From: a virus
Strand: one strand, 5' to 3'
Length of the DNA stretch: 64,000 nt
Virus record (IMG/VR): IMGVR_UViG_3300032331_003707
Span: 36,346 to 100,345 of that record
The notes beneath the pieces are model-generated. The model was not told where the DNA came from. It saw only the letters and a list, made by a program, of their open reading frames with translations, and did no database searches. Numbering within the stretch: position 1 is the stretch's first letter; every line of letters begins with the position of its first letter. Below, one piece after another: positions 1 to 64,000 of this stretch. Made by a program: the position numbers and the translations under genes.

Positions 1-7
1 TAAAGTT

Positions 8-253
8 ATGAACAAAATGTCAACAACCCCAAGTGCACGTTCTTACCGTCGCTTGAACCGTACTGCTAAATTAGCATTTTACAATGCTCGTCAACGTAAA
101 GGTGACACTACCCGCTTAGCAGAAACTACTGGTTACTCAGCTAGCCATGTATCAAATATTATTAATGGTCGCCGTTCGGTGAATCAGGATGTAGCAAACG
201 CTATGTACAATATGTCTCGTCGTCGTATGAGAACAATCGAGCTAGTAGGTTAA
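8..253 (+). CDS. XRE/Cro-like helix-turn-helix DNA-binding protein
   Basis: Basic 81 aa with HTH pattern TTRLAETTGYSASHVSNIINGRR. Confidence 0.7.
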   Translation: MNKMSTTPSARSYRRLNRTAKLAFYNARQRKGDTTRLAETTGYSASHVSNIINGRRSVNQDVANAMYNMSRRRMRTIELVG

Positions 254-377
254 TTACCTAAGCCATGTTGTGTGTTGGAGAGCATATCCTAAAGAGGATA
301 TGCTTTTCTTCTCACTAAAGATATCCCCCAATTCTTTATCCGAGATTATAAAATTATCTTTACTATATTTACAGTAT

Positions 378-851
378 ATGAATATTTTTTACGTACATAA
401 AGACCCAATAGTTGCAGCACAAATGCTAGCAGATGATCACATTCGCAAAATGCAAATTGAAAGCGCTCAGATGCTTTGTACAGCACATTGGGAAACAGGA
501 GGTGAAGCACCTTATAAGCGAGCTCATAAAAATCACCCCTCAACTATTTGGGCTAGACAATCACTGCAACATTATAGATGGTTGCTGAAGCATGGTTTAG
601 AAATTTGTTATGAGTTTGAGAAACGTTATGGTAAACGCCATGCAACACAAGCTGTACTTGAATGGTGTGAATTGAATATACCCAATATACCAAATGTTGA
701 GTTCGTTGAACCACCATTGTGTATGCCTGAGGAATTTAAGATTGATGATACTATTGGTTCGTATAGAAACTTTTACATCAATGATAAAGTAAAAATTAAA
801 AAATTGGATTGGAAGAAAAATCCTGAAAGAAAACCGAATTGGATATTATGA
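378..851 (+). CDS. Pyrimidine-dimer DNA glycosylase (DenV/endonuclease V-like)
   Basis: MNIFY...D.H..KM..E.AQML...NHP...W family motif; start moved from 270 to ATG 378, just after a promoter element. Confidence 0.8.
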   Translation: MNIFYVHKDPIVAAQMLADDHIRKMQIESAQMLCTAHWETGGEAPYKRAHKNHPSTIWARQSLQHYRWLLKHGLEICYEFEKRYGKRHATQAVLEWCELNIPNIPNVEFVEPPLCMPEEFKIDDTIGSYRNFYINDKVKIKKLDWKKNPERKPNWIL

Positions 852-1453
852 GGAATAATTTTGAGCAAATACGTAATATGTTGAAATTTGAGGATGATTA
901 TTTTTATTTCATTCAGATTATTCAACGTAAAAAAGAAAACCCTGAATTATGTTCTAGTAATAGAGTTATTCGTTCATATAATATCTCCAGTTTAGAGAAG
1001 TTTGATAAAGACAAAGATGAAATTATCACATTATGTGAAACATTTAATGCTCGTGCTTACATTCACTTGAATAGAAGAAAGTGGAGTAAGATTGCTTTAG
1101 AGTGTTTAAGACACAATGCTGAATTAATTGCAAATGAGCAGTACTATGGTATTAAATCTAGTTTTGAAACTATCATTGGGCGTAACAATGGTGAATCAAG
1201 TAGAACCAAAACATGGATTATTGATGTTGATATGAATGATTTGGAGGTTGTAAATAAAATTGAACGTATTATTAACAGTATAGAACCTATAGATAGGACT
1301 GTAACCAAATTAATGCATATTATTCCTACCAAGAATGGATATCATATGATTACTACACCCTTCGATAGAGCTGAATTTAACAAATATATGCAATTACAAG
1401 GTGATGTACCTGATGTACACACCGATAATCCAACAATATTATACGCAATATGA
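848..1453 (+). CDS. Conserved phage protein in the RNA-repair operon (function unknown)
   Basis: ORF overlapping both neighbours; motifs WIIDVD and TKNGYH loosely reminiscent of primase-polymerase-like folds. Confidence 0.55.
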   Translation: MRNNFEQIRNMLKFEDDYFYFIQIIQRKKENPELCSSNRVIRSYNISSLEKFDKDKDEIITLCETFNARAYIHLNRRKWSKIALECLRHNAELIANEQYYGIKSSFETIIGRNNGESSRTKTWIIDVDMNDLEVVNKIERIINSIEPIDRTVTKLMHIIPTKNGYHMITTPFDRAEFNKYMQLQGDVPDVHTDNPTILYAI

Positions 1454-1839
1454 AAGATTTAATATTATTAAGAGGGTTACCTGGAGCAGGTAAGTCAACA
1501 TTAGCTAAGTCATTAAGTTGTTGTGTATTTGAGGCGGATCAATATTTTATTGACTCTGAAACTGGCGAATATAAATTTGATATGTCAAAAATAAAACTAG
1601 CTCATGATTGGTGTAAATTGCGTGTTGGACATAGTATGGAAGATGGGTTAGGTACGATTGTAGTTGCTAATACTTTTACCCGAGAATGGGAAATGGATGC
1701 TTATTATGAGTTAGCCGAAAAGTATGGATATCGAGTGCATTCTGTTATTGTGGAGAATAGACACGATGGAGTGAATGAACATGGATGCCCAGATGATAAA
1801 ATAAAACAAATGAAAAATCGTTTTGAAATAAAGTTATAA
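1450..1839 (+). CDS. P-loop kinase (AAA_33 / polynucleotide kinase-like)
   Basis: Walker A LRGLPGAGKST, EADQYF, VVANT. Confidence 0.8.
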   Translation: MKDLILLRGLPGAGKSTLAKSLSCCVFEADQYFIDSETGEYKFDMSKIKLAHDWCKLRVGHSMEDGLGTIVVANTFTREWEMDAYYELAEKYGYRVHSVIVENRHDGVNEHGCPDDKIKQMKNRFEIKL

Positions 1840-1840
1840 T

Positions 1841-2983
1841 ATGGAAAATAATAATTCAGTGTGCTACGTAGCACGCATAAACGAAATCAAAGAAATCCCA
1901 GGAGCAGATAATATCGAGCAAGGTGTTATCGGTGGATGGAATTGTATTATCAAGAAAGGAGAATACAAAGTAGATGACTTGGTTGTAGTGGCAACAACCG
2001 ATGCAGTCATTCCTGTAGAGTTGTCAGATGCAATGAATGTAACCAATTACTTACGTAAAGGTCAACGTGTGCGTACTGTTAAGTTGAGGGGAGTATATTC
2101 TGAGTGTTTGATTATACCTTTAAGATATGCTCGTCAATCTGCTAAGTACACTAAATTGGAGTGGGATGAAGGTAAGGATATAATGGAATTGTTGGGTGTC
2201 TACAAGTATGAACCACCAGTACGCCAAGTACAATTGGCTGGGGGTCGTAAAATTAAATATAAAGACAATCCTAACTTCACAGTATATCACAAGTTCCCTA
2301 ACATTAAGAATGTAACTGGAATGTTTACTGAAGAAGATTATGTACAAATTACTCGTAAGATACATGGTACAAATGCTCGTTACGGTATTGTTAAGAAACA
2401 TAAATTATCGTTTTGGGATAAAGTTAAAAAACTCTTTACTAACAATATATGGGCTGAATATGAGTTTATATATGGGTCCCATAACGTTGAGAAAGGTTCA
2501 GATACACAAGGTTTTTATGATACTGATGTTTGGAGGGAAGTAGCTGATAAATATGATATCAAAAACAAGTTATGGGAGTTTGCTAAAAAAATCTCACCAG
2601 CTGTAATTGGGTCTGGGGTAGTAGTTTATGGTGAAGTATATGGTCCTGGTATCCAAAAGAACTATGATTATGGGTTAAAGGAGTTAGAGTTTGCTGGGTT
2701 TGATATTACAGTCAATGGTACATACCAAACCACATTCGCTACTAGACATATTATGGTTGGTGCATTCGAATTACCACACGTACCTGAATTATGTGAACAT
2801 ACATCTTGGTCACAAGAGATTCAAGACCAATTCACATTCAACAACTTCATTGAAGGAACTAAAGTACCACATGAAGGTATTGTAATCAAACATATAAGTG
2901 GACAAAGAGAAAAAATAGCCAAAGTAATCAACCCAGACTACCTCATCTATGGAGAGAAACACGATGTAGGAGATAGCCACTAA
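1841..2983 (+). CDS. RNA ligase, DRB0094/Rnl5 family
   Basis: N-terminal IPGADNIE..VRTVKLRG.YSE OB-like module; adenylation motif TRKIHGTN, YGEVYG, FDI, EGIVIK, AKVINPDY. Confidence 0.88.
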   Translation: MENNNSVCYVARINEIKEIPGADNIEQGVIGGWNCIIKKGEYKVDDLVVVATTDAVIPVELSDAMNVTNYLRKGQRVRTVKLRGVYSECLIIPLRYARQSAKYTKLEWDEGKDIMELLGVYKYEPPVRQVQLAGGRKIKYKDNPNFTVYHKFPNIKNVTGMFTEEDYVQITRKIHGTNARYGIVKKHKLSFWDKVKKLFTNNIWAEYEFIYGSHNVEKGSDTQGFYDTDVWREVADKYDIKNKLWEFAKKISPAVIGSGVVVYGEVYGPGIQKNYDYGLKELEFAGFDITVNGTYQTTFATRHIMVGAFELPHVPELCEHTSWSQEIQDQFTFNNFIEGTKVPHEGIVIKHISGQREKIAKVINPDYLIYGEKHDVGDSH

Positions 2984-3028
2984 ACTCTTTATCCTAGGCT
3001 TTTAAATAAAATTTATTATCTTTATAGT

Positions 3029-3679
3029 ATGAAAATAGAGTTAAAACAACATCAAAGATTATGGTTTACGAGTGATACTCACTACAACCACTCCAATATT
3101 TGTAGAGCAACTACACGTTGGACTGATGCTGATAGTGTGACTCGTGATTTTGCTTCATTAGAGAAGATGAATGAGGAGTTAGTGTACTGGATAAATAGGA
3201 GAGTAGCGCAGGATGATATCTTGATTCACTTAGGTGATTGGTCGTTTGGTGGTTTTGAAAGTATCCAAACATTTAGAGATAGAATTGTATGTCAAAACAT
3301 ACATTTAGTGTTAGGCAATCACGACCACCACATTCAGAATAACAGAGATAACATCCAATCTATATTCAGCTCAGTAAACCAATACTTGGACTTAGGTGTT
3401 AGTTGGTGGATTGCTGGCAAGAAAAAGGAACACGCTCGTTTCATTTGTATGCACTACCCAATCGCAAGTTGGAATGGGATGAATGATGGTGCAGTGCATT
3501 TACACGGACACGTTCACTTACCTAAACATTTAAGAATGGCAGCAGGTAAAGCAATGGATGTAGGAGTTGATGGAAATGACTTGGAGCCAATTGAAATGGA
3601 TGATATATTAATAAAGATGGTATCTAGGCCAATTGCTAAATTAGCATTACCAAAGGATCACCACGAAAAAAGATTATAA
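3029..3679 (+). CDS. Calcineurin-like metallophosphoesterase
   Basis: SDTH, HLGD, GNHD, HYP, LHGHVH, DVGVD motifs. Confidence 0.88.
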   Translation: MKIELKQHQRLWFTSDTHYNHSNICRATTRWTDADSVTRDFASLEKMNEELVYWINRRVAQDDILIHLGDWSFGGFESIQTFRDRIVCQNIHLVLGNHDHHIQNNRDNIQSIFSSVNQYLDLGVSWWIAGKKKEHARFICMHYPIASWNGMNDGAVHLHGHVHLPKHLRMAAGKAMDVGVDGNDLEPIEMDDILIKMVSRPIAKLALPKDHHEKRL

Positions 3680-3680
3680 C

Positions 3681-4388
3681 ATGAAAACAATAGTATTAGG
3701 AGATACACATGGTCGTAACATTTGGAAAGAGATTGTGTTTCAAGAAAAAGCAGATCGAGTTATTTTTATTGGAGACTATTTTGATAGCTTTGATATCGGT
3801 CCTGCTGAGCAGATGTTTAACTTTAGAGAGATTATTGACTTTAAAGAGAAGGGTGAGTGCGAAGTTATTTTACTAATCGGTAATCATGACTTCCACTACT
3901 ACCCAGGTGGTGAAACATACTCAGGATATAAAGCAGGCGCGGCACCAGCTATTAGACAAATACTACAAGAAAATAATCACCACATACAAATGTGTTATCA
4001 ACTTGATAATGTTTTGTTTACACATGCTGGTATTGGTCATGATTGGTTAGTATACCAAAATAAATATGAAAGTGGCTCAATTGCTGATTTTGTAAATGAT
4101 ATTTGGAAATATCAGCCTAATCGCTTTATGTTTTATGGTATTGACCAATATGGTAATACTAAAACACAAACACCAATTTGGATTAGACCTCAAGCATTAA
4201 TGGCTGGTAATAGAGATACATTCTTGAAAAAAGAGTATATTCAAGTAGTAGGACATACTGCTGTAAGAAAGATTGATATCGAAGGTAAAGCAACAGGAGG
4301 CAGATATTACTTTATCGACACATTTGACACATCAGGCCAATTCCTGATTTATGAGAATGGAGAATTTAGATTAGGAGAATACCCTTAA
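3681..4388 (+). CDS. Calcineurin-like metallophosphoesterase
   Basis: GDTHG, GDYFD, GNHD, THAG, VGHT motifs. Confidence 0.88.
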   Translation: MKTIVLGDTHGRNIWKEIVFQEKADRVIFIGDYFDSFDIGPAEQMFNFREIIDFKEKGECEVILLIGNHDFHYYPGGETYSGYKAGAAPAIRQILQENNHHIQMCYQLDNVLFTHAGIGHDWLVYQNKYESGSIADFVNDIWKYQPNRFMFYGIDQYGNTKTQTPIWIRPQALMAGNRDTFLKKEYIQVVGHTAVRKIDIEGKATGGRYYFIDTFDTSGQFLIYENGEFRLGEYP

Positions 4389-4402
4389 CACTTATATAAA
4401 TT

Positions 4403-4645
4403 ATGGCAAAAGTAATAATTGAATTTGATTGCGTTGAAGAAGCAGATGGAATACACTCTGCATTATACGGATACAAGTATAGAAATATACTTTGGGAGTT
4501 AGACCAAAAACTACGTAGTGTGCATAAGTATGGTGCTGCTCTTGAAGGTAATGGAGAAGCTACAGATGCAGAAATGGATGTATGTTATAGACTGAGAGAT
4601 GTTATCAGAAAAATGCTACAAGAAGATAACTTGACAATAGAGTAA
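4403..4645 (+). CDS. Hypothetical phage protein
   Basis: Operonic 80-aa ORF. Confidence 0.6.
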   Translation: MAKVIIEFDCVEEADGIHSALYGYKYRNILWELDQKLRSVHKYGAALEGNGEATDAEMDVCYRLRDVIRKMLQEDNLTIE

Positions 4646-4647
4646 CT

Positions 4648-5718
4648 ATGAACAATTTAGATAAAGAATACCAAATGCTCCTAGAGTATATTCTAGGTAA
4701 TGGAGTAGAAAAGAAAGACCGAACTGGTACTGGGACTAAATCAATCTTTGGTTGGCAGATTCGTCACAACATGAGCGAAGGATTTCCTTTACTCACAACC
4801 AAGAAGATGGCTTGGAAGCAGATTGTAACCGAGTTATTATGGTTTTTAAGAGGTGATACCAACATCAAATACCTTGTTGATAACAATTGTCATATTTGGG
4901 ATGGCGATGCGTATAATAATTACCTTAAAGGTGGTGATGTGAAGTGGTTAAAATTTACAGAAGTAGATACACCAATAGGTAAAATGAACATTCCAACACC
5001 GTATTCAAAAGAAGAATTCATCAACAAAATCAAAACTGATGATGAGTTTGCTTATAAGTGGGGTGATTTAGGTCCTGTGTATGGTGCACAATGGAGAGGT
5101 TGGCATTGGAGAAGTGAACCATTCCTACCAGAAGAAAAAGATGTGATTTACACAACCGAAGGTAAACCAGTAACTTGGTCAAAAGAAAAGTATATTGACC
5201 AAATCGCAAACCTAATCAACGACCTTAAAACAAACCCAGACTCAAGACGATTAATGGTTAATGCTTGGAATGTTGGAGAATTAGACCAAATGGTTCTCCC
5301 ACCTTGTCATTATGGATTTCAAGTTTATACAAGAGAGTTGACTCAATATGAAAAATATAGTTGGGGGATGTTAAATGAAGATAATCCTAACATCCCAACC
5401 CGAGCAATTTCTTTAATGTGGAATCAACGTTCAGTAGACACATTTTTAGGTTTACCATTCAACATCGCAAGTTATGGATTGTTATTAACTATGATTGCAG
5501 ATGAGGTAAATATGGTTCCTGATGAATTGATTGGTAACTTAGGTGATGTGCATTTGTACAACAACCACATTGAGCAAGCGGAGTTGCAATTAACTAGAGA
5601 GCCATTTGAGTTACCTAAAGTAATAGTTCAAGATGGGATATTCTGTAGCTCAGTTAATGATGTCATTTTAGAAAATTACCAATCACACCCAGCAATTAAA
5701 GCACCATTAAGTAATTAA
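4648..5718 (+). CDS. thyA: Thymidylate synthase
   Basis: DRTGTGT, FPLLTTKK, ELLWF, LGPVYG.QWR, LPPCH, QRSVD.FLGLPFNIASY, GDVHLY; no intron. Confidence 0.97.
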   Translation: MNNLDKEYQMLLEYILGNGVEKKDRTGTGTKSIFGWQIRHNMSEGFPLLTTKKMAWKQIVTELLWFLRGDTNIKYLVDNNCHIWDGDAYNNYLKGGDVKWLKFTEVDTPIGKMNIPTPYSKEEFINKIKTDDEFAYKWGDLGPVYGAQWRGWHWRSEPFLPEEKDVIYTTEGKPVTWSKEKYIDQIANLINDLKTNPDSRRLMVNAWNVGELDQMVLPPCHYGFQVYTRELTQYEKYSWGMLNEDNPNIPTRAISLMWNQRSVDTFLGLPFNIASYGLLLTMIADEVNMVPDELIGNLGDVHLYNNHIEQAELQLTREPFELPKVIVQDGIFCSSVNDVILENYQSHPAIKAPLSN

Positions 5719-5721
5719 ACT

Positions 5722-5877
5722 ATGACCATAACTTTAGAACCCATAACTCATATTAACACATTAGATGTTATATATGATACAAAACTAAAGCAATTTTGTG
5801 TTTACCCACAAGGTGTAACTAACTTTGACGAGGATTATATTAAAAAGAATTGTTTAAGATTACCTTTACCGAATTAA
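5722..5877 (+). CDS. Small hypothetical protein (51 aa)
   Basis: Read manually; fills the gap after thyA. Confidence 0.5.
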   Translation: MTITLEPITHINTLDVIYDTKLKQFCVYPQGVTNFDEDYIKKNCLRLPLPN

Positions 5878-5949
5878 ATTATTATCCCTAATTCCTTATC
5901 CGAGGCTCTTTAATTATCTTTATTATCTTTATAGTATAAGAAAAAAATT

Positions 5950-6096
5950 ATGATTATATCAATTGTTATTTCAATTTCATTAGCAGCAATAGTTGCATTA
6001 TTAATGGTTCGAGGATTGACCTATATGGAAAAAAATCACCCCGATTATAAAGGTGAGGATTTGTTTGACGAAGATAAAGATAATTTAATAAAATAA
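5950..6096 (+). CDS. Small membrane protein (48 aa)
   Basis: MIISIVISISLAAIVALLMV TM helix, then HPDYKGEDLF; directly after a promoter element. Confidence 0.6.
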   Translation: MIISIVISISLAAIVALLMVRGLTYMEKNHPDYKGEDLFDEDKDNLIK

Positions 6097-6101
6097 AGGT
6101 T

Positions 6102-6221
6102 ATGAAAAATAAATTAAGCAATAAAGCAACAGATTTATTCGTAAGTTTTGCTATTGTATTTGGAGTATTCACATGCGTGTTTGCATTTTTAGGAATGTTT
6201 CTTAAATTAATATTTGGATAA
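6102..6221 (+). CDS. Small membrane protein (39 aa)
   Basis: Single hydrophobic helix, A-rich leader. Confidence 0.5.
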   Translation: MKNKLSNKATDLFVSFAIVFGVFTCVFAFLGMFLKLIFG

Positions 6222-6222
6222 T

Positions 6223-6615
6223 ATGGAAGATAGAATACAAATAAATGGGGTATGGTACACTCGAGAAGATAACCAACCAACACAAGAAATAAAACCATTA
6301 AAGAGAGAAGATGTAACTGGCTTTAAAGGGTTTGTATATGAAACAGATAAATTTTGTTATGAAGTAACTATTATAGCAAAAGATGGTTTATTTGAAGAAG
6401 GTGAATACCATGATAATATTGATATTAAGTTCACTGACAAACGTATTAAACCATGGGTAGAAGATCACTGGGATAGTATGTTTTGGTTTAAAGGAGTACT
6501 TGAAAATAACCCAGACTCAATTAACTCATTAATAAATGAAAATGAAATGGAGGCTGAAGATATATTAGAGTTTAGATCATTTTTAGCATTTTTAAAACAA
6601 CAAGGATGGCTGTAA
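6223..6615 (+). CDS. Hypothetical phage protein
   Basis: ORF; ATG at 6223 preferred over 6214. Confidence 0.6.
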   Translation: MEDRIQINGVWYTREDNQPTQEIKPLKREDVTGFKGFVYETDKFCYEVTIIAKDGLFEEGEYHDNIDIKFTDKRIKPWVEDHWDSMFWFKGVLENNPDSINSLINENEMEAEDILEFRSFLAFLKQQGWL

Positions 6616-6956
6616 TAACATATATAAGAGTAACATACGTAGCATTATCACACTACGGCAAACCCATAGCAACTGCTCATACAGAGAAAGATCTCAAAGA
6701 TGGTATAGATGAATACTATGGGATAGGAACAGACAATAAAGCTAAGTATATCGAATGGGTACCATACAACTGCAAATACCCAGATGAACTTGAAGGACAT
6801 CATGTATATGAAGTAGATGATTTCAATGGTGGGTTAGAGTTTGAGCGGGTAAAGGTGTATTGTGTAGAATTTTATCCACATACAAAATATGAAGTCGATA
6901 CTCAAAAAGAAGCACTTATTGAACTAACAAATATAAATTTAGAAGATGAAAACTAA
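6606..6956 (+). CDS. Hypothetical phage protein
   Basis: Overlapping operonic ORF. Confidence 0.6.
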   Translation: MAVITYIRVTYVALSHYGKPIATAHTEKDLKDGIDEYYGIGTDNKAKYIEWVPYNCKYPDELEGHHVYEVDDFNGGLEFERVKVYCVEFYPHTKYEVDTQKEALIELTNINLEDEN

Positions 6957-7203
6957 AACAGTAGAGCGTCTAATGAACGAGACACCAGAGCATATCAAAC
7001 AACAAGTTAGTGAGTATGCTGATAATGTAGTTCAAAACAACGCATCATTTGTATTTACTCCATTTCCTAAATATGTGGGTTGTTATTGTTTAGGAGGTAA
7101 GACAGGAGTATGTATTTATTTTAAAACTAAACCTAACTGGTTTCATAGAACAATGATGAAATTATGTTTAGGTTGGGAATGGAAAGATGATAATAGAATA
7201 TAA
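6946..7203 (+). CDS. Hypothetical phage protein
   Basis: KPNWFHR.MMKLCLGW.W C-terminal motif. Confidence 0.6.
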   Translation: MKTKTVERLMNETPEHIKQQVSEYADNVVQNNASFVFTPFPKYVGCYCLGGKTGVCIYFKTKPNWFHRTMMKLCLGWEWKDDNRI

Positions 7204-7206
7204 GTT

Positions 7207-7578
7207 ATGAAAAGAGATACACCCGTTTTTAATATAATTGTAATGCTAGCAATAATAGTAGGTATAGCATGGTCACTATCAAAAGTAGGAGAAGTTATAA
7301 CTTCTAGTAAACAATATCCTGAACAACCTGTTAAGCCTACTATCTCAGACTCGGTAAAACCAGTCCCGGAACAACCATATGAATCAAAGGAAGATAGTTT
7401 AATAAAACAACTATATCCTATTTGTGTGATTGAAATAAATAAATCTACTTATAAAGGATATAAGTGGGAAGTAATAGCAGAGAACGGTTTAATGTATTAT
7501 ACTAATAATAAACCAAAAATTGGTGACCCTGCTTTTTATATTGGTAGTGATAGTGAAACATTATATTGGACTAAATAA
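7207..7578 (+). CDS. Membrane-anchored hypothetical protein
   Basis: N-terminal TM helix and Pro-rich linker. Confidence 0.6.
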   Translation: MKRDTPVFNIIVMLAIIVGIAWSLSKVGEVITSSKQYPEQPVKPTISDSVKPVPEQPYESKEDSLIKQLYPICVIEINKSTYKGYKWEVIAENGLMYYTNNKPKIGDPAFYIGSDSETLYWTK

Positions 7579-7581
7579 GTT

Positions 7582-7809
7582 ATGAGTAAACAAACAGCAG
7601 TACATTGGTTAATGGAACAAGTAGCCGATGAAGAAAACCAAAGAACACTCTCAGGAGATCAGTGGAGGGATATAATTGATCGAGCCGTTCAGATGGAAAA
7701 AGAACAACTAATAAAAGCAGTATATGACTCTATGGGAACTAACTTTGATCCTAATATGGGTAGAGCAGAACTATACTACAACAAAACTTACGGAGGTAAC
7801 GATGAGTAA
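7582..7809 (+). CDS. Hypothetical protein (MSKQTAV.WL family), paralog 1
   Basis: Shares QTAV.WL, QMEKEQ and YYN.TYGG with the next ORF. Confidence 0.7.
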   Translation: MSKQTAVHWLMEQVADEENQRTLSGDQWRDIIDRAVQMEKEQLIKAVYDSMGTNFDPNMGRAELYYNKTYGGNDE

Positions 7810-8074
7810 GCAAACTGCGGTTGAATGGTTGGTGCAAGAAATTCATAAAAATGGCAATTGGATTCCTACTCATATGATTGACCAAGCCAAGCAAATGGAA
7901 AAGGAGCAGATAAATAAAACAGCTCAAGATAACTTTTATGCAGGTCAAGATTTAGCAAATGGTTATAAAATTGATTGGGATTCTTCAGAACAATACTACA
8001 ACGAAACTTACGGAGGCCAAGAAGAACCCAACCCAAAACCAGACCAAAACTACAAATTCGAAGACGGCGTATGA
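7802..8074 (+). CDS. Hypothetical protein (MSKQTAV.WL family), paralog 2
   Basis: Start at ATG 7802 by homology with the previous ORF. Confidence 0.7.
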   Translation: MSKQTAVEWLVQEIHKNGNWIPTHMIDQAKQMEKEQINKTAQDNFYAGQDLANGYKIDWDSSEQYYNETYGGQEEPNPKPDQNYKFEDGV

Positions 8075-8337
8075 GTGAAGAACAGGAAGAACTACCAAAC
8101 GAGACTTATGAACAACGCTGGAGGGACACTCAAGCATACAATACAAAACATAATAAGACTTGGGTAGAATGCCCTGGATATGATAAGGCTTGGATCGCTT
8201 GTGAAACAGACAGTTCGTATCACATAACTAAACTCAAAAACGTATACGATGATAAGGGAAATGTCCGACGTCCTCGAACATGGGGACTTGAAGGTGAATG
8301 GGTAAAAAAAACTAAATTTAATTATAGAAAGTTATGA
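8071..8337 (+). CDS. Hypothetical phage protein
   Basis: ATG overlaps previous stop (ATGA). Confidence 0.55.
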   Translation: MSEEQEELPNETYEQRWRDTQAYNTKHNKTWVECPGYDKAWIACETDSSYHITKLKNVYDDKGNVRRPRTWGLEGEWVKKTKFNYRKL

Positions 8338-8564
8338 GCAACATTAAATTTTATACAAACAGACAAATAGCCCTACAGATGGCTATGGAACATACTAAAC
8401 AAGAAGGAACATTACGTTATAGTCAAGGTATAGGAAGCGTATGTAAAATAGCAGATGAGTATTATAAATGGTTACAAGACGCACCACAATCCGATAAAGA
8501 TGAAAATAAGTGGTATTATGATGTTACAACTACTAAACCTAAAGGGAAGTCTGATTCAAAATAA
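8334..8564 (+). CDS. Hypothetical phage protein
   Basis: ATGA overlap; R..AL..A...A..YY.WL pattern. Confidence 0.55.
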   Translation: MSNIKFYTNRQIALQMAMEHTKQEGTLRYSQGIGSVCKIADEYYKWLQDAPQSDKDENKWYYDVTTTKPKGKSDSK

Positions 8565-8644
8565 TTTTCACTCCCTAACTCTTTATCCGGGGCTCTTAAA
8601 CATTCTATATTATCTTTAGAGTATAATTAAAAACAATAAAAGTT

Positions 8645-9451
8645 ATGTTAGAAATCAAAAACACATCATTTCTCGACAAAGTTGAGATTAAAAAACGCGC
8701 CGCGTCAGTATTCACATCTGTAAAAGGCGAAGCAACAAGTGAAAAATACACTCATATTCCAACAGACCGTGTTATTGAAGACATGGAAAAGTTAGGATGG
8801 GGTGTAGTAGATGCTAAAGAAGTACGTGCTCGTAAAGGAGTAGGGTTTCAAAAGCATTTGGTAGTATTTCGAAACCCAAGCATTGCCATTACAGGTGATG
8901 ATGGTGATGATGTATTTCCACAAATTCTATTAACAAATAGTCATGATGGTAAAAATGCATTTACATTTACGGCTGGTTTGTTTAGATTGGTTTGTGAGAA
9001 TGGTTTAGTTATTTCAACTCAAGAGTTTGAAAACCTAAAGATTCGTCACATGGGTTATAACTTTGAAGAGCTACAAACAACAATCACAGCGTTAGTAGAA
9101 AAACTACCACTGACAGTTGATAGCATGAACAAGTTGAAAGCAACCAAACTGAATCAGAAACAGAAAGAAGACTTTGCTAAGCGTGCCCTAGAAACACGAT
9201 TTGGTAAGGAAGATGTTCAAAACATTACTATTGATGTTAAGTCACTATTAGAACCAACTCGTAAGGAAGACAGTGGTGATGACATTTGGAGTGTGTTTAA
9301 CGTGATTCAAGAGAAATTGATTCACGGTATGTTCGAGTATAAATTTGGTACTAAGGTACGTAAAGCTCGTAAAATCAAGAATTTCAAACAAGACATAAAG
9401 GTAAATGAAGATTTGTTTGAATTAGCACTTGATTATGTAACAGCGGCGTAA
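8645..9451 (+). CDS. DUF932/DUF945-family protein
   Basis: S.KY.HIPT, LTNSHDG, GLFRLVCENGL, W..FN..QE..I motifs. Confidence 0.85.
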   Translation: MLEIKNTSFLDKVEIKKRAASVFTSVKGEATSEKYTHIPTDRVIEDMEKLGWGVVDAKEVRARKGVGFQKHLVVFRNPSIAITGDDGDDVFPQILLTNSHDGKNAFTFTAGLFRLVCENGLVISTQEFENLKIRHMGYNFEELQTTITALVEKLPLTVDSMNKLKATKLNQKQKEDFAKRALETRFGKEDVQNITIDVKSLLEPTRKEDSGDDIWSVFNVIQEKLIHGMFEYKFGTKVRKARKIKNFKQDIKVNEDLFELALDYVTAA

Positions 9452-9471
9452 ACGCCAACGGTAGAAACAAA

Positions 9472-9550
9472 ACATCCCCAGTTTCTTGCAGTGGGCCCAC
9501 TGAGACTTTATAAGGATGTACATGGCCTCGACTCTGATCAAGTCGGGGCC
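9472..9550 (+). ncRNA. Putative structured RNA ending in a terminator-like hairpin
   Basis: ACATCC/GGATGT stem enclosing palindrome CAGTGGGCCCACTG, then GGCCTCGACT-CTGATCA-AGTCGGGGCC. Confidence 0.4.
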
Positions 9551-9621
9551 TTCTTGATCCAAATTTTTTATCCGAGATTATAGATTATTTGTTTGTATCT
9601 TTATATTAAATAATAAAACAT

Positions 9622-9756
9622 ATGACTAATAAAGAGCTAGCAAAACAGATCCAAGACCTAAATGCGTATTTGGATAAAAATCCATGGGATGTTCAGCAAC
9701 GTCAATTGCGTTACGATCTTGTTGACCAATTGTGTAATAAGATCCTTAATCCTTAA
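9622..9756 (+). CDS. Small hypothetical protein (44 aa)
   Basis: Lies between two promoter elements; read manually. Confidence 0.55.
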   Translation: MTNKELAKQIQDLNAYLDKNPWDVQQRQLRYDLVDQLCNKILNP

Positions 9757-9807
9757 TCCGAGATCATCAATTAACTTATATTATCTTTATACTATAAATT
9801 AAAACAC

Positions 9808-10269
9808 ATGATTAAATTTACAGAAACAGATTCAGGGCGTGTCAGAGCCGGATTCACAGATGAAAACAATGACTGCGCAGTTAGAGCATTAGCTGAAGTA
9901 ACTGGAACAAGTTATTCAAATGCACACATGTTTTGGGGGCAGTTAGGTCGAAAAAGAGGTGGTGGTTCGTTTATGGTGTGGTTAGATAAGTATTTGTTTA
10001 ATAATGACGACAAAGTATTTGGTATGAAAGTAAAGCGACACAAAATGCCATATCACGATCATGAACGTCAACCCGACCCTGTTACTCGTAAACCAACATT
10101 GAAGCGATTAAATGTTAAAACGTTTATACAACAAAACCCAACAGGTAGGTTCATGATTATTACTTGTAATCATGCTAAGGCCATTGTTGATAGTGAGATA
10201 CGTGATTTTGAACAAGGTGTTTACAGTGAGGTAGCATTAGTATATGAATTTATATCCCCAACTTCTTAG
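9808..10269 (+). CDS. Hypothetical phage protein (DC..RA family)
   Basis: NDCAVRALA and distal His (CNHA); possible papain-like Cys/His dyad. Confidence 0.6.
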   Translation: MIKFTETDSGRVRAGFTDENNDCAVRALAEVTGTSYSNAHMFWGQLGRKRGGGSFMVWLDKYLFNNDDKVFGMKVKRHKMPYHDHERQPDPVTRKPTLKRLNVKTFIQQNPTGRFMIITCNHAKAIVDSEIRDFEQGVYSEVALVYEFISPTS

Positions 10270-10326
10270 CCGAGATTTTAGAACAAATGATATTATCTTT
10301 ATAGTATAATTAAAAACACAAAACAC

Positions 10327-11049
10327 ATGGAAAAAATTAGAATTGTTTGTGGTAAAGATTTGAATTTCAATAATTCAATCCTTCAACCAATGAAAACCAA
10401 ATCAGAATTAGATGTAATTCTATCTGAAAGTGGTGGTTTAATGCCTGCAACTAACATGGTTATTGCTGGTGGTGCTGGGTCAGGTAAAACAACGTTAACA
10501 TTAGATATGTTAGCTCGACTCACCACTGAGGGGTATAAAACATTGTTTATATCTGCTGAGATGGATGAGATTGGTTATTTCAAGTATTGCAAACGCTTAC
10601 CTGCCATCGCATCTGTTCCCGTATTTTTTGTTAAAAATCATGTTGATACGTTAGCTCAAACATTGCTAACAGTGTTAGATGAGGGTTATGATGTGGTTGC
10701 TATTGATAGTGTTGCTGAGATATTAGGCATGTTCAAAGATGTATATAAAACTACGGAAGTAGCTGGTGAGAGATGGTTATTGGAGTTACAAGACAAACAT
10801 AAAATGGGTCGTAACAAAACATCTACACATACATGTTTCATTAACATTCAACAAGTAACCAAACAAGGTACGTTTGCTGGTAGTAACCGATTGAAACATA
10901 TGACTGATGCTATGGCCATTATCAAACGTGATGTGGATACAGCAGAGCGTAGTCTACAGTTTGAGAAGAATCGTGATGGTAACACAGATCAGGTAGTAAC
11001 ATTTAGAATTACATCTGATAGTGTAGCATATGGTTTTGAGAGTATATAA
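10327..11049 (+). CDS. RadA/Sms-like (RecA/KaiC superfamily) ATPase
   Basis: GGAGSGKTT, FISAEM, VAIDS, QVTK.G.FAGS..LKHMTD, KNR.G; lacks the zinc finger and Lon domain. Confidence 0.8.
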   Translation: MEKIRIVCGKDLNFNNSILQPMKTKSELDVILSESGGLMPATNMVIAGGAGSGKTTLTLDMLARLTTEGYKTLFISAEMDEIGYFKYCKRLPAIASVPVFFVKNHVDTLAQTLLTVLDEGYDVVAIDSVAEILGMFKDVYKTTEVAGERWLLELQDKHKMGRNKTSTHTCFINIQQVTKQGTFAGSNRLKHMTDAMAIIKRDVDTAERSLQFEKNRDGNTDQVVTFRITSDSVAYGFESI

Positions 11050-11170
11050 TGTGTGTGTGTTTTAACATAGGTATGAATTAGGGTGAAGAGTAAAAAAAGC
11101 AGTAGCCCTAATTTCTTACCCTTGGTTTTAAAAGTATTTTTATTATCTTTATAGTATAAGAAAAAATAAT

Positions 11171-11256
11171 GGCCGGATGGTGAAACAGGTAGACACGCAG
11201 GACTTAAAATCCTGTTGCCCGAAACGGCAGTGTGGGTTCGATTCCCACTCCGGCTA
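11171..11256 (+). tRNA. tRNA-Leu (anticodon UAA)
   Basis: GGCCGGA/TCCGGCT acceptor stem, D-loop GGTAGAC, CAGGA-CTTAAAA-TCCTG anticodon arm, long variable arm, GGGTTCGATTCCC T-arm; no encoded CCA. Confidence 0.93.
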
Positions 11257-11265
11257 CTAAAAAGG

Positions 11266-11473
11266 ATTGTTATGCTACCCACACCTAGGGTTAGTGAGTT
11301 ACTTAAAGAGGTACAGTCTGACGAGGCAGACCATAACAATAATACAATGAGGAAGGCCCTTAGGCAAGGCTATGTCAACTGGAACGTATGCCGGAAGATG
11401 AATAACCACTTACTCATGGGTTCGAACGCGATGCAAAGCGCCCCAGAGACCCAGACCTGATCAGTCTGGGTCT
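11266..11473 (+). ncRNA. Putative structured RNA in the tRNA 3' trailer
   Basis: ATTGTTATG/CATAACAAT, GTCTG/CAGAC and ATGAG.AAG/CTT.CTCAT stems; terminal 10-bp hairpin with CTGATCA loop; GC-richer than flanks. Confidence 0.5.
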
Positions 11474-11551
11474 TACCTTTTAAAATTACCATAATTTTTT
11501 ATCCGAGGTTCTGAAATTGAATTTTATATCTTTATAGTATAAGAAAAAAAT

Positions 11552-11728
11552 ATGAGTAAGTTTCAAGTAAAGTATTCAGGTAAGATGATGGATCAATTCC
11601 CACAGAATAGATTCAATCAATACCCAGCAACAGCACCTGCTTATGAGGTATTAGATGAAAACGGAACATCTAGGTTTGTTGGTTCATATCAAGCATGTTG
11701 GAATTTTATTCAAATATTCGCTAATTAA
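11552..11728 (+). CDS. Small hypothetical protein (58 aa)
   Basis: Follows promoter element at 11503. Confidence 0.55.
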   Translation: MSKFQVKYSGKMMDQFPQNRFNQYPATAPAYEVLDENGTSRFVGSYQACWNFIQIFAN

Positions 11729-11740
11729 ACAATACATAAT

Positions 11741-11893
11741 ATGAAATATACACCAGCAATGCAACAAGTAGTAATGACACTCCAACAATATGGAATTGTC
11801 AACCCATCACCAAACCAAGTAGCATTAATCGCTTCAGATATAGGTGAGAATTTAACCAGCGCTCAAATAGTATACATATCAAATAATGTCTAA
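11741..11893 (+). CDS. Small hypothetical protein (50 aa)
   Basis: A-rich leader, operonic. Confidence 0.5.
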   Translation: MKYTPAMQQVVMTLQQYGIVNPSPNQVALIASDIGENLTSAQIVYISNNV

Positions 11894-11905
11894 ATAAAAC
11901 ACAAC

Positions 11906-12391
11906 ATGAACGTAGCAGAAATTAAACACAAAGTAGCAGAGCTAATGCTCGAATCAAAGACAAAATGGGAAAAAACATTTAATGGTATTGAACCCGCTAC
12001 AAAAGAAGAACGAGATGCTTATGAACAGCATTTGAAGCTCACCAACAGCAAAATCAAACAAATCGTTCCACGAGAACTACAACTATGCATAGGCTTAACT
12101 GGATGTGCTAAGACAGTATGGAATGGTGATGTTGATAGAGAGATTGAAGCAGAGTTTGGTAAGGGTAATGGTGTGTATTGTGATAGTGAGTCAGGTATGT
12201 TTTATGCTAAGGCATCACCTAGGATGGTTCATAAGTTGATTCGATTCATTGATTATAAGTTTCCAAACGAACTTGAACTAAGCATATCACCAACAGGCGA
12301 TTGGGATGATAATGGTAATCCATGGTTTTACAACTGGAATGGTATTGAACGTTATTTTAAGGAGTTAGAACAAGATGCCGAAAACTCTTGA
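11906..12391 (+). CDS. Hypothetical phage protein
   Basis: 161-aa ORF; stop codon lies in the next repeat. Confidence 0.6.
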   Translation: MNVAEIKHKVAELMLESKTKWEKTFNGIEPATKEERDAYEQHLKLTNSKIKQIVPRELQLCIGLTGCAKTVWNGDVDREIEAEFGKGNGVYCDSESGMFYAKASPRMVHKLIRFIDYKFPNELELSISPTGDWDDNGNPWFYNWNGIERYFKELEQDAENS

Positions 12392-12447
12392 GCCGAGGTT
12401 ATTAAATGAACATTATTATCTTTATAGTATAATTAAAAAATACACAC

Positions 12448-12783
12448 ATGAGTAAAAAAACAAGCAAAATCATCACAGTATCCTTCAATGAAGGTAAAGA
12501 GCGAGTTAGAACAATGATTAGCGAGACATTCTCCCATATGATAGGTGATGTTGTACTTGATCTACAACAACTCAAAGATAGTGGTGATTTAGATGAATTA
12601 CAATCAACCACAAGCATGTTACAAACATTTCTAAGCATGCAAAAATCTATGTTGCTAAGCTTAGATAAGTGTTATTGCTTAGCAGAGATTGTAGGTTTAA
12701 GTAGTGAGTATGATATATTTGAGGAGTGTGAAGAGCAATTGGTTGGGGCGTTTTTAGGACAAAACATAATCATAATACAATAA
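12448..12783 (+). CDS. Hypothetical early protein
   Basis: Own promoter element and CA-rich leader. Confidence 0.6.
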   Translation: MSKKTSKIITVSFNEGKERVRTMISETFSHMIGDVVLDLQQLKDSGDLDELQSTTSMLQTFLSMQKSMLLSLDKCYCLAEIVGLSSEYDIFEECEEQLVGAFLGQNIIIIQ

Positions 12784-12860
12784 TAAATTCCCTAACTTCT
12801 TAGCCGAGATTTTCAAGTATTATATATTATCTTTATAGTATAAATTAAAAACATAAACAT

Positions 12861-13091
12861 ATGAAATTTCAATGTATTAAAGGTTTCGCAACATCAGATA
12901 ATATATCTGTAATTGCAATGGAAGGTGATGTGGTTGAATTAATTTCAACTGATGAAGGTGAAGTTGTAGTGAATGGGATAGCAGGATGGTGTAATGGGTT
13001 TGAATTAAACTTCACACCAAGAGAATTCACTACACACTTCAGAACACTTGGAATCACATATACTATTTGGGATAAGGATAAAGTAAAATAA
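12861..13091 (+). CDS. Hypothetical early protein (SH3-like beta pattern)
   Basis: Own promoter element; CIK.F....EGDVVEL pattern. Confidence 0.55.
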   Translation: MKFQCIKGFATSDNISVIAMEGDVVELISTDEGEVVVNGIAGWCNGFELNFTPREFTTHFRTLGITYTIWDKDKVK

Positions 13092-13102
13092 AAACAAACA
13101 AT

Positions 13103-13645
13103 ATGAAAACAGTAGAAGAACAAATCGCAGAGTTACAAGACCGATTAAATAAACTTGAAAACAACTTAACAGAACGCTCTGAAGAGTATGAGCCGTGTTG
13201 TATTGAGGAGTGTACTTGTGAAGAACCTGAAACAGAAACGAATGAAGAAAAAGTCATATTAAGACGAGGTGAGGTTTTAACAGAAGATGATAATGGACCT
13301 GAGTTTGACAGTGCAGGGTTTAGCGAAGCAGACCGCGAACCAGACCCAGAACAAACAATATCATTCAATAGAGAAGAACTAATCACACTTGCTGCTAAAC
13401 TAATGGAGCGAGCCTTAAAAGCAGCTAAAGAAGCAGTGGCAGATACTGAGTTTGATGTTGATTCGTTAGTTTCATTAGAGTTAAATACGTGGAGTGGTAA
13501 TACAATTGAAGTTGAGTTAGACAAAGACACAATTGTTGATAATATATGTAGTGAGATTAGTGATACTATTTATTTAGATAATGACTCAGTTGAAGATGAA
13601 TTACATGATATTTTAGTAGAAATAGGTAAAATAAAAATAAGTTAA
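13103..13645 (+). CDS. Highly acidic hypothetical protein
   Basis: N-terminal coiled coil; very D/E-rich. Confidence 0.6.
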   Translation: MKTVEEQIAELQDRLNKLENNLTERSEEYEPCCIEECTCEEPETETNEEKVILRRGEVLTEDDNGPEFDSAGFSEADREPDPEQTISFNREELITLAAKLMERALKAAKEAVADTEFDVDSLVSLELNTWSGNTIEVELDKDTIVDNICSEISDTIYLDNDSVEDELHDILVEIGKIKIS

Positions 13646-13674
13646 TTATGTGTGTGTTTTATATGTGTGCGATT

Positions 13675-13694
13675 GTGGGGACTTAGGTCCCCAC
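13675..13694 (+). terminator. Hairpin overlapping the next promoter element
   Basis: GTGGGGAC-TTAG-GTCCCCAC followed by TCTTGTT. Confidence 0.6.
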
Positions 13695-13758
13695 TCTTGT
13701 TCCGAGGTAAAAAAACATTCGATATTATCTTTATAGTATAATTAAAAAATATACACAT

Positions 13759-13935
13759 ATGAATCTAATTAAAGTAGAAAGAATCATTGCTCTAAAACAA
13801 AGACAAAAACAACTTGCAACACATTATGGCGAGCCAGATTGGGACCTTGAATGGGAATTGTCAGAACTAGAAGGGTCATTAACAAAACAGGAAGCATCAA
13901 AACTAATTGAACTCGAAACAGCAATACTATTTTAG
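13759..13935 (+). CDS. Small hypothetical protein (58 aa)
   Basis: Lies between promoter elements; read manually. Confidence 0.55.
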   Translation: MNLIKVERIIALKQRQKQLATHYGEPDWDLEWELSELEGSLTKQEASKLIELETAILF

Positions 13936-14013
13936 TATTGTTGCCTTAACTCCTTATCCGAGGTTATTAAGCAGATTATATTAAATTTATAGAAATAATA
14001 AAAACATACAATT

Positions 14014-14256
14014 ATGACAGTAAAAGAATTAAGAGAAGTATTAGCAGATTTCGACGCAGACATGGAAGTACGATTCGCATACAACTATGGCGATTATTGG
14101 AATAGCGAAGTAGCAGCAGACATAACTGATGCAGAAATAGGTCAAGTTCAATACTCAGCATATCATAGATCAGACAAGGTTGTTGATCCTGACAGAGATA
14201 ATGATGACGATAGCATAAATGCCTTAACCGCTCCACACGTAGTGATTTTAAGATAA
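14014..14256 (+). CDS. Small acidic phage protein (MTVKEL...D.EV family)
   Basis: Own promoter element; similar N-terminus to 18714..18908. Confidence 0.65.
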   Translation: MTVKELREVLADFDADMEVRFAYNYGDYWNSEVAADITDAEIGQVQYSAYHRSDKVVDPDRDNDDDSINALTAPHVVILR

Positions 14257-14326
14257 TACAACTCCTTAGCCGAGATTCTAAAATGAACGATATTATCTTT
14301 AGAGTATAATTAAAAATAACACACAT

Positions 14327-14704
14327 ATGAAAATCTTATTAACACAAATCGAATCAGAAGATTATTTCTTGAATGCATTATGTAATGGCCTACATGAATT
14401 AGGTAATTACGGAGTTGAACTCGATTACAACGAGGATGAATATAAATTATCACGAGCATCATTAGGACCAAATGCACCGTGTTTTGAAGATGTATTGATG
14501 CAAATGTTACGTGATGGTTACAAATTAGATTTTACTGATACTGAAGCAGAAGAAACCACATCTATTACAATGCATGACGTTTACGCTAAGGTACAGGAAA
14601 CAGATATACGTCATTTATTAGATATGATAAATGAACGAGACGATGCTATAACAGCAGATGCTATATTACAAACAGTTATATATGGTGAGGTTATCTTCGG
14701 ATAA
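14327..14704 (+). CDS. Hypothetical phage protein
   Basis: C-terminal DA..AD..LQ...YGEVIFG motif; own promoter element. Confidence 0.65.
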   Translation: MKILLTQIESEDYFLNALCNGLHELGNYGVELDYNEDEYKLSRASLGPNAPCFEDVLMQMLRDGYKLDFTDTEAEETTSITMHDVYAKVQETDIRHLLDMINERDDAITADAILQTVIYGEVIFG

Positions 14705-14774
14705 CCTTACCTTTTAGCCGAGGTTATTCAACATTTGTTATTACTTTTATAGTATAAGAAAAAATAACACACAT

Positions 14775-15044
14775 ATGAAAAAGTATCAAGACATACCCGA
14801 AATTACCGAGTATATACAAGCCCAAGAACTAATGATGTTAGCAGATTTAGCTAGGTTTGGTATTAGTGAAGGTAAGTTTCAACTTGAATTGTGTAAAGAA
14901 GAATTGAAAGCAACACCAGACATGGATGAACGGGAAGAAATTCTATTACAAGCTAAAGATATACAACATCATATCGATACATGTAATGAAACACTAAAAT
15001 TCTTCAAAACGGAATTAAAATCATTAGTGTATATATTTAATTAA
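14775..15044 (+). CDS. Hypothetical early protein
   Basis: Own promoter element. Confidence 0.6.
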   Translation: MKKYQDIPEITEYIQAQELMMLADLARFGISEGKFQLELCKEELKATPDMDEREEILLQAKDIQHHIDTCNETLKFFKTELKSLVYIFN

Positions 15045-15115
15045 CCCTAATTCCTTACCCGAGATAAGGGAATAAATGATATTATCTTTAGAGTATAATT
15101 AAAAAATATACACAC

Positions 15116-15373
15116 ATGAGTAAAAAAACAATCAAAATTAACCTAAACGCAAACACAGAAAAAGAATTGTTGTATAGACATTCATACGATTTAGGAACAC
15201 TAATCGGAACAATGAGTGGTATATTAAAATACACAGATACTACTGACGAAGTGAAACGTTTAATACTTAGATCACTACGTGAAATTGAACACGGTGATTC
15301 AGAATATAGTAAAAGTAAGATTAAACAGTTAGAAGCATTGGCGGATAGTTTTGGATTCGAATTCGAATCCTAA
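15116..15373 (+). CDS. Hypothetical early protein
   Basis: Own promoter element. Confidence 0.6.
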   Translation: MSKKTIKINLNANTEKELLYRHSYDLGTLIGTMSGILKYTDTTDEVKRLILRSLREIEHGDSEYSKSKIKQLEALADSFGFEFES

Positions 15374-15449
15374 ACTCTTTATCCGAGGTTTTAAGATAGA
15401 TATTCATATTTTTATAGTATAAGAAAAAATAATAAACACATAAAAGCAT

Positions 15450-15650
15450 ATGAACGCAGATATCCACTTCACAGACGACCAAGGTAATGAGTTTTATGTT
15501 GGGATAAGAAATGGTGAATTAAGTCAAGTTTGGAAAAATAAAATGGACCTACATGATTTTAGAGTTTATTATGAAGAATTAGATAAAATAGAACCTAACC
15601 ATGGTATGTTTATAGATAGTGATGAATGGGAGAAAGAAATGGGTAGATAG
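15450..15650 (+). CDS. Hypothetical early protein
   Basis: Own promoter element. Confidence 0.55.
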   Translation: MNADIHFTDDQGNEFYVGIRNGELSQVWKNKMDLHDFRVYYEELDKIEPNHGMFIDSDEWEKEMGR

Positions 15651-15738
15651 TACCCTAACTGTTTAGCCGAGATTATTGAGTAAAATATATTATCTTTATA
15701 TCATAAGAAAAAATAATAATCAAATAAAACACACAATT

Positions 15739-15915
15739 ATGCAAAGCGAATTACAGAAAATCATCAGTAACTTACTTCAATGTGGTATCAGTCAAAGTCA
15801 AATCGATGCGTTCGCAGCATTATATAGCGAAGCAGAAAAATTGAAAATTGAATTTGAAGAATTTGATCAATACGAAAAGGACGGACCATTGTACATCACA
15901 TTGAAAATAAAATAA
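15739..15915 (+). CDS. Small hypothetical protein (58 aa)
   Basis: ATG after CA-rich leader; the ORF-track start at 15676 lies inside the promoter. Confidence 0.55.
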   Translation: MQSELQKIISNLLQCGISQSQIDAFAALYSEAEKLKIEFEEFDQYEKDGPLYITLKIK

Positions 15916-15934
15916 TAATTAAAAATAAAAAATT

Positions 15935-16090
15935 ATGTATAGTTTAGATTGTTCCTACTACACAAAATCATTTACAACATTAAATGAGTTAATAGATGAT
16001 GTGACAATATCAGGCATGGACCCAAATTATGAGATAACACGTGACGGAAAAGGAATAGGGGAAAATGCAATTGATTACCTAGTATTTTAA
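15935..16090 (+). CDS. 51-aa protein, paralog A (MYSL.C.YYTK...SGMDPNYEIT)
   Basis: 37/51 identical to 17802..17957. Confidence 0.75.
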   Translation: MYSLDCSYYTKSFTTLNELIDDVTISGMDPNYEITRDGKGIGENAIDYLVF

Positions 16091-16160
16091 TCCGAGATAA
16101 GAAAGCAGATTATATTAAATTTATAGTATAAGAAAAAATAAAATATAATACCAGAAAAAC

Positions 16161-16460
16161 ATGAAGACACAGAACGAATTATTCAAAACATTCCTAAACG
16201 AGAATATCAATGAATTGAAAGATGTATTGGTGGATACGTTTGAATTAGATGAGGATAATGTGAATGATATTGTTGGGTTTGACGGAAACAATTATGATGG
16301 GTATTATGGAGTAGATAAAGAAGGAGAATGTGTAACGTTTGGATGTGATATATTTGAATCATTAGATGATGATTTTGAAGAAGATAATGGTGATGATGTA
16401 TCGATTGGAACAGATGTGATTGGTGGGAAAGAAATATATTTTGTATGTTACGATTTCTAA
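16161..16460 (+). CDS. Very acidic small protein (possible DNA mimic)
   Basis: Roughly 30% D/E, 99 aa, own promoter element. Confidence 0.6.
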   Translation: MKTQNELFKTFLNENINELKDVLVDTFELDEDNVNDIVGFDGNNYDGYYGVDKEGECVTFGCDIFESLDDDFEEDNGDDVSIGTDVIGGKEIYFVCYDF

Positions 16461-16512
16461 AATCCTAACTCATTGTCCGTGATAAAGAAAGAAAATATAT
16501 TATCTTTATAGT

Positions 16513-16683
16513 ATGAAAGGAAAAATAACAGAAATGATAGTATCAATCATCACAATGTATTTGATTGGTAGTTGTATGTTTTTATCGTTTAATCCATATG
16601 AATGGAGTATAACGGGAATAATCATATTAACATTAGTATTAGGAAAAGTATTAGGAGATTTGTATTATGGGACAAAAGAATAA
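16513..16683 (+). CDS. Small 2-TM membrane protein (56 aa)
   Basis: ATG 4 nt after the -7 box; two hydrophobic helices. Confidence 0.55.
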   Translation: MKGKITEMIVSIITMYLIGSCMFLSFNPYEWSITGIIILTLVLGKVLGDLYYGTKE

Positions 16684-16918
16684 ATTTAGTTCGTATAAAC
16701 ATTATCTAACATATCTAACTAATCATGGAGATGTGGAGAGTGATATGATAGAGAAATTCATTGAAACGGGATTGTTGATAAAAGAGAAACAAGTGACGGT
16801 GGATGGGTATGAAGCGATTGGGTTTCGTGTGATGACGGAACGTGAATTTAACGGATCTAAGATGAAGAGAAATGATATTTTTAGTCGTGTTGAGAGATGG
16901 TTAATTGGTGACAAATAA
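16667..16918 (+). CDS. Hypothetical protein
   Basis: Overlapping ORF. Confidence 0.5.
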   Translation: MGQKNKFSSYKHYLTYLTNHGDVESDMIEKFIETGLLIKEKQVTVDGYEAIGFRVMTEREFNGSKMKRNDIFSRVERWLIGDK

Positions 16919-17151
16919 AGATAGTGTGTGTTGTTTTAGGAATGGGAATTGGTGGTATGTGACATACGTATATATCAATGATATTACGGAATTATGAACA
17001 CATGCTACCTTCCCCCCATCGCCTTCCAAATTTAGATAAGTAAAAAGAGGATATTTGTATATATTTTCCCTAACTCCTTATCCGAGGTTCCAAAAAGAAG
17101 GAATATATCTTTAGAGTATAAGTAAAAAGATATAAATTAAAAACAACAACT

Positions 17152-17352
17152 ATGTTAAGATGGATGTGGGATATGTATGGTATGTTTTCTTTAATGAAAC
17201 TACTAATGTGGGACCTACCATTTATGTCCCTGAAGTTTACATATTACATGTTTAAGTACACTATCATAACGATGTATTATGTTATGAAGGGTTGTTTTGA
17301 AATGTTTAAGCTTTTTTATGTATTCATAAAGTTTTTAACAGGTATTTTTTAA
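17152..17352 (+). CDS. Hydrophobic Met/Phe/Tyr-rich small protein
   Basis: Own promoter element and leader. Confidence 0.5.
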   Translation: MLRWMWDMYGMFSLMKLLMWDLPFMSLKFTYYMFKYTIITMYYVMKGCFEMFKLFYVFIKFLTGIF

Positions 17353-17442
17353 GAGATAAAAAGGGAACTTGAATAAGATTCCCTTCTCTTTATTCGAGAT
17401 AAGAAGAAAAATGAACGTATTTTTACAGAAAAAAGAAAACAA

Positions 17443-17754
17443 ATGATTAAGATAAATAAACACCCAGAATCAATCGACAACATGAGTAACCTAATAGAAT
17501 CAGGGTTCACCATGAAATTCGAGAACGGAAATACTATCAGTGTTCAGTTCGGTGATTTTAATTACAGTAGTAATAAAGATAAAGGAACAAAGAACACTGC
17601 AACATCAGCAGAAGTAGCAATATGGAACAGTGATGGGACGTGGTACGATTTTGGTGATGAGTTATATATTAAGGGATGGTGTGGTGTTGATGAGGTAGCG
17701 AAGTGGGTTTCATTTGCTGCTACCAATGTTTTTAGCCAAGGCTCTGAAGCATGA
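17443..17754 (+). CDS. Hypothetical phage protein
   Basis: F.M.FENG.TISVQFG...SAEVAIW motif. Confidence 0.65.
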   Translation: MIKINKHPESIDNMSNLIESGFTMKFENGNTISVQFGDFNYSSNKDKGTKNTATSAEVAIWNSDGTWYDFGDELYIKGWCGVDEVAKWVSFAATNVFSQGSEA

Positions 17755-17801
17755 TATCGTACATTTATAGTATAAGAAAAAATAATTAAACACACACAAT
17801 T

Positions 17802-17957
17802 ATGTATAGCTTAAACTGCCATTACTACACAAAGCAATTCCCAGCATTAAACGAATTGATAGAGGATATAACTATATCAGGTATGGATCCAAATTATGAG
17901 ATAACACTTGATGGAGAAGGAACAGGAGAAGAAGCAATTGATTTCATTACTTTCTAG
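17802..17957 (+). CDS. 51-aa protein, paralog B
   Basis: Paralog of 15935..16090. Confidence 0.75.
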   Translation: MYSLNCHYYTKQFPALNELIEDITISGMDPNYEITLDGEGTGEEAIDFITF

Positions 17958-18006
17958 CCGAGACTCTAGAACATGATATATTATATTTACATAAAAAATA
18001 AAGGTT

Positions 18007-18111
18007 ATGAAAAACAACAACACAGCACATTTGGGTAAGTATGTAGTGGTGAACAATGTCCCACACAAGTTCGTAAACGGAAAATTAATAGCGCTAACCA
18101 AGAAGGGTTAA
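18007..18111 (+). CDS. 34-aa peptide
   Basis: Own promoter element and AAAGGTTATG leader. Confidence 0.4.
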   Translation: MKNNNTAHLGKYVVVNNVPHKFVNGKLIALTKKG

Positions 18112-18123
18112 GCGCTATTTTTT
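18087..18123 (+). terminator. Intrinsic terminator
   Basis: AATAGCGCT...AGCGCTATT stem followed by a T-run. Confidence 0.6.
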
Positions 18124-18180
18124 ATCCGAGACAACACATTGTTTAGTCGTATATTTAGCTTGTAATAAAAAAACACACAC

Positions 18181-18639
18181 ATGAAAATTACAGCATCAAC
18201 CCCAATCACATCGCTCACCAGCAAAGAATTAACAACGGTAGTGATAAACACAGTACAGTGGTGTTTCGATAATTTGAAACAACCACGTCGTCACAGAGTG
18301 TTCAACGGTATAAAATTAACCATGCCTGAGATGCATGTGTTCATTTCACGTAAACGTGGTTATGATTTGAATCCGAAAAACAATTGTCGTGGTGAATACA
18401 ATCCATTCATCAACCAAATCATCATTGTTAAAAACAACATTGATAGTTTCGAGGATTTGGTCGACACAATCATTCATGAGTATACTCACTCAACACAAAC
18501 ATTAGGTAGCTATGCTAAGAAGAGCCTAAAATATGGTTATTATGATAACCCGTTTGAGGTTGAGGCACGTACTGTTGCTGCCATTCATACTGATGATTGT
18601 GTGTTTGATGTTTGTAAATTGTTAAATCCTAACTATTGA
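18181..18639 (+). CDS. Zincin-like metallopeptidase
   Basis: TIIHEYTH..Q and Y..NPFE.EAR. Confidence 0.75.
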   Translation: MKITASTPITSLTSKELTTVVINTVQWCFDNLKQPRRHRVFNGIKLTMPEMHVFISRKRGYDLNPKNNCRGEYNPFINQIIIVKNNIDSFEDLVDTIIHEYTHSTQTLGSYAKKSLKYGYYDNPFEVEARTVAAIHTDDCVFDVCKLLNPNY

Positions 18640-18713
18640 TCCGAGATTACAAAGCGTATTGTCGTATTTTTATAGTATAAGAAAAAATAATAACAACACA
18701 TAAACACACGATT

Positions 18714-18908
18714 ATGACAATTTCAGAAATGATTGAACAATTGACCGAGTTAAAAGCACAACACGGTGACATCGAAGTAGTATTGAACGTTACTGATCAC
18801 ACTGATTGGGATTACAATTTTGAACACCCCGGTTTTGATGTTGGTGAGGTGTATGAAGAGGGGTTTGATGAAGATACTAACTATTGTATCTGTAGTATAC
18901 AAATATAG
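18714..18908 (+). CDS. Small acidic phage protein
   Basis: MTISEMIEQL....HGDIEV. Confidence 0.6.
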   Translation: MTISEMIEQLTELKAQHGDIEVVLNVTDHTDWDYNFEHPGFDVGEVYEEGFDEDTNYCICSIQI

Positions 18909-18999
18909 TCGTAGTTACCTATCCGAGATTAGAAGACAAATGTTCGTATTTTTATAGTATAAGAAAAAAATAATAAACACAAAAACAAAACACACAGTT

Positions 19000-19356
19000 A
19001 TGAAAAAGAAAAACACAACAACCCCAGCTCCAGTAGTAGTAACAGTTCAATTAGGTCGTCCAGTTAACCCGACCAGTGAGCGTCAAAAGCGTTTAGCAGC
19101 ATTTGCAGAGCGTGAAAAGTTAGGTGTAACAGTTAAGCGTGGTCGTCCTGTAGTGAGTGACAGTGACCGTCAAAAGCGCCTTGCCGAGCAAGCACAACGT
19201 GCAGCAGCAAACGGTGGTGTAGCGAAGCGCGGCCGTCCAATTAAAACTGACAGTGCACGTCAAGCGCGTTTAGCAGAGCGTGAAGCCAAAATTGCTAGCG
19301 GTGCAGAAATTAAGCGCGGTCGCCCTGCAATTGCGAAGTTGCCCGAAGTTAAGTAA
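19000..19356 (+). CDS. Basic AT-hook-like repeat DNA-binding protein
   Basis: Four (K/L)RGRP/LGRP motifs, three followed by S.RQ.RLA helices. Confidence 0.7.
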   Translation: MKKKNTTTPAPVVVTVQLGRPVNPTSERQKRLAAFAEREKLGVTVKRGRPVVSDSDRQKRLAEQAQRAAANGGVAKRGRPIKTDSARQARLAEREAKIASGAEIKRGRPAIAKLPEVK

Positions 19357-19378
19357 TTGTAGAGTGCGATTAGTAAGT

Positions 19379-19403
19379 AGTGGGTCCCGTAGTGGGGCCC
19401 ACT
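19379..19403 (+). terminator. GC-rich hairpin ending the early array
   Basis: AGTGGGTCCC-GTAGT-GGGGCCCACT; weak T-tail. Confidence 0.55.
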
Positions 19404-19720
19404 GTGTTCGTACTTAGTGCGCCATATATACGCCATATATAACGCGGTATAACTGCCGTACCTACCACGCGCACCGCTGTCACTCGATGCCGCGTACCGG
19501 GCAAAAAGGAGTTGGATTAACAACTATATAGTATATAACTATACAAGCCGATGAAGTATATACTTATATAACCACTAGCCACCCTGCGTCTCCAAAAAAT
19601 AACCCATTTTTAACTATAGGCATTTTGGGAAAAATCCAACGGATCGCAAATCGTAGAGACTAACAATCTTTTGCGTCGATGAAGGATATACGTATATTTC
19701 ATTTGACTACCAGTAGACAA
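19404..19720. repeat. Non-coding block with direct and inverted repeats
   Basis: Tandem CGCCATATATA x2; 21-nt direct repeat 19549/19677 (19/21 identical); GTTGGATT/AATCCAAC. Confidence 0.6.
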
Positions 19721-19722
19721 CA

Positions 19723-19747
19723 AAAGAGACCCATTACGGGTCCCTTT
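19723..19747 (-). terminator. Intrinsic terminator for the minus-strand gene
   Basis: AAAGAGACCC-ATTAC-GGGTCCCTTT. Confidence 0.6.
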
Positions 19748-19770
19748 CATGTTTCACCAGAAATCCTAAC

Positions 19771-20133
19771 TTACTTTGATGATGATGGTGTGTTAGGACT
19801 CTTTTTTGGTGATTTTTTGTAGTACTTTTTAGTAGCTACCTTTGGAGTCGTCGGTTGACCACTTGTGGTCCCATTCTGAGAAGATGGTTTAACCTCGTCC
19901 TTTTGCATCTTGAGTTTATCAAGTGCTTGTTTTAAATCAAGATTGAGCGAGTAAACTTTCAGTTTGAACTCCTCCGCTTGGACACCAATTTTGTTTAGTG
20001 CTTCTTGCGTTCTTTGATTTGTTGTTTTAAGCGCGTCTGTGAGGTTCATGCTGTGTTTTACGTTTCTGTAAAGCAATACGTTTACCACCAATGATAACGC
20101 GAATAAAACTGATAATGATGTTAATAAAATCAT
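19771..20133 (-). CDS. Membrane-anchored coiled-coil protein with basic tail
   Basis: N-terminal TM, coiled coil, K-rich C-terminus. Confidence 0.65.
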   Translation of the reverse strand: MILLTSLSVLFALSLVVNVLLYRNVKHSMNLTDALKTTNQRTQEALNKIGVQAEEFKLKVYSLNLDLKQALDKLKMQKDEVKPSSQNGTTSGQPTTPKVATKKYYKKSPKKSPNTPSSSK

Positions 20134-20239
20134 AATATATTATTTAATAATTATACCCCAATATAATAAAAGTATATACGTAGGCACGTTTAGGGGGTGA
20201 AGTTTTCAAGGAGTTTTTAATATTTATTGTAAAAATAAT

Positions 20240-20572
20240 ATGGTAGAGAAATTTTTGAAGGAATATTGGTTAAGAATATTCCCTTGGTTTACAACTGTAG
20301 TCTTGTTAACGCTGTTAGTAATTGTTTTAAATCGACCCAAATACGTTTCCCCACCACCTCCTGTAGATAATCGTATAGATAGTTTACAACAAATAGTAAA
20401 CCAATTACACATTGATTTATTGGATGCACGACATGATTATGATAGTGCACAATCAAACATAAAAACAGATATAGTAACAATAAGAATACAAAATGCGAAA
20501 GACGTTAGCAATATTAGCAATTTTAGTACTAAGCAGCTTGACAGCGCTTGGTCAGCCATCACTATCCCCTAA
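20240..20572 (+). CDS. Putative i-spanin-like protein
   Basis: N-terminal TM, Pro run, coiled coil; ATATTTAT upstream. Confidence 0.5.
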   Translation: MVEKFLKEYWLRIFPWFTTVVLLTLLVIVLNRPKYVSPPPPVDNRIDSLQQIVNQLHIDLLDARHDYDSAQSNIKTDIVTIRIQNAKDVSNISNFSTKQLDSAWSAITIP

Positions 20573-20948
20573 ACGTATAATATATAACGGTGACACGGGT
20601 GTGTTCTTTATACGCACACAAGAAGTAGCTTTGTTACAACTTATAAAACAAGGTGAAGGACTTAAGAAAGAGAATGCACGTTTACTTGATTATCAAATCA
20701 ATTGTGATAAACAAACTATATTAGAACGTAAAGCGTATGATACTCTTTATACTAAATTCGGTGAGATGACTAGTTTAGCTAATGAGTATAAGGTTAAGTA
20801 TGAGAAAGAATGGTCTTTACATAAAGAAACCCAAAATGAGTTAGATACTCAAATTGGGTTAACCACTAAGTGGAAAAAACGGGCTATTGGTTTAGGTGTA
20901 GGTAATTTAATTTTAGGTGGAACTATATATTTAATTATTACCTATTAA
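20493..20948 (+). CDS. Secreted/membrane coiled-coil protein (spanin partner-like)
   Basis: Signal peptide, coiled coil, C-terminal TM; overlaps previous ORF by 80 nt. Confidence 0.5.
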   Translation: MRKTLAILAILVLSSLTALGQPSLSPKRIIYNGDTGVFFIRTQEVALLQLIKQGEGLKKENARLLDYQINCDKQTILERKAYDTLYTKFGEMTSLANEYKVKYEKEWSLHKETQNELDTQIGLTTKWKKRAIGLGVGNLILGGTIYLIITY

Positions 20949-21493
20949 TCCCACCAACCTCTAATTCCTGAACCATCGAATTGGTCTAGGAACTCTGATT
21001 TTTTATTAAATTTAGAATAGTCTTGTCCATTAAGTAAGTGCATAAGCTCTTTCCAACCTTTCTTTTGCATATCGTGAGCTCTTCTTAATATTCGTTCATT
21101 AATCTTTTTCTCTTTTTTCGTAACGTCATTCACCATCTCGTATAGATCTGGTCTATCCTCTAAAGGTACAAAGTGAGTATTGAGAATCATTTCTAATCCT
21201 AACTCCTTCTCTGCTTCTTCTATAAAGTCGTCATTAGCAAATAGGTTAAGTAGATATACACATCTCTTCATTGCTTCTACTTTCTTTTCTTTAGATATCC
21301 ACTCCTCAATACCACGTTCTTCTATGTTGGTATGCATATCTTTTACAGCATCTGCCATAAGCGTAAACACTGAATGGTGTCCTCCATACCAACGATATTT
21401 CCATAAGGCTTTACGGAATATCCATAGGTTTCTAAAAAATGTAGGTAGGTCGTATCTAAATAACTCCCATATACGTTGTAATTTATATCTCAT
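20945..21493 (-). CDS. Hypothetical phage protein
   Basis: Conserved-looking N-terminal FFRNLW.FRK.LW and C-terminal GIRGWWD. Confidence 0.7.
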   Translation of the reverse strand: MRYKLQRIWELFRYDLPTFFRNLWIFRKALWKYRWYGGHHSVFTLMADAVKDMHTNIEERGIEEWISKEKKVEAMKRCVYLLNLFANDDFIEEAEKELGLEMILNTHFVPLEDRPDLYEMVNDVTKKEKKINERILRRAHDMQKKGWKELMHLLNGQDYSKFNKKSEFLDQFDGSGIRGWWD

Positions 21494-21578
21494 AATTTTC
21501 CAAACATTTGTTTACTTTGAATTTCATTAGTGGTTTGTTGGACTTCCAATAACCATCTCCAAATTTTTTTAATTATAA

Positions 21579-22049
21579 TTTTAGTAGGCGTTCTCATGGG
21601 TTAATATTATCCTTTTATTACTTGTTTAGCACCTAATGTGCCTGTTACTTTATCGATGCGTGAATCGATATATGAGTGGGTATGCTTTATTTCTTCACAT
21701 ATATCTTTAAATCGTAAGTCTAAATCGCGATCATGTCTTTCAAATTCAGAGTATATATTTCGCTCATTTTTTCCAAATTCAGAACTTATATCGCGTTCTA
21801 ATTCCTTAAATCTACGATCAAACTCTTCACGTGTGTCGTGGGTTGTTTCCCAAAACGTTCGGCTGACTTCTGATATTCTTTCTTCATTGGTTTTAACTTC
21901 TTTTAACAAATTGTTAATCTTAACTACACCCCAAACAATCGTTGCTAACATAATAGCACCAACAATCGAGAGCATACCTAAAACAAAATACATTGTTTCC
22001 ATAATTTATTTCTCCTTATAATTTTTATTTCAAAGAACGCCTACTAAAA
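21579..22049. repeat. Perfect 16-bp inverted repeat pair
   Basis: TTTTAGTAGGCGTTCT (21579-21594) and AGAACGCCTACTAAAA (22034-22049). Confidence 0.9.
21607..22002 (-). CDS. Membrane-anchored coiled-coil protein flanked by 16-bp inverted repeats
   Basis: N-terminal TM, charged heptads, SYIDSRIDK. Confidence 0.7.
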   Translation of the reverse strand: METMYFVLGMLSIVGAIMLATIVWGVVKINNLLKEVKTNEERISEVSRTFWETTHDTREEFDRRFKELERDISSEFGKNERNIYSEFERHDRDLDLRFKDICEEIKHTHSYIDSRIDKVTGTLGAKQVIKG

Positions 22050-22113
22050 CATATCATCTAACTCGGGTGGACATGTGTCAATAATATGATTTTTGACAAA
22101 TCTTTTCCACCAA

Positions 22114-22311
22114 TCAGTTATCTTTCGAATAATTTTCATAACGACAAATAGAGGTATAATAATTAATTATTTGATCCTTATTAAATTTTAAATTTTTATT
22201 TTCTTTATTATTTAATACAACCCACAATTCTTTTACAGCACTATCTACTAATGGAGATTTTTTCTCCTTAATTAAAAATTGCTCTAATTGTTCGATATTA
22301 TCTAATTTCAC
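22114..22311 (-). CDS. Hypothetical protein
   Basis: GTG start just after a TTTGG-N19-TATCTTTA promoter. Confidence 0.5.
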   Translation of the reverse strand: MKLDNIEQLEQFLIKEKKSPLVDSAVKELWVVLNNKENKNLKFNKDQIINYYTSICRYENYSKDN

Positions 22312-22315
22312 TATA

Positions 22316-22347
22316 TAAAGATAATAAAAAATGGCCCGAAGGCCAAA
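22316..22347 (-). promoter_or_regulatory. Host-like TTTGG-N19-TATCTTTA promoter overlapping a UUCG terminator
   Basis: Minus strand reads TTTGGCC-TTCG-GGCCATTTTTTAT-TATCTTTA. Confidence 0.65.
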
Positions 22348-22374
22348 TTTATTATTTAAAAAAAGATTAAGATT

Positions 22375-22641
22375 TTATAATAATGGCTCTTCGTCTTTAG
22401 GTTTTTCGTTTTTAGCCTGTTGTTTCATTTTAACAACATTTTCAATTACTGTTAAACCTAATCCACCTCCCGCGATAAGCGCTATAGAGTCAAACATAAA
22501 TTCTGGTGTGATGTGTTCTTCGTTTTTATAGGTAGCGATATATGCTAACGATATAACAACAAATAAAGCTAATAATGAAGCAAAACGCTTGCTTGAAGTA
22601 TCAGAAGAACCTGATAGTAAGTCTTTAAAAAATTTTTTCAT
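22375..22641 (-). CDS. Putative holin-like 2-TM protein
   Basis: MKKFFKDLLS...SSKRF, two TM helices, charged C-terminus. Confidence 0.5.
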   Translation of the reverse strand: MKKFFKDLLSGSSDTSSKRFASLLALFVVISLAYIATYKNEEHITPEFMFDSIALIAGGGLGLTVIENVVKMKQQAKNEKPKDEEPLL

Positions 22642-22676
22642 GGTTGTATGTGTTTTCTCATACATATCACATGATG

Positions 22677-23249
22677 TTACATAATTTCGTCTACCATCAT
22701 TAATTTTAAAGCTTCTTCTGCTGTAATATACCAATCACGTCTTGATTTTTTAACATCATCTAATTGTTTTTGAGATACAGATGATTTTAATAATAAAATT
22801 GTATCATATTGTTTCATTATACGATTACATTCATCTAAATCATCTTTAATAATAGATAATTTATCAAATTGAGGATAATTATTTAGAGCCTCATGATACA
22901 TAAATGTAGCATATTTGCTAGCAAATCGTTTATGGCCTGAAATAAAGATGGGTAATCCCATTGACATAGCGTAACCATAACAATAAGTATGGATTGGGGT
23001 TATAGAATTTTCAATTACACCTATTAAAGCAAAACCATCATAAATCACCCCACCAAAACTATTAATAATTAATTTAATGGGTTTACGTTCGTAATCTTTA
23101 GTTACTGATTCTTGTTCATCATCATATTCATTAGCGTCTAATATGAATTGAATAATTTCTTCAACTGATTCATTATCAATGTCATTACTTAGAATAATAC
23201 TCCTAAATTGATCTTCCCTATCAAAATATCTACTTTTTCTATTCGTCAT
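22677..23249 (-). CDS. clpP: ClpP-like protease proteolytic subunit
   Basis: I.LIINS.GG, G.AMSMG (catalytic Ser), FMYH, DWYITAEEA. Confidence 0.88.
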   Translation of the reverse strand: MTNRKSRYFDREDQFRSIILSNDIDNESVEEIIQFILDANEYDDEQESVTKDYERKPIKLIINSFGGVIYDGFALIGVIENSITPIHTYCYGYAMSMGLPIFISGHKRFASKYATFMYHEALNNYPQFDKLSIIKDDLDECNRIMKQYDTILLLKSSVSQKQLDDVKKSRRDWYITAEEALKLMMVDEIM

Positions 23250-23452
23250 ATGATAACTTTTACTACTGTTTTTCTAGGCACTCCTGGATAGTAGGCATCT
23301 ATCATATTATGGTAATGTTCTATAGGTAAAATAGATTCTATCCCTACACCAAAATCTAATATATCAAACATTGAATAAGACTTCTCAGCTAATTCAAGTC
23401 GTTGTTCTAACGTTAGATCAATTTCTATACTATAACTAGATATTAATTCCAT
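23246..23452 (-). CDS. Hypothetical protein
   Basis: Operonic ORF. Confidence 0.5.
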   Translation of the reverse strand: MELISSYSIEIDLTLEQRLELAEKSYSMFDILDFGVGIESILPIEHYHNMIDAYYPGVPRKTVVKVII

Positions 23453-23631
23453 TATCTATGTTTTTTAGGTGAACACTGGTGTTGGAGTTGGTTTTTACCT
23501 TTATTAACTCGTTTGGTTTGTTTATACATTTTCTGCTGTCTATTACTATGGTGTTTATAGTTATAGCCTTTTTGAGGGGCTGAGCAGGAAGCAAATATAA
23601 TTACGATTAAAAAGAAAATTAATTTTTTCAT
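23452..23631 (-). CDS. Small lipoprotein
   Basis: MKKLIFFLIVIIFASC lipobox. Confidence 0.55.
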   Translation of the reverse strand: MKKLIFFLIVIIFASCSAPQKGYNYKHHSNRQQKMYKQTKRVNKGKNQLQHQCSPKKHR

Positions 23632-23837
23632 AGTATTTCTACCCATTCGGGTTCTTTAATTGTTTCGCAAAATAAAAAATGAGAGTCTGTTTTTAATACA
23701 TGATCCGCATCTAAATATTCCTTCCATCCGTGAAGTAATTCTCTAATAAGTTGTCCTTCTTTATTAAAGAAATAACTTACTGGGATATTCCTGAGTATTT
23801 TGTATACTTCTCCGTTATAAAAATAAAGTGGTTTCAT
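23628..23837 (-). CDS. Hypothetical protein
   Basis: Operonic ORF. Confidence 0.6.
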   Translation of the reverse strand: MKPLYFYNGEVYKILRNIPVSYFFNKEGQLIRELLHGWKEYLDADHVLKTDSHFLFCETIKEPEWVEIL

Positions 23838-23926
23838 ATTATACCCCGGTTACATTCCTACGTTTTTATTTATCACCCTTCCTTCCCGTATTCCCAATAT
23901 ACATAGTGAGAATTTTATTTCCAAAT

Positions 23927-24271
23927 TTATTTAAGAAAGATTTGTACTAAAAGTATCATTAAACTTAACCCCAAACATATCCATGTTTTTAGATTAATAT
24001 TTTCATCAAATATAAAATTAGACATAAGTGTAAATACTATAGTCCCAATTGAGAATCCTATTAACCTTCCGGGCCACAATTCTCCATTAAAAGCATGCTG
24101 GAAGTTTCTTACTGAGGTAGTAAACAGATATGATATAGGAATCCCCCAAAGTAACACAAACCAGAAATTCTGCTTTAAAAAATTATACTTCAGTGGACCC
24201 TGGAGTTGATAGAATGTAACTACTTGAGCTGTTATTCCACTTAAAACCCCTAATATTAAATTATAATTCAT
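23927..24271 (-). CDS. 4-TM membrane protein (DMT/SMR-like)
   Basis: Four hydrophobic segments. Confidence 0.6.
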   Translation of the reverse strand: MNYNLILGVLSGITAQVVTFYQLQGPLKYNFLKQNFWFVLLWGIPISYLFTTSVRNFQHAFNGELWPGRLIGFSIGTIVFTLMSNFIFDENINLKTWICLGLSLMILLVQIFLK

Positions 24272-24495
24272 ACAAAAATAAAATATAATGTGAAGTATAT
24301 AATTGAGTATAAAACGATAAGTACAATAAATCCTCCTAATACTTCATAAAATTCATGTCTAGGACTTACAAAAATATCTCCTTTAGTATAATCTCTTAAT
24401 CTAAGAAGACATACGATAGTTCCTATTAAGTAAATAGAATTTAAAAATCCTAAAAATCCTAATAATCCTTGAATAATTTCAATTGTTGTTTCCAT
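24268..24495 (-). CDS. 2-TM membrane protein
   Basis: Two hydrophobic segments. Confidence 0.55.
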   Translation of the reverse strand: METTIEIIQGLLGFLGFLNSIYLIGTIVCLLRLRDYTKGDIFVSPRHEFYEVLGGFIVLIVLYSIIYFTLYFIFV

Positions 24496-24534
24496 AACCT
24501 TTATTTTTTTATAACCTTAATTTTTATTATACTA

Positions 24535-24566
24535 TAAAGATAATACCCCTAATTAAAGATTCCAAA
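24535..24566 (-). promoter_or_regulatory. Host-like TTTGG-N19-TATCTTTA promoter
   Basis: Matches Bacteroidota -33/-7 architecture; drives the minus-strand operon. Confidence 0.7.
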
Positions 24567-24613
24567 TTTTTTAGTGGAAATCTTCAAAGTTTTTATATAT
24601 TAATATATTTATA

Positions 24614-25054
24614 ATGATGAATCTAGAAGAAATTTTTTCCCTATTTGATAACCCCTCAGATAATAATGGAAAATATACTGTTTCTGATGAGGATTTATTT
24701 TTTTATCTTAAAATGTTTAAAGGTTATATCTTAAGATTTGATGAGCTTAAAAAAGGATTCCTCCCATTTATGCATTCGATTAATCCTGAAATAGCAGAAA
24801 AACTATCTACTACTACTATTAATCCACTTTGTTATTATAAAGCTTATTCTTTTTTAAAGAAAATAGACCTAAATGATAAGGATCATTATGAATCTTTCTC
24901 TAAAAATATAGACTTAGATTTTATAAAAGCATGTAATAAATCCATAGAATACTTCATCAGTACAGAAGAATATGAAAAATGTAACATGCTAAACATATTT
25001 CTACAAGAAGGAATGAAAATTCTTAAAGTAAACTTGCTAGATACAAATTATTAA
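24614..25054 (+). CDS. Hypothetical phage protein
   Basis: C-terminal YF...EEYEKC motif. Confidence 0.6.
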   Translation: MMNLEEIFSLFDNPSDNNGKYTVSDEDLFFYLKMFKGYILRFDELKKGFLPFMHSINPEIAEKLSTTTINPLCYYKAYSFLKKIDLNDKDHYESFSKNIDLDFIKACNKSIEYFISTEEYEKCNMLNIFLQEGMKILKVNLLDTNY

Positions 25055-25091
25055 TTACATTATCATATTATTTACTTAAAAAACAACAATT

Positions 25092-25292
25092 ATGAGAAAT
25101 CGCGACCTAATCTTTAATAAGATTGAACGCGTTGAAGGTGCTTTAAAATCATTAAAAGTATTCTCAACACGCCCAGGAATTACAGTAGAAGATATTCATG
25201 CTATCATTAACGATGCTGAAAATATCCTCTCAGACTTAAAATCTATGATTGAAAGAGAGCCAATGGGGCCTAATGAAATTAACAGAGTTTAA
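25092..25292 (+). CDS. Hypothetical protein
   Basis: Helical 66 aa, good leader. Confidence 0.6.
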   Translation: MRNRDLIFNKIERVEGALKSLKVFSTRPGITVEDIHAIINDAENILSDLKSMIEREPMGPNEINRV

Positions 25293-25311
25293 TTATTAAA
25301 AAATAAAAGTT

Positions 25312-26094
25312 ATGAAATTAACAGCAGAAGAAATCCAAAATAATTGGATTGATTTAGAAGAAACTATTAAATCATATATTAGCGAACCACGTCGTTCTCA
25401 ATTACTTGGTTTTTATTCTCAATATGCAGAACGCATTATGATGATGCCTGCTTCATATAAAAAAGAATATCACAATGCATTCCCAGGAGGATATGTTGAT
25501 CACATCTTACGAGTAGTAGATTGTGCTCTTAAATTAAATAATGTGTGGATTGAAATGGGGGTAGATGATTCTACTTATACTAAAGAAGAATTAGTATTTG
25601 CTGCTTTAAATCATGATTTAGGTAAAATGGGTGATGAAGAACATGAATCGTATGTTCCTCAAACTGATCAATGGCGTAAAGATAAACTTGGTGAAGATTA
25701 TACCTTCAATACTAAATTAGCATTTGCATCTGTACCTGATAGAGGTTTATATTTACTCCAACAACATGGTATCAAATATTCATTCAATGAAATGATTGCT
25801 ATCCAAACCCATGATGGATTATACGATGAAGGTAACAAAAAATATTTAATGGCTTGGACCCCAGAACAACGTCCTCGTACATCATTACCGTTTATTGTTC
25901 ACCAAGCCGATTTAATGGCATCTCGTATCGAATTTGAACGCGAGTGGTTACCTAAATTCAAAACCAATACTCCTAAAAATTTCAAATTAGATACTACCTC
26001 TACAACCTCTACAGAGAAAAAAACACCTATTAAAACTAAAGCTTTAGGAAATATTCAAAGTGAAAATTTAAAAAATATGCTTAATAACTTATGA
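25312..26094 (+). CDS. HD-domain phosphohydrolase
   Basis: H.AFPGGY.DH, ALNHDLGK, AI.THDG, HQAD. Confidence 0.85.
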   Translation: MKLTAEEIQNNWIDLEETIKSYISEPRRSQLLGFYSQYAERIMMMPASYKKEYHNAFPGGYVDHILRVVDCALKLNNVWIEMGVDDSTYTKEELVFAALNHDLGKMGDEEHESYVPQTDQWRKDKLGEDYTFNTKLAFASVPDRGLYLLQQHGIKYSFNEMIAIQTHDGLYDEGNKKYLMAWTPEQRPRTSLPFIVHQADLMASRIEFEREWLPKFKTNTPKNFKLDTTSTTSTEKKTPIKTKALGNIQSENLKNMLNNL

Positions 26095-26366
26095 TTTCAA
26101 TTATTATTATATCAATTTTGAGTTGTCTAGTAGTATTACTAAGTTATACTACTTTTAATCTTCTTAAAAAGAATGAAAAAGCTGAAGATATTTTAATTTC
26201 ATATAAAGAATATATTGATAAATTATCTTCTCAAATTGAAGAATCTAATCAAAAAATTAAAGAAATTGATGAAAAGGGAGTTTTTGATAGTGATGATGAA
26301 ATAGGATGGTTTTTTAAAGAGCTTAAGAAAATTCAATCCTCTTTAGAAAAATTTAAAATAAATTAA
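26091..26366 (+). CDS. Membrane-anchored coiled-coil protein
   Basis: N-terminal TM; G.FDSDDEIGWFF. Confidence 0.65.
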   Translation: MISIIIISILSCLVVLLSYTTFNLLKKNEKAEDILISYKEYIDKLSSQIEESNQKIKEIDEKGVFDSDDEIGWFFKELKKIQSSLEKFKIN

Positions 26367-26370
26367 TTCT

Positions 26371-27132
26371 ATGACTGTTACAAAAAAAGGAAAAAACTAT
26401 TTTACCCAAGATACTGAATTAGCAATATTAGAATATAATAATTGTGAGGATTTTTCACAACGAAGTCAAATTTACGATAAAAAAATCCACTATGCTTTTT
26501 TCAAACTAACCGAAAACATTATCCATACCTTTAAATTTTACTATACAGAGGTAAATAATCTTGAGGATTTACAACACGAGGTAATTACTTTTTTACTTTC
26601 TAAAATCCATCTCTACAACCAGGATAAAGGTAAGGCTTATTCATATTTTGGTACTATTGCTAAAAGATATCTTATTATATCTAATACCAAAAATTATAAA
26701 AGAAAAATAGATACTATTCCTTTAACCGAACTTGGAAATTCTCATTCGGATAATGATGACTTCACCAATCATAATAAAAAATCTATCCATGACGAACCTC
26801 AGGGGGAAATTACTATATTTGATGAAGAAAAAAACATATTACCTGAAAAAGATAATCTTTCTAGATTTATAGATTTATATGTAGAATATAGTTCTAAAAA
26901 TTTATATAAATTATTCCCCAAAGAATCAGATGCACGAATAGCAGATGCGGTATTAGAATTATTTAGAAAAAGAGATCATTTAACTATATTTAATAAAAAG
27001 GCTCTTTATATCTATATAAGAGAAATTATAGATGTAAAAACTCCAAAAATTACTAAAATAGCTCTTCAATTATATGATTTGTTTAAAGAAAAACACGCAT
27101 TTTATTTAGAAAACGGATATTTTGAGTCCTAA
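26371..27132 (+). CDS. Phage sigma factor, T4 gp55-like (late transcription)
   Basis: NYF, EDLQHE, Y...KGKAYSYFGTIAKRY sigma region-2-like motif. Confidence 0.75.
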   Translation: MTVTKKGKNYFTQDTELAILEYNNCEDFSQRSQIYDKKIHYAFFKLTENIIHTFKFYYTEVNNLEDLQHEVITFLLSKIHLYNQDKGKAYSYFGTIAKRYLIISNTKNYKRKIDTIPLTELGNSHSDNDDFTNHNKKSIHDEPQGEITIFDEEKNILPEKDNLSRFIDLYVEYSSKNLYKLFPKESDARIADAVLELFRKRDHLTIFNKKALYIYIREIIDVKTPKITKIALQLYDLFKEKHAFYLENGYFES

Positions 27133-27158
27133 TTCTTTCTATATTTATAAGAAAAAAT

Positions 27159-27500
27159 ATGGCTTCTTTAGATGAAATAATATTCGGTAAAAAAAGTTTT
27201 TCTAATCTTTTAGAAGAAATATACGATAACCAAAAGAAAAAAGAAAAACAAATCTCTGCTTTAATTAGTGAACTTAAGCCTCTTATAAGAGAAATAGGTG
27301 ATGCTACTTTAATTGTTCCTTTAATTAAGGAATATTTGGAAATAGGTGTTAAAAATGATGAGCAGTTAATTAAAATGGCTACAATCATTCAAAGAGCACT
27401 CCAAACCTCAACATCTACAGATAATTTTTCTATTACTGAAGAAGAAAAACAACAACTTCTTAATCAAATTGATCAATTAAAATCCGACGGAAATGGTTAA
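27159..27500 (+). CDS. Conserved helical phage protein
   Basis: PLIKEYLEIGVKNDEQL.K motif; ATATTTAT upstream. Confidence 0.65.
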   Translation: MASLDEIIFGKKSFSNLLEEIYDNQKKKEKQISALISELKPLIREIGDATLIVPLIKEYLEIGVKNDEQLIKMATIIQRALQTSTSTDNFSITEEEKQQLLNQIDQLKSDGNG

Positions 27501-28776
27501 TTTTGGTTTTATAAATAATCTAAGACTAGCAGCCCCTACTCCAAATGTAATGAGTAGTGTAGGAGGAACTGTTACTCCTGTTAGAGTAATAAACACCATG
27601 TTAACTGCTCAAGATATTAAAGATTATTATCAAGGAGATTTATATCTTTTACTTAATGAAGATGTAGTATTAGGAAGTATAATATTTGCTGATTTAAGAG
27701 CTCCTATAAAAGATGAAAATAAGGGAGGTTTAAACGTTGCAAGACCCTTATTCCCTTATACAAAAAATATTCCTTTAAAAAAAGAAATAGTATTAATAGT
27801 ATCTACTACTACTAATAATTTAGCAAATACTAACGAACAAACAGCCAATACTAATAAATTTGTTTATTATTATATATCTCCACTAAACATTTGGGGTAAT
27901 ATTAATCACAATGCACTCCCAGAGGAAATATACTTCCCTGAAACCCCAGATAGTTTAAATAAACCATACTCAGAAACTACAAGTGGAAATGCAAACTCAG
28001 TAAATGATAGTTTTCATGAAATTGAATTAGGTAATTTTTTTAAAGAACGAGGTAATGTTCAACCTCTCCAACCATATGAAGGAGATGTAATTTATGAAGG
28101 AAGATGGGGTAACTCTATCAGATTTGGAAGTACATCTATAGGAACTGATAGTCCTTGGTCTGAATTTCCTGAAAATGGAGATCCTATTACTATTTTAAGA
28201 AATGGGTTTTATGATAATAAAAAAGAACCATGGGATCCTATTGTAGAAGATATAAATCAAGATAAATCTAGTATCTATCTTACTTCTACTCAAAAGATTC
28301 CTATTGAAGTTTCTAATAAAAATTACAGTGCATACGCTCCTTCTACTGAACCTGATAATCCTAAAGATTATACTAAAGATCAAGTAATAATAACTTCTAA
28401 TAGAATCTTAATAAATAGTAAAGATGACCATACATTATTAAGTGGGGCAAAGTCTATAGGTTTAAATTCTAAAGGAAGTATAAATTTATACGCTGATACA
28501 AATTTTATAGTAAAAACTAAAGGAAAAATCCTCCTTGGAGACCCAGATGAAACTAAAACCCAATCATTATTGTTAGGTGATAAAACTGTAGATCTATTAT
28601 CTAATCTTTTAATAGATTTACAAACCATAGCTAATCAATTATCTTCACTAACAAGTCTTCCTCCTGGGGCTCCTTTTATACCTTTAAATACTGCAGCTAT
28701 AAGTTTTAATTTAAAATTACAAAATTATCAATCGCAACTTTCATCTTTATTATCAAAAGTTAGCAAAACTAAATAA
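27493..28776 (+). CDS. Baseplate hub/spike protein (gp5/gpV-like)
   Basis: P...E.V.I OB-like segment, PYEGD...EGRWGNSIRF, beta-repeat region, LLGD..V..L tail; position before gp25. Confidence 0.6.
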   Translation: MVNFGFINNLRLAAPTPNVMSSVGGTVTPVRVINTMLTAQDIKDYYQGDLYLLLNEDVVLGSIIFADLRAPIKDENKGGLNVARPLFPYTKNIPLKKEIVLIVSTTTNNLANTNEQTANTNKFVYYYISPLNIWGNINHNALPEEIYFPETPDSLNKPYSETTSGNANSVNDSFHEIELGNFFKERGNVQPLQPYEGDVIYEGRWGNSIRFGSTSIGTDSPWSEFPENGDPITILRNGFYDNKKEPWDPIVEDINQDKSSIYLTSTQKIPIEVSNKNYSAYAPSTEPDNPKDYTKDQVIITSNRILINSKDDHTLLSGAKSIGLNSKGSINLYADTNFIVKTKGKILLGDPDETKTQSLLLGDKTVDLLSNLLIDLQTIANQLSSLTSLPPGAPFIPLNTAAISFNLKLQNYQSQLSSLLSKVSKTK

Positions 28777-28779
28777 TAT

Positions 28780-29820
28780 ATGGCCGAAAATGATGCATTA
28801 AAGAAAGCTGCAGAAGCTGCCCTAAAAGCACAAGAAAAAGCTTTAAAAGCAGCTGAAAAAGCAGCTGAAATAAAAGCTGCTTCTGAAAAAGCAGCAGCAT
28901 TGATAGCATTAGCTATTAAAGCGGCTGAGACTGTTAAACTTCTTAAAGCACAAAGACAAAAACGCAAAGCAGAAGGAACAAAACCATCACTCCCCCCAGG
29001 ATTAGGAGGATTAGTTATATCTATAGTTAAACAAATAATTGTAAATTTAAATCTTCAAGAAAAAGCTATTCAAAAAATAATTGAAGAATTACAAGATAGT
29101 TGCCCATCATCAGAAAAACTTCAAGAACTAATAGATTTTAAAAATAAGGTTAAAGATGCTCTTACTAAGGTTAATGATACTATTTCCTCAGTAAAACAAG
29201 TTGGAACTACATTAGATACTATTTTAACAGTATTAGATACTATAGTAACAGTTTTACGGAATCTTCCACTTCCAACTGCTGTCCCTCCTGGGGTTGGTAT
29301 TCCATTAAATGTAGTTAATAAATTTAGAGATAGCATAGATGTAGCAGATAAATTTATAGACCAAGGAAAAGCAATTACTGATGGAATAGTAGGAGCAATT
29401 GGAGGAATACAAGGAATCGTCCAAGGTTTAATTGAAAATTTAGATCTTTTAGATCAAGCAATTGCATTTTGTGCTTCCAAAATAGCCCTAGAACAATCAA
29501 CCACCTCCGAAGAAGCCCAAGAAATAATGAGTGAATTTTTAAGTAATATTAAATCTCTTAATGCTACCCCCCAATCTTCAGATACTAGCAACACAGACAC
29601 TCCTTTAGAAGAAATTACTTTCCCTGTAATATATAGAGAGTTTTCTATTATTATAGAAAATGCTCCTTTAACAGATGTATTACAAAATATTCCTCGAAGA
29701 AGAGCAATAGCTACTCAAATATCTACAAACGTTAAAATTGAAGGAGATTACTCATTTAGTTCAAGCGCACAAGTATTAGTAGATACTATGAAATTTGCTA
29801 TTGATAATTATTTAGGATAA
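28780..29820 (+). CDS. Putative virion protein (Ala/Lys-rich N-terminus, helical)
   Basis: In baseplate cluster; PLPTAVPPGVGIP. Confidence 0.55.
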   Translation: MAENDALKKAAEAALKAQEKALKAAEKAAEIKAASEKAAALIALAIKAAETVKLLKAQRQKRKAEGTKPSLPPGLGGLVISIVKQIIVNLNLQEKAIQKIIEELQDSCPSSEKLQELIDFKNKVKDALTKVNDTISSVKQVGTTLDTILTVLDTIVTVLRNLPLPTAVPPGVGIPLNVVNKFRDSIDVADKFIDQGKAITDGIVGAIGGIQGIVQGLIENLDLLDQAIAFCASKIALEQSTTSEEAQEIMSEFLSNIKSLNATPQSSDTSNTDTPLEEITFPVIYREFSIIIENAPLTDVLQNIPRRRAIATQISTNVKIEGDYSFSSSAQVLVDTMKFAIDNYLG

Positions 29821-29857
29821 TATATTAAAAACATAATTAACAAATATTTATAATCAT

Positions 29858-30205
29858 ATGAAAATCGACGGTTTAAAAAAATTAATTAAAGAAGCAGTAC
29901 GTGAAGCAATCCAAGATGAATTAAAAGATATTTTACTTGAAGCAGTACGTGCTCCTAAAACAGTAGTAAAGGAAGCATATACTCCATCCTATGGAACTAC
30001 AACCCCTGAGCCTTCACCATCAATAAATCATACTTTTAAACGCAATTTAAGAGATATGGTTAGTGGAGAATTTGGAACAATCTCAGCTACATCAGCCAAC
30101 GCTCAACCTGCCTACACCCCACCTCCAATAAATACAGTAGCTGAGGGTACTAGCCTACCATCAGGTGAAGTAAGCTTAAACCAAATAATGGGATTAATGA
30201 AATAA
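29858..30205 (+). CDS. Hypothetical virion-associated protein
   Basis: LKKLIKEAVRE leader; ATATTTAT upstream. Confidence 0.6.
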   Translation: MKIDGLKKLIKEAVREAIQDELKDILLEAVRAPKTVVKEAYTPSYGTTTPEPSPSINHTFKRNLRDMVSGEFGTISATSANAQPAYTPPPINTVAEGTSLPSGEVSLNQIMGLMK

Positions 30206-30606
30206 TGGCAATAATTATTCAAAATAAATTTGCGCTTGATTCTTTAGGATATAAAACTATAGGATTTTCATTTCCTTTAAATGCAGGAGCAGTATTTCCT
30301 CCTACTTATACAGTCCAAGATCAAATTAAATATAACCTTATTAATTATTTAATGACTAATAGTGGGGAATCATATTTGGTTCCAAATTTTGGAGCAGGGT
30401 TACAAGATTTTGTTTTTGAACAAATTACTACTGAAAATTTTGCTTTATTAGAAACTATTATAAAGGAAAAAATTCAATTCGCTTTTCCTCAAGTTCAAGT
30501 TAAAAAAATTGAAGTTTTAGGAAACGCAGATAATAATCAAGTACGAATAGTAATTACATATAATATAATTAATTTTGGTAATGACCAAATAACTTTACAA
30601 TTTTAA
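30205..30606 (+). CDS. Baseplate wedge subunit, gp25-like
   Basis: QIK.NL.N.L.T..GE....P.FG..L..FE. Confidence 0.85.
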   Translation: MAIIIQNKFALDSLGYKTIGFSFPLNAGAVFPPTYTVQDQIKYNLINYLMTNSGESYLVPNFGAGLQDFVFEQITTENFALLETIIKEKIQFAFPQVQVKKIEVLGNADNNQVRIVITYNIINFGNDQITLQF

Positions 30607-30611
30607 AAATA

Positions 30612-32477
30612 ATGGCATCTAGTAACCCCCAAATAAATTATTACGCTAGAGATTTTGAATCTTTACGTAGTACCTTAATTAATTATACTAAAACATATTT
30701 TCCTGACACATATAATGACTTTAGCCCTGCTTCCACAGGAATGATGTTTATGAATATGGCAGCGTATGTTGGGGATATACTTTCATTTTATTTAGATAAT
30801 CAAATCCAAGAAACTTTTATACAATATGCTAAGCAAGAAGAAAACATATTTGCCCTAGCATATCTACTTGGTTATAAACCTGCAATTTCTTCCCCAGCTG
30901 TTACCACTATTGATTTTTATCAACAATTACCAGCAGTACTTTCAGGAAGTGTAGCTATACCTGATTTTTCATATGCTCTTACTATCCCTGTATCTACCCA
31001 AATTTCTAATAATTTTGGTCTCCAAACTAGTTTTCTTTTAAATGGCCCTGTAGATTTTTCTTTTAGTAGTTCCTTAGACCCAACTGAAATATCAGTATAC
31101 CAGGTATCCAATGGAGTTCCTACTTATTTTCTAGCTAAAAAATCAGTTGTAGCAACTGAAGGGACTTTAAAAACTAAGCAATTTTCATTTGGTGTTGCAC
31201 AAGAATTTCCTACTATATTAATTCAAGATAATGATATAGTATATATCTCTAATTGTTTTGATTCAAATGGAAATACTTGGTATGAAGTAGATAATCTAGC
31301 CCAAGATTTTATATATGATGATGTTTCTAACACTCCATATAATGATCCTAATACCTCTACCTCAGATGTGTTTGCTACTCCTAATTTACTCCAATTAAAG
31401 AAAATTGAACGTAAATTTGCAACTCGATTCATAAATTCTAATAATTTAGAAATTCAATTTGGTAATGGTGGTGTAACTAATACTACTGAAAACATCATAC
31501 CAAACCCAGATAATGTTGGGTTAGGATTACCTATAGGAAGAAGTAAACTTACTACTGCTTTTTCTCCTACCAATTTTATCTTCTCTAACACATATGGTAT
31601 AGCACCCTCTAATACCGTTTTAACTTTTAGTTATTTAACCTCAAACGGAACCACAGGTAACCTACCAGCTAATACTCTTGTTCAATTTAACAAAAATATA
31701 TTAAAGTTTAAAACCACTGGTTTAGATCCTTCTATTTCAAATATAGTAATTAATTCTGTTACATGTACTAATCCTCAAGCTGCTTCTGGAGGAGGAAATG
31801 GTGATACTTTAGACCAAATAAAGCAAAATGCCCTTGGTTCATTTCAATCTCAATTAAGAGCAGTTACTCCTAATGATTATTTAATTCGTGCTTATAGTTT
31901 ACCTTCAAACTTAGGAACAGTAGCTAAAGCATATGTTACCCCCGAAAAATTATCTAATATCCAATCTGGGGAAACTCCATCAATTTTAGATCTATATATT
32001 TTAAGTCAAAATATTGATGGAAGTTATTCTACTGCTAATAACAGTTTAAAACAAAACTTAAAAACATACCTGTCCCAATATAGAAGTATTACTGATACTG
32101 TTAAAATTAAAGATGCTTTTATAATTAATATAGGAGTAGAATTTGAAATAGTTATTCGTCCTAATAGTGTTGGAGATATGGTATTATCAATGTGTATTGA
32201 TAGTATTAATAAATTTTTTGATAGAGGTAAATGGCAAATTAACCAACCTATATTACTAGATGATTTATATAGTTCTCTTGATTTAGTAGAAGGAATTCAA
32301 ACTGTTAAAAATATTAAAATTACCAACCTTACTTCTTCTAATGGAAATTACAGTACATATGCTTATGATGTTATAGGAGCTACTGTTAATAACATAGTTT
32401 ACCCCTCAGTTGACCCAATGATATTTGAACTAAAATCTCCAACAACAGATATTAAAGGAAAAATAGTACCATTCTAA
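30612..32477 (+). CDS. Baseplate wedge subunit, gp6-like
   Basis: RDF..LR..L..Y, YVGD.LSFYLD, A..LGYKP, FG.G, GG...TLD.IK, RAVT..DY. Confidence 0.88.
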   Translation: MASSNPQINYYARDFESLRSTLINYTKTYFPDTYNDFSPASTGMMFMNMAAYVGDILSFYLDNQIQETFIQYAKQEENIFALAYLLGYKPAISSPAVTTIDFYQQLPAVLSGSVAIPDFSYALTIPVSTQISNNFGLQTSFLLNGPVDFSFSSSLDPTEISVYQVSNGVPTYFLAKKSVVATEGTLKTKQFSFGVAQEFPTILIQDNDIVYISNCFDSNGNTWYEVDNLAQDFIYDDVSNTPYNDPNTSTSDVFATPNLLQLKKIERKFATRFINSNNLEIQFGNGGVTNTTENIIPNPDNVGLGLPIGRSKLTTAFSPTNFIFSNTYGIAPSNTVLTFSYLTSNGTTGNLPANTLVQFNKNILKFKTTGLDPSISNIVINSVTCTNPQAASGGGNGDTLDQIKQNALGSFQSQLRAVTPNDYLIRAYSLPSNLGTVAKAYVTPEKLSNIQSGETPSILDLYILSQNIDGSYSTANNSLKQNLKTYLSQYRSITDTVKIKDAFIINIGVEFEIVIRPNSVGDMVLSMCIDSINKFFDRGKWQINQPILLDDLYSSLDLVEGIQTVKNIKITNLTSSNGNYSTYAYDVIGATVNNIVYPSVDPMIFELKSPTTDIKGKIVPF

Positions 32478-32489
32478 ACTTACTAACAC

Positions 32490-33620
32490 ATGGCTGTATT
32501 TAAAATATTCCCAACCAAAGACACCACTATATACTCAGCATATCCTAACCTAAACTCAGGATTAGATGAAATTATAGAAACTTCTACAACTTCTGTAGGA
32601 GAATATGGTCCTAATCCTCAAGCTGCTAGAACTTTAATCCAATATTCTTCTACTGAAATAAATGATATTATTAGTAATAAGATAAGTGGTAGTAATTTTA
32701 ATATTTACCTAAATTTATACCACGCCCAAATCTCAGGATTATATGGAGACTCTTCTATAGAAGCCTATCCTATATATGGTACCTGGAATATGGGAACTGG
32801 AAAGTATAGAGACACCCCCGTAATTACTAATGGAGCTAGTTGGACATGGGCTGATTATTTAGGATCTACTCAATGGATAACAAGTAGTTTCCCACCATAT
32901 GTTACAGCATCCTTCTCAGGTTCTATCCCTAATGGAGGAGGAACATGGTATACTGGTTCATCTAATGGATTAATTACAGTTAGAACCCAATCTTTCTCAT
33001 ATTACTCAGACTTAGATTTAAGTATAGATGTTAGCAATATTGTAACAGCATGGTATAGTGGAAGTATTCCTAATAATGGATTTATACTAAAACAACCTTC
33101 TTCAAAAGAATTTATAAATAATCAAGTTATCCAAACTGAATTAAAATATTTTTCTACTGATACTCATACTATATACCCACCAAATTTAGAATTTAGATGG
33201 AGAGATTATACTTTTAATACTGGATCTTCTGAGACTACTATCATCAATACAGACCAACTTGCTATAAGTAACCCAAATAATTTAGGAGTATTTTATAGTG
33301 GAAGTATTCAACGTTTTAGACTTAATGTAAGACCACAATATCCTACTAGAGTATTCCAAACATCTTCATTTTACACCACTAATTATTATCTACCTACAGC
33401 ATCATATTACGCTATTAAAGATCTACAGACTAATGAATATATAATAGATTTTGATAATAATTACACCCAAATTAGTGCTGATAATCAAACTAGTTATTTT
33501 GATATTTATATGAGTGGATTGCAACCTGAAAGGCATTATACTGTCTTAATTAAAACCACAGTAGGAGGATCTACTATTATTTACGATCAAAATATAAACT
33601 TTAAAGTAGTGAATGGGTAA
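32490..33620 (+). CDS. Virion structural protein
   Basis: P.KDTTIYS, N.G.DEI.E, N.GFILK, TIYPP.LE; S/T/G-rich. Confidence 0.65.
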   Translation: MAVFKIFPTKDTTIYSAYPNLNSGLDEIIETSTTSVGEYGPNPQAARTLIQYSSTEINDIISNKISGSNFNIYLNLYHAQISGLYGDSSIEAYPIYGTWNMGTGKYRDTPVITNGASWTWADYLGSTQWITSSFPPYVTASFSGSIPNGGGTWYTGSSNGLITVRTQSFSYYSDLDLSIDVSNIVTAWYSGSIPNNGFILKQPSSKEFINNQVIQTELKYFSTDTHTIYPPNLEFRWRDYTFNTGSSETTIINTDQLAISNPNNLGVFYSGSIQRFRLNVRPQYPTRVFQTSSFYTTNYYLPTASYYAIKDLQTNEYIIDFDNNYTQISADNQTSYFDIYMSGLQPERHYTVLIKTTVGGSTIIYDQNINFKVVNG

Positions 33621-34012
33621 TGGAAAAAGTTACAATAAATAGACAAGTATTTGATAAATCTCAATTTGACAAAACTATCAATACTAATTTTACTCAACTT
33701 ACTAGCTCCCTTCCCCCAATAAATTCTACACCAACAGTAGATGGAACTGTAGATGGTTTTTTTTCATTATATGACTCATTATTTTTTGACATACCTAAAT
33801 TTGGCGATCTCAATTCCCACCAGTATCTTGCAACTACTAGTGGAGCATATATTGGAGGAGAACAAATAAATGAAAGTGTTCAACTTTTATTAGATGAAAT
33901 AGCAGCCCTAAGAATATCTCTTCTTGGTGCTAATAAAAAAATTGCTGAGCTTGAAGTCCAAGCCGGAATTAACCAAGCAGGAATTGATCCAAATCTATTC
34001 CCACTATCATAA
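33620..34012 (+). CDS. Virion-associated hypothetical protein
   Basis: Operonic; FF..Y..LFFDIP. Confidence 0.6.
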   Translation: MEKVTINRQVFDKSQFDKTINTNFTQLTSSLPPINSTPTVDGTVDGFFSLYDSLFFDIPKFGDLNSHQYLATTSGAYIGGEQINESVQLLLDEIAALRISLLGANKKIAELEVQAGINQAGIDPNLFPLS

Positions 34013-34036
34013 AATAATAGACAAACTATTTAACCA

Positions 34037-37000
34037 ATGACCTCATACCCTTCAGCATCTATAGAAATTTTAGATCCTAAAACACTAGAAGTTCCAACAT
34101 TTAGTGATAAGGATTTTGCTATTATTCCTAATTTTATTTTTACTGGATCTTTTGATCCTACTCAAGACAGAGTTGAATTTTTTGTATATTCTGAGAATAA
34201 TGTTTTATTATATTCGGATGGAGATTTTAATGCATGGACTAATACTCTTGATCCTCTTCTAGCATCTCAAGGAATTAGTACTCTAAACCTAGACCCAGTA
34301 CAAGCAGTTTCTGATTTAGGAATAACCGAAGGAAAAATAAAAACCCTATTTAACTTTATCTCAGATGAACTTGGATCTTCAGTAGATAATCCTTTCTTTA
34401 TAAAAGAAATTTCAGGAGATAGAACCGAATTACGACTTCAAACTAATTTTACTTCTAATGCTGATTTAGAAGTATTATTTACTGAGTTTAAATCAAGAAT
34501 TTCTTCCCAAGTATATTTTGATGAATTTTATTTAAATTTTGGTGATAATAATTTACTTATAGGGATTAATATCTTATTAGATACTACTGGTGGTAATGTT
34601 AGTTTTTTTGTTAAACTTTATGAACCACTTCCTGATAATATTTTACTTCAAGATATAGTTTGGATATCAACTAAAGTTGGAGAATCTACATCTTATCTAA
34701 TTTCTTTTCCTGAAACTTCATTAGTAGTAGATAATTTAATATATTTAGGAGGCCCAAATATAAACATAGATGTAAATAAGAGTGTTGGAATTTCAACAGC
34801 TTTTAAAACATATTCTACATTAATTTCATCATCTCTTACTAGTTCTTATAATCAATTACAAAATATCCTTCAACAAAAAGGAATTCAAATAACTCCTGAT
34901 TATACTAATTTTGAAAGTTTTGTATTTTTTTCAAATGCTAGCCAACGTTTAGTTAATTTTTATACTAAAGTATCTAATATTGAATCATACCAAAATGATT
35001 TATCTATTATTAATTCTATTACCGGATCAACTTCACAATCATATTCTGTATCTGCTAGTAGAGTAACTATAGAACAAAATATTACTAACATTATATCAAA
35101 CTTTGATGGATATGAAAACTACCTCTATTTCCAATCAGGTTCGTATACTTGGCCTAAATCAAATTCCACCTACCCATATGCTTTATACTCTACAGGTAGT
35201 TCTCAAGTTTTAACATGGTTAGGAAGTTCAGATGAAACCTCAGCCTATTATGGAGGTCAACTTTATTCATCTTCGATATATGATAATTTAAATCAAAATA
35301 ATTTATTCTATTCTATTCCTGCATATTTAAGAAATGATCCAAATAACACTCAATATTTTTTATTTATAGAAATGATGGGACAGTTTTTTGATAATATATG
35401 GATCTATACAGATGCTATAACAGATAAACTTAAGGCTGATAATAGAATTAATGATGGTGTATCTAAAGATTTAGTAGCAACTGTACTTGAATCTTTAGGA
35501 CAAAAGTTATACACAAACCAATTTAATTCTAATGATATATATTCATCCTTAATAGGAGTAGATCCTCAAGGAAACTTATCACCCTTCCCTAATACTACAG
35601 GAACTTATCCTGTTACCGGATCAGGTTTAGAATATATTCAAAATTTTGTTTCTGCTTCATCATTACAATCTTTAATTCCTCTTACTGAGGCTAATCAACG
35701 TTTATATAAACGAATATATCATATTTTACCATATTTGGTAAAGAAAAAAGGTACATTAGAAGCATTAAAACTTATTAGAAATGCATATGGTATTCCAAGT
35801 ACTATTCTAAGATTTAATGAATTTGGAGGAAAAAATGGATATACTAGCCGTTATGACTATTTTAATGATAAATATAATCTTGCATTTGATAACCAAGCAA
35901 GTGCATCTATTATAGTCCCTTGGGAAAGTTTAAATACATCCTTTACCTCACCTGATGCTGGCACAAATATTCCCACAAGTATTCAATTCAGATTTAAAAC
36001 CCCAGGTATCCCATCTGGAAGTATATCTCAATCATTATTTATAAAAACATCTACCAATAATTCCTCAGCTACTCCTATTACGTCAAGCTGGGATATGGGA
36101 TTATTTTTATTTTATACAGGATCAGGTACAACATCTGGATCATACTCAGGCTCAGTAGCAGATCCATATAATCAATATGGTACCTTAAGATTTTATCTCT
36201 CAGGAAGTGCTGCTCAAACAAGTAATAACGGATATTACCAATCATCTGGTATTTATTTACCTTTTTTTGATGGTGGATGGTGGAATATTATGCTACAACG
36301 TTCCCCATATAATGCTGCTGCTGCTAATACAGTAACATATAATATATATGCTGCTAATAAAATATATGATGAAAATGAAGGATATCAATTAGGATTTATA
36401 GGATCAGCTTCTTTTACTATCGCAGCAGCATCCTCTTCTATAAATAATAGTTGGATTAAATCTACTACTTCTTCAAACACTGCTTACCCTGCAGGTATAT
36501 ATTTTGGTGGATCAATTTCAGGATCTAAAACTTTAACTACAACTCTTACTACACCTGGATTATTTACAGGTTCATTTCAAGAAATTAGATATTTTAGTGC
36601 TACTTTACCTACAACATCATTTTATGACTATGTAATGAACCCTCAATCTATAACTGGATTGATCCCAAGTGGAGCCAATTATATAGATGGAAGTGGTAAC
36701 TTAATTGGTTCAAGTTATGGGTTATTAGCATTTAGAGCCCCCTTAGGAAGTGAATTAGAAACTATATTTACTGCTTCTTCTGCTACTTCTATTAACACTG
36801 CCTCATACAGTAGTTACCATCCTGCTATATCAGGTTCTAATCCTACATCTTCATTTAATTCTTTAAGTTCTTCTTATAAAGTATTATATTACCCTATTTC
36901 AAGTAGCCTTACTAGTTCATTTTCAACTAATAACTATGAAACATACTATTATGCTGCTCCTATAATAGGAACTAAAAATAAAACCTCAGATAATATCCAG

Positions 37001-39496
37001 ATAATTTCTTCTAGTTATCCTGCAGGAGGAGTTTTATCTCAATATATAAGTTTAGAACAAAATTATCCATTTACAAGTAGCATTGTATATAATACTAATT
37101 TATTTGAAGCTGCATTTTCACCACAAGAAGAATTAAATGATGATATTATAGATTCATTAGGTCGTTTTGATATTGGAAACTATATAGGAGATCCTAGATT
37201 ATTATCTCAATCTTTAACCACTTACCCTGATTTAGATCAATTAGCTGCTTATCATTTCCAAAAATATTCAAATAAATATAATATTAAGGATTATGTAAGA
37301 TTGATTAAATTTATAGATAATTCTTTATTTAAGTTTATTAAAGATTATATTCCTGCTAGAGCTGACTCTTCCACAGGAGTAGTAGTTAAACAACATTATT
37401 TAGAAAGAAATAGACATAGAATGGTTTTACCTCAAATGTCTCAATCTTATAATCAATTTACTTCTTCTATAAATTCCCCTGTTACCTCAAGTATTAGTGG
37501 TGGAGTTTATTATAACATTGATGAAGGTACTACGTATACATTTACTGGATCAACAGGAGGAGTTTTAGATAATTATAATTTTGTTTCTTCTTCTTATTTA
37601 ACATCAACTGTTGGTGGAGTAGTTGTTACTCAAAGTTATACTCAAAGTTTAAACACTATAGCAGGTACAGTAACTACTATTAATAATTACCAAACCGAAT
37701 TTTACACAGGAAATTACAGTGGCTCTACAGCAAGAGCTACTTCTCAAAGTTTATTTAATGTTCCATATTTAATTCCAAGTGGAGCAATTGATTTTACTTC
37801 ATCTTCCCCATCAAGACTCACAATAGCGGGACAAATATTATATAATTTCCAATATGAAAATAGTGATTATTACCCATTAGTTAATAATATTAACACCAAT
37901 AGACCAAATACTAATTATTACGATTTAGATTTTACTACAAATTCAATCCAAGCAGCTAATTTATACGCTGTTTTATCAGGAAGTGCATTAAGAGCTCAAA
38001 CACCTGATAGTAATTATACATCATTAAAATCTATTCTTCCAAGATATAATGGAAGTAAATTACAAGCTCTTAATTATAATACTTATGCTAGTGGTTCTTC
38101 AGCTGCTTTATTATTAGATGGAACCATAGGTGCATATTCTGGAGATGTAAGTTATGGACCAAATGCAGTCATAACTAAAAATCCACAATATTTTGCTCAC
38201 TTTACTTATGGTTATCCATCATTAGAAACTAAAAATACATTTACATTTGATATTGATAAATTATATCCTATAGTAATAACTGGCCAAACCTTATCAACCT
38301 CAGGAGGACCAGCCGATCCTAAAGAAGTTTCTAATACTATTGTAGCCGGTGCTATATCAATAGGTAAGAAACCCATATCCACAGTAGGCGACTCAGAAAT
38401 AAACATATTTACCTCAGATGTTTTTGAACAAGGAAGAAAATTAGCTGTTATATTAACAGGAGATGATACTAAACCTCAATATCGAGGATCTATATTAGAT
38501 CAAGTAAGTATAGCAGGACAAACAGATTTTACTTTCCTCCCTTCAGGTTCATGGAATATTTTTAATTCTGGATTAGGATATACTGTTACTTTAGCTAATC
38601 AAAAACAAGATACATATAATCAAGATAATACGGCATACCAAATTGCTTTTAAAAGGAAAAACCAAAGACAACCTAAAAGTACTGAATATACAAACCAATA
38701 TGTAGTATATTTACAAGGAAGTCCTACTACCCCTAATCCTCCATCTGGATTTACTGGAAGTTTTTTTACCACAGGGAGTGGATGTTTACTCCTTACAGGA
38801 TCATCATATTCTAGTAGCTATATAGACTATGGTGGTGACTATACATTTAAAACCACTAATCCTTTAGCCTTTATCCATAATTATAATTATCTTTTATATA
38901 ATAATGTAACCTCATCTACAGCTATTACCAACCCCGTATTTAACACAGTTACATTAAATGCTATAGATAATTCATTATTACGTAACTATTATATCTGGGA
39001 CCCAGAAAATACTGGAGTTGAACAATACCCTACTGCTCTTACGCCTTTTGTTATATTAAGAGGAGACATTATTAAAATTTCATATGAAGATAGAAATGGT
39101 GTTCCTAGAACTCAAGAATTTACGGTAACTGGGGTAGAAACAACGAGTGATGAAGCATACAATCAATCTTACCAATTTTCTACAAACACTACTACATTCA
39201 CACCAGTTACTGTACCTTTATATAAAAAAATAAACGTAACCCCCGATCCAACAACAGTAACATATCCAATTCCTATAGTTGATTCTCACATAATGGGTTC
39301 ATGTATTATTAAGCGTCCTAAGTCTGATAATTCTAAAATTATAATTATTGCTAATAATCCACCTCAAGCCGAAGGTATCCAAACTCAGGTAACTGACGGG
39401 TATTTAATACCTAAAGATTTAAATCAAAGCCAATTATTAACTGTACTATCTACAATTGAACAAATAAATAATGCTGGAAACCAAAATCAAAGATAA
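34037..39496 (+). CDS. Large baseplate/tail structural protein (1819 aa)
   Basis: IKEISGDRTELR, F..M.G.FFD.IW.Y, L.K.KGT gp7-like motifs; central LamG-like region (F.G..QEIRY). Confidence 0.7.
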   Translation: MTSYPSASIEILDPKTLEVPTFSDKDFAIIPNFIFTGSFDPTQDRVEFFVYSENNVLLYSDGDFNAWTNTLDPLLASQGISTLNLDPVQAVSDLGITEGKIKTLFNFISDELGSSVDNPFFIKEISGDRTELRLQTNFTSNADLEVLFTEFKSRISSQVYFDEFYLNFGDNNLLIGINILLDTTGGNVSFFVKLYEPLPDNILLQDIVWISTKVGESTSYLISFPETSLVVDNLIYLGGPNINIDVNKSVGISTAFKTYSTLISSSLTSSYNQLQNILQQKGIQITPDYTNFESFVFFSNASQRLVNFYTKVSNIESYQNDLSIINSITGSTSQSYSVSASRVTIEQNITNIISNFDGYENYLYFQSGSYTWPKSNSTYPYALYSTGSSQVLTWLGSSDETSAYYGGQLYSSSIYDNLNQNNLFYSIPAYLRNDPNNTQYFLFIEMMGQFFDNIWIYTDAITDKLKADNRINDGVSKDLVATVLESLGQKLYTNQFNSNDIYSSLIGVDPQGNLSPFPNTTGTYPVTGSGLEYIQNFVSASSLQSLIPLTEANQRLYKRIYHILPYLVKKKGTLEALKLIRNAYGIPSTILRFNEFGGKNGYTSRYDYFNDKYNLAFDNQASASIIVPWESLNTSFTSPDAGTNIPTSIQFRFKTPGIPSGSISQSLFIKTSTNNSSATPITSSWDMGLFLFYTGSGTTSGSYSGSVADPYNQYGTLRFYLSGSAAQTSNNGYYQSSGIYLPFFDGGWWNIMLQRSPYNAAAANTVTYNIYAANKIYDENEGYQLGFIGSASFTIAAASSSINNSWIKSTTSSNTAYPAGIYFGGSISGSKTLTTTLTTPGLFTGSFQEIRYFSATLPTTSFYDYVMNPQSITGLIPSGANYIDGSGNLIGSSYGLLAFRAPLGSELETIFTASSATSINTASYSSYHPAISGSNPTSSFNSLSSSYKVLYYPISSSLTSSFSTNNYETYYYAAPIIGTKNKTSDNIQIISSSYPAGGVLSQYISLEQNYPFTSSIVYNTNLFEAAFSPQEELNDDIIDSLGRFDIGNYIGDPRLLSQSLTTYPDLDQLAAYHFQKYSNKYNIKDYVRLIKFIDNSLFKFIKDYIPARADSSTGVVVKQHYLERNRHRMVLPQMSQSYNQFTSSINSPVTSSISGGVYYNIDEGTTYTFTGSTGGVLDNYNFVSSSYLTSTVGGVVVTQSYTQSLNTIAGTVTTINNYQTEFYTGNYSGSTARATSQSLFNVPYLIPSGAIDFTSSSPSRLTIAGQILYNFQYENSDYYPLVNNINTNRPNTNYYDLDFTTNSIQAANLYAVLSGSALRAQTPDSNYTSLKSILPRYNGSKLQALNYNTYASGSSAALLLDGTIGAYSGDVSYGPNAVITKNPQYFAHFTYGYPSLETKNTFTFDIDKLYPIVITGQTLSTSGGPADPKEVSNTIVAGAISIGKKPISTVGDSEINIFTSDVFEQGRKLAVILTGDDTKPQYRGSILDQVSIAGQTDFTFLPSGSWNIFNSGLGYTVTLANQKQDTYNQDNTAYQIAFKRKNQRQPKSTEYTNQYVVYLQGSPTTPNPPSGFTGSFFTTGSGCLLLTGSSYSSSYIDYGGDYTFKTTNPLAFIHNYNYLLYNNVTSSTAITNPVFNTVTLNAIDNSLLRNYYIWDPENTGVEQYPTALTPFVILRGDIIKISYEDRNGVPRTQEFTVTGVETTSDEAYNQSYQFSTNTTTFTPVTVPLYKKINVTPDPTTVTYPIPIVDSHIMGSCIIKRPKSDNSKIIIIANNPPQAEGIQTQVTDGYLIPKDLNQSQLLTVLSTIEQINNAGNQNQR

Positions 39497-39536
39497 TTAA
39501 TCTTAAACTTATATATATTTATAATAAAAATTACAA

Positions 39537-40196
39537 ATGGGATATTTAAACAACCAAATAATTACAGTTGATGCTATTTTAACTACTAAAGGTAGAGAAT
39601 TATTAGCAAAAGGAGATGGCTCTTTTCAAATTACTCAATTCGCATTATCAGATGATGAAATTGATTATACTTTATATAACCCAAACCATCCTTCTGGATC
39701 TGCATATTATGGAGAAGCAATTGAAAATATGCCTGTTTTAGAAGCATTTCCTGACCAAACTCAAATTATGAAGTATAAATTAGTTACATTACCTAGAGGT
39801 ACTTCTAAATTGCCTGTTCTTGATATTGGATATACAAGTATTTCTATTAAACAAGGTTCTTCATTAGCAATTACCCCTCAAACATTAAATTATTTAGGAA
39901 GTAACCAAACATTTGAATCTAGTGGATATGTTGCTACTATTGCCGATGTTAGATTATTATCTACATTTAATGGAGTAGGAATTAATACAACACAAGCTAA
40001 CGCATTAAACACAACTCCTACTATTGGAACAGCAGTATCTAAGACAGTAATTGGAACATCATTTACTTTAGTAGGTACTACCATCAATACTCTATTCTCA
40101 GGGTCCAATACATCTATCAATACTACTTTAACTATTGAAGGAAGAGATAGTGGTGCTAGAATTACAGTTCCAGTAACTATTATTAAACAATCATAA
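39537..40196 (+). CDS. Baseplate/tail-collar protein
   Basis: VDAILT.KGRELLA, ITQFAL.DDEIDY. Confidence 0.65.
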   Translation: MGYLNNQIITVDAILTTKGRELLAKGDGSFQITQFALSDDEIDYTLYNPNHPSGSAYYGEAIENMPVLEAFPDQTQIMKYKLVTLPRGTSKLPVLDIGYTSISIKQGSSLAITPQTLNYLGSNQTFESSGYVATIADVRLLSTFNGVGINTTQANALNTTPTIGTAVSKTVIGTSFTLVGTTINTLFSGSNTSINTTLTIEGRDSGARITVPVTIIKQS

Positions 40197-40213
40197 TATT
40201 AAAATAAAACAAA

Positions 40214-41245
40214 ATGGGATTTAAAAGATTTGACCCTCAAGACTTAGTAGTAAGTGTTGATTCTATATCCAGTACAGTTTGGAGTACTAATACTCCTTCA
40301 TTAACTACTTTTTTTTCTTCTTCTACTCAAGAAGGTGGAACAACTGGAAACTATTATCTTACTGTTTATCAAACTGCTTCTACAGCAGCTGGAGCTACAC
40401 CTCAATTTGACTTAGTTTATGGTGACTCACAAGGTAGTGGAAGCGCATTCTTTAATATCCTAGTTACAGGATCTTCACCTACTAGAACAATTTATGGTCA
40501 ATATAGAAATTTAATTTTAGCAGATGAAAGCTCTTCGTTTACATTTGCTGGTGTTACTAGCTCATATTTTTGGGCTATAAACTTAGATCGCGCACAATAT
40601 AAAGAACATTTATTACCGGGGGCTTTAACATTAACCCTAAGTGGCGCCGCTGCTATTACTCTCACTGATGATAGTAACTATACAACAGTAGTAACACGAA
40701 ATGATGCCGGTAGAGTATTTAACCTTATCTCAGGATCAGCAGGTGTTAGAACATCCACTCCTAAAGATGTAGCAAGCTTAGGATATACTACAACCTCAGG
40801 TTCATATGGTTACTTCCTACCAGATGTTGGAATTATATTACTAAATGGAGAAGCACTTTCAGGATCAGTCGCTGGAGGAGGAATAGCACTTCAAGCAAGT
40901 AGATCATTTAACGCTCCTGGGCTAAACACTAGAAGATTCTACCAAGCCATAAGCTCATCAGCAACTGCTAATTTTAGATTAAACAGTCAAGAAACCTTAT
41001 CATCAAATTTCGTATTTGTAAGAGCTAGAAGCAACGAATTTAACTACTCAGAAAACCCAAGTTATATATCTAGTGCTAATGGATCTTTAACATGGAGTGA
41101 TTTTGCTTATAATCCATTAACTTATATAACAACAGTAGGTCTTTATAATGATAATAATGAATTATTAGCTGTAGCTAAATTAAGTCGACCATTACAAAAA
41201 GATTTTACTAAAGAATTGTTAGTTAGAGTTAAATTAGACTTCTAA
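40214..41245 (+). CDS. Baseplate/tail-collar protein
   Basis: EFNYS.NPS, YITTVGLYND..ELLAVAKL. Confidence 0.65.
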   Translation: MGFKRFDPQDLVVSVDSISSTVWSTNTPSLTTFFSSSTQEGGTTGNYYLTVYQTASTAAGATPQFDLVYGDSQGSGSAFFNILVTGSSPTRTIYGQYRNLILADESSSFTFAGVTSSYFWAINLDRAQYKEHLLPGALTLTLSGAAAITLTDDSNYTTVVTRNDAGRVFNLISGSAGVRTSTPKDVASLGYTTTSGSYGYFLPDVGIILLNGEALSGSVAGGGIALQASRSFNAPGLNTRRFYQAISSSATANFRLNSQETLSSNFVFVRARSNEFNYSENPSYISSANGSLTWSDFAYNPLTYITTVGLYNDNNELLAVAKLSRPLQKDFTKELLVRVKLDF

Positions 41246-41248
41246 TGA

Positions 41249-42259
41249 ATGAGTGCTTATAAACAATTTACTAATAATGATGTAATCTCTGTACCTTTCA
41301 CAGTTGCTAAAAGCTTTACATTTAGTGGTGAAGCTATAACTTCTTCAGCCGGTATTGATTTTTACGCTGGGTTAAACCTAAACCATTTAGACTATGATTA
41401 TACAACTGAACCTACTACAGGATTAGTTGCTCTTCAAGATAAAAGAGGAATATATAACAGTGCTAGGGCTTTATATTATTCTAATGACATTTCATATTAT
41501 GGAGATTTAACCACAGGATCATATAATCTTTTCAATCCAAAATATAACCCAAATTGGGAACAATATCTTTTACAATTTACAGGTTCTGTATCTTCCTCTT
41601 TTGGTAGATTTTACAATTACCCATCTACAACATTATATAATCCTAAATATTTTCCTACAGCTACTCAATCTTTATTAGATACGGGATCTATTACTGTAGT
41701 CTCTATTCCTACTAATTTATATGGTAATTATGTTGTCCCTAAATCTTTTAAATTAGGTTTTATAGATAATACAACAGCAAACATATATTATATAACTGAT
41801 AATGGTGAAGGAAATCTAATTCTTACCTCAGGCAGTAAAACTAGTAAAGTAGGAAACATCTTTTACTCTCAGGGTATAGCAGTAATAACCACAGGCAGTT
41901 TCTCCATAAACTGCAATCAATGGGCTGAATATATTTCATCATCTGCCTGGTACGATGACCTACCAGGGATATTTTGGACTTCCATTAATTTCTCTTCTTC
42001 AGTTACTTTATATGAAAACAAATATAATTGTGCTATTTTAGAAAATGAATTTGGTTTTAGTCAAAACCCATCTTTAGCATCAGGAAGTACTAATACGTTG
42101 TATGATTTTGCTACTGGATCTTATTTTTCACCATATGTTACATCTATTGGGTTATATAATGATGATAAAGATTTAATAGCCATAGCTAAATTAGGACAAC
42201 CACTCCAATGTTCACCAACAACTGATACTACCATCATGATAAATTTTGATATGGTATAA
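41249..42259 (+). CDS. Baseplate/tail-collar protein (paralog of previous)
   Basis: EF..SQNPS, YVT.IGLYND...LIAIAKL. Confidence 0.65.
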   Translation: MSAYKQFTNNDVISVPFTVAKSFTFSGEAITSSAGIDFYAGLNLNHLDYDYTTEPTTGLVALQDKRGIYNSARALYYSNDISYYGDLTTGSYNLFNPKYNPNWEQYLLQFTGSVSSSFGRFYNYPSTTLYNPKYFPTATQSLLDTGSITVVSIPTNLYGNYVVPKSFKLGFIDNTTANIYYITDNGEGNLILTSGSKTSKVGNIFYSQGIAVITTGSFSINCNQWAEYISSSAWYDDLPGIFWTSINFSSSVTLYENKYNCAILENEFGFSQNPSLASGSTNTLYDFATGSYFSPYVTSIGLYNDDKDLIAIAKLGQPLQCSPTTDTTIMINFDMV

Positions 42260-42276
42260 AATTAAATATAAACGTT

Positions 42277-42711
42277 ATGAATTGGTTATATAATAATACA
42301 ATCGTAAATTCGATTGAGGATCTGCCTGAAAATACTTATGGGTTTATATACAAAGTTATAAGCCCTAATGGTAAATTTTACATAGGTAAAAAAAGTCTTT
42401 ATCATAATGTAAAGAAAAAACTTACTAAAAAAGAATTAGCAGAACAAACAGGTCCTGGGAGAAAGGCTACTACTAAAGTCACTCAAAAAGAATCTGATTG
42501 GAAAACATATTATGGTTCTTCTAAAGAATTAAAAGAGGATATAACAAATATAGGTAAAGAAAACTTTACTAAAGAAATATTAAGAATTTGTTATACTAAA
42601 AAATCATTAACATATTGGGAAATATCATATCAATGTAAAGAAGATGTCTTATTAAACAGTACGTACAACGATAATATATTAGGTAAATTTTTTCGTAAAG
42701 ACTTGGAATAA
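42277..42711 (+). CDS. GIY-YIG family endonuclease
   Basis: GFIY...KFYIGKK, Y.GSS, YNDNI. Confidence 0.8.
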   Translation: MNWLYNNTIVNSIEDLPENTYGFIYKVISPNGKFYIGKKSLYHNVKKKLTKKELAEQTGPGRKATTKVTQKESDWKTYYGSSKELKEDITNIGKENFTKEILRICYTKKSLTYWEISYQCKEDVLLNSTYNDNILGKFFRKDLE

Positions 42712-42737
42712 ATTTTCTTTTTATTATCTTGTAAGTT

Positions 42738-43667
42738 ATGATAAACCAACTAGTTGTTGTATTAGTAGATTCTATATTAGGTTCTGGTAAAGATACGGCT
42801 CGAAATAATAGAGCATACCATTGTCCTTTTTGTAATCACCCTAAACCTAAACTAGAAATATGTATGGATACTAATTCTGAAGGAGAAAATCCTTGGAATT
42901 GCTGGGTTTGTGGTAAAAAGGGAAAAAAACTTATCAATTTATTTAAATCTTTAAAAGCTGATTCCTCAAAATTAACTGAACTAAGATCTTTAATAAATGA
43001 TTCTAAAACCTCTACTCACCAAATAGTAGTTGAAACCATATCTTTACCCAAAGAATTCACCCCACTTTACCCCACCCCAGAAGGAATTATAGCCAAACAT
43101 GCTTTAAATTATCTAAAAATTCGAAATATTACTGAAGAGGATATTATAAAATATAATATAGGTTATTGCGAATATGGAGAATATTCCAATATGGTTATTA
43201 TCCCATCATATGATGAAAACAGAATACTAAACTATTTCTCAGCCCGTAGCTTTGATAAAAATTCTTCTCGTAAATATAAAAATCCTCAAGTATCAAGAAA
43301 TATTATACCTTTTGGTTTTTACATAAATTGGAATTCTCCTTTAATATTATGTGAAGGAGTATTTGATATGTTAGCAATTAAAAGAAATGCTATTCCGTTA
43401 TTAGGTAAAAATATTTCTAAAGAGTTAATGAAAAAAATTGTAACATCTTCAATACAAAAAATATACATAGCCTTAGATAAAGATGCTATAAAAGAAGCCT
43501 TAGATTTTTGTGAAAATTTATTAAATCAAGGTAAAAAAGTTTATTTAGTTGAATTACAAGATAAAGACCCTGGAGAAATGGGTTTTGTTAATTTTACTAA
43601 TTTAATTCACCAAACCCCCAAACTAACATTCTCAAAATTATTTGAGAAAAAATTACAATTAATATGA
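42738..43667 (+). CDS. DNA primase (Zn finger + TOPRIM)
   Basis: CPFCNH...NCWVC, YL..R, EG.FD..A, LD.DA, KDP. Confidence 0.88.
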   Translation: MINQLVVVLVDSILGSGKDTARNNRAYHCPFCNHPKPKLEICMDTNSEGENPWNCWVCGKKGKKLINLFKSLKADSSKLTELRSLINDSKTSTHQIVVETISLPKEFTPLYPTPEGIIAKHALNYLKIRNITEEDIIKYNIGYCEYGEYSNMVIIPSYDENRILNYFSARSFDKNSSRKYKNPQVSRNIIPFGFYINWNSPLILCEGVFDMLAIKRNAIPLLGKNISKELMKKIVTSSIQKIYIALDKDAIKEALDFCENLLNQGKKVYLVELQDKDPGEMGFVNFTNLIHQTPKLTFSKLFEKKLQLI

Positions 43668-44476
43668 TTGAAAAAAATGTAAACGTAAATAAAAAATCTG
43701 TTACTCGTATTCTCCAAGTTGACCCTACATCTAAGAGAGTTAACATAGCTGATAACAGATTCTATAGCAGAAATGAAGATTATTACCCATCAGTAACAAG
43801 TATTTTACAATTTTTACCTAAAGGTAAATTTTTTGAAACCTGGCTTAAAGATGTAGGGCATAATGCTGATGTTATTTCTAGGAAAGCAGCAGATGAAGGA
43901 ACACAAGTCCATGATGCTATTGAGCGTTACTTATTAGGTGAAAAAATAGAATGGTTAAATGAAAATGGATATTCAAATTACTCATTAGACGTTTGGAAAT
44001 TAATTTTAAAATTCCATGATTTCTGGGCTACTGTTAAACCAACACTAATTGAAAGTGAAATCCACTTATTTTCAGATAAGTATAAATTTGCAGGAACTTG
44101 CGATTTAGTTGTTGAAATTAATGGTGAAAAATGGCTATTAGATATTAAAACTTCAAACTCAATCCACACAGCTATGGATTTACAATTAGCTGCTTATACT
44201 CAAGCATGGAATGAGACATTTGAAGAAAAAATAGAAAAGAATGGTATTATTTGGTTAAAATCATCTAAACGCGGAGAAGATAAAAGCGGCAAAAAAATAC
44301 AAGGTAAAGGATGGGAAATTTATGAACCAACACGTACTATTGAAGATAATTTTAAATTGTTTGAACACGTACATGAATTGTTCAAACTAGAAAACCCTAA
44401 CCCAAGACCATCATCAGAACAATTCCCTATGGAAATTCAGATATCCTCTGATATTTATGACAAAAATAAAGAATGA
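43664..44476 (+). CDS. PD-(D/E)xK exonuclease
   Basis: YPSVT.IL, GT.VH..IE, AGT.D, LDIKTS, QLAAY. Confidence 0.85.
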   Translation: MIEKNVNVNKKSVTRILQVDPTSKRVNIADNRFYSRNEDYYPSVTSILQFLPKGKFFETWLKDVGHNADVISRKAADEGTQVHDAIERYLLGEKIEWLNENGYSNYSLDVWKLILKFHDFWATVKPTLIESEIHLFSDKYKFAGTCDLVVEINGEKWLLDIKTSNSIHTAMDLQLAAYTQAWNETFEEKIEKNGIIWLKSSKRGEDKSGKKIQGKGWEIYEPTRTIEDNFKLFEHVHELFKLENPNPRPSSEQFPMEIQISSDIYDKNKE

Positions 44477-45435
44477 TATCACTAGTTAGTATCTTTAAGG
44501 ACTTAATCCTTGAAGGAGGAAACGTATTTGGCACTACAGCCCCTATCAAACGGGAGTATATTCAACCTACTTTAGATAAATTTACTAAAGAATTAAAACG
44601 AATTTTTCCCAAAGTTACTTTTAGCTTTGAATCTCTAGGATCAGTTGGAAAAAAAGCTGAATCGGGAGACATAGATTTAGGATTTAGTGCTAATAACATT
44701 ATTTCAAATGATGGTACTCCATTATTTGATAAATGGGGAATTAGTCCTCAAGAATTTCAAGTTACTTATGATCAAATCCGTAAACGATCTAAAACCGCTA
44801 CTGAAGCTCAAAGTAAACTTAGAGCTATGCTTCAACTTATAGCAACTAAGATAGAAAATGAATCTGAAACCATAGGCACAGACACTAAAGCATCAGGATC
44901 AGGATCAATATACTGTGCTTTTCCTCAATATGATGAATCAGGAAATACAGTTGGTGATAAAAGTGTGCAAATTGATATTAATGTAGGTAATTTAGATTGG
45001 CTTAAATTCAGTTACTATTCTAATACTTATAAAGATAATGTAAAAGGATTACATAGAACCCAATTAATGTTATCTATGTTTCAAGCATTAGGATTATCAT
45101 TTACTCATGCTACTGGGGTTAAATCAAAAGAAACCGGTGAAACTATAGCTACTAACCCTGGAGAAGCTATCCAAGCTCTTAATGATGGGTATGGAATAGA
45201 ATTAACTCCGGATGTAGTAAATGATTATTTTGAATTAATGGGATATATTAAGAAAAATATCCCTAAAGATAAATTTAATCAAATATTAGATATTTACCTA
45301 AAAATCCTTGATTCTACTAGAGCTGATATCCCATATGATCTACAACAATATTGGATTAAAAACCAAGACCGATTAGGTCTTAAAGGAAAATTCCTACCAG
45401 ATGACTCAAAATTAACCCAATATAAGAAAGTATAA
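44473..45435 (+). CDS. Pol-beta-superfamily nucleotidyltransferase-like protein
   Basis: LGSVGKK.ESGDIDL and distal VQIDIN; N-terminal leader ending LILE/GGN. Confidence 0.65.
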   Translation: MISLVSIFKDLILEGGNVFGTTAPIKREYIQPTLDKFTKELKRIFPKVTFSFESLGSVGKKAESGDIDLGFSANNIISNDGTPLFDKWGISPQEFQVTYDQIRKRSKTATEAQSKLRAMLQLIATKIENESETIGTDTKASGSGSIYCAFPQYDESGNTVGDKSVQIDINVGNLDWLKFSYYSNTYKDNVKGLHRTQLMLSMFQALGLSFTHATGVKSKETGETIATNPGEAIQALNDGYGIELTPDVVNDYFELMGYIKKNIPKDKFNQILDIYLKILDSTRADIPYDLQQYWIKNQDRLGLKGKFLPDDSKLTQYKKV

Positions 45436-48400
45436 TGTCAGGTTCAATCGGAGCTAATAGAATCCCTAGAAAAGCTGTTGACCCAACAGTTAAAAAATAT
45501 ATTGAAAATATTTTAAAGAAATATCCTCCTTTTAGAAGTGCTAAAATATCTGGGTCATATAATACTACTGTAAAATCAGATCATGGTGATTTAGATTTAG
45601 TGATCCATGTTGATGCAGGTGAAGATGATAAAAAAACTCTTAAGAAAAAATTTGCTGAATATTTAAATTCATTACCTGATGATGTAATTGTTCCATTTAA
45701 AGCAGGACGTCATCAAGGTAAAAAAACAGCAGGTACTGGGGATATAGTTATTACTCAAATCCCAATAGAAGGTTACCCTGATCTAACGGTTCAAGTAGAT
45801 AATATGATTGTTACTTCTGAACAGGAAAGTGATTATAGAAAAAACTTTTTAGATATACCTGGTGAGAAACAAGCTTTATTAATTGGATTAGCAAAAGCTA
45901 TATTAATAGAAGAAGATCCTGAAACTGTAATTAAACGTTTAGGTATAAAAAATCTTCCACCTCTTGAAGATAATCAAGAATTTGAATTTAACCTATCATC
46001 AAAAGGTTTAACTTTACGTTTAGTAACGTTAGATAACTTTAAAGAAATTGGGCGTAATGATATTTGGAGTTCATATGATTGGAATGACATAAGTAAACTA
46101 TTTACCAATTATAATTTAAATTTACCATTTGATGAGTTATTAAAACAAGTAAAAAATTCTATAAGTAATCCTCGTTCTAGAAACAGAATTAAAGGATTAT
46201 TTAAATCTATGTTAGTAATTGGAGCAGGTGAAAAAGGAACACCTAAAGGAGACAATAAGGAATTAGCCCTACAGAAAGTAGATTCAATTTTAGAACAATT
46301 GGCTGCTTCATATATAACTGAAGACGCTACCTCTCCTATTATAGCTCTTTACCCTGGTAAATTTAAACCACCACATAAAGGACATTTAGATGTAGTTAAT
46401 CAACTTGCTTCTCTCCCTAATGTAGAAAAAGTAATAGTCTTAATTTCACCAAAACCTCATGAAGGTATCACAGCTGAACAAAGTTTAAATATATGGGAAA
46501 AATTATATTTACCATTAATAAACAACCCTGATAAAGTTAAATTTACCATATCTCAAGTTACACCTGTAAAAGATGTTTATGACATCATAACAGACAACCC
46601 AGACACAAATTTCATAGCAGCATATGGAAAAGAAGACGCAGGCCGTTATAGTAAACTAAACTCAGAAAGAGTTAAAACATATGATGCTGGAAATGTTGAA
46701 GGTATAAGTGCTACCGATTTAAGATCAGCTTTAAATTCTCAAGGAGATATAACTCCTTATATTCCTAAAGATGTTTCTCCAATTAAATATCTTGAAACTC
46801 TTGGAGTTTTGTTACATGAAAGTTTAAATGAATATACCAATCAATCTACATTAAATCCTGTAGTGTTTGATGGATTAGAAATTAAACCTAAGGTAAAAGA
46901 TATACTTATAAAAATTGCTAACGAATTTTGGAATTCATTAGAATTAGATGTTGATTATGAAGATATTTTACTTTTAGGTAGTTCTGCTAATTACAATTGG
47001 ACTCCATATTCTGATATAGATTTACATATTTTAGTAGATTTTGATGAGTTTGAAGATCCTAAAATAGCTAAAAAATTCTTTGATTTAGCCAAATCAAGAT
47101 TTAATGATACTCATGATCTAAAAATTAAAAATAATGATATAGAGGTATATGTTCAAAATTCTAAAGAACCTAATGCTAGCATAGGAGTATATTCTTTACT
47201 AAATGATGAATGGTTACAAGAACCTCAATACGGAAAAATTAAAATTCCGGATAATGAAATAGAAAATAAAGCTAAACCCTTTAAATCTAAAATTGATAAA
47301 ATCTTAAGAACAAAACCTACATCTAACAACTATGATTTTTTAATTGATTCTATAAAAGGACTCCAGGACAAACTTAAAAAATTCAGACAAATTGGATTAG
47401 AAACAGGTGGTGAATATTCAATTGAAAATTTAGCTTTTAAAAACCTACGCAATACAGGTTATATTGAGAAACTTCTTAATTACAAGACTGAAGTAATGGA
47501 TAAAGTATTATCTATTAAAGAAATTTTTGATAAACCTGTAGATGCTTACCCATTCACTGAATCAGGAGATGGAACATATATGTTTGAATCTGACAGTGGA
47601 AATCAATATGTTGTCTATATAGATGTTGCTAGTGAAAACAGAATTTCTATAGACTTTGGTATAGCCGATGAAACAGGTGATGTAGATTACCCTGAAACAA
47701 ATGTAGGTGAATTATATAAAGTAATGTCTACTATTATAGCAATTGCTAAAAGTTATGTAAACCAACACCCTGAAATAGAAATTATTTCTTGGTCATCTGT
47801 AGCAAAAAGAGGACAAAAGAAAATTGGAGATACTCAACGTGATAAACTTTATAAATTGGTTGTTAAAAAACAAGCAGGACTATCTGATAAAGATATTAAA
47901 TTTATTAACGGTGAATGGTGGGCTTATTTAAAAGGATATAACCCATTATTTGAAAAAATGTCCTCTACAACTGAATTCCCAGAACCATTTACGTATGAAG
48001 ATCTTATAGATATAGACAAATATGCAGATGATGCTTTAAACCCAATAGATGTTAATCTTGACCCTAAGTCAAATGGGCATTTTTTAGATAGAGCTATTGA
48101 AAGAGGTATAACTAAAGATGAATTAAAGGATTTCTTTGCTAGATTAGGATTAAAAAAAGATAGTTTAAAATATTTCTTTACTAAAGCAAAAGAAAAAGGA
48201 GACAATGATGTTGTAGCAACAGATAAAAAAACAAATATTAGTATTCCTTTTGAAGATACAACTTCAAGTGTTAAAGATCGTATGGCGAATAGAATTAAAT
48301 CTATAGGCGCTAAAACAGTACATAAAAAATCTAATTTTCATACCCCAAATGTTCGACTTACTTTTGCTGAAAATGAAAAAGATACATTTGGATTAAATGC

Positions 48401-48899
48401 TTATGCTAGAGAATTGGCTAAAGAATTAGAAGAAGAATTAAAAGAAGCTAATAATATTAAAACAAGTAAAACTAAACCACTAATGAATATTTTGGTATTA
48501 GATTCTGAAGATAAATCTTCTTTAAAAGAATTTAAAAAACACTTGGCTTCTTTAACTAATTATATGATCGATAACGGATATAATGTTTCTCCTCTTCCTA
48601 AAATAAAATTTATCAATAATGATGTAGAAAATGCTCAAAATGTACTAGGAACAACTGCATATTATAACCCAAATGATAAATCAGTTACTTTGTTTACATT
48701 AAATAGACATCCAAAAGATATATTACGTTCATATGCTCATGAAATGGTTCATCATAAACAAAATTTAGAAAATAGATTAACTAATATCTCTGGACAAAAT
48801 ATAAATGAAGATGACTATTTGAAAGAAATTGAAAGAGAAGCATATGAGGAAGGAAATATGATGTTTAGAAGTTGGGAAAACGGATTAAATAAAAAATGA
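45435..48899 (+). CDS. Multidomain polyprotein: NTase + HIGH-type nucleotidyltransferase + NTase + two unknown domains + zincin
   Basis: ISGS...GDLDLV; YPGKFKPPHKGH...ISATDLR; LLGSSANY....SDIDLH; HFLDR..ER; AHEMVH..Q...EREAY. Confidence 0.7.
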   Translation: MSGSIGANRIPRKAVDPTVKKYIENILKKYPPFRSAKISGSYNTTVKSDHGDLDLVIHVDAGEDDKKTLKKKFAEYLNSLPDDVIVPFKAGRHQGKKTAGTGDIVITQIPIEGYPDLTVQVDNMIVTSEQESDYRKNFLDIPGEKQALLIGLAKAILIEEDPETVIKRLGIKNLPPLEDNQEFEFNLSSKGLTLRLVTLDNFKEIGRNDIWSSYDWNDISKLFTNYNLNLPFDELLKQVKNSISNPRSRNRIKGLFKSMLVIGAGEKGTPKGDNKELALQKVDSILEQLAASYITEDATSPIIALYPGKFKPPHKGHLDVVNQLASLPNVEKVIVLISPKPHEGITAEQSLNIWEKLYLPLINNPDKVKFTISQVTPVKDVYDIITDNPDTNFIAAYGKEDAGRYSKLNSERVKTYDAGNVEGISATDLRSALNSQGDITPYIPKDVSPIKYLETLGVLLHESLNEYTNQSTLNPVVFDGLEIKPKVKDILIKIANEFWNSLELDVDYEDILLLGSSANYNWTPYSDIDLHILVDFDEFEDPKIAKKFFDLAKSRFNDTHDLKIKNNDIEVYVQNSKEPNASIGVYSLLNDEWLQEPQYGKIKIPDNEIENKAKPFKSKIDKILRTKPTSNNYDFLIDSIKGLQDKLKKFRQIGLETGGEYSIENLAFKNLRNTGYIEKLLNYKTEVMDKVLSIKEIFDKPVDAYPFTESGDGTYMFESDSGNQYVVYIDVASENRISIDFGIADETGDVDYPETNVGELYKVMSTIIAIAKSYVNQHPEIEIISWSSVAKRGQKKIGDTQRDKLYKLVVKKQAGLSDKDIKFINGEWWAYLKGYNPLFEKMSSTTEFPEPFTYEDLIDIDKYADDALNPIDVNLDPKSNGHFLDRAIERGITKDELKDFFARLGLKKDSLKYFFTKAKEKGDNDVVATDKKTNISIPFEDTTSSVKDRMANRIKSIGAKTVHKKSNFHTPNVRLTFAENEKDTFGLNAYARELAKELEEELKEANNIKTSKTKPLMNILVLDSEDKSSLKEFKKHLASLTNYMIDNGYNVSPLPKIKFINNDVENAQNVLGTTAYYNPNDKSVTLFTLNRHPKDILRSYAHEMVHHKQNLENRLTNISGQNINEDDYLKEIEREAYEEGNMMFRSWENGLNKK

Positions 48900-49435
48900 T
48901 TAGTTTAACACAAATTTACCAAGAGGGCGTTCTCTCTCCTAATTACACGCTTTATTGTGATATGGATGGAGTACTATGTGACTTCGATTCCCGATTTGAT
49001 TACTTCACAGGACTTTCTCCTGAAGAATATAAAAATAAATTTGGAAATAAAAAGTTTTGGGACCTAATTGATAACCAAGTAGGAGTACCATTTTGGTCTA
49101 ACATGCCCTGGATGCCAGAAGGAGAACTTCTTTGGGATTACATTAAAAAATATAACCCTGTTCTTCTTTCCTCACCCTCAGAAAATAATGAATCTCGTTT
49201 AGGGAAACGTCTTTGGGTAGAAAAACACATTAATAAATATCTCCCACCAGCTTCACCTAAAACCGAATTAATTCTTGCAGCTAGACACAATAAACAAGAT
49301 TATTCAACAAAAACTTCAATACTTATAGACGATCGCCCTGATACTATTTCAGAATGGAACTCCCATAGTGGGATTGGAATTTTGTTTAGATCAACAGGCC
49401 AAACCATTAAAGACTTAAAAAAAATAGGATTATGA
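48896..49435 (+). CDS. HAD-family 5'(3')-deoxyribonucleotidase-like protein
   Basis: YCDMDGVL.DF, LSSP, GK..W, LIDD. Confidence 0.85.
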   Translation: MISLTQIYQEGVLSPNYTLYCDMDGVLCDFDSRFDYFTGLSPEEYKNKFGNKKFWDLIDNQVGVPFWSNMPWMPEGELLWDYIKKYNPVLLSSPSENNESRLGKRLWVEKHINKYLPPASPKTELILAARHNKQDYSTKTSILIDDRPDTISEWNSHSGIGILFRSTGQTIKDLKKIGL

Positions 49436-49839
49436 AACTCCACCAACTCAAAAAAATCATCATCGAAAATCTCACTGCTCACTCCCCAGAACTAATTTCA
49501 TCTCCAGATGAATCCCCAAAATTCCCAGGAGTTAACCAAGTTAAAGACTTCTTCGTAGTAACCCTCCCAGCATCATCATCTCCAGAAAGTACTGTAAGAA
49601 GAACTAATGTATTTGATGATATTCCTATGGATGGAACTCATGGAGTATATTTAAGTGAAGCTGAAGCTACTCGTGAATCTAAACGTTTAACTCAAGAATA
49701 TTCTTCTCAATTAAAAGAGTTAGAAGAAACTATGGCTGAAGTTAGAGCTCAAGAAGCTGAATTAAAAGAAAGAAAAAAAGAAGCTGCTGAAAGAATTAAG
49801 CAGATGAAAGGTGATAAGAAAAAAGAAACCAAAAAATAA
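49432..49839 (+). CDS. Hypothetical protein (putative internal head protein)
   Basis: MKLHQLKKIIIE leader; coiled-coil tail. Confidence 0.55.
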   Translation: MKLHQLKKIIIENLTAHSPELISSPDESPKFPGVNQVKDFFVVTLPASSSPESTVRRTNVFDDIPMDGTHGVYLSEAEATRESKRLTQEYSSQLKELEETMAEVRAQEAELKERKKEAAERIKQMKGDKKKETKK

Positions 49840-49844
49840 AAGTA

Positions 49845-50414
49845 ATGTCTGATAATGTTTTAAAAAAAGAATTCCAACAAAAAGATGTTCAACGTCTTCG
49901 TAATATTTTAACTAATAAGCACGGAGAAAAAACAATTGTAGGGATAGGTTATACCAAACAACAAGAATTCCATGAAGATGGAGATATATGGGAAGAAGAT
50001 GGTCGTACTTGGACTATTAAAGATGGGATTAAACAAAATATTACTAAACTAGATAAAGCTAAAGAATCTATTGTAGCACCTTTATTTTGCCCTTGTTGTA
50101 AAAATTTAATGAAGAATAAGCATGATAATGCTTTCTATCTTCAATATAAACGTTGTTTTAATTGTCAAGTAGATTTTGAAACTCGCCTTAGAATTAATGG
50201 CCAATGGGAAGATTATGAAAAAAATATTGTTAATTCTGATGTAGATGATATGATAAGTGATTTTTCTGTATGGATGGAAGAACATATGAATGCCTCAGAC
50301 GAATCATTCATAACAGAAAGGGGAGATGTTGAAAAATGGGTTGGTTCTTCGAAACAAAAATTATTAGAAAATAAAGAAGAAACAATAAAGTATTTACAAA
50401 GTTTAAAAAAATAA
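49845..50414 (+). CDS. Zn-finger-containing conserved phage protein
   Basis: GD.WEE.G.TW..K.G, CPCC...CFNC. Confidence 0.65.
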   Translation: MSDNVLKKEFQQKDVQRLRNILTNKHGEKTIVGIGYTKQQEFHEDGDIWEEDGRTWTIKDGIKQNITKLDKAKESIVAPLFCPCCKNLMKNKHDNAFYLQYKRCFNCQVDFETRLRINGQWEDYEKNIVNSDVDDMISDFSVWMEEHMNASDESFITERGDVEKWVGSSKQKLLENKEETIKYLQSLKK

Positions 50415-50443
50415 TTAATATTTATATATAAAAACATATAAAC

Positions 50444-50923
50444 ATGAGCAATAATTTTAGTATAAGTGAATGGAGACGTCAACAACTTCACAAAGAAATA
50501 ATAACAGAAGACCTTACGCGTATATCAGAAAATGAAGAAGAAGCTGATATGAAAAAATACCGTAAAGAAGTTTTACAACAACTTTTAACTTGGTATAAAA
50601 AACAAGACAAACCAGACCAGAATATGGTTAAAAAACTTGAAGGAGAAATTGGTAATCTTAACGAAGGTAAAGTTACTGTTAAGTCAATTAAGTTTTCTGA
50701 TTTAAGTGATAAAAATCTTTTACCTACTAATATAGGCATGGGTTCGTCTCGAAAAATTAAAGACGAAGATGACTTTAAAAATTGGAAAGCTGATTTTCTT
50801 AAAAAATATGGTAATATTGAATTAGAAAAAGGCAATGCCGGATGGAAAGCATCATCTAAGCATGAAGCAAATAAACAAGCACAAGCAGACTTTGACAAGA
50901 ATGCTAAAAAAAATAAAAAATAA
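50444..50923 (+). CDS. Hypothetical protein (putative internal head protein)
   Basis: ATATTTAT upstream; IITE, ISE and LNE linkers. Confidence 0.55.
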   Translation: MSNNFSISEWRRQQLHKEIITEDLTRISENEEEADMKKYRKEVLQQLLTWYKKQDKPDQNMVKKLEGEIGNLNEGKVTVKSIKFSDLSDKNLLPTNIGMGSSRKIKDEDDFKNWKADFLKKYGNIELEKGNAGWKASSKHEANKQAQADFDKNAKKNKK

Positions 50924-50930
50924 AATTACC

Positions 50931-51299
50931 ATGAACGAATTTGCAAAACTAATATCATATCTATTTCATTCAAGAACCCAAGCTCACATATTTCATCTTC
51001 AAACTGACTCATTTGCAGCTCACTCTGCTTTAAATGGATATTATGATGCAATTATTGGGTTAACTGATGGATTAGTAGAATCATACCAAGGAAAATATGG
51101 TATTTTAACCAATTACTCTAATTTTAGTATATTAGAATATAAAAGCTGTGAGGAAGTTATTATGTATTTTCAAGGTTTAGATATGACTATTGAAAAACTA
51201 CGCAAATCAATACCCCAAGATTCATATATCCAAAACCAAGTTGATACTATAGTAGAATTAGTTTCTTCTACTATTTACAAACTTAAATTCTTAAAATAA
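50931..51299 (+). CDS. Ferritin/Dps-like four-helix protein (DUF5856-like)
   Basis: QAHIFH.QT.S.A.H.AL..YY......D...E.YQG.YG, YKL.FL; start at ATG 50931. Confidence 0.7.
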   Translation: MNEFAKLISYLFHSRTQAHIFHLQTDSFAAHSALNGYYDAIIGLTDGLVESYQGKYGILTNYSNFSILEYKSCEEVIMYFQGLDMTIEKLRKSIPQDSYIQNQVDTIVELVSSTIYKLKFLK

Positions 51300-51658
51300 T
51301 GGAATCTAATTTTAATCAAGGAAAAAAGGCTATTTCTAACAGACTTAGAAACCTTATTATTATCCCTGAGAAAATACGAGAATTCAGACAAGAATTAAAC
51401 CAAAAGTTTCTTAGCGGAGAAATCACCAAATATGAATTTGATGAAGCCTCAGCTTATTTAGATAAAAAAGAAAACGAACACTACTCTAAAACCCCAGGAC
51501 TTAGAGAAGCATTAATCGAGGTTTATTCTAAAATAGAAGAAGAACTCTGCCCAGCTGGAAAAAGATATATTACTAAACGTAAAGCTGCTGGTGAAAAATC
51601 ATCAGCCTATCTTTCAGGACGTGCTGTAAAAGTGTGTAAGGGTCAAATGAAGGGATAA
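51299..51658 (+). CDS. Conserved phage protein
   Basis: LCP.GK...SAY.SG..VKVCKG after an IEE linker. Confidence 0.6.
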   Translation: MESNFNQGKKAISNRLRNLIIIPEKIREFRQELNQKFLSGEITKYEFDEASAYLDKKENEHYSKTPGLREALIEVYSKIEEELCPAGKRYITKRKAAGEKSSAYLSGRAVKVCKGQMKG

Positions 51659-51933
51659 TGACTAAAAAAGAATTACATGAAATAATTTATGAGTCATTAC
51701 GTGATTGGTTTAAAAAAGAAGACTGGGTTCGTATTGATACCCAAGGTAATATAACTGGCCCATGTGGTACTATGAAAAAAGGTCAAGCAACTACTCGTTG
51801 TTTACCTAGAGCTAAAGCAAATAGTTTAACTAAAGCAGAACGTGCTTCTACATCTAGAAAAAAAGTAACAGGTAGTAAAAAAGGTAAACAATTTGTTTCT
51901 AACACATCCAAAGCCAAAGTTAAAAAAAAATGA
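51658..51933 (+). CDS. Small basic conserved phage protein
   Basis: L.DWF.KE.WV.I, CG...CLP..KA. Confidence 0.65.
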   Translation: MTKKELHEIIYESLRDWFKKEDWVRIDTQGNITGPCGTMKKGQATTRCLPRAKANSLTKAERASTSRKKVTGSKKGKQFVSNTSKAKVKKK

Positions 51934-52079
51934 TTAAACTAACCGACATATTACAAGAAATGATAGCTAATACTAAAATTATTTGTGATAAATGTGGCTG
52001 GAAATGGAAAATAAAAGATGGAGGAGATGATTTATTTATGTGTCATAAATGTGGCCATGATAATGCTTCATCTTATTAA
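51930..52079 (+). CDS. 49-aa zinc-ribbon protein
   Basis: MIKLTDILQE leader; CDKCGW...CHKCGH; read manually. Confidence 0.65.
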   Translation: MIKLTDILQEMIANTKIICDKCGWKWKIKDGGDDLFMCHKCGHDNASSY

Positions 52080-52109
52080 AAAATAACATATTTATAATAA
52101 AATTATACA

Positions 52110-53243
52110 ATGAAACAACAATTGAGCGAACAATTTTCTCGTATGAAAAAATTAGCGGGTATTAATGAAAATTTTATGACCCCAAAACCATTACCTCCTG
52201 CTTCTGGGGAACATAATCCTTCTACATTATGGGATTCATTAGATCTCCCAACTAGAACTAATGCTCTTGAACCAATTGTTGGACCTGAAGATGCTGGATA
52301 CCTAGCTAGATATAGTTGGTATAATATCCCAGGTAGTGTAGCTAATCAAATTGAATTTGATGATATAGTATCTCATAGAGAAAATACTCCTGTTTCTTTT
52401 TTAGATAAAGAATTAAATGAAATTTTAGCTTTAATAAATGAAGCTGAGAAAAAATCAAAAGAAGAAGAGGAAGAAGAAACACCAGCTGAAGAAGAAGAAA
52501 CACCTGCTGAAGGTGAAGATGAAGCACCAGCTGAAGAAGAAGCTCCTGCTGAAGGGGAAGATGTTGAAGGTGAAGAAGGTCTTGATCCTGAGGTTAAAAA
52601 AATTCAAAGTGCATTAGAATTAGCATATGCTAAAGCTAAAGAATTAGGAGATAAAAAATTAAATGCTCAAATTGGTAATACTATTACTTATTTTACTAAA
52701 ACTCAAGTATTAAAAGCTGAAGAAGGTGAAGGTGAGGAAGGTGGGGAAGTTACTGAAGATTTATTTTCTTCATTAGTTAGAGAAGTAGCTATTGCTCCTG
52801 CTGGGAAACCAAAAGAAGACCCAAATAAAAAACAAGCCCAAGTAAAGGGAAGTATTAATGTTAATGCTTTTAAAAAATTAAATGTCCCTGGTGCTAATAT
52901 TGCTGTCTTAACCTCATCAATAAACAAAATCAAACAAGGTCTTTCAGCAGATAAACTTAGCACTAGTGAAAAAGCAGAATTAGCTAAGACATTTGCTGAA
53001 ATGATTCGCACTAAAAACGATTCTCTTCTTAATCAAATCTTCAGCATCCTTAAAAATGTTGAACAAGCCCCAGCAAAAGCTCCTGTAACTGAAAAAAAAC
53101 TTTCTAAAGCTGAAAACAGTGAAAAAGAAAAAATTGTAAAGGGAATGAAAAAAAATAAATCTGAGTTTGTAAAAGATTATGGGAAAGATGCTCAAAAAGT
53201 AATGTATGCTACTGCTACTAAATTAGCCCAAAAGAAAAAATAA
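52110..53243 (+). CDS. Putative internal head/scaffold-like protein with acidic repeats
   Basis: RMKKLAGINE leader, EEETPAE repeats, C-terminal YG....VMYATATKLA. Confidence 0.6.
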   Translation: MKQQLSEQFSRMKKLAGINENFMTPKPLPPASGEHNPSTLWDSLDLPTRTNALEPIVGPEDAGYLARYSWYNIPGSVANQIEFDDIVSHRENTPVSFLDKELNEILALINEAEKKSKEEEEEETPAEEEETPAEGEDEAPAEEEAPAEGEDVEGEEGLDPEVKKIQSALELAYAKAKELGDKKLNAQIGNTITYFTKTQVLKAEEGEGEEGGEVTEDLFSSLVREVAIAPAGKPKEDPNKKQAQVKGSINVNAFKKLNVPGANIAVLTSSINKIKQGLSADKLSTSEKAELAKTFAEMIRTKNDSLLNQIFSILKNVEQAPAKAPVTEKKLSKAENSEKEKIVKGMKKNKSEFVKDYGKDAQKVMYATATKLAQKKK

Positions 53244-53755
53244 TGACTCGTGCTGAATTAATAGATAAAATTAGAGGTATTGTAAAAAAAGTTTACAAAC
53301 CTGTAATTGTAAAAGTTGACTTAGACACAGTCAATACTGGGGTATCCTTAGATATAGAAAGATTCCCATTATTAGCTAAATTCCCATCATTACGAGAAAT
53401 AATCGAAAAACTTCTTACTTCTCAATATGATATCTTTATAGGAGATGTATTATGGGTTGCACCTCGTCCTACTACATTTAAAATTATATTTAATAATGGA
53501 CAAGTATTTTATCTTATAACTACTAATAAAGGATGGATCGCTAAAGTAGAAGGTAAAAAATATTTTATAACCGAACGAAATGAACTAGAACGAGCCTCAG
53601 AAGCTCTTGCACGAATCCTTTCATATGGAAACCCAGCTGATATTGCAGCCGCATCAACTGAAGCACCTGCTGAAGAAGTTCCAGCTGAAGAAGCACCTGC
53701 TGAAGAAGCTCCAACTGAAGAAACACCTGAAGAAACCCCTGAAGAAACAACATAA
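53243..53755 (+). CDS. Hypothetical protein with acidic PAEE tail
   Basis: WVAPRPTTF.I motif; PAEE repeats. Confidence 0.6.
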   Translation: MTRAELIDKIRGIVKKVYKPVIVKVDLDTVNTGVSLDIERFPLLAKFPSLREIIEKLLTSQYDIFIGDVLWVAPRPTTFKIIFNNGQVFYLITTNKGWIAKVEGKKYFITERNELERASEALARILSYGNPADIAAASTEAPAEEVPAEEAPAEEAPTEETPEETPEETT

Positions 53756-53776
53756 ATTTTTAACATAAACCAAAAA

Positions 53777-54400
53777 ATGAAAAATAAACTTACCGAAGAA
53801 AAAATTGAACAATTACTTCTAGAATTAATTGAAGAAGGATTATTTGATAGATTAAAATCTAAAGCAACTGGAGCTGTAGCTGGTTTAAAACAAACTGGAA
53901 AGAACTTAGGTGCGTTTTTAAAAGGTGATGCTTCTGCTATCGGAGATCCAAAACTTCAAAAAGCAACAGCTCAACTTAAATCAAAACTTGATACTATCGC
54001 TAAAGATTTATCTTCAGCCCAAGAAGATATGGCTACTCTATTCCCAGCAGCTACTATAAAATCTTTACCTGGAGATCTTCCAACTATAATAAGTAATTAC
54101 CAAAAATCTTTAACTGTTATGGGTAATGCTACTAAAAAGATTATATCTCAAATTTCAAACCCTCCTAAATCAAAAGGTGATGACAAATCATCTGAAGAAA
54201 AAGGTAAACAACCTCAACAAAAAGCCGCTCAACCCCAACAAAAAGGTAAACAACCACAACAAAAAGCTGCTCAACAAAAACAACCCAACAGAAACCCAGC
54301 AACTGGAAGATTTACTAAAAAAGGAGAACCAGCTCGTGACCCTAAAACTGGAAGGTTTGTTAAAAAGACTTTAGAAGAACTTCTAAAACAATATAAATAA
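53777..54400 (+). CDS. Hypothetical protein with Q/K repeats
   Basis: LIEE/GLFD leader; KGKQPQQKAAQ x2; R.P.TGRF x2. Confidence 0.6.
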   Translation: MKNKLTEEKIEQLLLELIEEGLFDRLKSKATGAVAGLKQTGKNLGAFLKGDASAIGDPKLQKATAQLKSKLDTIAKDLSSAQEDMATLFPAATIKSLPGDLPTIISNYQKSLTVMGNATKKIISQISNPPKSKGDDKSSEEKGKQPQQKAAQPQQKGKQPQQKAAQQKQPNRNPATGRFTKKGEPARDPKTGRFVKKTLEELLKQYK

Positions 54401-54407
54401 TTTAGTT

Positions 54408-55259
54408 GTGGATATTTTTACAAAATTCCTAAATAGCGTTTCTCATAAGTTTCCTAAAGGTTACCCTGATATGAATGATGCTGATGATGTTAAACTTTTA
54501 GAATCTTTACTTAAACCATACATCTCAGAAACAGAACAACCTGAAGGGGAATCTTCTGAGGAATCAACAATATCTACCCAACAACAAGAACTTCAAAAAA
54601 TTATTGATGTTATAGATAAAGTTGAATCAGATGATAAGATAACAAAAACCAAATTATTTGACTTACTTGCAGATTATACTTACAAATATTATAACTCTGA
54701 ATTAGGGGATATTAAAAAAGTATTCCCCAACCCTGTGTCTACACTTGGAAGTTGGAGAGACTATGTTGAAAGAAAAGAAAGCAATGTAGGTAAAGAAATA
54801 GAACAAGCTGTAGAATTATACTCTCAGGAACAAGGCGTAGAAGCATCATCTATAAGAGGCAAAGGAACAGATGTTAATATAGATGGGAAAGAAGTTGAAA
54901 TTAAATCATCATCAGGTAATACCATAACTACGATGCTTCAAACTTCATTCTATAAAAATAATCCTAATAAATTTTATTTATTTGCTAGTAATTCATCTAA
55001 ATCTGATTTAACTATTCGTATAGTATCAAGTGAACTATTATATAGATTAAGTTTAGGAGATGATATAGCAGATGAGCTAGCAACTAATAAACAATCACAA
55101 AAATTACTAGACCAAATAAATACAGGTTTAGAAACATTAGATTTTCCACATTTAATACAAACATCATTAACAACAGGTGAAAGCTTAGATGTTAAAAAAT
55201 CTTTTAAAGTAGGAAAAAATATTAAAGTTAGATTTGTAATCTATATTGAACCTCAATAA
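54408..55259 (+). CDS. PD-(D/E)xK nuclease-like protein
   Basis: E...E, GTDVNIDGKEVEIKS; GTG start; KFPKGYPD leader. Confidence 0.55.
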   Translation: MDIFTKFLNSVSHKFPKGYPDMNDADDVKLLESLLKPYISETEQPEGESSEESTISTQQQELQKIIDVIDKVESDDKITKTKLFDLLADYTYKYYNSELGDIKKVFPNPVSTLGSWRDYVERKESNVGKEIEQAVELYSQEQGVEASSIRGKGTDVNIDGKEVEIKSSSGNTITTMLQTSFYKNNPNKFYLFASNSSKSDLTIRIVSSELLYRLSLGDDIADELATNKQSQKLLDQINTGLETLDFPHLIQTSLTTGESLDVKKSFKVGKNIKVRFVIYIEPQ

Positions 55260-55282
55260 TATTTATAATAAATAATACTACT

Positions 55283-55900
55283 ATGGGATGTGCTTGTGGA
55301 TGTAATACTTGTGATAAATCACCAATGTTGATAGAATCAAAACAATATGATTCTCCTATATCTGAAGGTTTACGATATCATATGGATTTTAAAGTTCCTC
55401 TTAATGACACAGTATATAGACCTGGGTCAAAAGCCCATATTAATCTAATATTTGAAGCTCGTAATCTGTGGAAGGAAGGAATTATTAAAGTTCAAGATTT
55501 AGACAGAAAATTATTTGAAACTACAGATTTAGGTAAAATCGGGTTTTATGAAGGTAAGACAGTACCATTAGATTTTCCACTAATGGAAATTGAAACATTA
55601 ACTGAAGCAGAATTAGAAGAAGAAAAGAAAAATCCACCAATAGGAAAACCTAAACGTGGTGGTTCTAAAAAATTCTATGTTTATGTTAGAGACCCTAAAA
55701 CCAAAAATATTAAAAAAGTATCATTTGGACAAGCAGGGATGTCTGCAAAAATTAATGACCCAAAAGCGCGTAGAGCATTTGCTGCTAGACATAAATGTGC
55801 TCAAAAAACAGATAGAACCAAACCTAGCTATTGGTCATGCCGTCTACCAAGATATGCTAAACTACTAGGATTAAAATCAACATTCTCAGGATACTGGTAA
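55283..55900 (+). CDS. Conserved phage protein (basic C-terminal domain)
   Basis: KKFYVYV...KKVSFG...AFAARH.C...YWSCR. Confidence 0.7.
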   Translation: MGCACGCNTCDKSPMLIESKQYDSPISEGLRYHMDFKVPLNDTVYRPGSKAHINLIFEARNLWKEGIIKVQDLDRKLFETTDLGKIGFYEGKTVPLDFPLMEIETLTEAELEEEKKNPPIGKPKRGGSKKFYVYVRDPKTKNIKKVSFGQAGMSAKINDPKARRAFAARHKCAQKTDRTKPSYWSCRLPRYAKLLGLKSTFSGYW

Positions 55901-55901
55901 T

Positions 55902-56717
55902 ATGAATACAAATTATATCAAACAAATTATTAAAGAAGAATTAGAAAAAATTCTTAATGAAGCTTTCTTTAACATCAGACCTCAAAAAGGAGGATCAGGT
56001 GGAAGAAGGTACATCCCTAAATTTTTTGTCTTCCCAGGAAATGTCAGAGAAAATCTTAAAGATTACTTTAAATTTTATGGAAATACAATGTATGTTGATC
56101 CTCAAGTATTAATAGCACTTGGTTACCTTACTCGAGGAAGACAATCATATGATAAAACACAGGATTTTCCATCTTTAACTAAACTTTTACAAGATAAACT
56201 ACCACAACCTGTTAGATTATCTATTAAAAAAGGAGCTGAAGGGCAAAGAATGCAAGATATTGGTGGTAAAAAAATGGTTCCTTTAAATTTAGATATTACT
56301 AAAGATGAAGCAGGGAATTATTTAATTAAAAACCCATATACTAATATTAGTGAATATAAATCACACCTATTAGAAGCATTATTACTAGAAAAAAAAAACG
56401 TATCTAATGTATATCAACTAGAATCATTACTAGTTACTGATACTAGTGTTCGTAACCAAGCTGAAATCTTATCTGATATTCGCTCCCTTTCTGGAGTTAC
56501 TATTGTATCCACAGATCCACTTAATCCTGATCAAAATGTTCAAAATAAAGATAGGGTTGAATCTAAACTTTATTTAAAAATCGATCCACATCCATTTTTA
56601 GGTAAGGGAGGATTTGGAGAAAAAGAACTTGAAACTATTTATTCAAGCATTAAAAAAATTAAAGGTGTTACTGTATTTAGAGTAATTGGTAAACCTGATA
56701 GAAAAACATTACGATGA
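55902..56717 (+). CDS. Two-domain hypothetical protein
   Basis: IKQIIKEELEKILNE leader; IRSL.GVTIV in the second domain. Confidence 0.6.
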   Translation: MNTNYIKQIIKEELEKILNEAFFNIRPQKGGSGGRRYIPKFFVFPGNVRENLKDYFKFYGNTMYVDPQVLIALGYLTRGRQSYDKTQDFPSLTKLLQDKLPQPVRLSIKKGAEGQRMQDIGGKKMVPLNLDITKDEAGNYLIKNPYTNISEYKSHLLEALLLEKKNVSNVYQLESLLVTDTSVRNQAEILSDIRSLSGVTIVSTDPLNPDQNVQNKDRVESKLYLKIDPHPFLGKGGFGEKELETIYSSIKKIKGVTVFRVIGKPDRKTLR

Positions 56718-56971
56718 TTAAGTTAATAGATTTACTTAAAGAAGAAAAAGGAGAAAAATATCCTCCTTATATGTACTCTCCTGTAGGATTTGGTTGTCAC
56801 GTTTGTGAATATTATTATAAAGAAGATGGATTACATCATTGTAGTAATAAAGAATATCAAAAATATATGGGTACTAATGAATTAGTAGATAATGAAGGAA
56901 ACCAAATTAAGGATCCATCAAAATGGTGTTCTAATTGGTTCCACCCTAATATTCAAGATGAGACCGTATAA
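56714..56971 (+). CDS. Cys/His-rich small protein
   Basis: MIKLIDLLKE leader; CHVC...HHC...WCSNW. Confidence 0.6.
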   Translation: MIKLIDLLKEEKGEKYPPYMYSPVGFGCHVCEYYYKEDGLHHCSNKEYQKYMGTNELVDNEGNQIKDPSKWCSNWFHPNIQDETV

Positions 56972-57221
56972 CGATATAGAAATTACAGATAAATATATTA
57001 TTCGTGAATTTAACGAAAATATAGATCCTATTGAATTACTGTGGCATCGTGATAGAGAAGATCGCGTTGTAGAAATTATAGAAGGAATAGATTGGAAAGT
57101 TCAACTCGAAGATCAACTTCCAATAACTCTTACAAATTCTCCAATATTTATACCAAAATACGAATGGCATCGTGTTATTAAAGGAACAGGAAACTTAAAG
57201 TTAAAAATACATAAAAAATGA
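56958..57221 (+). CDS. Cupin-like protein
   Basis: WHRD.EDR...IP...WHRVIKG. Confidence 0.65.
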   Translation: MRPYNDIEITDKYIIREFNENIDPIELLWHRDREDRVVEIIEGIDWKVQLEDQLPITLTNSPIFIPKYEWHRVIKGTGNLKLKIHKK

Positions 57222-57958
57222 ATAAAGAATTTTTAAAAATGCAAAAATTGGCTGGTTTAATTACTGAAAGTCAATACAAATCAAAAATAAACGAAGCTGA
57301 AGAAGACCCATCAATAAGCGATATTGTAAAAAAAATTACCCAATATCTTAAATCAAATGATTATAACTCATTAGTATTTCTTGATGGAAAGAAAATAGAA
57401 GGAAACCCAGGTGACCCATTCGAAATAATGGGAAAATCTAATGATGGAAATATTTCAGTAGTTGGCCGTGGAAATAAACCAGAATTAATTAAAAACGAAA
57501 TGGAGCATTTACAAAAATGGATTTTAAATAATTTTGATTCTTTAAAACTACAAAGCCCTTTTACACCTGGCCATATGGGGGGAGATCAGCATAATGGTAA
57601 ATTTTGGGTTAAAATAGACTCAGACAAAAAATCAGTAAACGAAGCTGAGGAAAAAACTATTCAAACATATGGTCCAAACTTAGTAGATATGTTAAAAAAA
57701 AATGGTTTTGACACTAAATTTACTACTAATAACTCTGAATATAAAAAAGCCCAAGAATTTGCTAAAACATCAGATAAAAAATTAGCTGTTGTCTACTATA
57801 ACCCTAACATTAAATTTATTTCTGTTACAACAAATCAAAACAATCGAGATGAAGCTTTTAAAATAATTACAAGCCCAGCTGTTGAAAGATTACTCCCAGA
57901 TGGTTATAAGGCTCAAGAGCAAGGAGGTTATTTTATTGAAATTCAAAATCTTAGCTAA
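57218..57958 (+). CDS. Two-module hypothetical protein (putative internal head protein)
   Basis: MQKLAGLITE leader; INEAEE and VNEAEE linkers. Confidence 0.6.
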   Translation: MNKEFLKMQKLAGLITESQYKSKINEAEEDPSISDIVKKITQYLKSNDYNSLVFLDGKKIEGNPGDPFEIMGKSNDGNISVVGRGNKPELIKNEMEHLQKWILNNFDSLKLQSPFTPGHMGGDQHNGKFWVKIDSDKKSVNEAEEKTIQTYGPNLVDMLKKNGFDTKFTTNNSEYKKAQEFAKTSDKKLAVVYYNPNIKFISVTTNQNNRDEAFKIITSPAVERLLPDGYKAQEQGGYFIEIQNLS

Positions 57959-58031
57959 TTTAATTAAAAGAAATAACTTATAGACAGATTCATAGCCTGT
58001 CGCTCTAACAAGAGACAAAATTATGGTAGCT

Positions 58032-58060
58032 GTGGCACCCCTAAAAAGGTGCCACTTTTT
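58032..58060 (+). terminator. Intrinsic terminator
   Basis: GTGGCACC-loop-GGTGCCAC-TTTTT. Confidence 0.8.
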
Positions 58061-58061
58061 A

Positions 58062-58093
58062 TTTGGATTTTAGCAAAAAATATATTATCTTTA
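58062..58093 (+). promoter_or_regulatory. Host-like TTTGG-N19-TATCTTTA promoter
   Basis: Six nt upstream of ATG 58100. Confidence 0.7.
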
Positions 58094-58099
58094 TAGCAT

Positions 58100-59404
58100 A
58101 TGAATAAGAAAATAGTAATTATAGGTGCGGGAGTAGCGGGTATAAACGCAGCTACTAAATTAGTCGACAACGGCTACCCAGGCGAATTAATCACCATTAT
58201 AGACAAAGGAAATGACCCACATAATCGTTTACCTGAAGAGGTAATGACAGGTATGTTAGGCGCAGGAGGATGGAGTGATGGTAAATTAACATATCACACA
58301 GCAATCGGAGGTGTACTATCAAAATATTGTGGTGAAGAGAAAGCAATGGAGTTAATGGATCAAGTCATTAGTAACTTTAGACGTTTTCATCCTAAACCAG
58401 AAGAAATATTTTGTTCTGACCCACAAGCAGAACCTGATTTTATTAAACCATATTTTGGATTACGCCTATTTCCAGTATGGCATATTGGTTCAAATTATCT
58501 ACATGAGATTGCTAAAACATGGTATTCATACTTAGTTGATAAAGGTGTTAATTTTATATGGAATACTGAGGTAGACGATATTGATTTTAAAAATAATAAA
58601 ATCTATACACACAATGCTACATTAAAATATGATAAACTTATATTCGCTGTAGGCAAATCAGGTATTGATTTCGCACAACAAATGTCCGATACTTATAAAC
58701 TACCTACAGAACCCAAATCAGTGCAAATTGGGGTACGTTTTGAAGCACCACAAAAATACTTTCAAAAACTAATTGATATTAGCTACGATTTTAAACTATA
58801 TCAAAAGTTTGATAATGTATCATTACGTTCATTCTGCACAAACAATAACGCAGCTTATGTTGCTGTGGAAGAGACTTATGGGGATGTAAGTTACAACGGT
58901 CATGCTAAGAAAGGTGAGGAATTTAGAAATGATATGACTAACTTTGGTATCTTAATGGAAATTAAGGGTATTGAAGATCCATTTGCATGGTCAAGAGATG
59001 TCGTAAAACAATGCCAAGCCCAAGAATTAATTCCTAATAAAGGAGAAAAAAATATAGGTTTATATTATTCTCCTTCTAGAACTGTGAGCAAAACAAGTGA
59101 AAATGAATACGTAACTGCTTTTCAATTATCTTCATTAGAACCATTTAAAGAGTCATTTGGTGAATATTCACAATATATTTTAGATTTTATTGACCAAATG
59201 AATAATGTATTTGAATTTGGTGATGATTGGGGAATGTATATCCCTGAAGTAAAATATTTGAGTCCTGAGCCACTAGTTGATTATACTAACTTAGCCTTAA
59301 CTGAATATCCTAACGTACATTTTGTAGGAGATGCATTAAGTGCTAGAGGTATAACAGTTAGTGGTGCACAAGGAATTTATGTAGCTGAAAACCTAATAAA
59401 ATAA
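58100..59404 (+). CDS. FAD-dependent oxidoreductase (uncharacterized dehydrogenase family)
   Basis: IIGAGVAG Rossmann motif, GAG.WSDGKL, GVRFE, RSFC, FVGDA..RGI..SG. Confidence 0.85.
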   Translation: MNKKIVIIGAGVAGINAATKLVDNGYPGELITIIDKGNDPHNRLPEEVMTGMLGAGGWSDGKLTYHTAIGGVLSKYCGEEKAMELMDQVISNFRRFHPKPEEIFCSDPQAEPDFIKPYFGLRLFPVWHIGSNYLHEIAKTWYSYLVDKGVNFIWNTEVDDIDFKNNKIYTHNATLKYDKLIFAVGKSGIDFAQQMSDTYKLPTEPKSVQIGVRFEAPQKYFQKLIDISYDFKLYQKFDNVSLRSFCTNNNAAYVAVEETYGDVSYNGHAKKGEEFRNDMTNFGILMEIKGIEDPFAWSRDVVKQCQAQELIPNKGEKNIGLYYSPSRTVSKTSENEYVTAFQLSSLEPFKESFGEYSQYILDFIDQMNNVFEFGDDWGMYIPEVKYLSPEPLVDYTNLALTEYPNVHFVGDALSARGITVSGAQGIYVAENLIK

Positions 59405-59408
59405 ATAT

Positions 59409-59645
59409 ATGAGTATAGACCCAACATTTCAAACCAAGAAATACACATCACCTGATGGTACAGTACGCCATATGAAAGATGGTAAACTACATAACTGGGA
59501 AGGACCAGCATTAATTACACCTGAAGGTAAAGAAGAGTATTTTATTAATGGTTTCCAACACACTAAAGATAGTTGGAAAAAAGCTAGAAAAGATGGTGTA
59601 GGGTTACCATGGTATAAATCAAGTGTGGCTAAAGCTAGATTTTAA
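59409..59645 (+). CDS. Small protein with LH...GPA beta-repeat motif
   Basis: GKLHNWEGPALITPEGKEEYFING. Confidence 0.6.
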   Translation: MSIDPTFQTKKYTSPDGTVRHMKDGKLHNWEGPALITPEGKEEYFINGFQHTKDSWKKARKDGVGLPWYKSSVAKARF

Positions 59646-59658
59646 TTATCTTTATAAT

Positions 59659-60189
59659 ATGAAAATAGGATTATGTGGAACAATGAGTGTTGGAAAAAGT
59701 ACACTCGTACATGCTTTAAAGGAATTACCTGAATTTAAAGATTATTATTTTGCTACTGAACGTAGTAAATACTTACGTGATTTAGGCATTCCATTAAATA
59801 CTGATAGTACATTAAAAGGACAAACAATATTCTTAGCTGAACGTTGTTCTGAGTTAATGCGTGAAAATGTTATTACTGATAGAACAATTTTAGATGTAAT
59901 GGCTTTTACTCAATGTGCTCAATCTATTGATGAAAAAGAAAAACAATCTTTTGTCAATTATGCTACTCAATTTCTTAAAGAATATGATTACATATTTTAT
60001 ATTTCTCCAATTGGTGTTGAAATTGAAGATAATGGGGTTAGAGAAACAAATTCTGAATATAGAGATATAATTGATATTAGTATTAAATCTTTAATTAAAT
60101 CTAATATAGATAATTTTAAAAACTTTGGTATTGTTACTGGTACTGTAGAGGAAAGAATTAAACAAGTGAAATTTTATTTAGGGTTTTAA
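59659..60189 (+). CDS. AAA_28/NadR-like nucleotide kinase
   Basis: G.MSVGKST, ITDRT.LD, YDYIFY, IEDNGVR. Confidence 0.75.
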   Translation: MKIGLCGTMSVGKSTLVHALKELPEFKDYYFATERSKYLRDLGIPLNTDSTLKGQTIFLAERCSELMRENVITDRTILDVMAFTQCAQSIDEKEKQSFVNYATQFLKEYDYIFYISPIGVEIEDNGVRETNSEYRDIIDISIKSLIKSNIDNFKNFGIVTGTVEERIKQVKFYLGF

Positions 60190-60215
60190 TATTTATAATC
60201 AAAACTCTATATAAA

Positions 60216-60830
60216 ATGAAACAAATCAACATTTTAAGAAAACTTATCAAAGAAACGATAAACGAATTTGCTGGAGAAACAGCAGGAGCACCAGTATCTG
60301 GTTTTTATTTAACCCCTGATTACAAAGAAAAACTTGTAGCTGCTCAGCAAGATCCTCAATTAGCCCCTTTAATTTATACTAAAGGTGGACAAGGTAGATT
60401 ATCTACTACTGTAGAAAATATTATAGGTGCCTTAGAAGCATTAAGTGCTATCGGAGGAGATATTTCAACAGATGAAGAAGGAAATATAGATAGTGGAATT
60501 GCTTCACTTCAACAAATTGCTACCAAAGCATTTGGTGCAGGAACAGAACAACAAGCTGTTTTCCAACCTGTTAAAAGACTTGTAAATGCTGGTGTAGTTG
60601 AACAATCTACTCAAAAGTATGCTCGCAGCCCGTTTTCTGGTAAACTTAAATCTTTTACTAAATCTGAAAAACCTGCTCCTACAGGTATAAGAGGTCGTAA
60701 GAAAGAAGTTGATGCCGATATAAAAATGATGGGAGCTGGAATAATTAATAAATTCTCTAGAGGAAATACTAATTATACCCCTGAAGAAGTAGCATATATT
60801 AAAGACTTATTTAAATCTTTAAAAAAATAA
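60216..60830 (+). CDS. Hypothetical protein (putative internal head protein)
   Basis: LRKLIKETINE leader; ATATTTAT upstream. Confidence 0.55.
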   Translation: MKQINILRKLIKETINEFAGETAGAPVSGFYLTPDYKEKLVAAQQDPQLAPLIYTKGGQGRLSTTVENIIGALEALSAIGGDISTDEEGNIDSGIASLQQIATKAFGAGTEQQAVFQPVKRLVNAGVVEQSTQKYARSPFSGKLKSFTKSEKPAPTGIRGRKKEVDADIKMMGAGIINKFSRGNTNYTPEEVAYIKDLFKSLKK

Positions 60831-60893
60831 TTTTATTATTTCCTAGCCTGAATTTGGGGGGATTAATCTAATTAGTTATATTACACATACTGT

Positions 60894-62474
60894 ATGAACC
60901 AACCTAATCAACCTAATTTAAAGGAAATAATTAGACAAGAATACGTAAAGTGTGTTCAGGATCCTGCTCACTTTATGAGAAAATACTGTTATATCCAACA
61001 CCCACAGCGTGGTAGGGTTCTTTTTAATCTTTACCCATTTCAAGGTAAAGTTTTAAATTTATGGAAAAGTAACCCATATTCTGTAGTACTTAAATCTCGT
61101 CAATTAGGTATATCAACATTAGCAGCTGGTTATTCTTTATGGTTAATGTTATTCCATAAAGATAAAAACGTGTTGTGTATAGCAACTAAACAGGAAACTG
61201 CTCGTAACATGGTAACCAAGGTTAAGTTTATGTTTGATAACTTACCATCTTGGTTAAAAGTACCTGCTGAAGAAAACAATAAACTATCATTAAGATTAAA
61301 TAATGGTTCCCAAATTAAAGCCACATCCGCAAGTAGTGATGCAGGTCGATCAGAAGCAGTATCTTTATTGTTAATTGATGAGGCAGCATTCATTGAAGGA
61401 ATTGGTGAAATATGGGCATCTGCTCAACAAACCTTAGCAACGGGTGGTGGTGCGATTGTATTATCTACTCCTTATGGTACTGGTAATTGGTTCCACCAAA
61501 CATGGGTTAGAGCAGAAGCACAAGAAAATGATTTTCTACCTATTAGATTACCATGGTTTGTTCATCCTGAGCGAGATGAAGCTTGGAGAAAACGGCAAGA
61601 TGAATTATTAGGTGATCCTAGATTAGCATCCCAAGAATGTGACTGTGACTTTAATACCTCAGGAGACGTAGTATTTTATCCTGAATGGGTTGAGTTTATA
61701 TTACAAACCACTATTAAAGATCCTTTAGAAAGACGAGGAGCAGACCAAAATTTATGGGTCTGGGAACCAGCAGATTACAGTAGAGATTACATGGTTGTAG
61801 CAGATGTAGCCAGAGGAGACAGCAAAGACTTCTCAGCATTCCACGTAATGGACATAGCTACTAATACTCAAGTTGCAGAATATAGAGGACAAATGCCTCC
61901 TAAAGATTTTGGATATTTACTTTGTGCCATTGCTACTGAGTACAACCAGGCTCTTTTAATAGTAGAAAATGCTAATATAGGTTGGTCAACTATAGATTCT
62001 ATAATAGAAAGAAGCTATAAAAACATATATTACTCACCTAAAGGAGACGTTACTATAGATTCATTTTTTGACCAATACAGTGATACATCAAAAATGACAC
62101 CTGGGTTTACTATGAGCTTACGTACTCGTCCTTTGGTTGTTAATAAATTTAGAGAATACGTTGGTGATAGAAGTGTTACTATTCAGTCTAAACGATTGCT
62201 TGAAGAAATGAAAGTATTTGTTTGGAAAAACGGGCGAGCAGAAGCTCAATCTGGATACAATGATGACTTAGTAATGAGTTTTGGAATTGGAATGTACCTT
62301 AGAGATACTTCTTTAAAATTCAAACAACAAAATTTAGACGCAACTAGAGCAGCATTAAATAATTTCAAATCAAATAACCCACTTTCGGGTGTCTATTCTC
62401 CATCAATAAATGGTGGTAATCCATATAATATGGATGTAAATGGAGGTCAAGAGAGTATTAGATGGTTATTATAA
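60894..62474 (+). CDS. terL: Terminase large subunit (T4 gp17-like)
   Basis: LYPFQ, KSRQLG.ST, LLIDEAAF, STP.G, ADVARG...D.S, E.AN.G, NDDLVM. Confidence 0.93.
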   Translation: MNQPNQPNLKEIIRQEYVKCVQDPAHFMRKYCYIQHPQRGRVLFNLYPFQGKVLNLWKSNPYSVVLKSRQLGISTLAAGYSLWLMLFHKDKNVLCIATKQETARNMVTKVKFMFDNLPSWLKVPAEENNKLSLRLNNGSQIKATSASSDAGRSEAVSLLLIDEAAFIEGIGEIWASAQQTLATGGGAIVLSTPYGTGNWFHQTWVRAEAQENDFLPIRLPWFVHPERDEAWRKRQDELLGDPRLASQECDCDFNTSGDVVFYPEWVEFILQTTIKDPLERRGADQNLWVWEPADYSRDYMVVADVARGDSKDFSAFHVMDIATNTQVAEYRGQMPPKDFGYLLCAIATEYNQALLIVENANIGWSTIDSIIERSYKNIYYSPKGDVTIDSFFDQYSDTSKMTPGFTMSLRTRPLVVNKFREYVGDRSVTIQSKRLLEEMKVFVWKNGRAEAQSGYNDDLVMSFGIGMYLRDTSLKFKQQNLDATRAALNNFKSNNPLSGVYSPSINGGNPYNMDVNGGQESIRWLL

Positions 62475-62490
62475 TATTTATAAATAAAAA

Positions 62491-64000
62491 ATGGCAGATA
62501 TAAGTGTATTTTCTAGACTCAAACGACTTTTTTCTACAGATGTAATAATTAGAAACATTGGTGGAGACCAATTACGAGTTTTAGATACCAATAAAATTCA
62601 AACTACTGGGGAAATTGAAACCAATTCATTATATGATAGGTTTACTCGTTTGTATACTACAAACTCTTCCCCTTACTATAATCTAAATGCTAATTACCCT
62701 ACATTACGTCTTAACCTATACCAGGATTACGAAGTAATGGATACAGATGCTATTGTAGCATCAGCATTAGACGTTGTAGCAGATGAAAGTACTTTAAAAA
62801 ATGATATGGGAGAAGTACTTCAAATTAGAAGTAGTGATGAAGACGTACAAAGAATATTATATAATTTATTCTATGACGTATTAAACATAGAATTTAACCT
62901 ATGGTCTTGGACTCGCCAAATGTGTAAATACGGTGATTTCTTCCTAAAACTAGAAATTGCAGAAAAATTTGGAGTATTTAACGTTATTCCTTTCTCAGCA
63001 TACAATATAGCTCGAGAAGAAGGATATGATAAAGTTAACCCAAGCTCTATTCGCTTTAGATATGATCCTACAGGTAACTTGGGGGCTAGTGGTTATTATA
63101 CTCAAACTACACTAAACCGCTCTGATAACCCAGCAGCATACTATTTTGATAATTATGAAATGGCTCATTTTAGATTAATAGCCGATTCTAATTATTTACC
63201 ATATGGAAGATCATTTTTAGAACCTGCTCGTAAATCATATAAGCAAATGGTTCTTATGGAAGATGCTATGCTTATCCACCGTATAGTAAGAGCCCCAGAA
63301 AGACGAGTATTCTATATTAATGTAGGTTCAATCCCTCCAAATGAGATTGAACAATTTATGGAAAGAACTATTTCTAAAATGAAAAGAATTCCATATATGG
63401 ATCCTCAAACTGGTGAATATAATCTTAAATATAATGTTCAAAACATGTTAGAAGATTATTTTATTCCTGTAAGAGGAGGATATGCTACAACCAAAATTGA
63501 TACTACTAAAGGATTAGATTATGATGGAATAACAGACGTAAATTATCTAAGAGATAAAATGATGGCCGCTTTAAAAGTACCTAAAGCATTTATGGGCTAT
63601 GATGCTCAATTGCAAGGTAAAGCTACATTAGCAGCTGAAGATATCCGTTTTGCTCGCACTGTTGATCGTATCCAGAAAATTATCCTCTCAGAATTATATA
63701 AAATAGCATTAGTTCATTTGTATACTCAAGGATATACTGGTGAAAATTTATCTAATTTTGAATTAAGTTTAACTAATCCTTCTATTATTTTTGAACAGGA
63801 AAAAGTTGCTCTTCTTACACAAAAGGTAGAATTAGCTAAAAATATCCTAGATGCTAAATTATTACCACAAGATTGGATTTATGACCATATCTTTAACTTT
63901 AGTGAAGACACATTCGATGAATATAGAGATTTAATAATCCAAGACCAAAAATATAAATTTAGATTAAGTCAAATAGAAACCGAAGGCAACGACCCATTAG
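62491..64000 (+). CDS. Portal protein (T4 gp20-like), truncated at window end
   Basis: Read manually: SFLEPARK, LMEDAMLIHRIVRAPERRVFYINVG, EDYFIPVRGG, ALKVPK. Confidence 0.9.
   Translation, partial: MADISVFSRLKRLFSTDVIIRNIGGDQLRVLDTNKIQTTGEIETNSLYDRFTRLYTTNSSPYYNLNANYPTLRLNLYQDYEVMDTDAIVASALDVVADESTLKNDMGEVLQIRSSDEDVQRILYNLFYDVLNIEFNLWSWTRQMCKYGDFFLKLEIAEKFGVFNVIPFSAYNIAREEGYDKVNPSSIRFRYDPTGNLGASGYYTQTTLNRSDNPAAYYFDNYEMAHFRLIADSNYLPYGRSFLEPARKSYKQMVLMEDAMLIHRIVRAPERRVFYINVGSIPPNEIEQFMERTISKMKRIPYMDPQTGEYNLKYNVQNMLEDYFIPVRGGYATTKIDTTKGLDYDGITDVNYLRDKMMAALKVPKAFMGYDAQLQGKATLAAEDIRFARTVDRIQKIILSELYKIALVHLYTQGYTGENLSNFELSLTNPSIIFEQEKVALLTQKVELAKNILDAKLLPQDWIYDHIFNFSEDTFDEYRDLIIQDQKYKFRLSQIETEGNDPL

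What the first reader, a model, noticed from the sequence alone, without database searches (positions are those of the whole stretch)
44473..49435. Putative virion-delivered nucleotidyltransferase arsenal built as a cleavable polyprotein
Seen: three consecutive, overlapping genes behind a late-type ATATTTAT motif. They encode three pol-beta-type NTase domains (GS...DxD in the 320-aa ORF, and at about 45.55 and 46.97 kb in the 1154-aa ORF), a HIGH-class nucleotidyltransferase (YPGKFKPPHKGH, about 46.35 kb), two unassigned domains (one with HFLDR..ER), a HEMVH zincin, and a HAD nucleotidase. Domain boundaries in the 1154-aa protein fall on hydrophobic-x-Glu linkers (ILE/YITE, LHE/LNE, IKE, LFE, FAE/LKE). 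The flanking ORFs begin with similar leaders (MISLVSIFKDLILE, MISLTQIYQE). Known: T4 gp21 prohead protease cleaves internal head proteins after (L/I/V)xE. Inference: a head-packaged polyprotein is cut into separate enzymes and injected to act on nucleotides or RNA immediately. Possible roles are tRNA-end repair, NAD-type cofactor synthesis, making or destroying immune second messengers, or protein NMPylation. I do not recognise this combination as a described system.
Basis: partly seen in the sequence, partly recalled or inferred. Interest (0 to 1): 0.85.

Follow-up and report, generated by a model that had tools for sequence, protein, structure and literature searches.

The report
Cleavage-coded phage enzyme polyprotein cluster
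Three adjoining genes of an uncultured T4-like aquatic phage encode a string of nucleotide- and nucleic-acid-handling enzymes, and their gene and domain junctions carry the cutting signal of the phage's head protease, so the enzymes are probably loaded into the capsid, cut apart and injected with the DNA.

Summary
Tools assign: two family-X (Pol beta)-like nucleotidyltransferases (the 320-aa protein and domain 1), an NMNAT/PPAT-like HIGH nucleotidyltransferase, a minimal NTP_transf_2 nucleotidyltransferase, a GNAT-like DUF6934 domain, a candidate RegB-like RNase, a Wss1-like HExxH zincin and an NT5C-type HAD nucleotidase.

The new evidence is comparative. In the 320-aa family, the residue before the conserved domain start is either the start Met or a Glu, in 40 of 40 extended forms, with a hydrophobic or aromatic residue at -3 in 39. 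Six independent fusions of the 320-aa protein to domain 1 join the same way. This is the T4 gp21-type cleavage rule.

Relatives encode that protease, and their capsid and core proteins carry the same leaders. In cyanophage S-CREM2, a clear homologue of domain 3 and the adjacent HIGH-type cytidylyltransferase were detected in purified virions.

Packaging and cleavage are therefore well supported but not shown. Substrates remain unknown.

The principle is known from T4 capsid-targeting sequences and from polyvalent proteins. This family and the junction rule are new.

The parts
44451..44458 (+). ATATTTAT upstream element, variant copy inside the 3' end of the exonuclease gene, 22 nt before the start codon
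   Evidence: 13 of 19 + strand copies on the contig lie within 30 nt upstream of an ORF start, several of them before structural genes; a promoter role is not shown
44473..44514 (+). 14-residue amphipathic leader of the 320-aa protein, ending hydrophobic-x-Glu; candidate capsid-targeting propeptide
   Evidence: pLDDT below 50 and detached in the model; conserved in close homologues; absent from about 35 more distant representatives, which start with Met exactly at residue 15, and from immuto gp089
44515..45435 (+). Family-X-polymerase-like nucleotidyltransferase (palm, thumb and a C-terminal helical part), residues 15-320
   Evidence: AF2 pLDDT 93; Foldseek PDB top hits Pol beta/lambda/mu, E 1e-5; VIA Z 9.8 Pol beta and Z 9.0 ASFV Pol X; invariant G56 S57 D66 D68 Q166 D168
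45435..46322 (+). Domain 1 of the 1154-aa protein (res 1-296): paralogue of the 320-aa protein, with no leader
   Evidence: hhalign 95.5% probability, E 1.5e-8, 256 columns; Pfam DNA_pol_B_palm 24.6 bits against cut-off 25
46323..46820 (+). Domain 2 (res 297-462): HIGH-superfamily nucleotidyltransferase, NMNAT/PPAT-like, preceded by a linker helix ending h-x-E (res 285-296)
   Evidence: Pfam CTP_transf_like 25.9 bits; profile hits to archaeal NMNAT 1f9a E 1.4e-4 and to PPATs; H-x-G-H at 314-317 and I-S-x-T-x-x-R at 423-429; 53 of 53 distinct linkers have h-x-E
46821..47522 (+). Domain 3 (res 463-696): minimal NTP_transf_2 nucleotidyltransferase with a helical C-terminal part (phrog_36119)
   Evidence: stand-alone homologues in T4-like cyanophages, Lak phages and Maribacter phage Molly; S-CREM2 ORF156 (39% identity, E 4e-40) is a virion protein
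47523..47954 (+). Domain 4 (res 697-840): DUF6934, GNAT-like fold
   Evidence: Pfam 30.3 bits scanned alone; Foldseek SpeG/AAC(6') probability 0.99; VIA Z 7.9-6.6 to GNATs over model 1-134
47955..48371 (+). Domain 5 (res 841-979): candidate RegB-like endoribonuclease
   Evidence: Pfam REGB_T4 E 0.027; BLASTP against T4 RegB 10/27 identities over the RegB stretch with H48 and R52, E 0.001 for a single pair; H882 in 27 of 27 homologues that have the domain; Atlas lead DUF4258 at 0.76. Weak
48372..48506 (+). Disordered linker (res 980-1024) with further h-x-E sites; the place where homologues carry extra modules
   Evidence: pLDDT below 50; insertion point in P0001, P0003 and others
48507..48899 (+). 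Domain 7 (res 1025-1154): minimal HExxH zincin, the most conserved part of the family
   Evidence: VIA Z 9.3 to Wss1 (114 of 128 residues aligned), Z about 8 to aminopeptidase N catalytic domains; H1102 E1103 H1106 E1133 E1135 invariant in 35 sequences; 60-69% identity across homologues
48896..49435 (+). HAD (NT5C-type) 5'-deoxyribonucleotidase with an N-terminal extension of about 20 residues that starts like the 320-aa leader
   Evidence: phrog_2643 E 1.1e-24; Pfam NT5C 18.9 bits, below cut-off 24.8; D-x-D-G-V at res 22-26 and D-D at 145-146; leaders in homologues

Best explanation
The block encodes cargo for the phage head.

Each enzyme module is preceded by a short amphipathic helix ending in hydrophobic-x-Glu. 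This element sits either at the N-terminus of a separate gene (the 320-aa Pol-X-like enzyme, the HAD nucleotidase) or as a linker inside the 1154-aa polyvalent protein.

Proposed sequence of events:
1. During head assembly the modules enter the prohead core.
2. The T4 gp21-type (S77) prohead protease cuts after the Glu.
3. This removes leaders and separates at least some modules, so that fused and unfused gene arrangements give the same mature proteins.
4. The enzymes are injected with the DNA and act before any phage gene is expressed.

The enzyme set is two family-X-like nucleotidyltransferases, an NMNAT/PPAT-like adenylyltransferase, a minimal nucleotidyltransferase, a GNAT-like domain, a RegB-like RNase candidate, a Wss1-like zincin and a deoxyribonucleotidase.

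Status of each step:
- Shown here: the gene and domain anatomy, the fold assignments and the junction rule.
- Inferred: cleavage, the identity of the protease, packaging and injection.
- Unknown: the substrates. My best guess is action on DNA or RNA ends and on nucleotide pools, for early host takeover or counter-defence.
For: 1. Junction rule in the 320-aa family. Representatives are clustered at 50% identity. The residue before the conserved G-G-N-V-F start is Met at position 1 in about 35 proteins. It is Glu in all 40 proteins with a leader or an upstream domain, and the residue at -3 is hydrophobic or aromatic in 39 of 40. Four more read h-x-E-Met.
2. Second junction. Six independent fusions of the 320-aa protein to domain 1 all read h-x-E before the S-G-S start, which follows Met in unfused genes.
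3. Natural split. In L012/L018 the polyprotein gene is split. The D1/D2 linker helix with its h-x-E becomes the N-terminal leader of the D2 gene, and a leader-bearing 119-aa gene lies between the two parts.
4. D1/D2 linker. 53 of 53 distinct linkers have h-x-E 8-24 residues before the HIGH motif, against a null rate of 0.26.
5. Structure models. The leader (res 1-14) is unstructured relative to the domain (pLDDT below 50). Disordered linkers begin right after E840 and E979.
6. Protease. Peptidase_S77 is present in immuto (120 bits) and in 3 of 5 related fragments (93-109 bits). Proteases of this family cut after Glu (PMC5694885).
7. Head proteins of relatives. The major capsid protein and the two genes between portal and protease start with the same kind of leader. 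h-x-E sites are enriched in the scaffold (28 against 20; 35 against 23) and in a post-portal protein (17-18 against 6-8).
8. T4 comparison. T4 ipII and ipIII share a 10-residue N-terminus ending I-A-E, the known capsid-targeting sequence.
9. Published proteomics. S-CREM2 ORF154 (cytidylyltransferase), ORF155 and ORF156 (the D3 homologue) were found in CsCl-purified virions (PMC10665884; homology).
10. Gene position. The block lies upstream of, and on the same strand as, a run of leader-bearing genes, with the large terminase at 60894-62474. In relatives the portal, protease and capsid genes follow the terminase.
Against: - The 1154-aa protein itself starts without a leader.
- No S77 protease was found on the window's own contig. 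The contig is only 62% complete and ends at the terminase, just before where relatives carry the protease.
- The cultured relative immuto has a leaderless 320-aa homologue, so packaging is not intrinsic to the enzyme.
- h-x-E sites are not enriched overall in the polyprotein (29 against 27.7), and many lie inside folded domains.
- The genes directly follow primase and exonuclease, which suits a replication or repair role.
- The S-CREM2 detections rest on 3-6 peptides. The relation of its cytidylyltransferase to D2 is weak (HMM E 5.5e-5 in a tiny database).
- The universally conserved zincin has no role in this scheme.
- A simple leader criterion is only 2.5-fold enriched at N-termini on the contig and picks up obvious false positives.
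Confidence: 0.58

Rival explanations
1. Self-processing polyvalent protein. The conserved C-terminal zincin, not the prohead protease, cuts the linkers and the neighbours' leaders, before or after delivery, as Iyer et al. proposed for zincin-bearing polyvalent proteins.
For: - The zincin is the best conserved module (60-69% identity) with an intact HExxH...E site and a Wss1-like fold.
- The polyvalent-protein paper makes the zincin the hub domain and predicts autoprocessing (PMC5512222).
- Every locus with the 320-aa gene has the zincin protein next to it.
Against: - Specificity for Glu at P1 with a hydrophobic residue at P3 is the documented rule of gp21-type proteases. To my knowledge it is not typical of zincins.
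- The same leaders stand on capsid and core proteins of relatives.
- They also stand on a cyanophage virion cytidylyltransferase with no HExxH motif in the neighbouring proteins that I read.
- Immuto keeps the zincin while its 320-aa homologue has no leader.
Confidence: 0.14
2. Ordinary cytoplasmic enzymes of replication, repair or nucleotide metabolism that are neither packaged nor cut. On this view the leaders and linkers are structural helices, and the Pol-X-like enzymes work with the adjacent primase and exonuclease, or serve DNA hypermodification or nucleotide-pool control.
For: - Synteny primase-exonuclease-320 aa-polyprotein-nucleotidase is conserved in 38 loci and in immuto.
- In cyanophages the related cluster also lies near the primase.
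- Immuto replaces all dG by a 7-deazaguanine derivative (PMC10516641), so unusual nucleotide enzymology is expected in this lineage.
- Many homologues are leaderless.
Against: - It does not explain why Glu is obligatory exactly, and only, where something precedes the domain start (40/40 and 6/6).
- It does not explain why the leader is detached in the model.
- It does not explain why the D3 homologue and the adjacent cytidylyltransferase are in virions.
- No TGT or QueC gene lies on the 100-kb fragment (the fragment is incomplete).
Confidence: 0.2
3. NAD+ salvage counter-defence. On this view the 1154-aa protein is chiefly an NMN adenylyltransferase, as annotated in immuto, which rebuilds NAD+ depleted by host defences.
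For: - Best profile hits of D2 are archaeal NMNATs (1f9a E 1.4e-4; 1m8g E 1e-3).
- Immuto gp088 is annotated as NMNAT.
- Phage NAD+ reconstitution pathways are known (Osterman et al. 2024, cited in PMC12801897).
Against: - PPATs match equally well, so the substrate cannot be read from sequence.
- D2 is one of seven modules.
- No Nampt partner was looked for or seen.
- The 'NAD synthetase' label of the nearby 144-aa gene is a mislabelled SegE-type GIY-YIG endonuclease (Pfam 94 bits).
Confidence: 0.08

Closest known systems
T4 internal proteins IPI-III and Alt with the capsid-targeting sequence, matured by gp21
   Same: A short N-terminal propeptide (10-20 residues) ends in hydrophobic-x-Glu. 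Relatives carry an S77 protease. The cargo is diverse and unrelated, encoded outside the core head genes, and serves early infection.
   Different: The cargo here is enzymes of other kinds, and several modules are concatenated so that the leader also serves as an internal linker. Leaders vary in sequence. Nothing has been shown experimentally.
Polyvalent proteins of phages and conjugative elements (Iyer, Burroughs, Anand, de Souza, Aravind 2017; PMC5512222)
   Same: Many unrelated catalytic domains lie in one chain, with a zincin-like metallopeptidase as a recurrent module, domains shuffled among homologues, and predicted packaging and processing.
   Different: That survey found Pol-beta-type nucleotidyltransferases only in conjugative-element proteins. 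It does not describe a Pol-X-like plus HIGH-nucleotidyltransferase core or junctions coded for a Glu-specific prohead protease.
Virion-associated cytidylyltransferase and ORF155/156 of cyanophage S-CREM2 (PMC10665884)
   Same: ORF156 is a clear homologue of domain 3 (39% identity). ORF154 is a HIGH nucleotidyltransferase with a P-P-H-K-G-H motif and a 10-residue leader ending L-T-E. Both were found in purified virions, and the cluster lies near the primase.
   Different: They are separate genes, with no Pol-X-like modules and no zincin. The relation of ORF154 to D2 is weak.
Family X DNA polymerases, especially the minimal ASFV Pol X
   Same: Palm and thumb fold with the three catalytic Asp (Z 9.8 Pol beta, Z 9.0 ASFV Pol X with 160 of 176 residues aligned).
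   Different: About 12-14% identity. No 8-kDa or helix-hairpin-helix domains. A 45-residue insert and an extra C-terminal helical part. Template-directed polymerase activity is untested.
T4 RegB endoribonuclease
   Same: Domain 5 shares the H-x-L-D-R-A-I-x-R stretch with the RegB region holding H48 and R52. The His is invariant in homologues.
   Different: The match covers about 27 residues and is below Pfam's threshold. The fold was not matched, because other domains filled the hit lists.
Wss1/SprT-type minimal zincins
   Same: Fold match Z 9.3 and HExxH plus a downstream Glu.
   Different: About 10% identity. No evidence of DNA-dependent protease activity.

Membership tests
T4-type capsid-targeted prohead-protease substrates | N-terminal propeptide of 10-20 residues ending hydrophobic-x-Glu | tested here: met
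   Met for the 320-aa protein (res 1-14) and, less sharply, the nucleotidase (res 1-10). The 1154-aa protein has none at its N-terminus.
T4-type capsid-targeted prohead-protease substrates | gp21-family (Peptidase_S77) protease encoded by the phage | tested here: inconclusive
   None on the own contig, which is 62% complete and ends at the terminase. Present in immuto and in 3 of 5 related fragments.
T4-type capsid-targeted prohead-protease substrates | Protein present in virions and cut at the site | not testable with these tools
   Only by homology: S-CREM2 ORF154 and ORF156 in the virion proteome.
Polyvalent proteins (Iyer et al. 2017) | Two or more unrelated catalytic domains in one polypeptide of a phage or plasmid | tested here: met
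   Seven modules by Pfam, profile and fold searches.
Polyvalent proteins (Iyer et al. 2017) | Zincin-like metallopeptidase module | tested here: met
   HExxH...E invariant; Wss1 Z 9.3.
Polyvalent proteins (Iyer et al. 2017) | Delivery with the DNA | not testable with these tools
   Inferred only.
Family X DNA polymerase | Palm with G-S...D-x-D and a third Asp | tested here: met
   G56 S57 D66 D68 D168 invariant. D1 has D52, D54 and D122.
Family X DNA polymerase | Palm plus thumb fold | tested here: met
   The nine best VIA hits are all family X, Z 9.8-7.5, covering model 19-253. Foldseek probability 1.0.
Family X DNA polymerase | 8-kDa lyase and helix-hairpin-helix DNA-binding domains | tested here: not met
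   The match starts at Pol beta residue 142, and nothing precedes the palm except the leader. ASFV Pol X also lacks these domains.
Family X DNA polymerase | Template-directed DNA synthesis | not testable with these tools
   No assay was possible.
HIGH-superfamily nucleotidyltransferase (NMNAT/PPAT group) | H-x-G-H and I-S-x-T-x-x-R motifs with a Pfam CTP_transf_like match | tested here: met
   H314-H317 and res 423-429; 25.9 bits against cut-off 21; NMNAT and PPAT hits.
NT5C / HAD 5'(3')-deoxyribonucleotidase | D-x-D-x-V nucleophile motif, D-D motif, family profile match | tested here: inconclusive
   Motifs are present. phrog_2643 E 1e-24, but Pfam NT5C scores 18.9 bits, below its cut-off of 24.8.
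GNAT acetyltransferase | GNAT fold with an acetyl-CoA binding loop | tested here: inconclusive
   Fold match Z 7.9, Foldseek probability 0.99. The N-terminal helices are missing and the cofactor loop was not examined.
RegB/RelE-like endoribonuclease | Catalytic His/Arg helix and RelE-like fold | tested here: inconclusive
   Motif match only. Fold not tested on its own.

The most novel reading that the evidence does not exclude
An abundant, almost uncultured lineage of T4-like aquatic phages uses a portable 'amphipathic helix plus hydrophobic-x-Glu' tag as a packaging-and-cleavage code. Any enzyme can be loaded into the capsid either as its own gene or strung into a polyprotein, because the head protease restores the same mature proteins. 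Gene fusion, fission and insertion at the tags are therefore nearly neutral, which drives rapid shuffling of an injected enzyme set that includes Pol-X-like polymerases, never before described as virion cargo.
Probability: 0.45. Interest if true: 0.8.

Novelty: new variant of a known kind. Interest (0 to 1): 0.66.

Why it matters
If true, the T4 capsid-targeting principle, so far known for small internal proteins and Alt of T-even phages, extends to a large and environmentally abundant phage group. The 320-aa family alone gave 1810 homologues at E<=0.001, yet among 50,697 isolate phage records it occurs only in the immuto phages.

It would also link that principle with the polyvalent-protein theme and give a sequence rule for predicting injected proteins from genomes alone. 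It would add family-X-like nucleotidyltransferases, an NMNAT/PPAT-like enzyme and a RegB-like RNase to the list of first-minute infection tools.

A cultured relative exists (Flavobacterium phage immuto), so the prediction can be tested directly by virion proteomics.

Tried and rejected
- Counting h-x-E sites in the polyprotein: 29 against 27.7 expected, so it is not informative.
- A simple leader criterion on all 142 ORFs of the contig: 15 hits against 6 expected, with obvious false positives such as the thymidylate-synthase-like ORF. It is too unspecific to list cargo.
- An h-x-E test upstream of the zincin with a loose anchor: 46 of 64 against a null of 0.41, which is weak.
- TATAAATA (the T4 late promoter) is not enriched: 18 against 21 expected.
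- A single-protein scan of viral contigs for domain 3 gave only 3 loci.
- Sequence search of the PDB with the 320-aa protein gave nothing. The fold search was needed.
- Domain 5 got no fold match, because GNAT and zincin hits filled the lists.
- A 7-deazaguanine link: no TGT or QueC on the fragment.
The leaderless starts of distant homologues could therefore be checked at the DNA level only for immuto, where a stop lies 5 codons upstream.

Full report
**Observation.** The three ORFs exist as described: 44473-45435 (320 aa), 45435-48899 (1154 aa) and 48896-49435 (179 aa). All are on the + strand and overlap by 1 and 4 nt, and the first overlaps the upstream exonuclease gene by 4 nt. The ATATTTAT copy is at 44451-44458, 22 nt before the first start codon. 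It lies inside the exonuclease gene and ends TG, where most copies end TA.

**Where this is.**
- The window is the last 64 kb of a 100,345-bp IMG/VR virus record, rated 62% complete.
- The nearest isolate is Flavobacterium phage immuto (160 kb). It keeps the order primase, PD-(D/E)XK exonuclease, 302-aa protein, 907-aa 'NMNAT', NT5C nucleotidase.
- The same order holds in 38 IMG/VR loci, with the large protein varying from 608 to 1279 aa.
- Among 50,697 isolate phage records only the immuto phages hold the 320-aa family, while metagenomes gave 1810 homologues at E<=0.001.
- Upstream of the block lie tail or baseplate-like genes, a SegE-type homing endonuclease, primase and exonuclease.
- Downstream lie about 11 kb of small genes and then the large terminase at 60894-62474.
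- In relatives the terminase is followed by portal, three unassigned genes, an S77 head protease, a scaffold-like gene and the major capsid protein. The window's contig therefore stops just short of its own head-protease region.

**What the proteins are.**
- *320-aa protein.* It models with pLDDT 93, except for residues 1-14. The nine best structural matches are all family X polymerases: Pol beta Z 9.8, ASFV Pol X Z 9.0, then Pol lambda, mu, TdT and bacterial PolX. They cover palm and thumb. Terminal uridylyltransferases and CD-NTases follow at Z 7 and below and cover the palm only. G56, S57, D66, D68, Q166 and D168 are invariant.
- *Domain 1 (D1).* It is a paralogue of the 320-aa protein over its whole length (hhalign 95.5%, E 1.5e-8, 256 columns).
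- *Domain 2 (D2).* It is a HIGH nucleotidyltransferase with both signature motifs. It is equally near archaeal NMNATs and PPATs.
- *Domain 3 (D3).* It is a minimal NTP_transf_2 enzyme of phrog_36119.
- *Domain 4 (D4).* It is DUF6934 with a GNAT-like fold.
- *Domain 5 (D5).* It shares a nine-residue His/Arg stretch with T4 RegB, and the His is invariant in 27 of 27 homologues. The match is weak and the fold was not tested alone.
- *Domain 7 (D7).* It is a minimal zincin (Wss1 Z 9.3) with HExxH and the downstream Glu invariant.
- *179-aa protein.* It is an NT5C-type HAD nucleotidase with intact motifs.

**Family architecture.** Homologues of the large protein share the first 460 residues (D1 plus D2, about 50% identity) and the zincin (60-69% identity). 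Between and after these they carry changing modules. These include D3, DUF6934, D5, a zinc ribbon, a HAD-like piece and others without any Pfam match. Lengths run from 640 to 1433 aa. DUF6934 stands before the zincin here and after it in P0033. The core order is therefore conserved and the rest is shuffled, as in the polyvalent proteins of Iyer et al. (PMC5512222).

**The junction rule.** This is the main new evidence.
- In a search of 1.84 billion representatives, most distant relatives of the 320-aa protein align from query residue 15 to their own residue 2.
- Reading the residues before the conserved G-G-N-V-F start gave three classes:
  - About 35 proteins start with Met directly.
  - All 40 proteins with anything upstream, whether a 9-20-residue leader or whole domains of 130-520 residues, have Glu at -1, and 39 of them have a hydrophobic or aromatic residue at -3.
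  - Four more read h-x-E-Met.
- Immuto's leaderless start is real, since a stop lies five codons upstream.
- Six fusions of the 320-aa protein to D1, from separate 50% clusters, all read h-x-E before the S-G-S start, which follows Met in the unfused genes.
- In loci L012 and L018 the large gene is split after D1. A leader-bearing 119-aa gene, a homologue of the window's ORF 49432-49839, lies in the gap. The D2 gene then begins with the former linker helix ending L-F-E.
- The D1/D2 linker has h-x-E 8-24 residues before the HIGH motif in 53 of 53 distinct sequences, against a null of 0.26.
- In the models, the leader is detached and the two disordered linkers start right after E840 and E979.
- A Glu that is obligatory only when something precedes a domain, and that is replaced by the start Met when nothing does, is what a cleavage site after Glu predicts. 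The mature N-termini (Gly or Ser after removal of Met) come out the same either way.

**Which protease.**
- Proteases of the T4 gp21 family cut after Glu. T4's own targets carry 10-20-residue N-terminal propeptides that double as capsid-targeting sequences (PMC5694885; PMC3012670 and PMC10229621). That T4's rule is Leu/Ile-x-Glu is from my own knowledge (Black, Showe and Steven 1994).
- T4 ipII and ipIII share such a 10-residue start ending I-A-E (read from the T4 record).
- Peptidase_S77 is present in immuto (120 bits) and in three of five related fragments.
- In those relatives, the capsid protein and the two genes between portal and protease begin with leaders of the same kind.
- The capsid protein has four h-x-E sites in its first 60 residues and none for the next 250.
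- h-x-E is enriched in the scaffold (28 against 20; 35 against 23) and in the post-portal protein (17-18 against 6-8).

**Outside experimental support.** In the T4-like cyanophage S-CREM2, mass spectrometry of CsCl-purified virions found ORF154 (cytidylyltransferase), ORF155 and ORF156 (PMC10665884). ORF156 is a clear homologue of D3 (39% identity, E 4e-40). ORF154 is a HIGH enzyme with a 10-residue leader ending L-T-E. Its neighbours as far as I read them carry no HExxH motif, so a zincin is not needed there.

**Mechanism proposed.** Leader-tagged modules enter the prohead core. The S77 protease trims leaders and cuts exposed linkers. The enzymes stay in the head and are injected. The anatomy and the rule are shown. 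Cleavage, protease identity, packaging and injection are inferred. What the enzymes act on is unknown. Candidates are DNA ends or gaps (Pol-X-like pair), adenylylation of a cofactor or acceptor (D2), host mRNA (D5), host proteins (zincin, GNAT-like) and dNMP pools (nucleotidase).

**Weak points.**
- The large protein has no N-terminal leader of its own.
- Immuto's 320-aa homologue has none either.
- The own contig lacks the protease region.
- The internal sites are supported less directly than the two N-terminal junctions.
- The role of the conserved zincin is open.
- The genes sit next to replication genes.

**Rivals.**
- Self-processing by the zincin: 0.14.
- Unpackaged replication, repair or nucleotide-metabolism enzymes: 0.20. 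Immuto's complete dG replacement (PMC10516641) makes unusual nucleotide chemistry plausible in this lineage.
- A chiefly NAD-salvage role: 0.08.

**Novelty.** Capsid-targeting sequences, Glu-specific prohead proteases, polyvalent proteins and a virion-borne cytidylyltransferase are all published. New here are this family, its Pol-X-like plus HIGH core, and the fusion/fission evidence that one tag serves as both leader and linker. I rate it a new variant of a known kind.

I confirmed individual leaders there, but the criterion I could compute is only 2.5-fold enriched.

Noticed in passing
window 49432-60830, also 29858-30205: A run of small + strand genes start with amphipathic leaders ending hydrophobic-x-Glu (for example 49432, 55902, 60216, 29858, 51658). 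Two others carry a K-L-A-G-I/L motif near the N-terminus (52110, 57218). They lie between the finding and the terminase. My simple criterion gives 15 N-terminal hits on the contig against 6 expected.
   Followed up: partly
L012:3743-5955 and L018:3836-6637: In two related contigs the polyprotein gene is split after domain 1, and a homologue of the window's 135-aa ORF (49432-49839) is inserted between the halves. The second half starts with the former linker helix.
   Followed up: yes
window 24605, 27141, 29844, 39515, 50418, 52088, 55259, 60189, 62474 (+ strand): ATATTTATA lies 9-27 nt upstream of many start codons in the structural half of the contig. 13 of 19 copies are within 30 nt of a start, against about 0.8 expected. 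It is a likely promoter-type element distinct from T4's TATAAATA, which is not enriched.
   Followed up: partly
window 42277-42711: This 144-aa ORF is a SegE-type GIY-YIG homing endonuclease (Pfam 94 bits). Its PHROG, and the immuto gene with that PHROG's label in the corresponding upstream region, are called 'NAD synthetase', which looks like a propagated mis-annotation.
   Followed up: partly
window 60894-62474: This ORF is the large terminase subunit (phrog_2, E 1e-50). The contig ends just before the portal, protease and capsid genes seen in relatives (L051, L052).
   Followed up: yes
L001:6001-8724 (immuto gp088): The immuto homologue has a second HExxH motif (H-E-I-E-H near residue 805) in an extra C-terminal domain after the conserved zincin.
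   Followed up: no
homologues P0001, P0005, P0009, P0011, P0017, P0111 (linker before the zincin): Recurrent small modules sit in the variable region: a zinc ribbon (C-D-N-C-G-W...C-H-K-C-G-H) and a short P-Y-G-S-G-Y motif directly followed by an h-x-E site. Their function is unknown.
   Followed up: no
L051:14240-19135 (- strand, relative G002): Two very large proteins (699 and 899 aa) are made of P-E-I-P-D-type proline/acidic repeats and lie downstream of the head and tail genes.
   Followed up: no
L044:903-2582 (S-H34 gp010) and L047:2953-3474 (S-CREM2 ORF155): Between the cyanophage cytidylyltransferase and the D3 homologue lies a highly charged, Lys/Glu- and Ser/Thr-rich low-complexity protein. 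The S-CREM2 one is in the virion proteome, so it may be an internal head protein.
   Followed up: no
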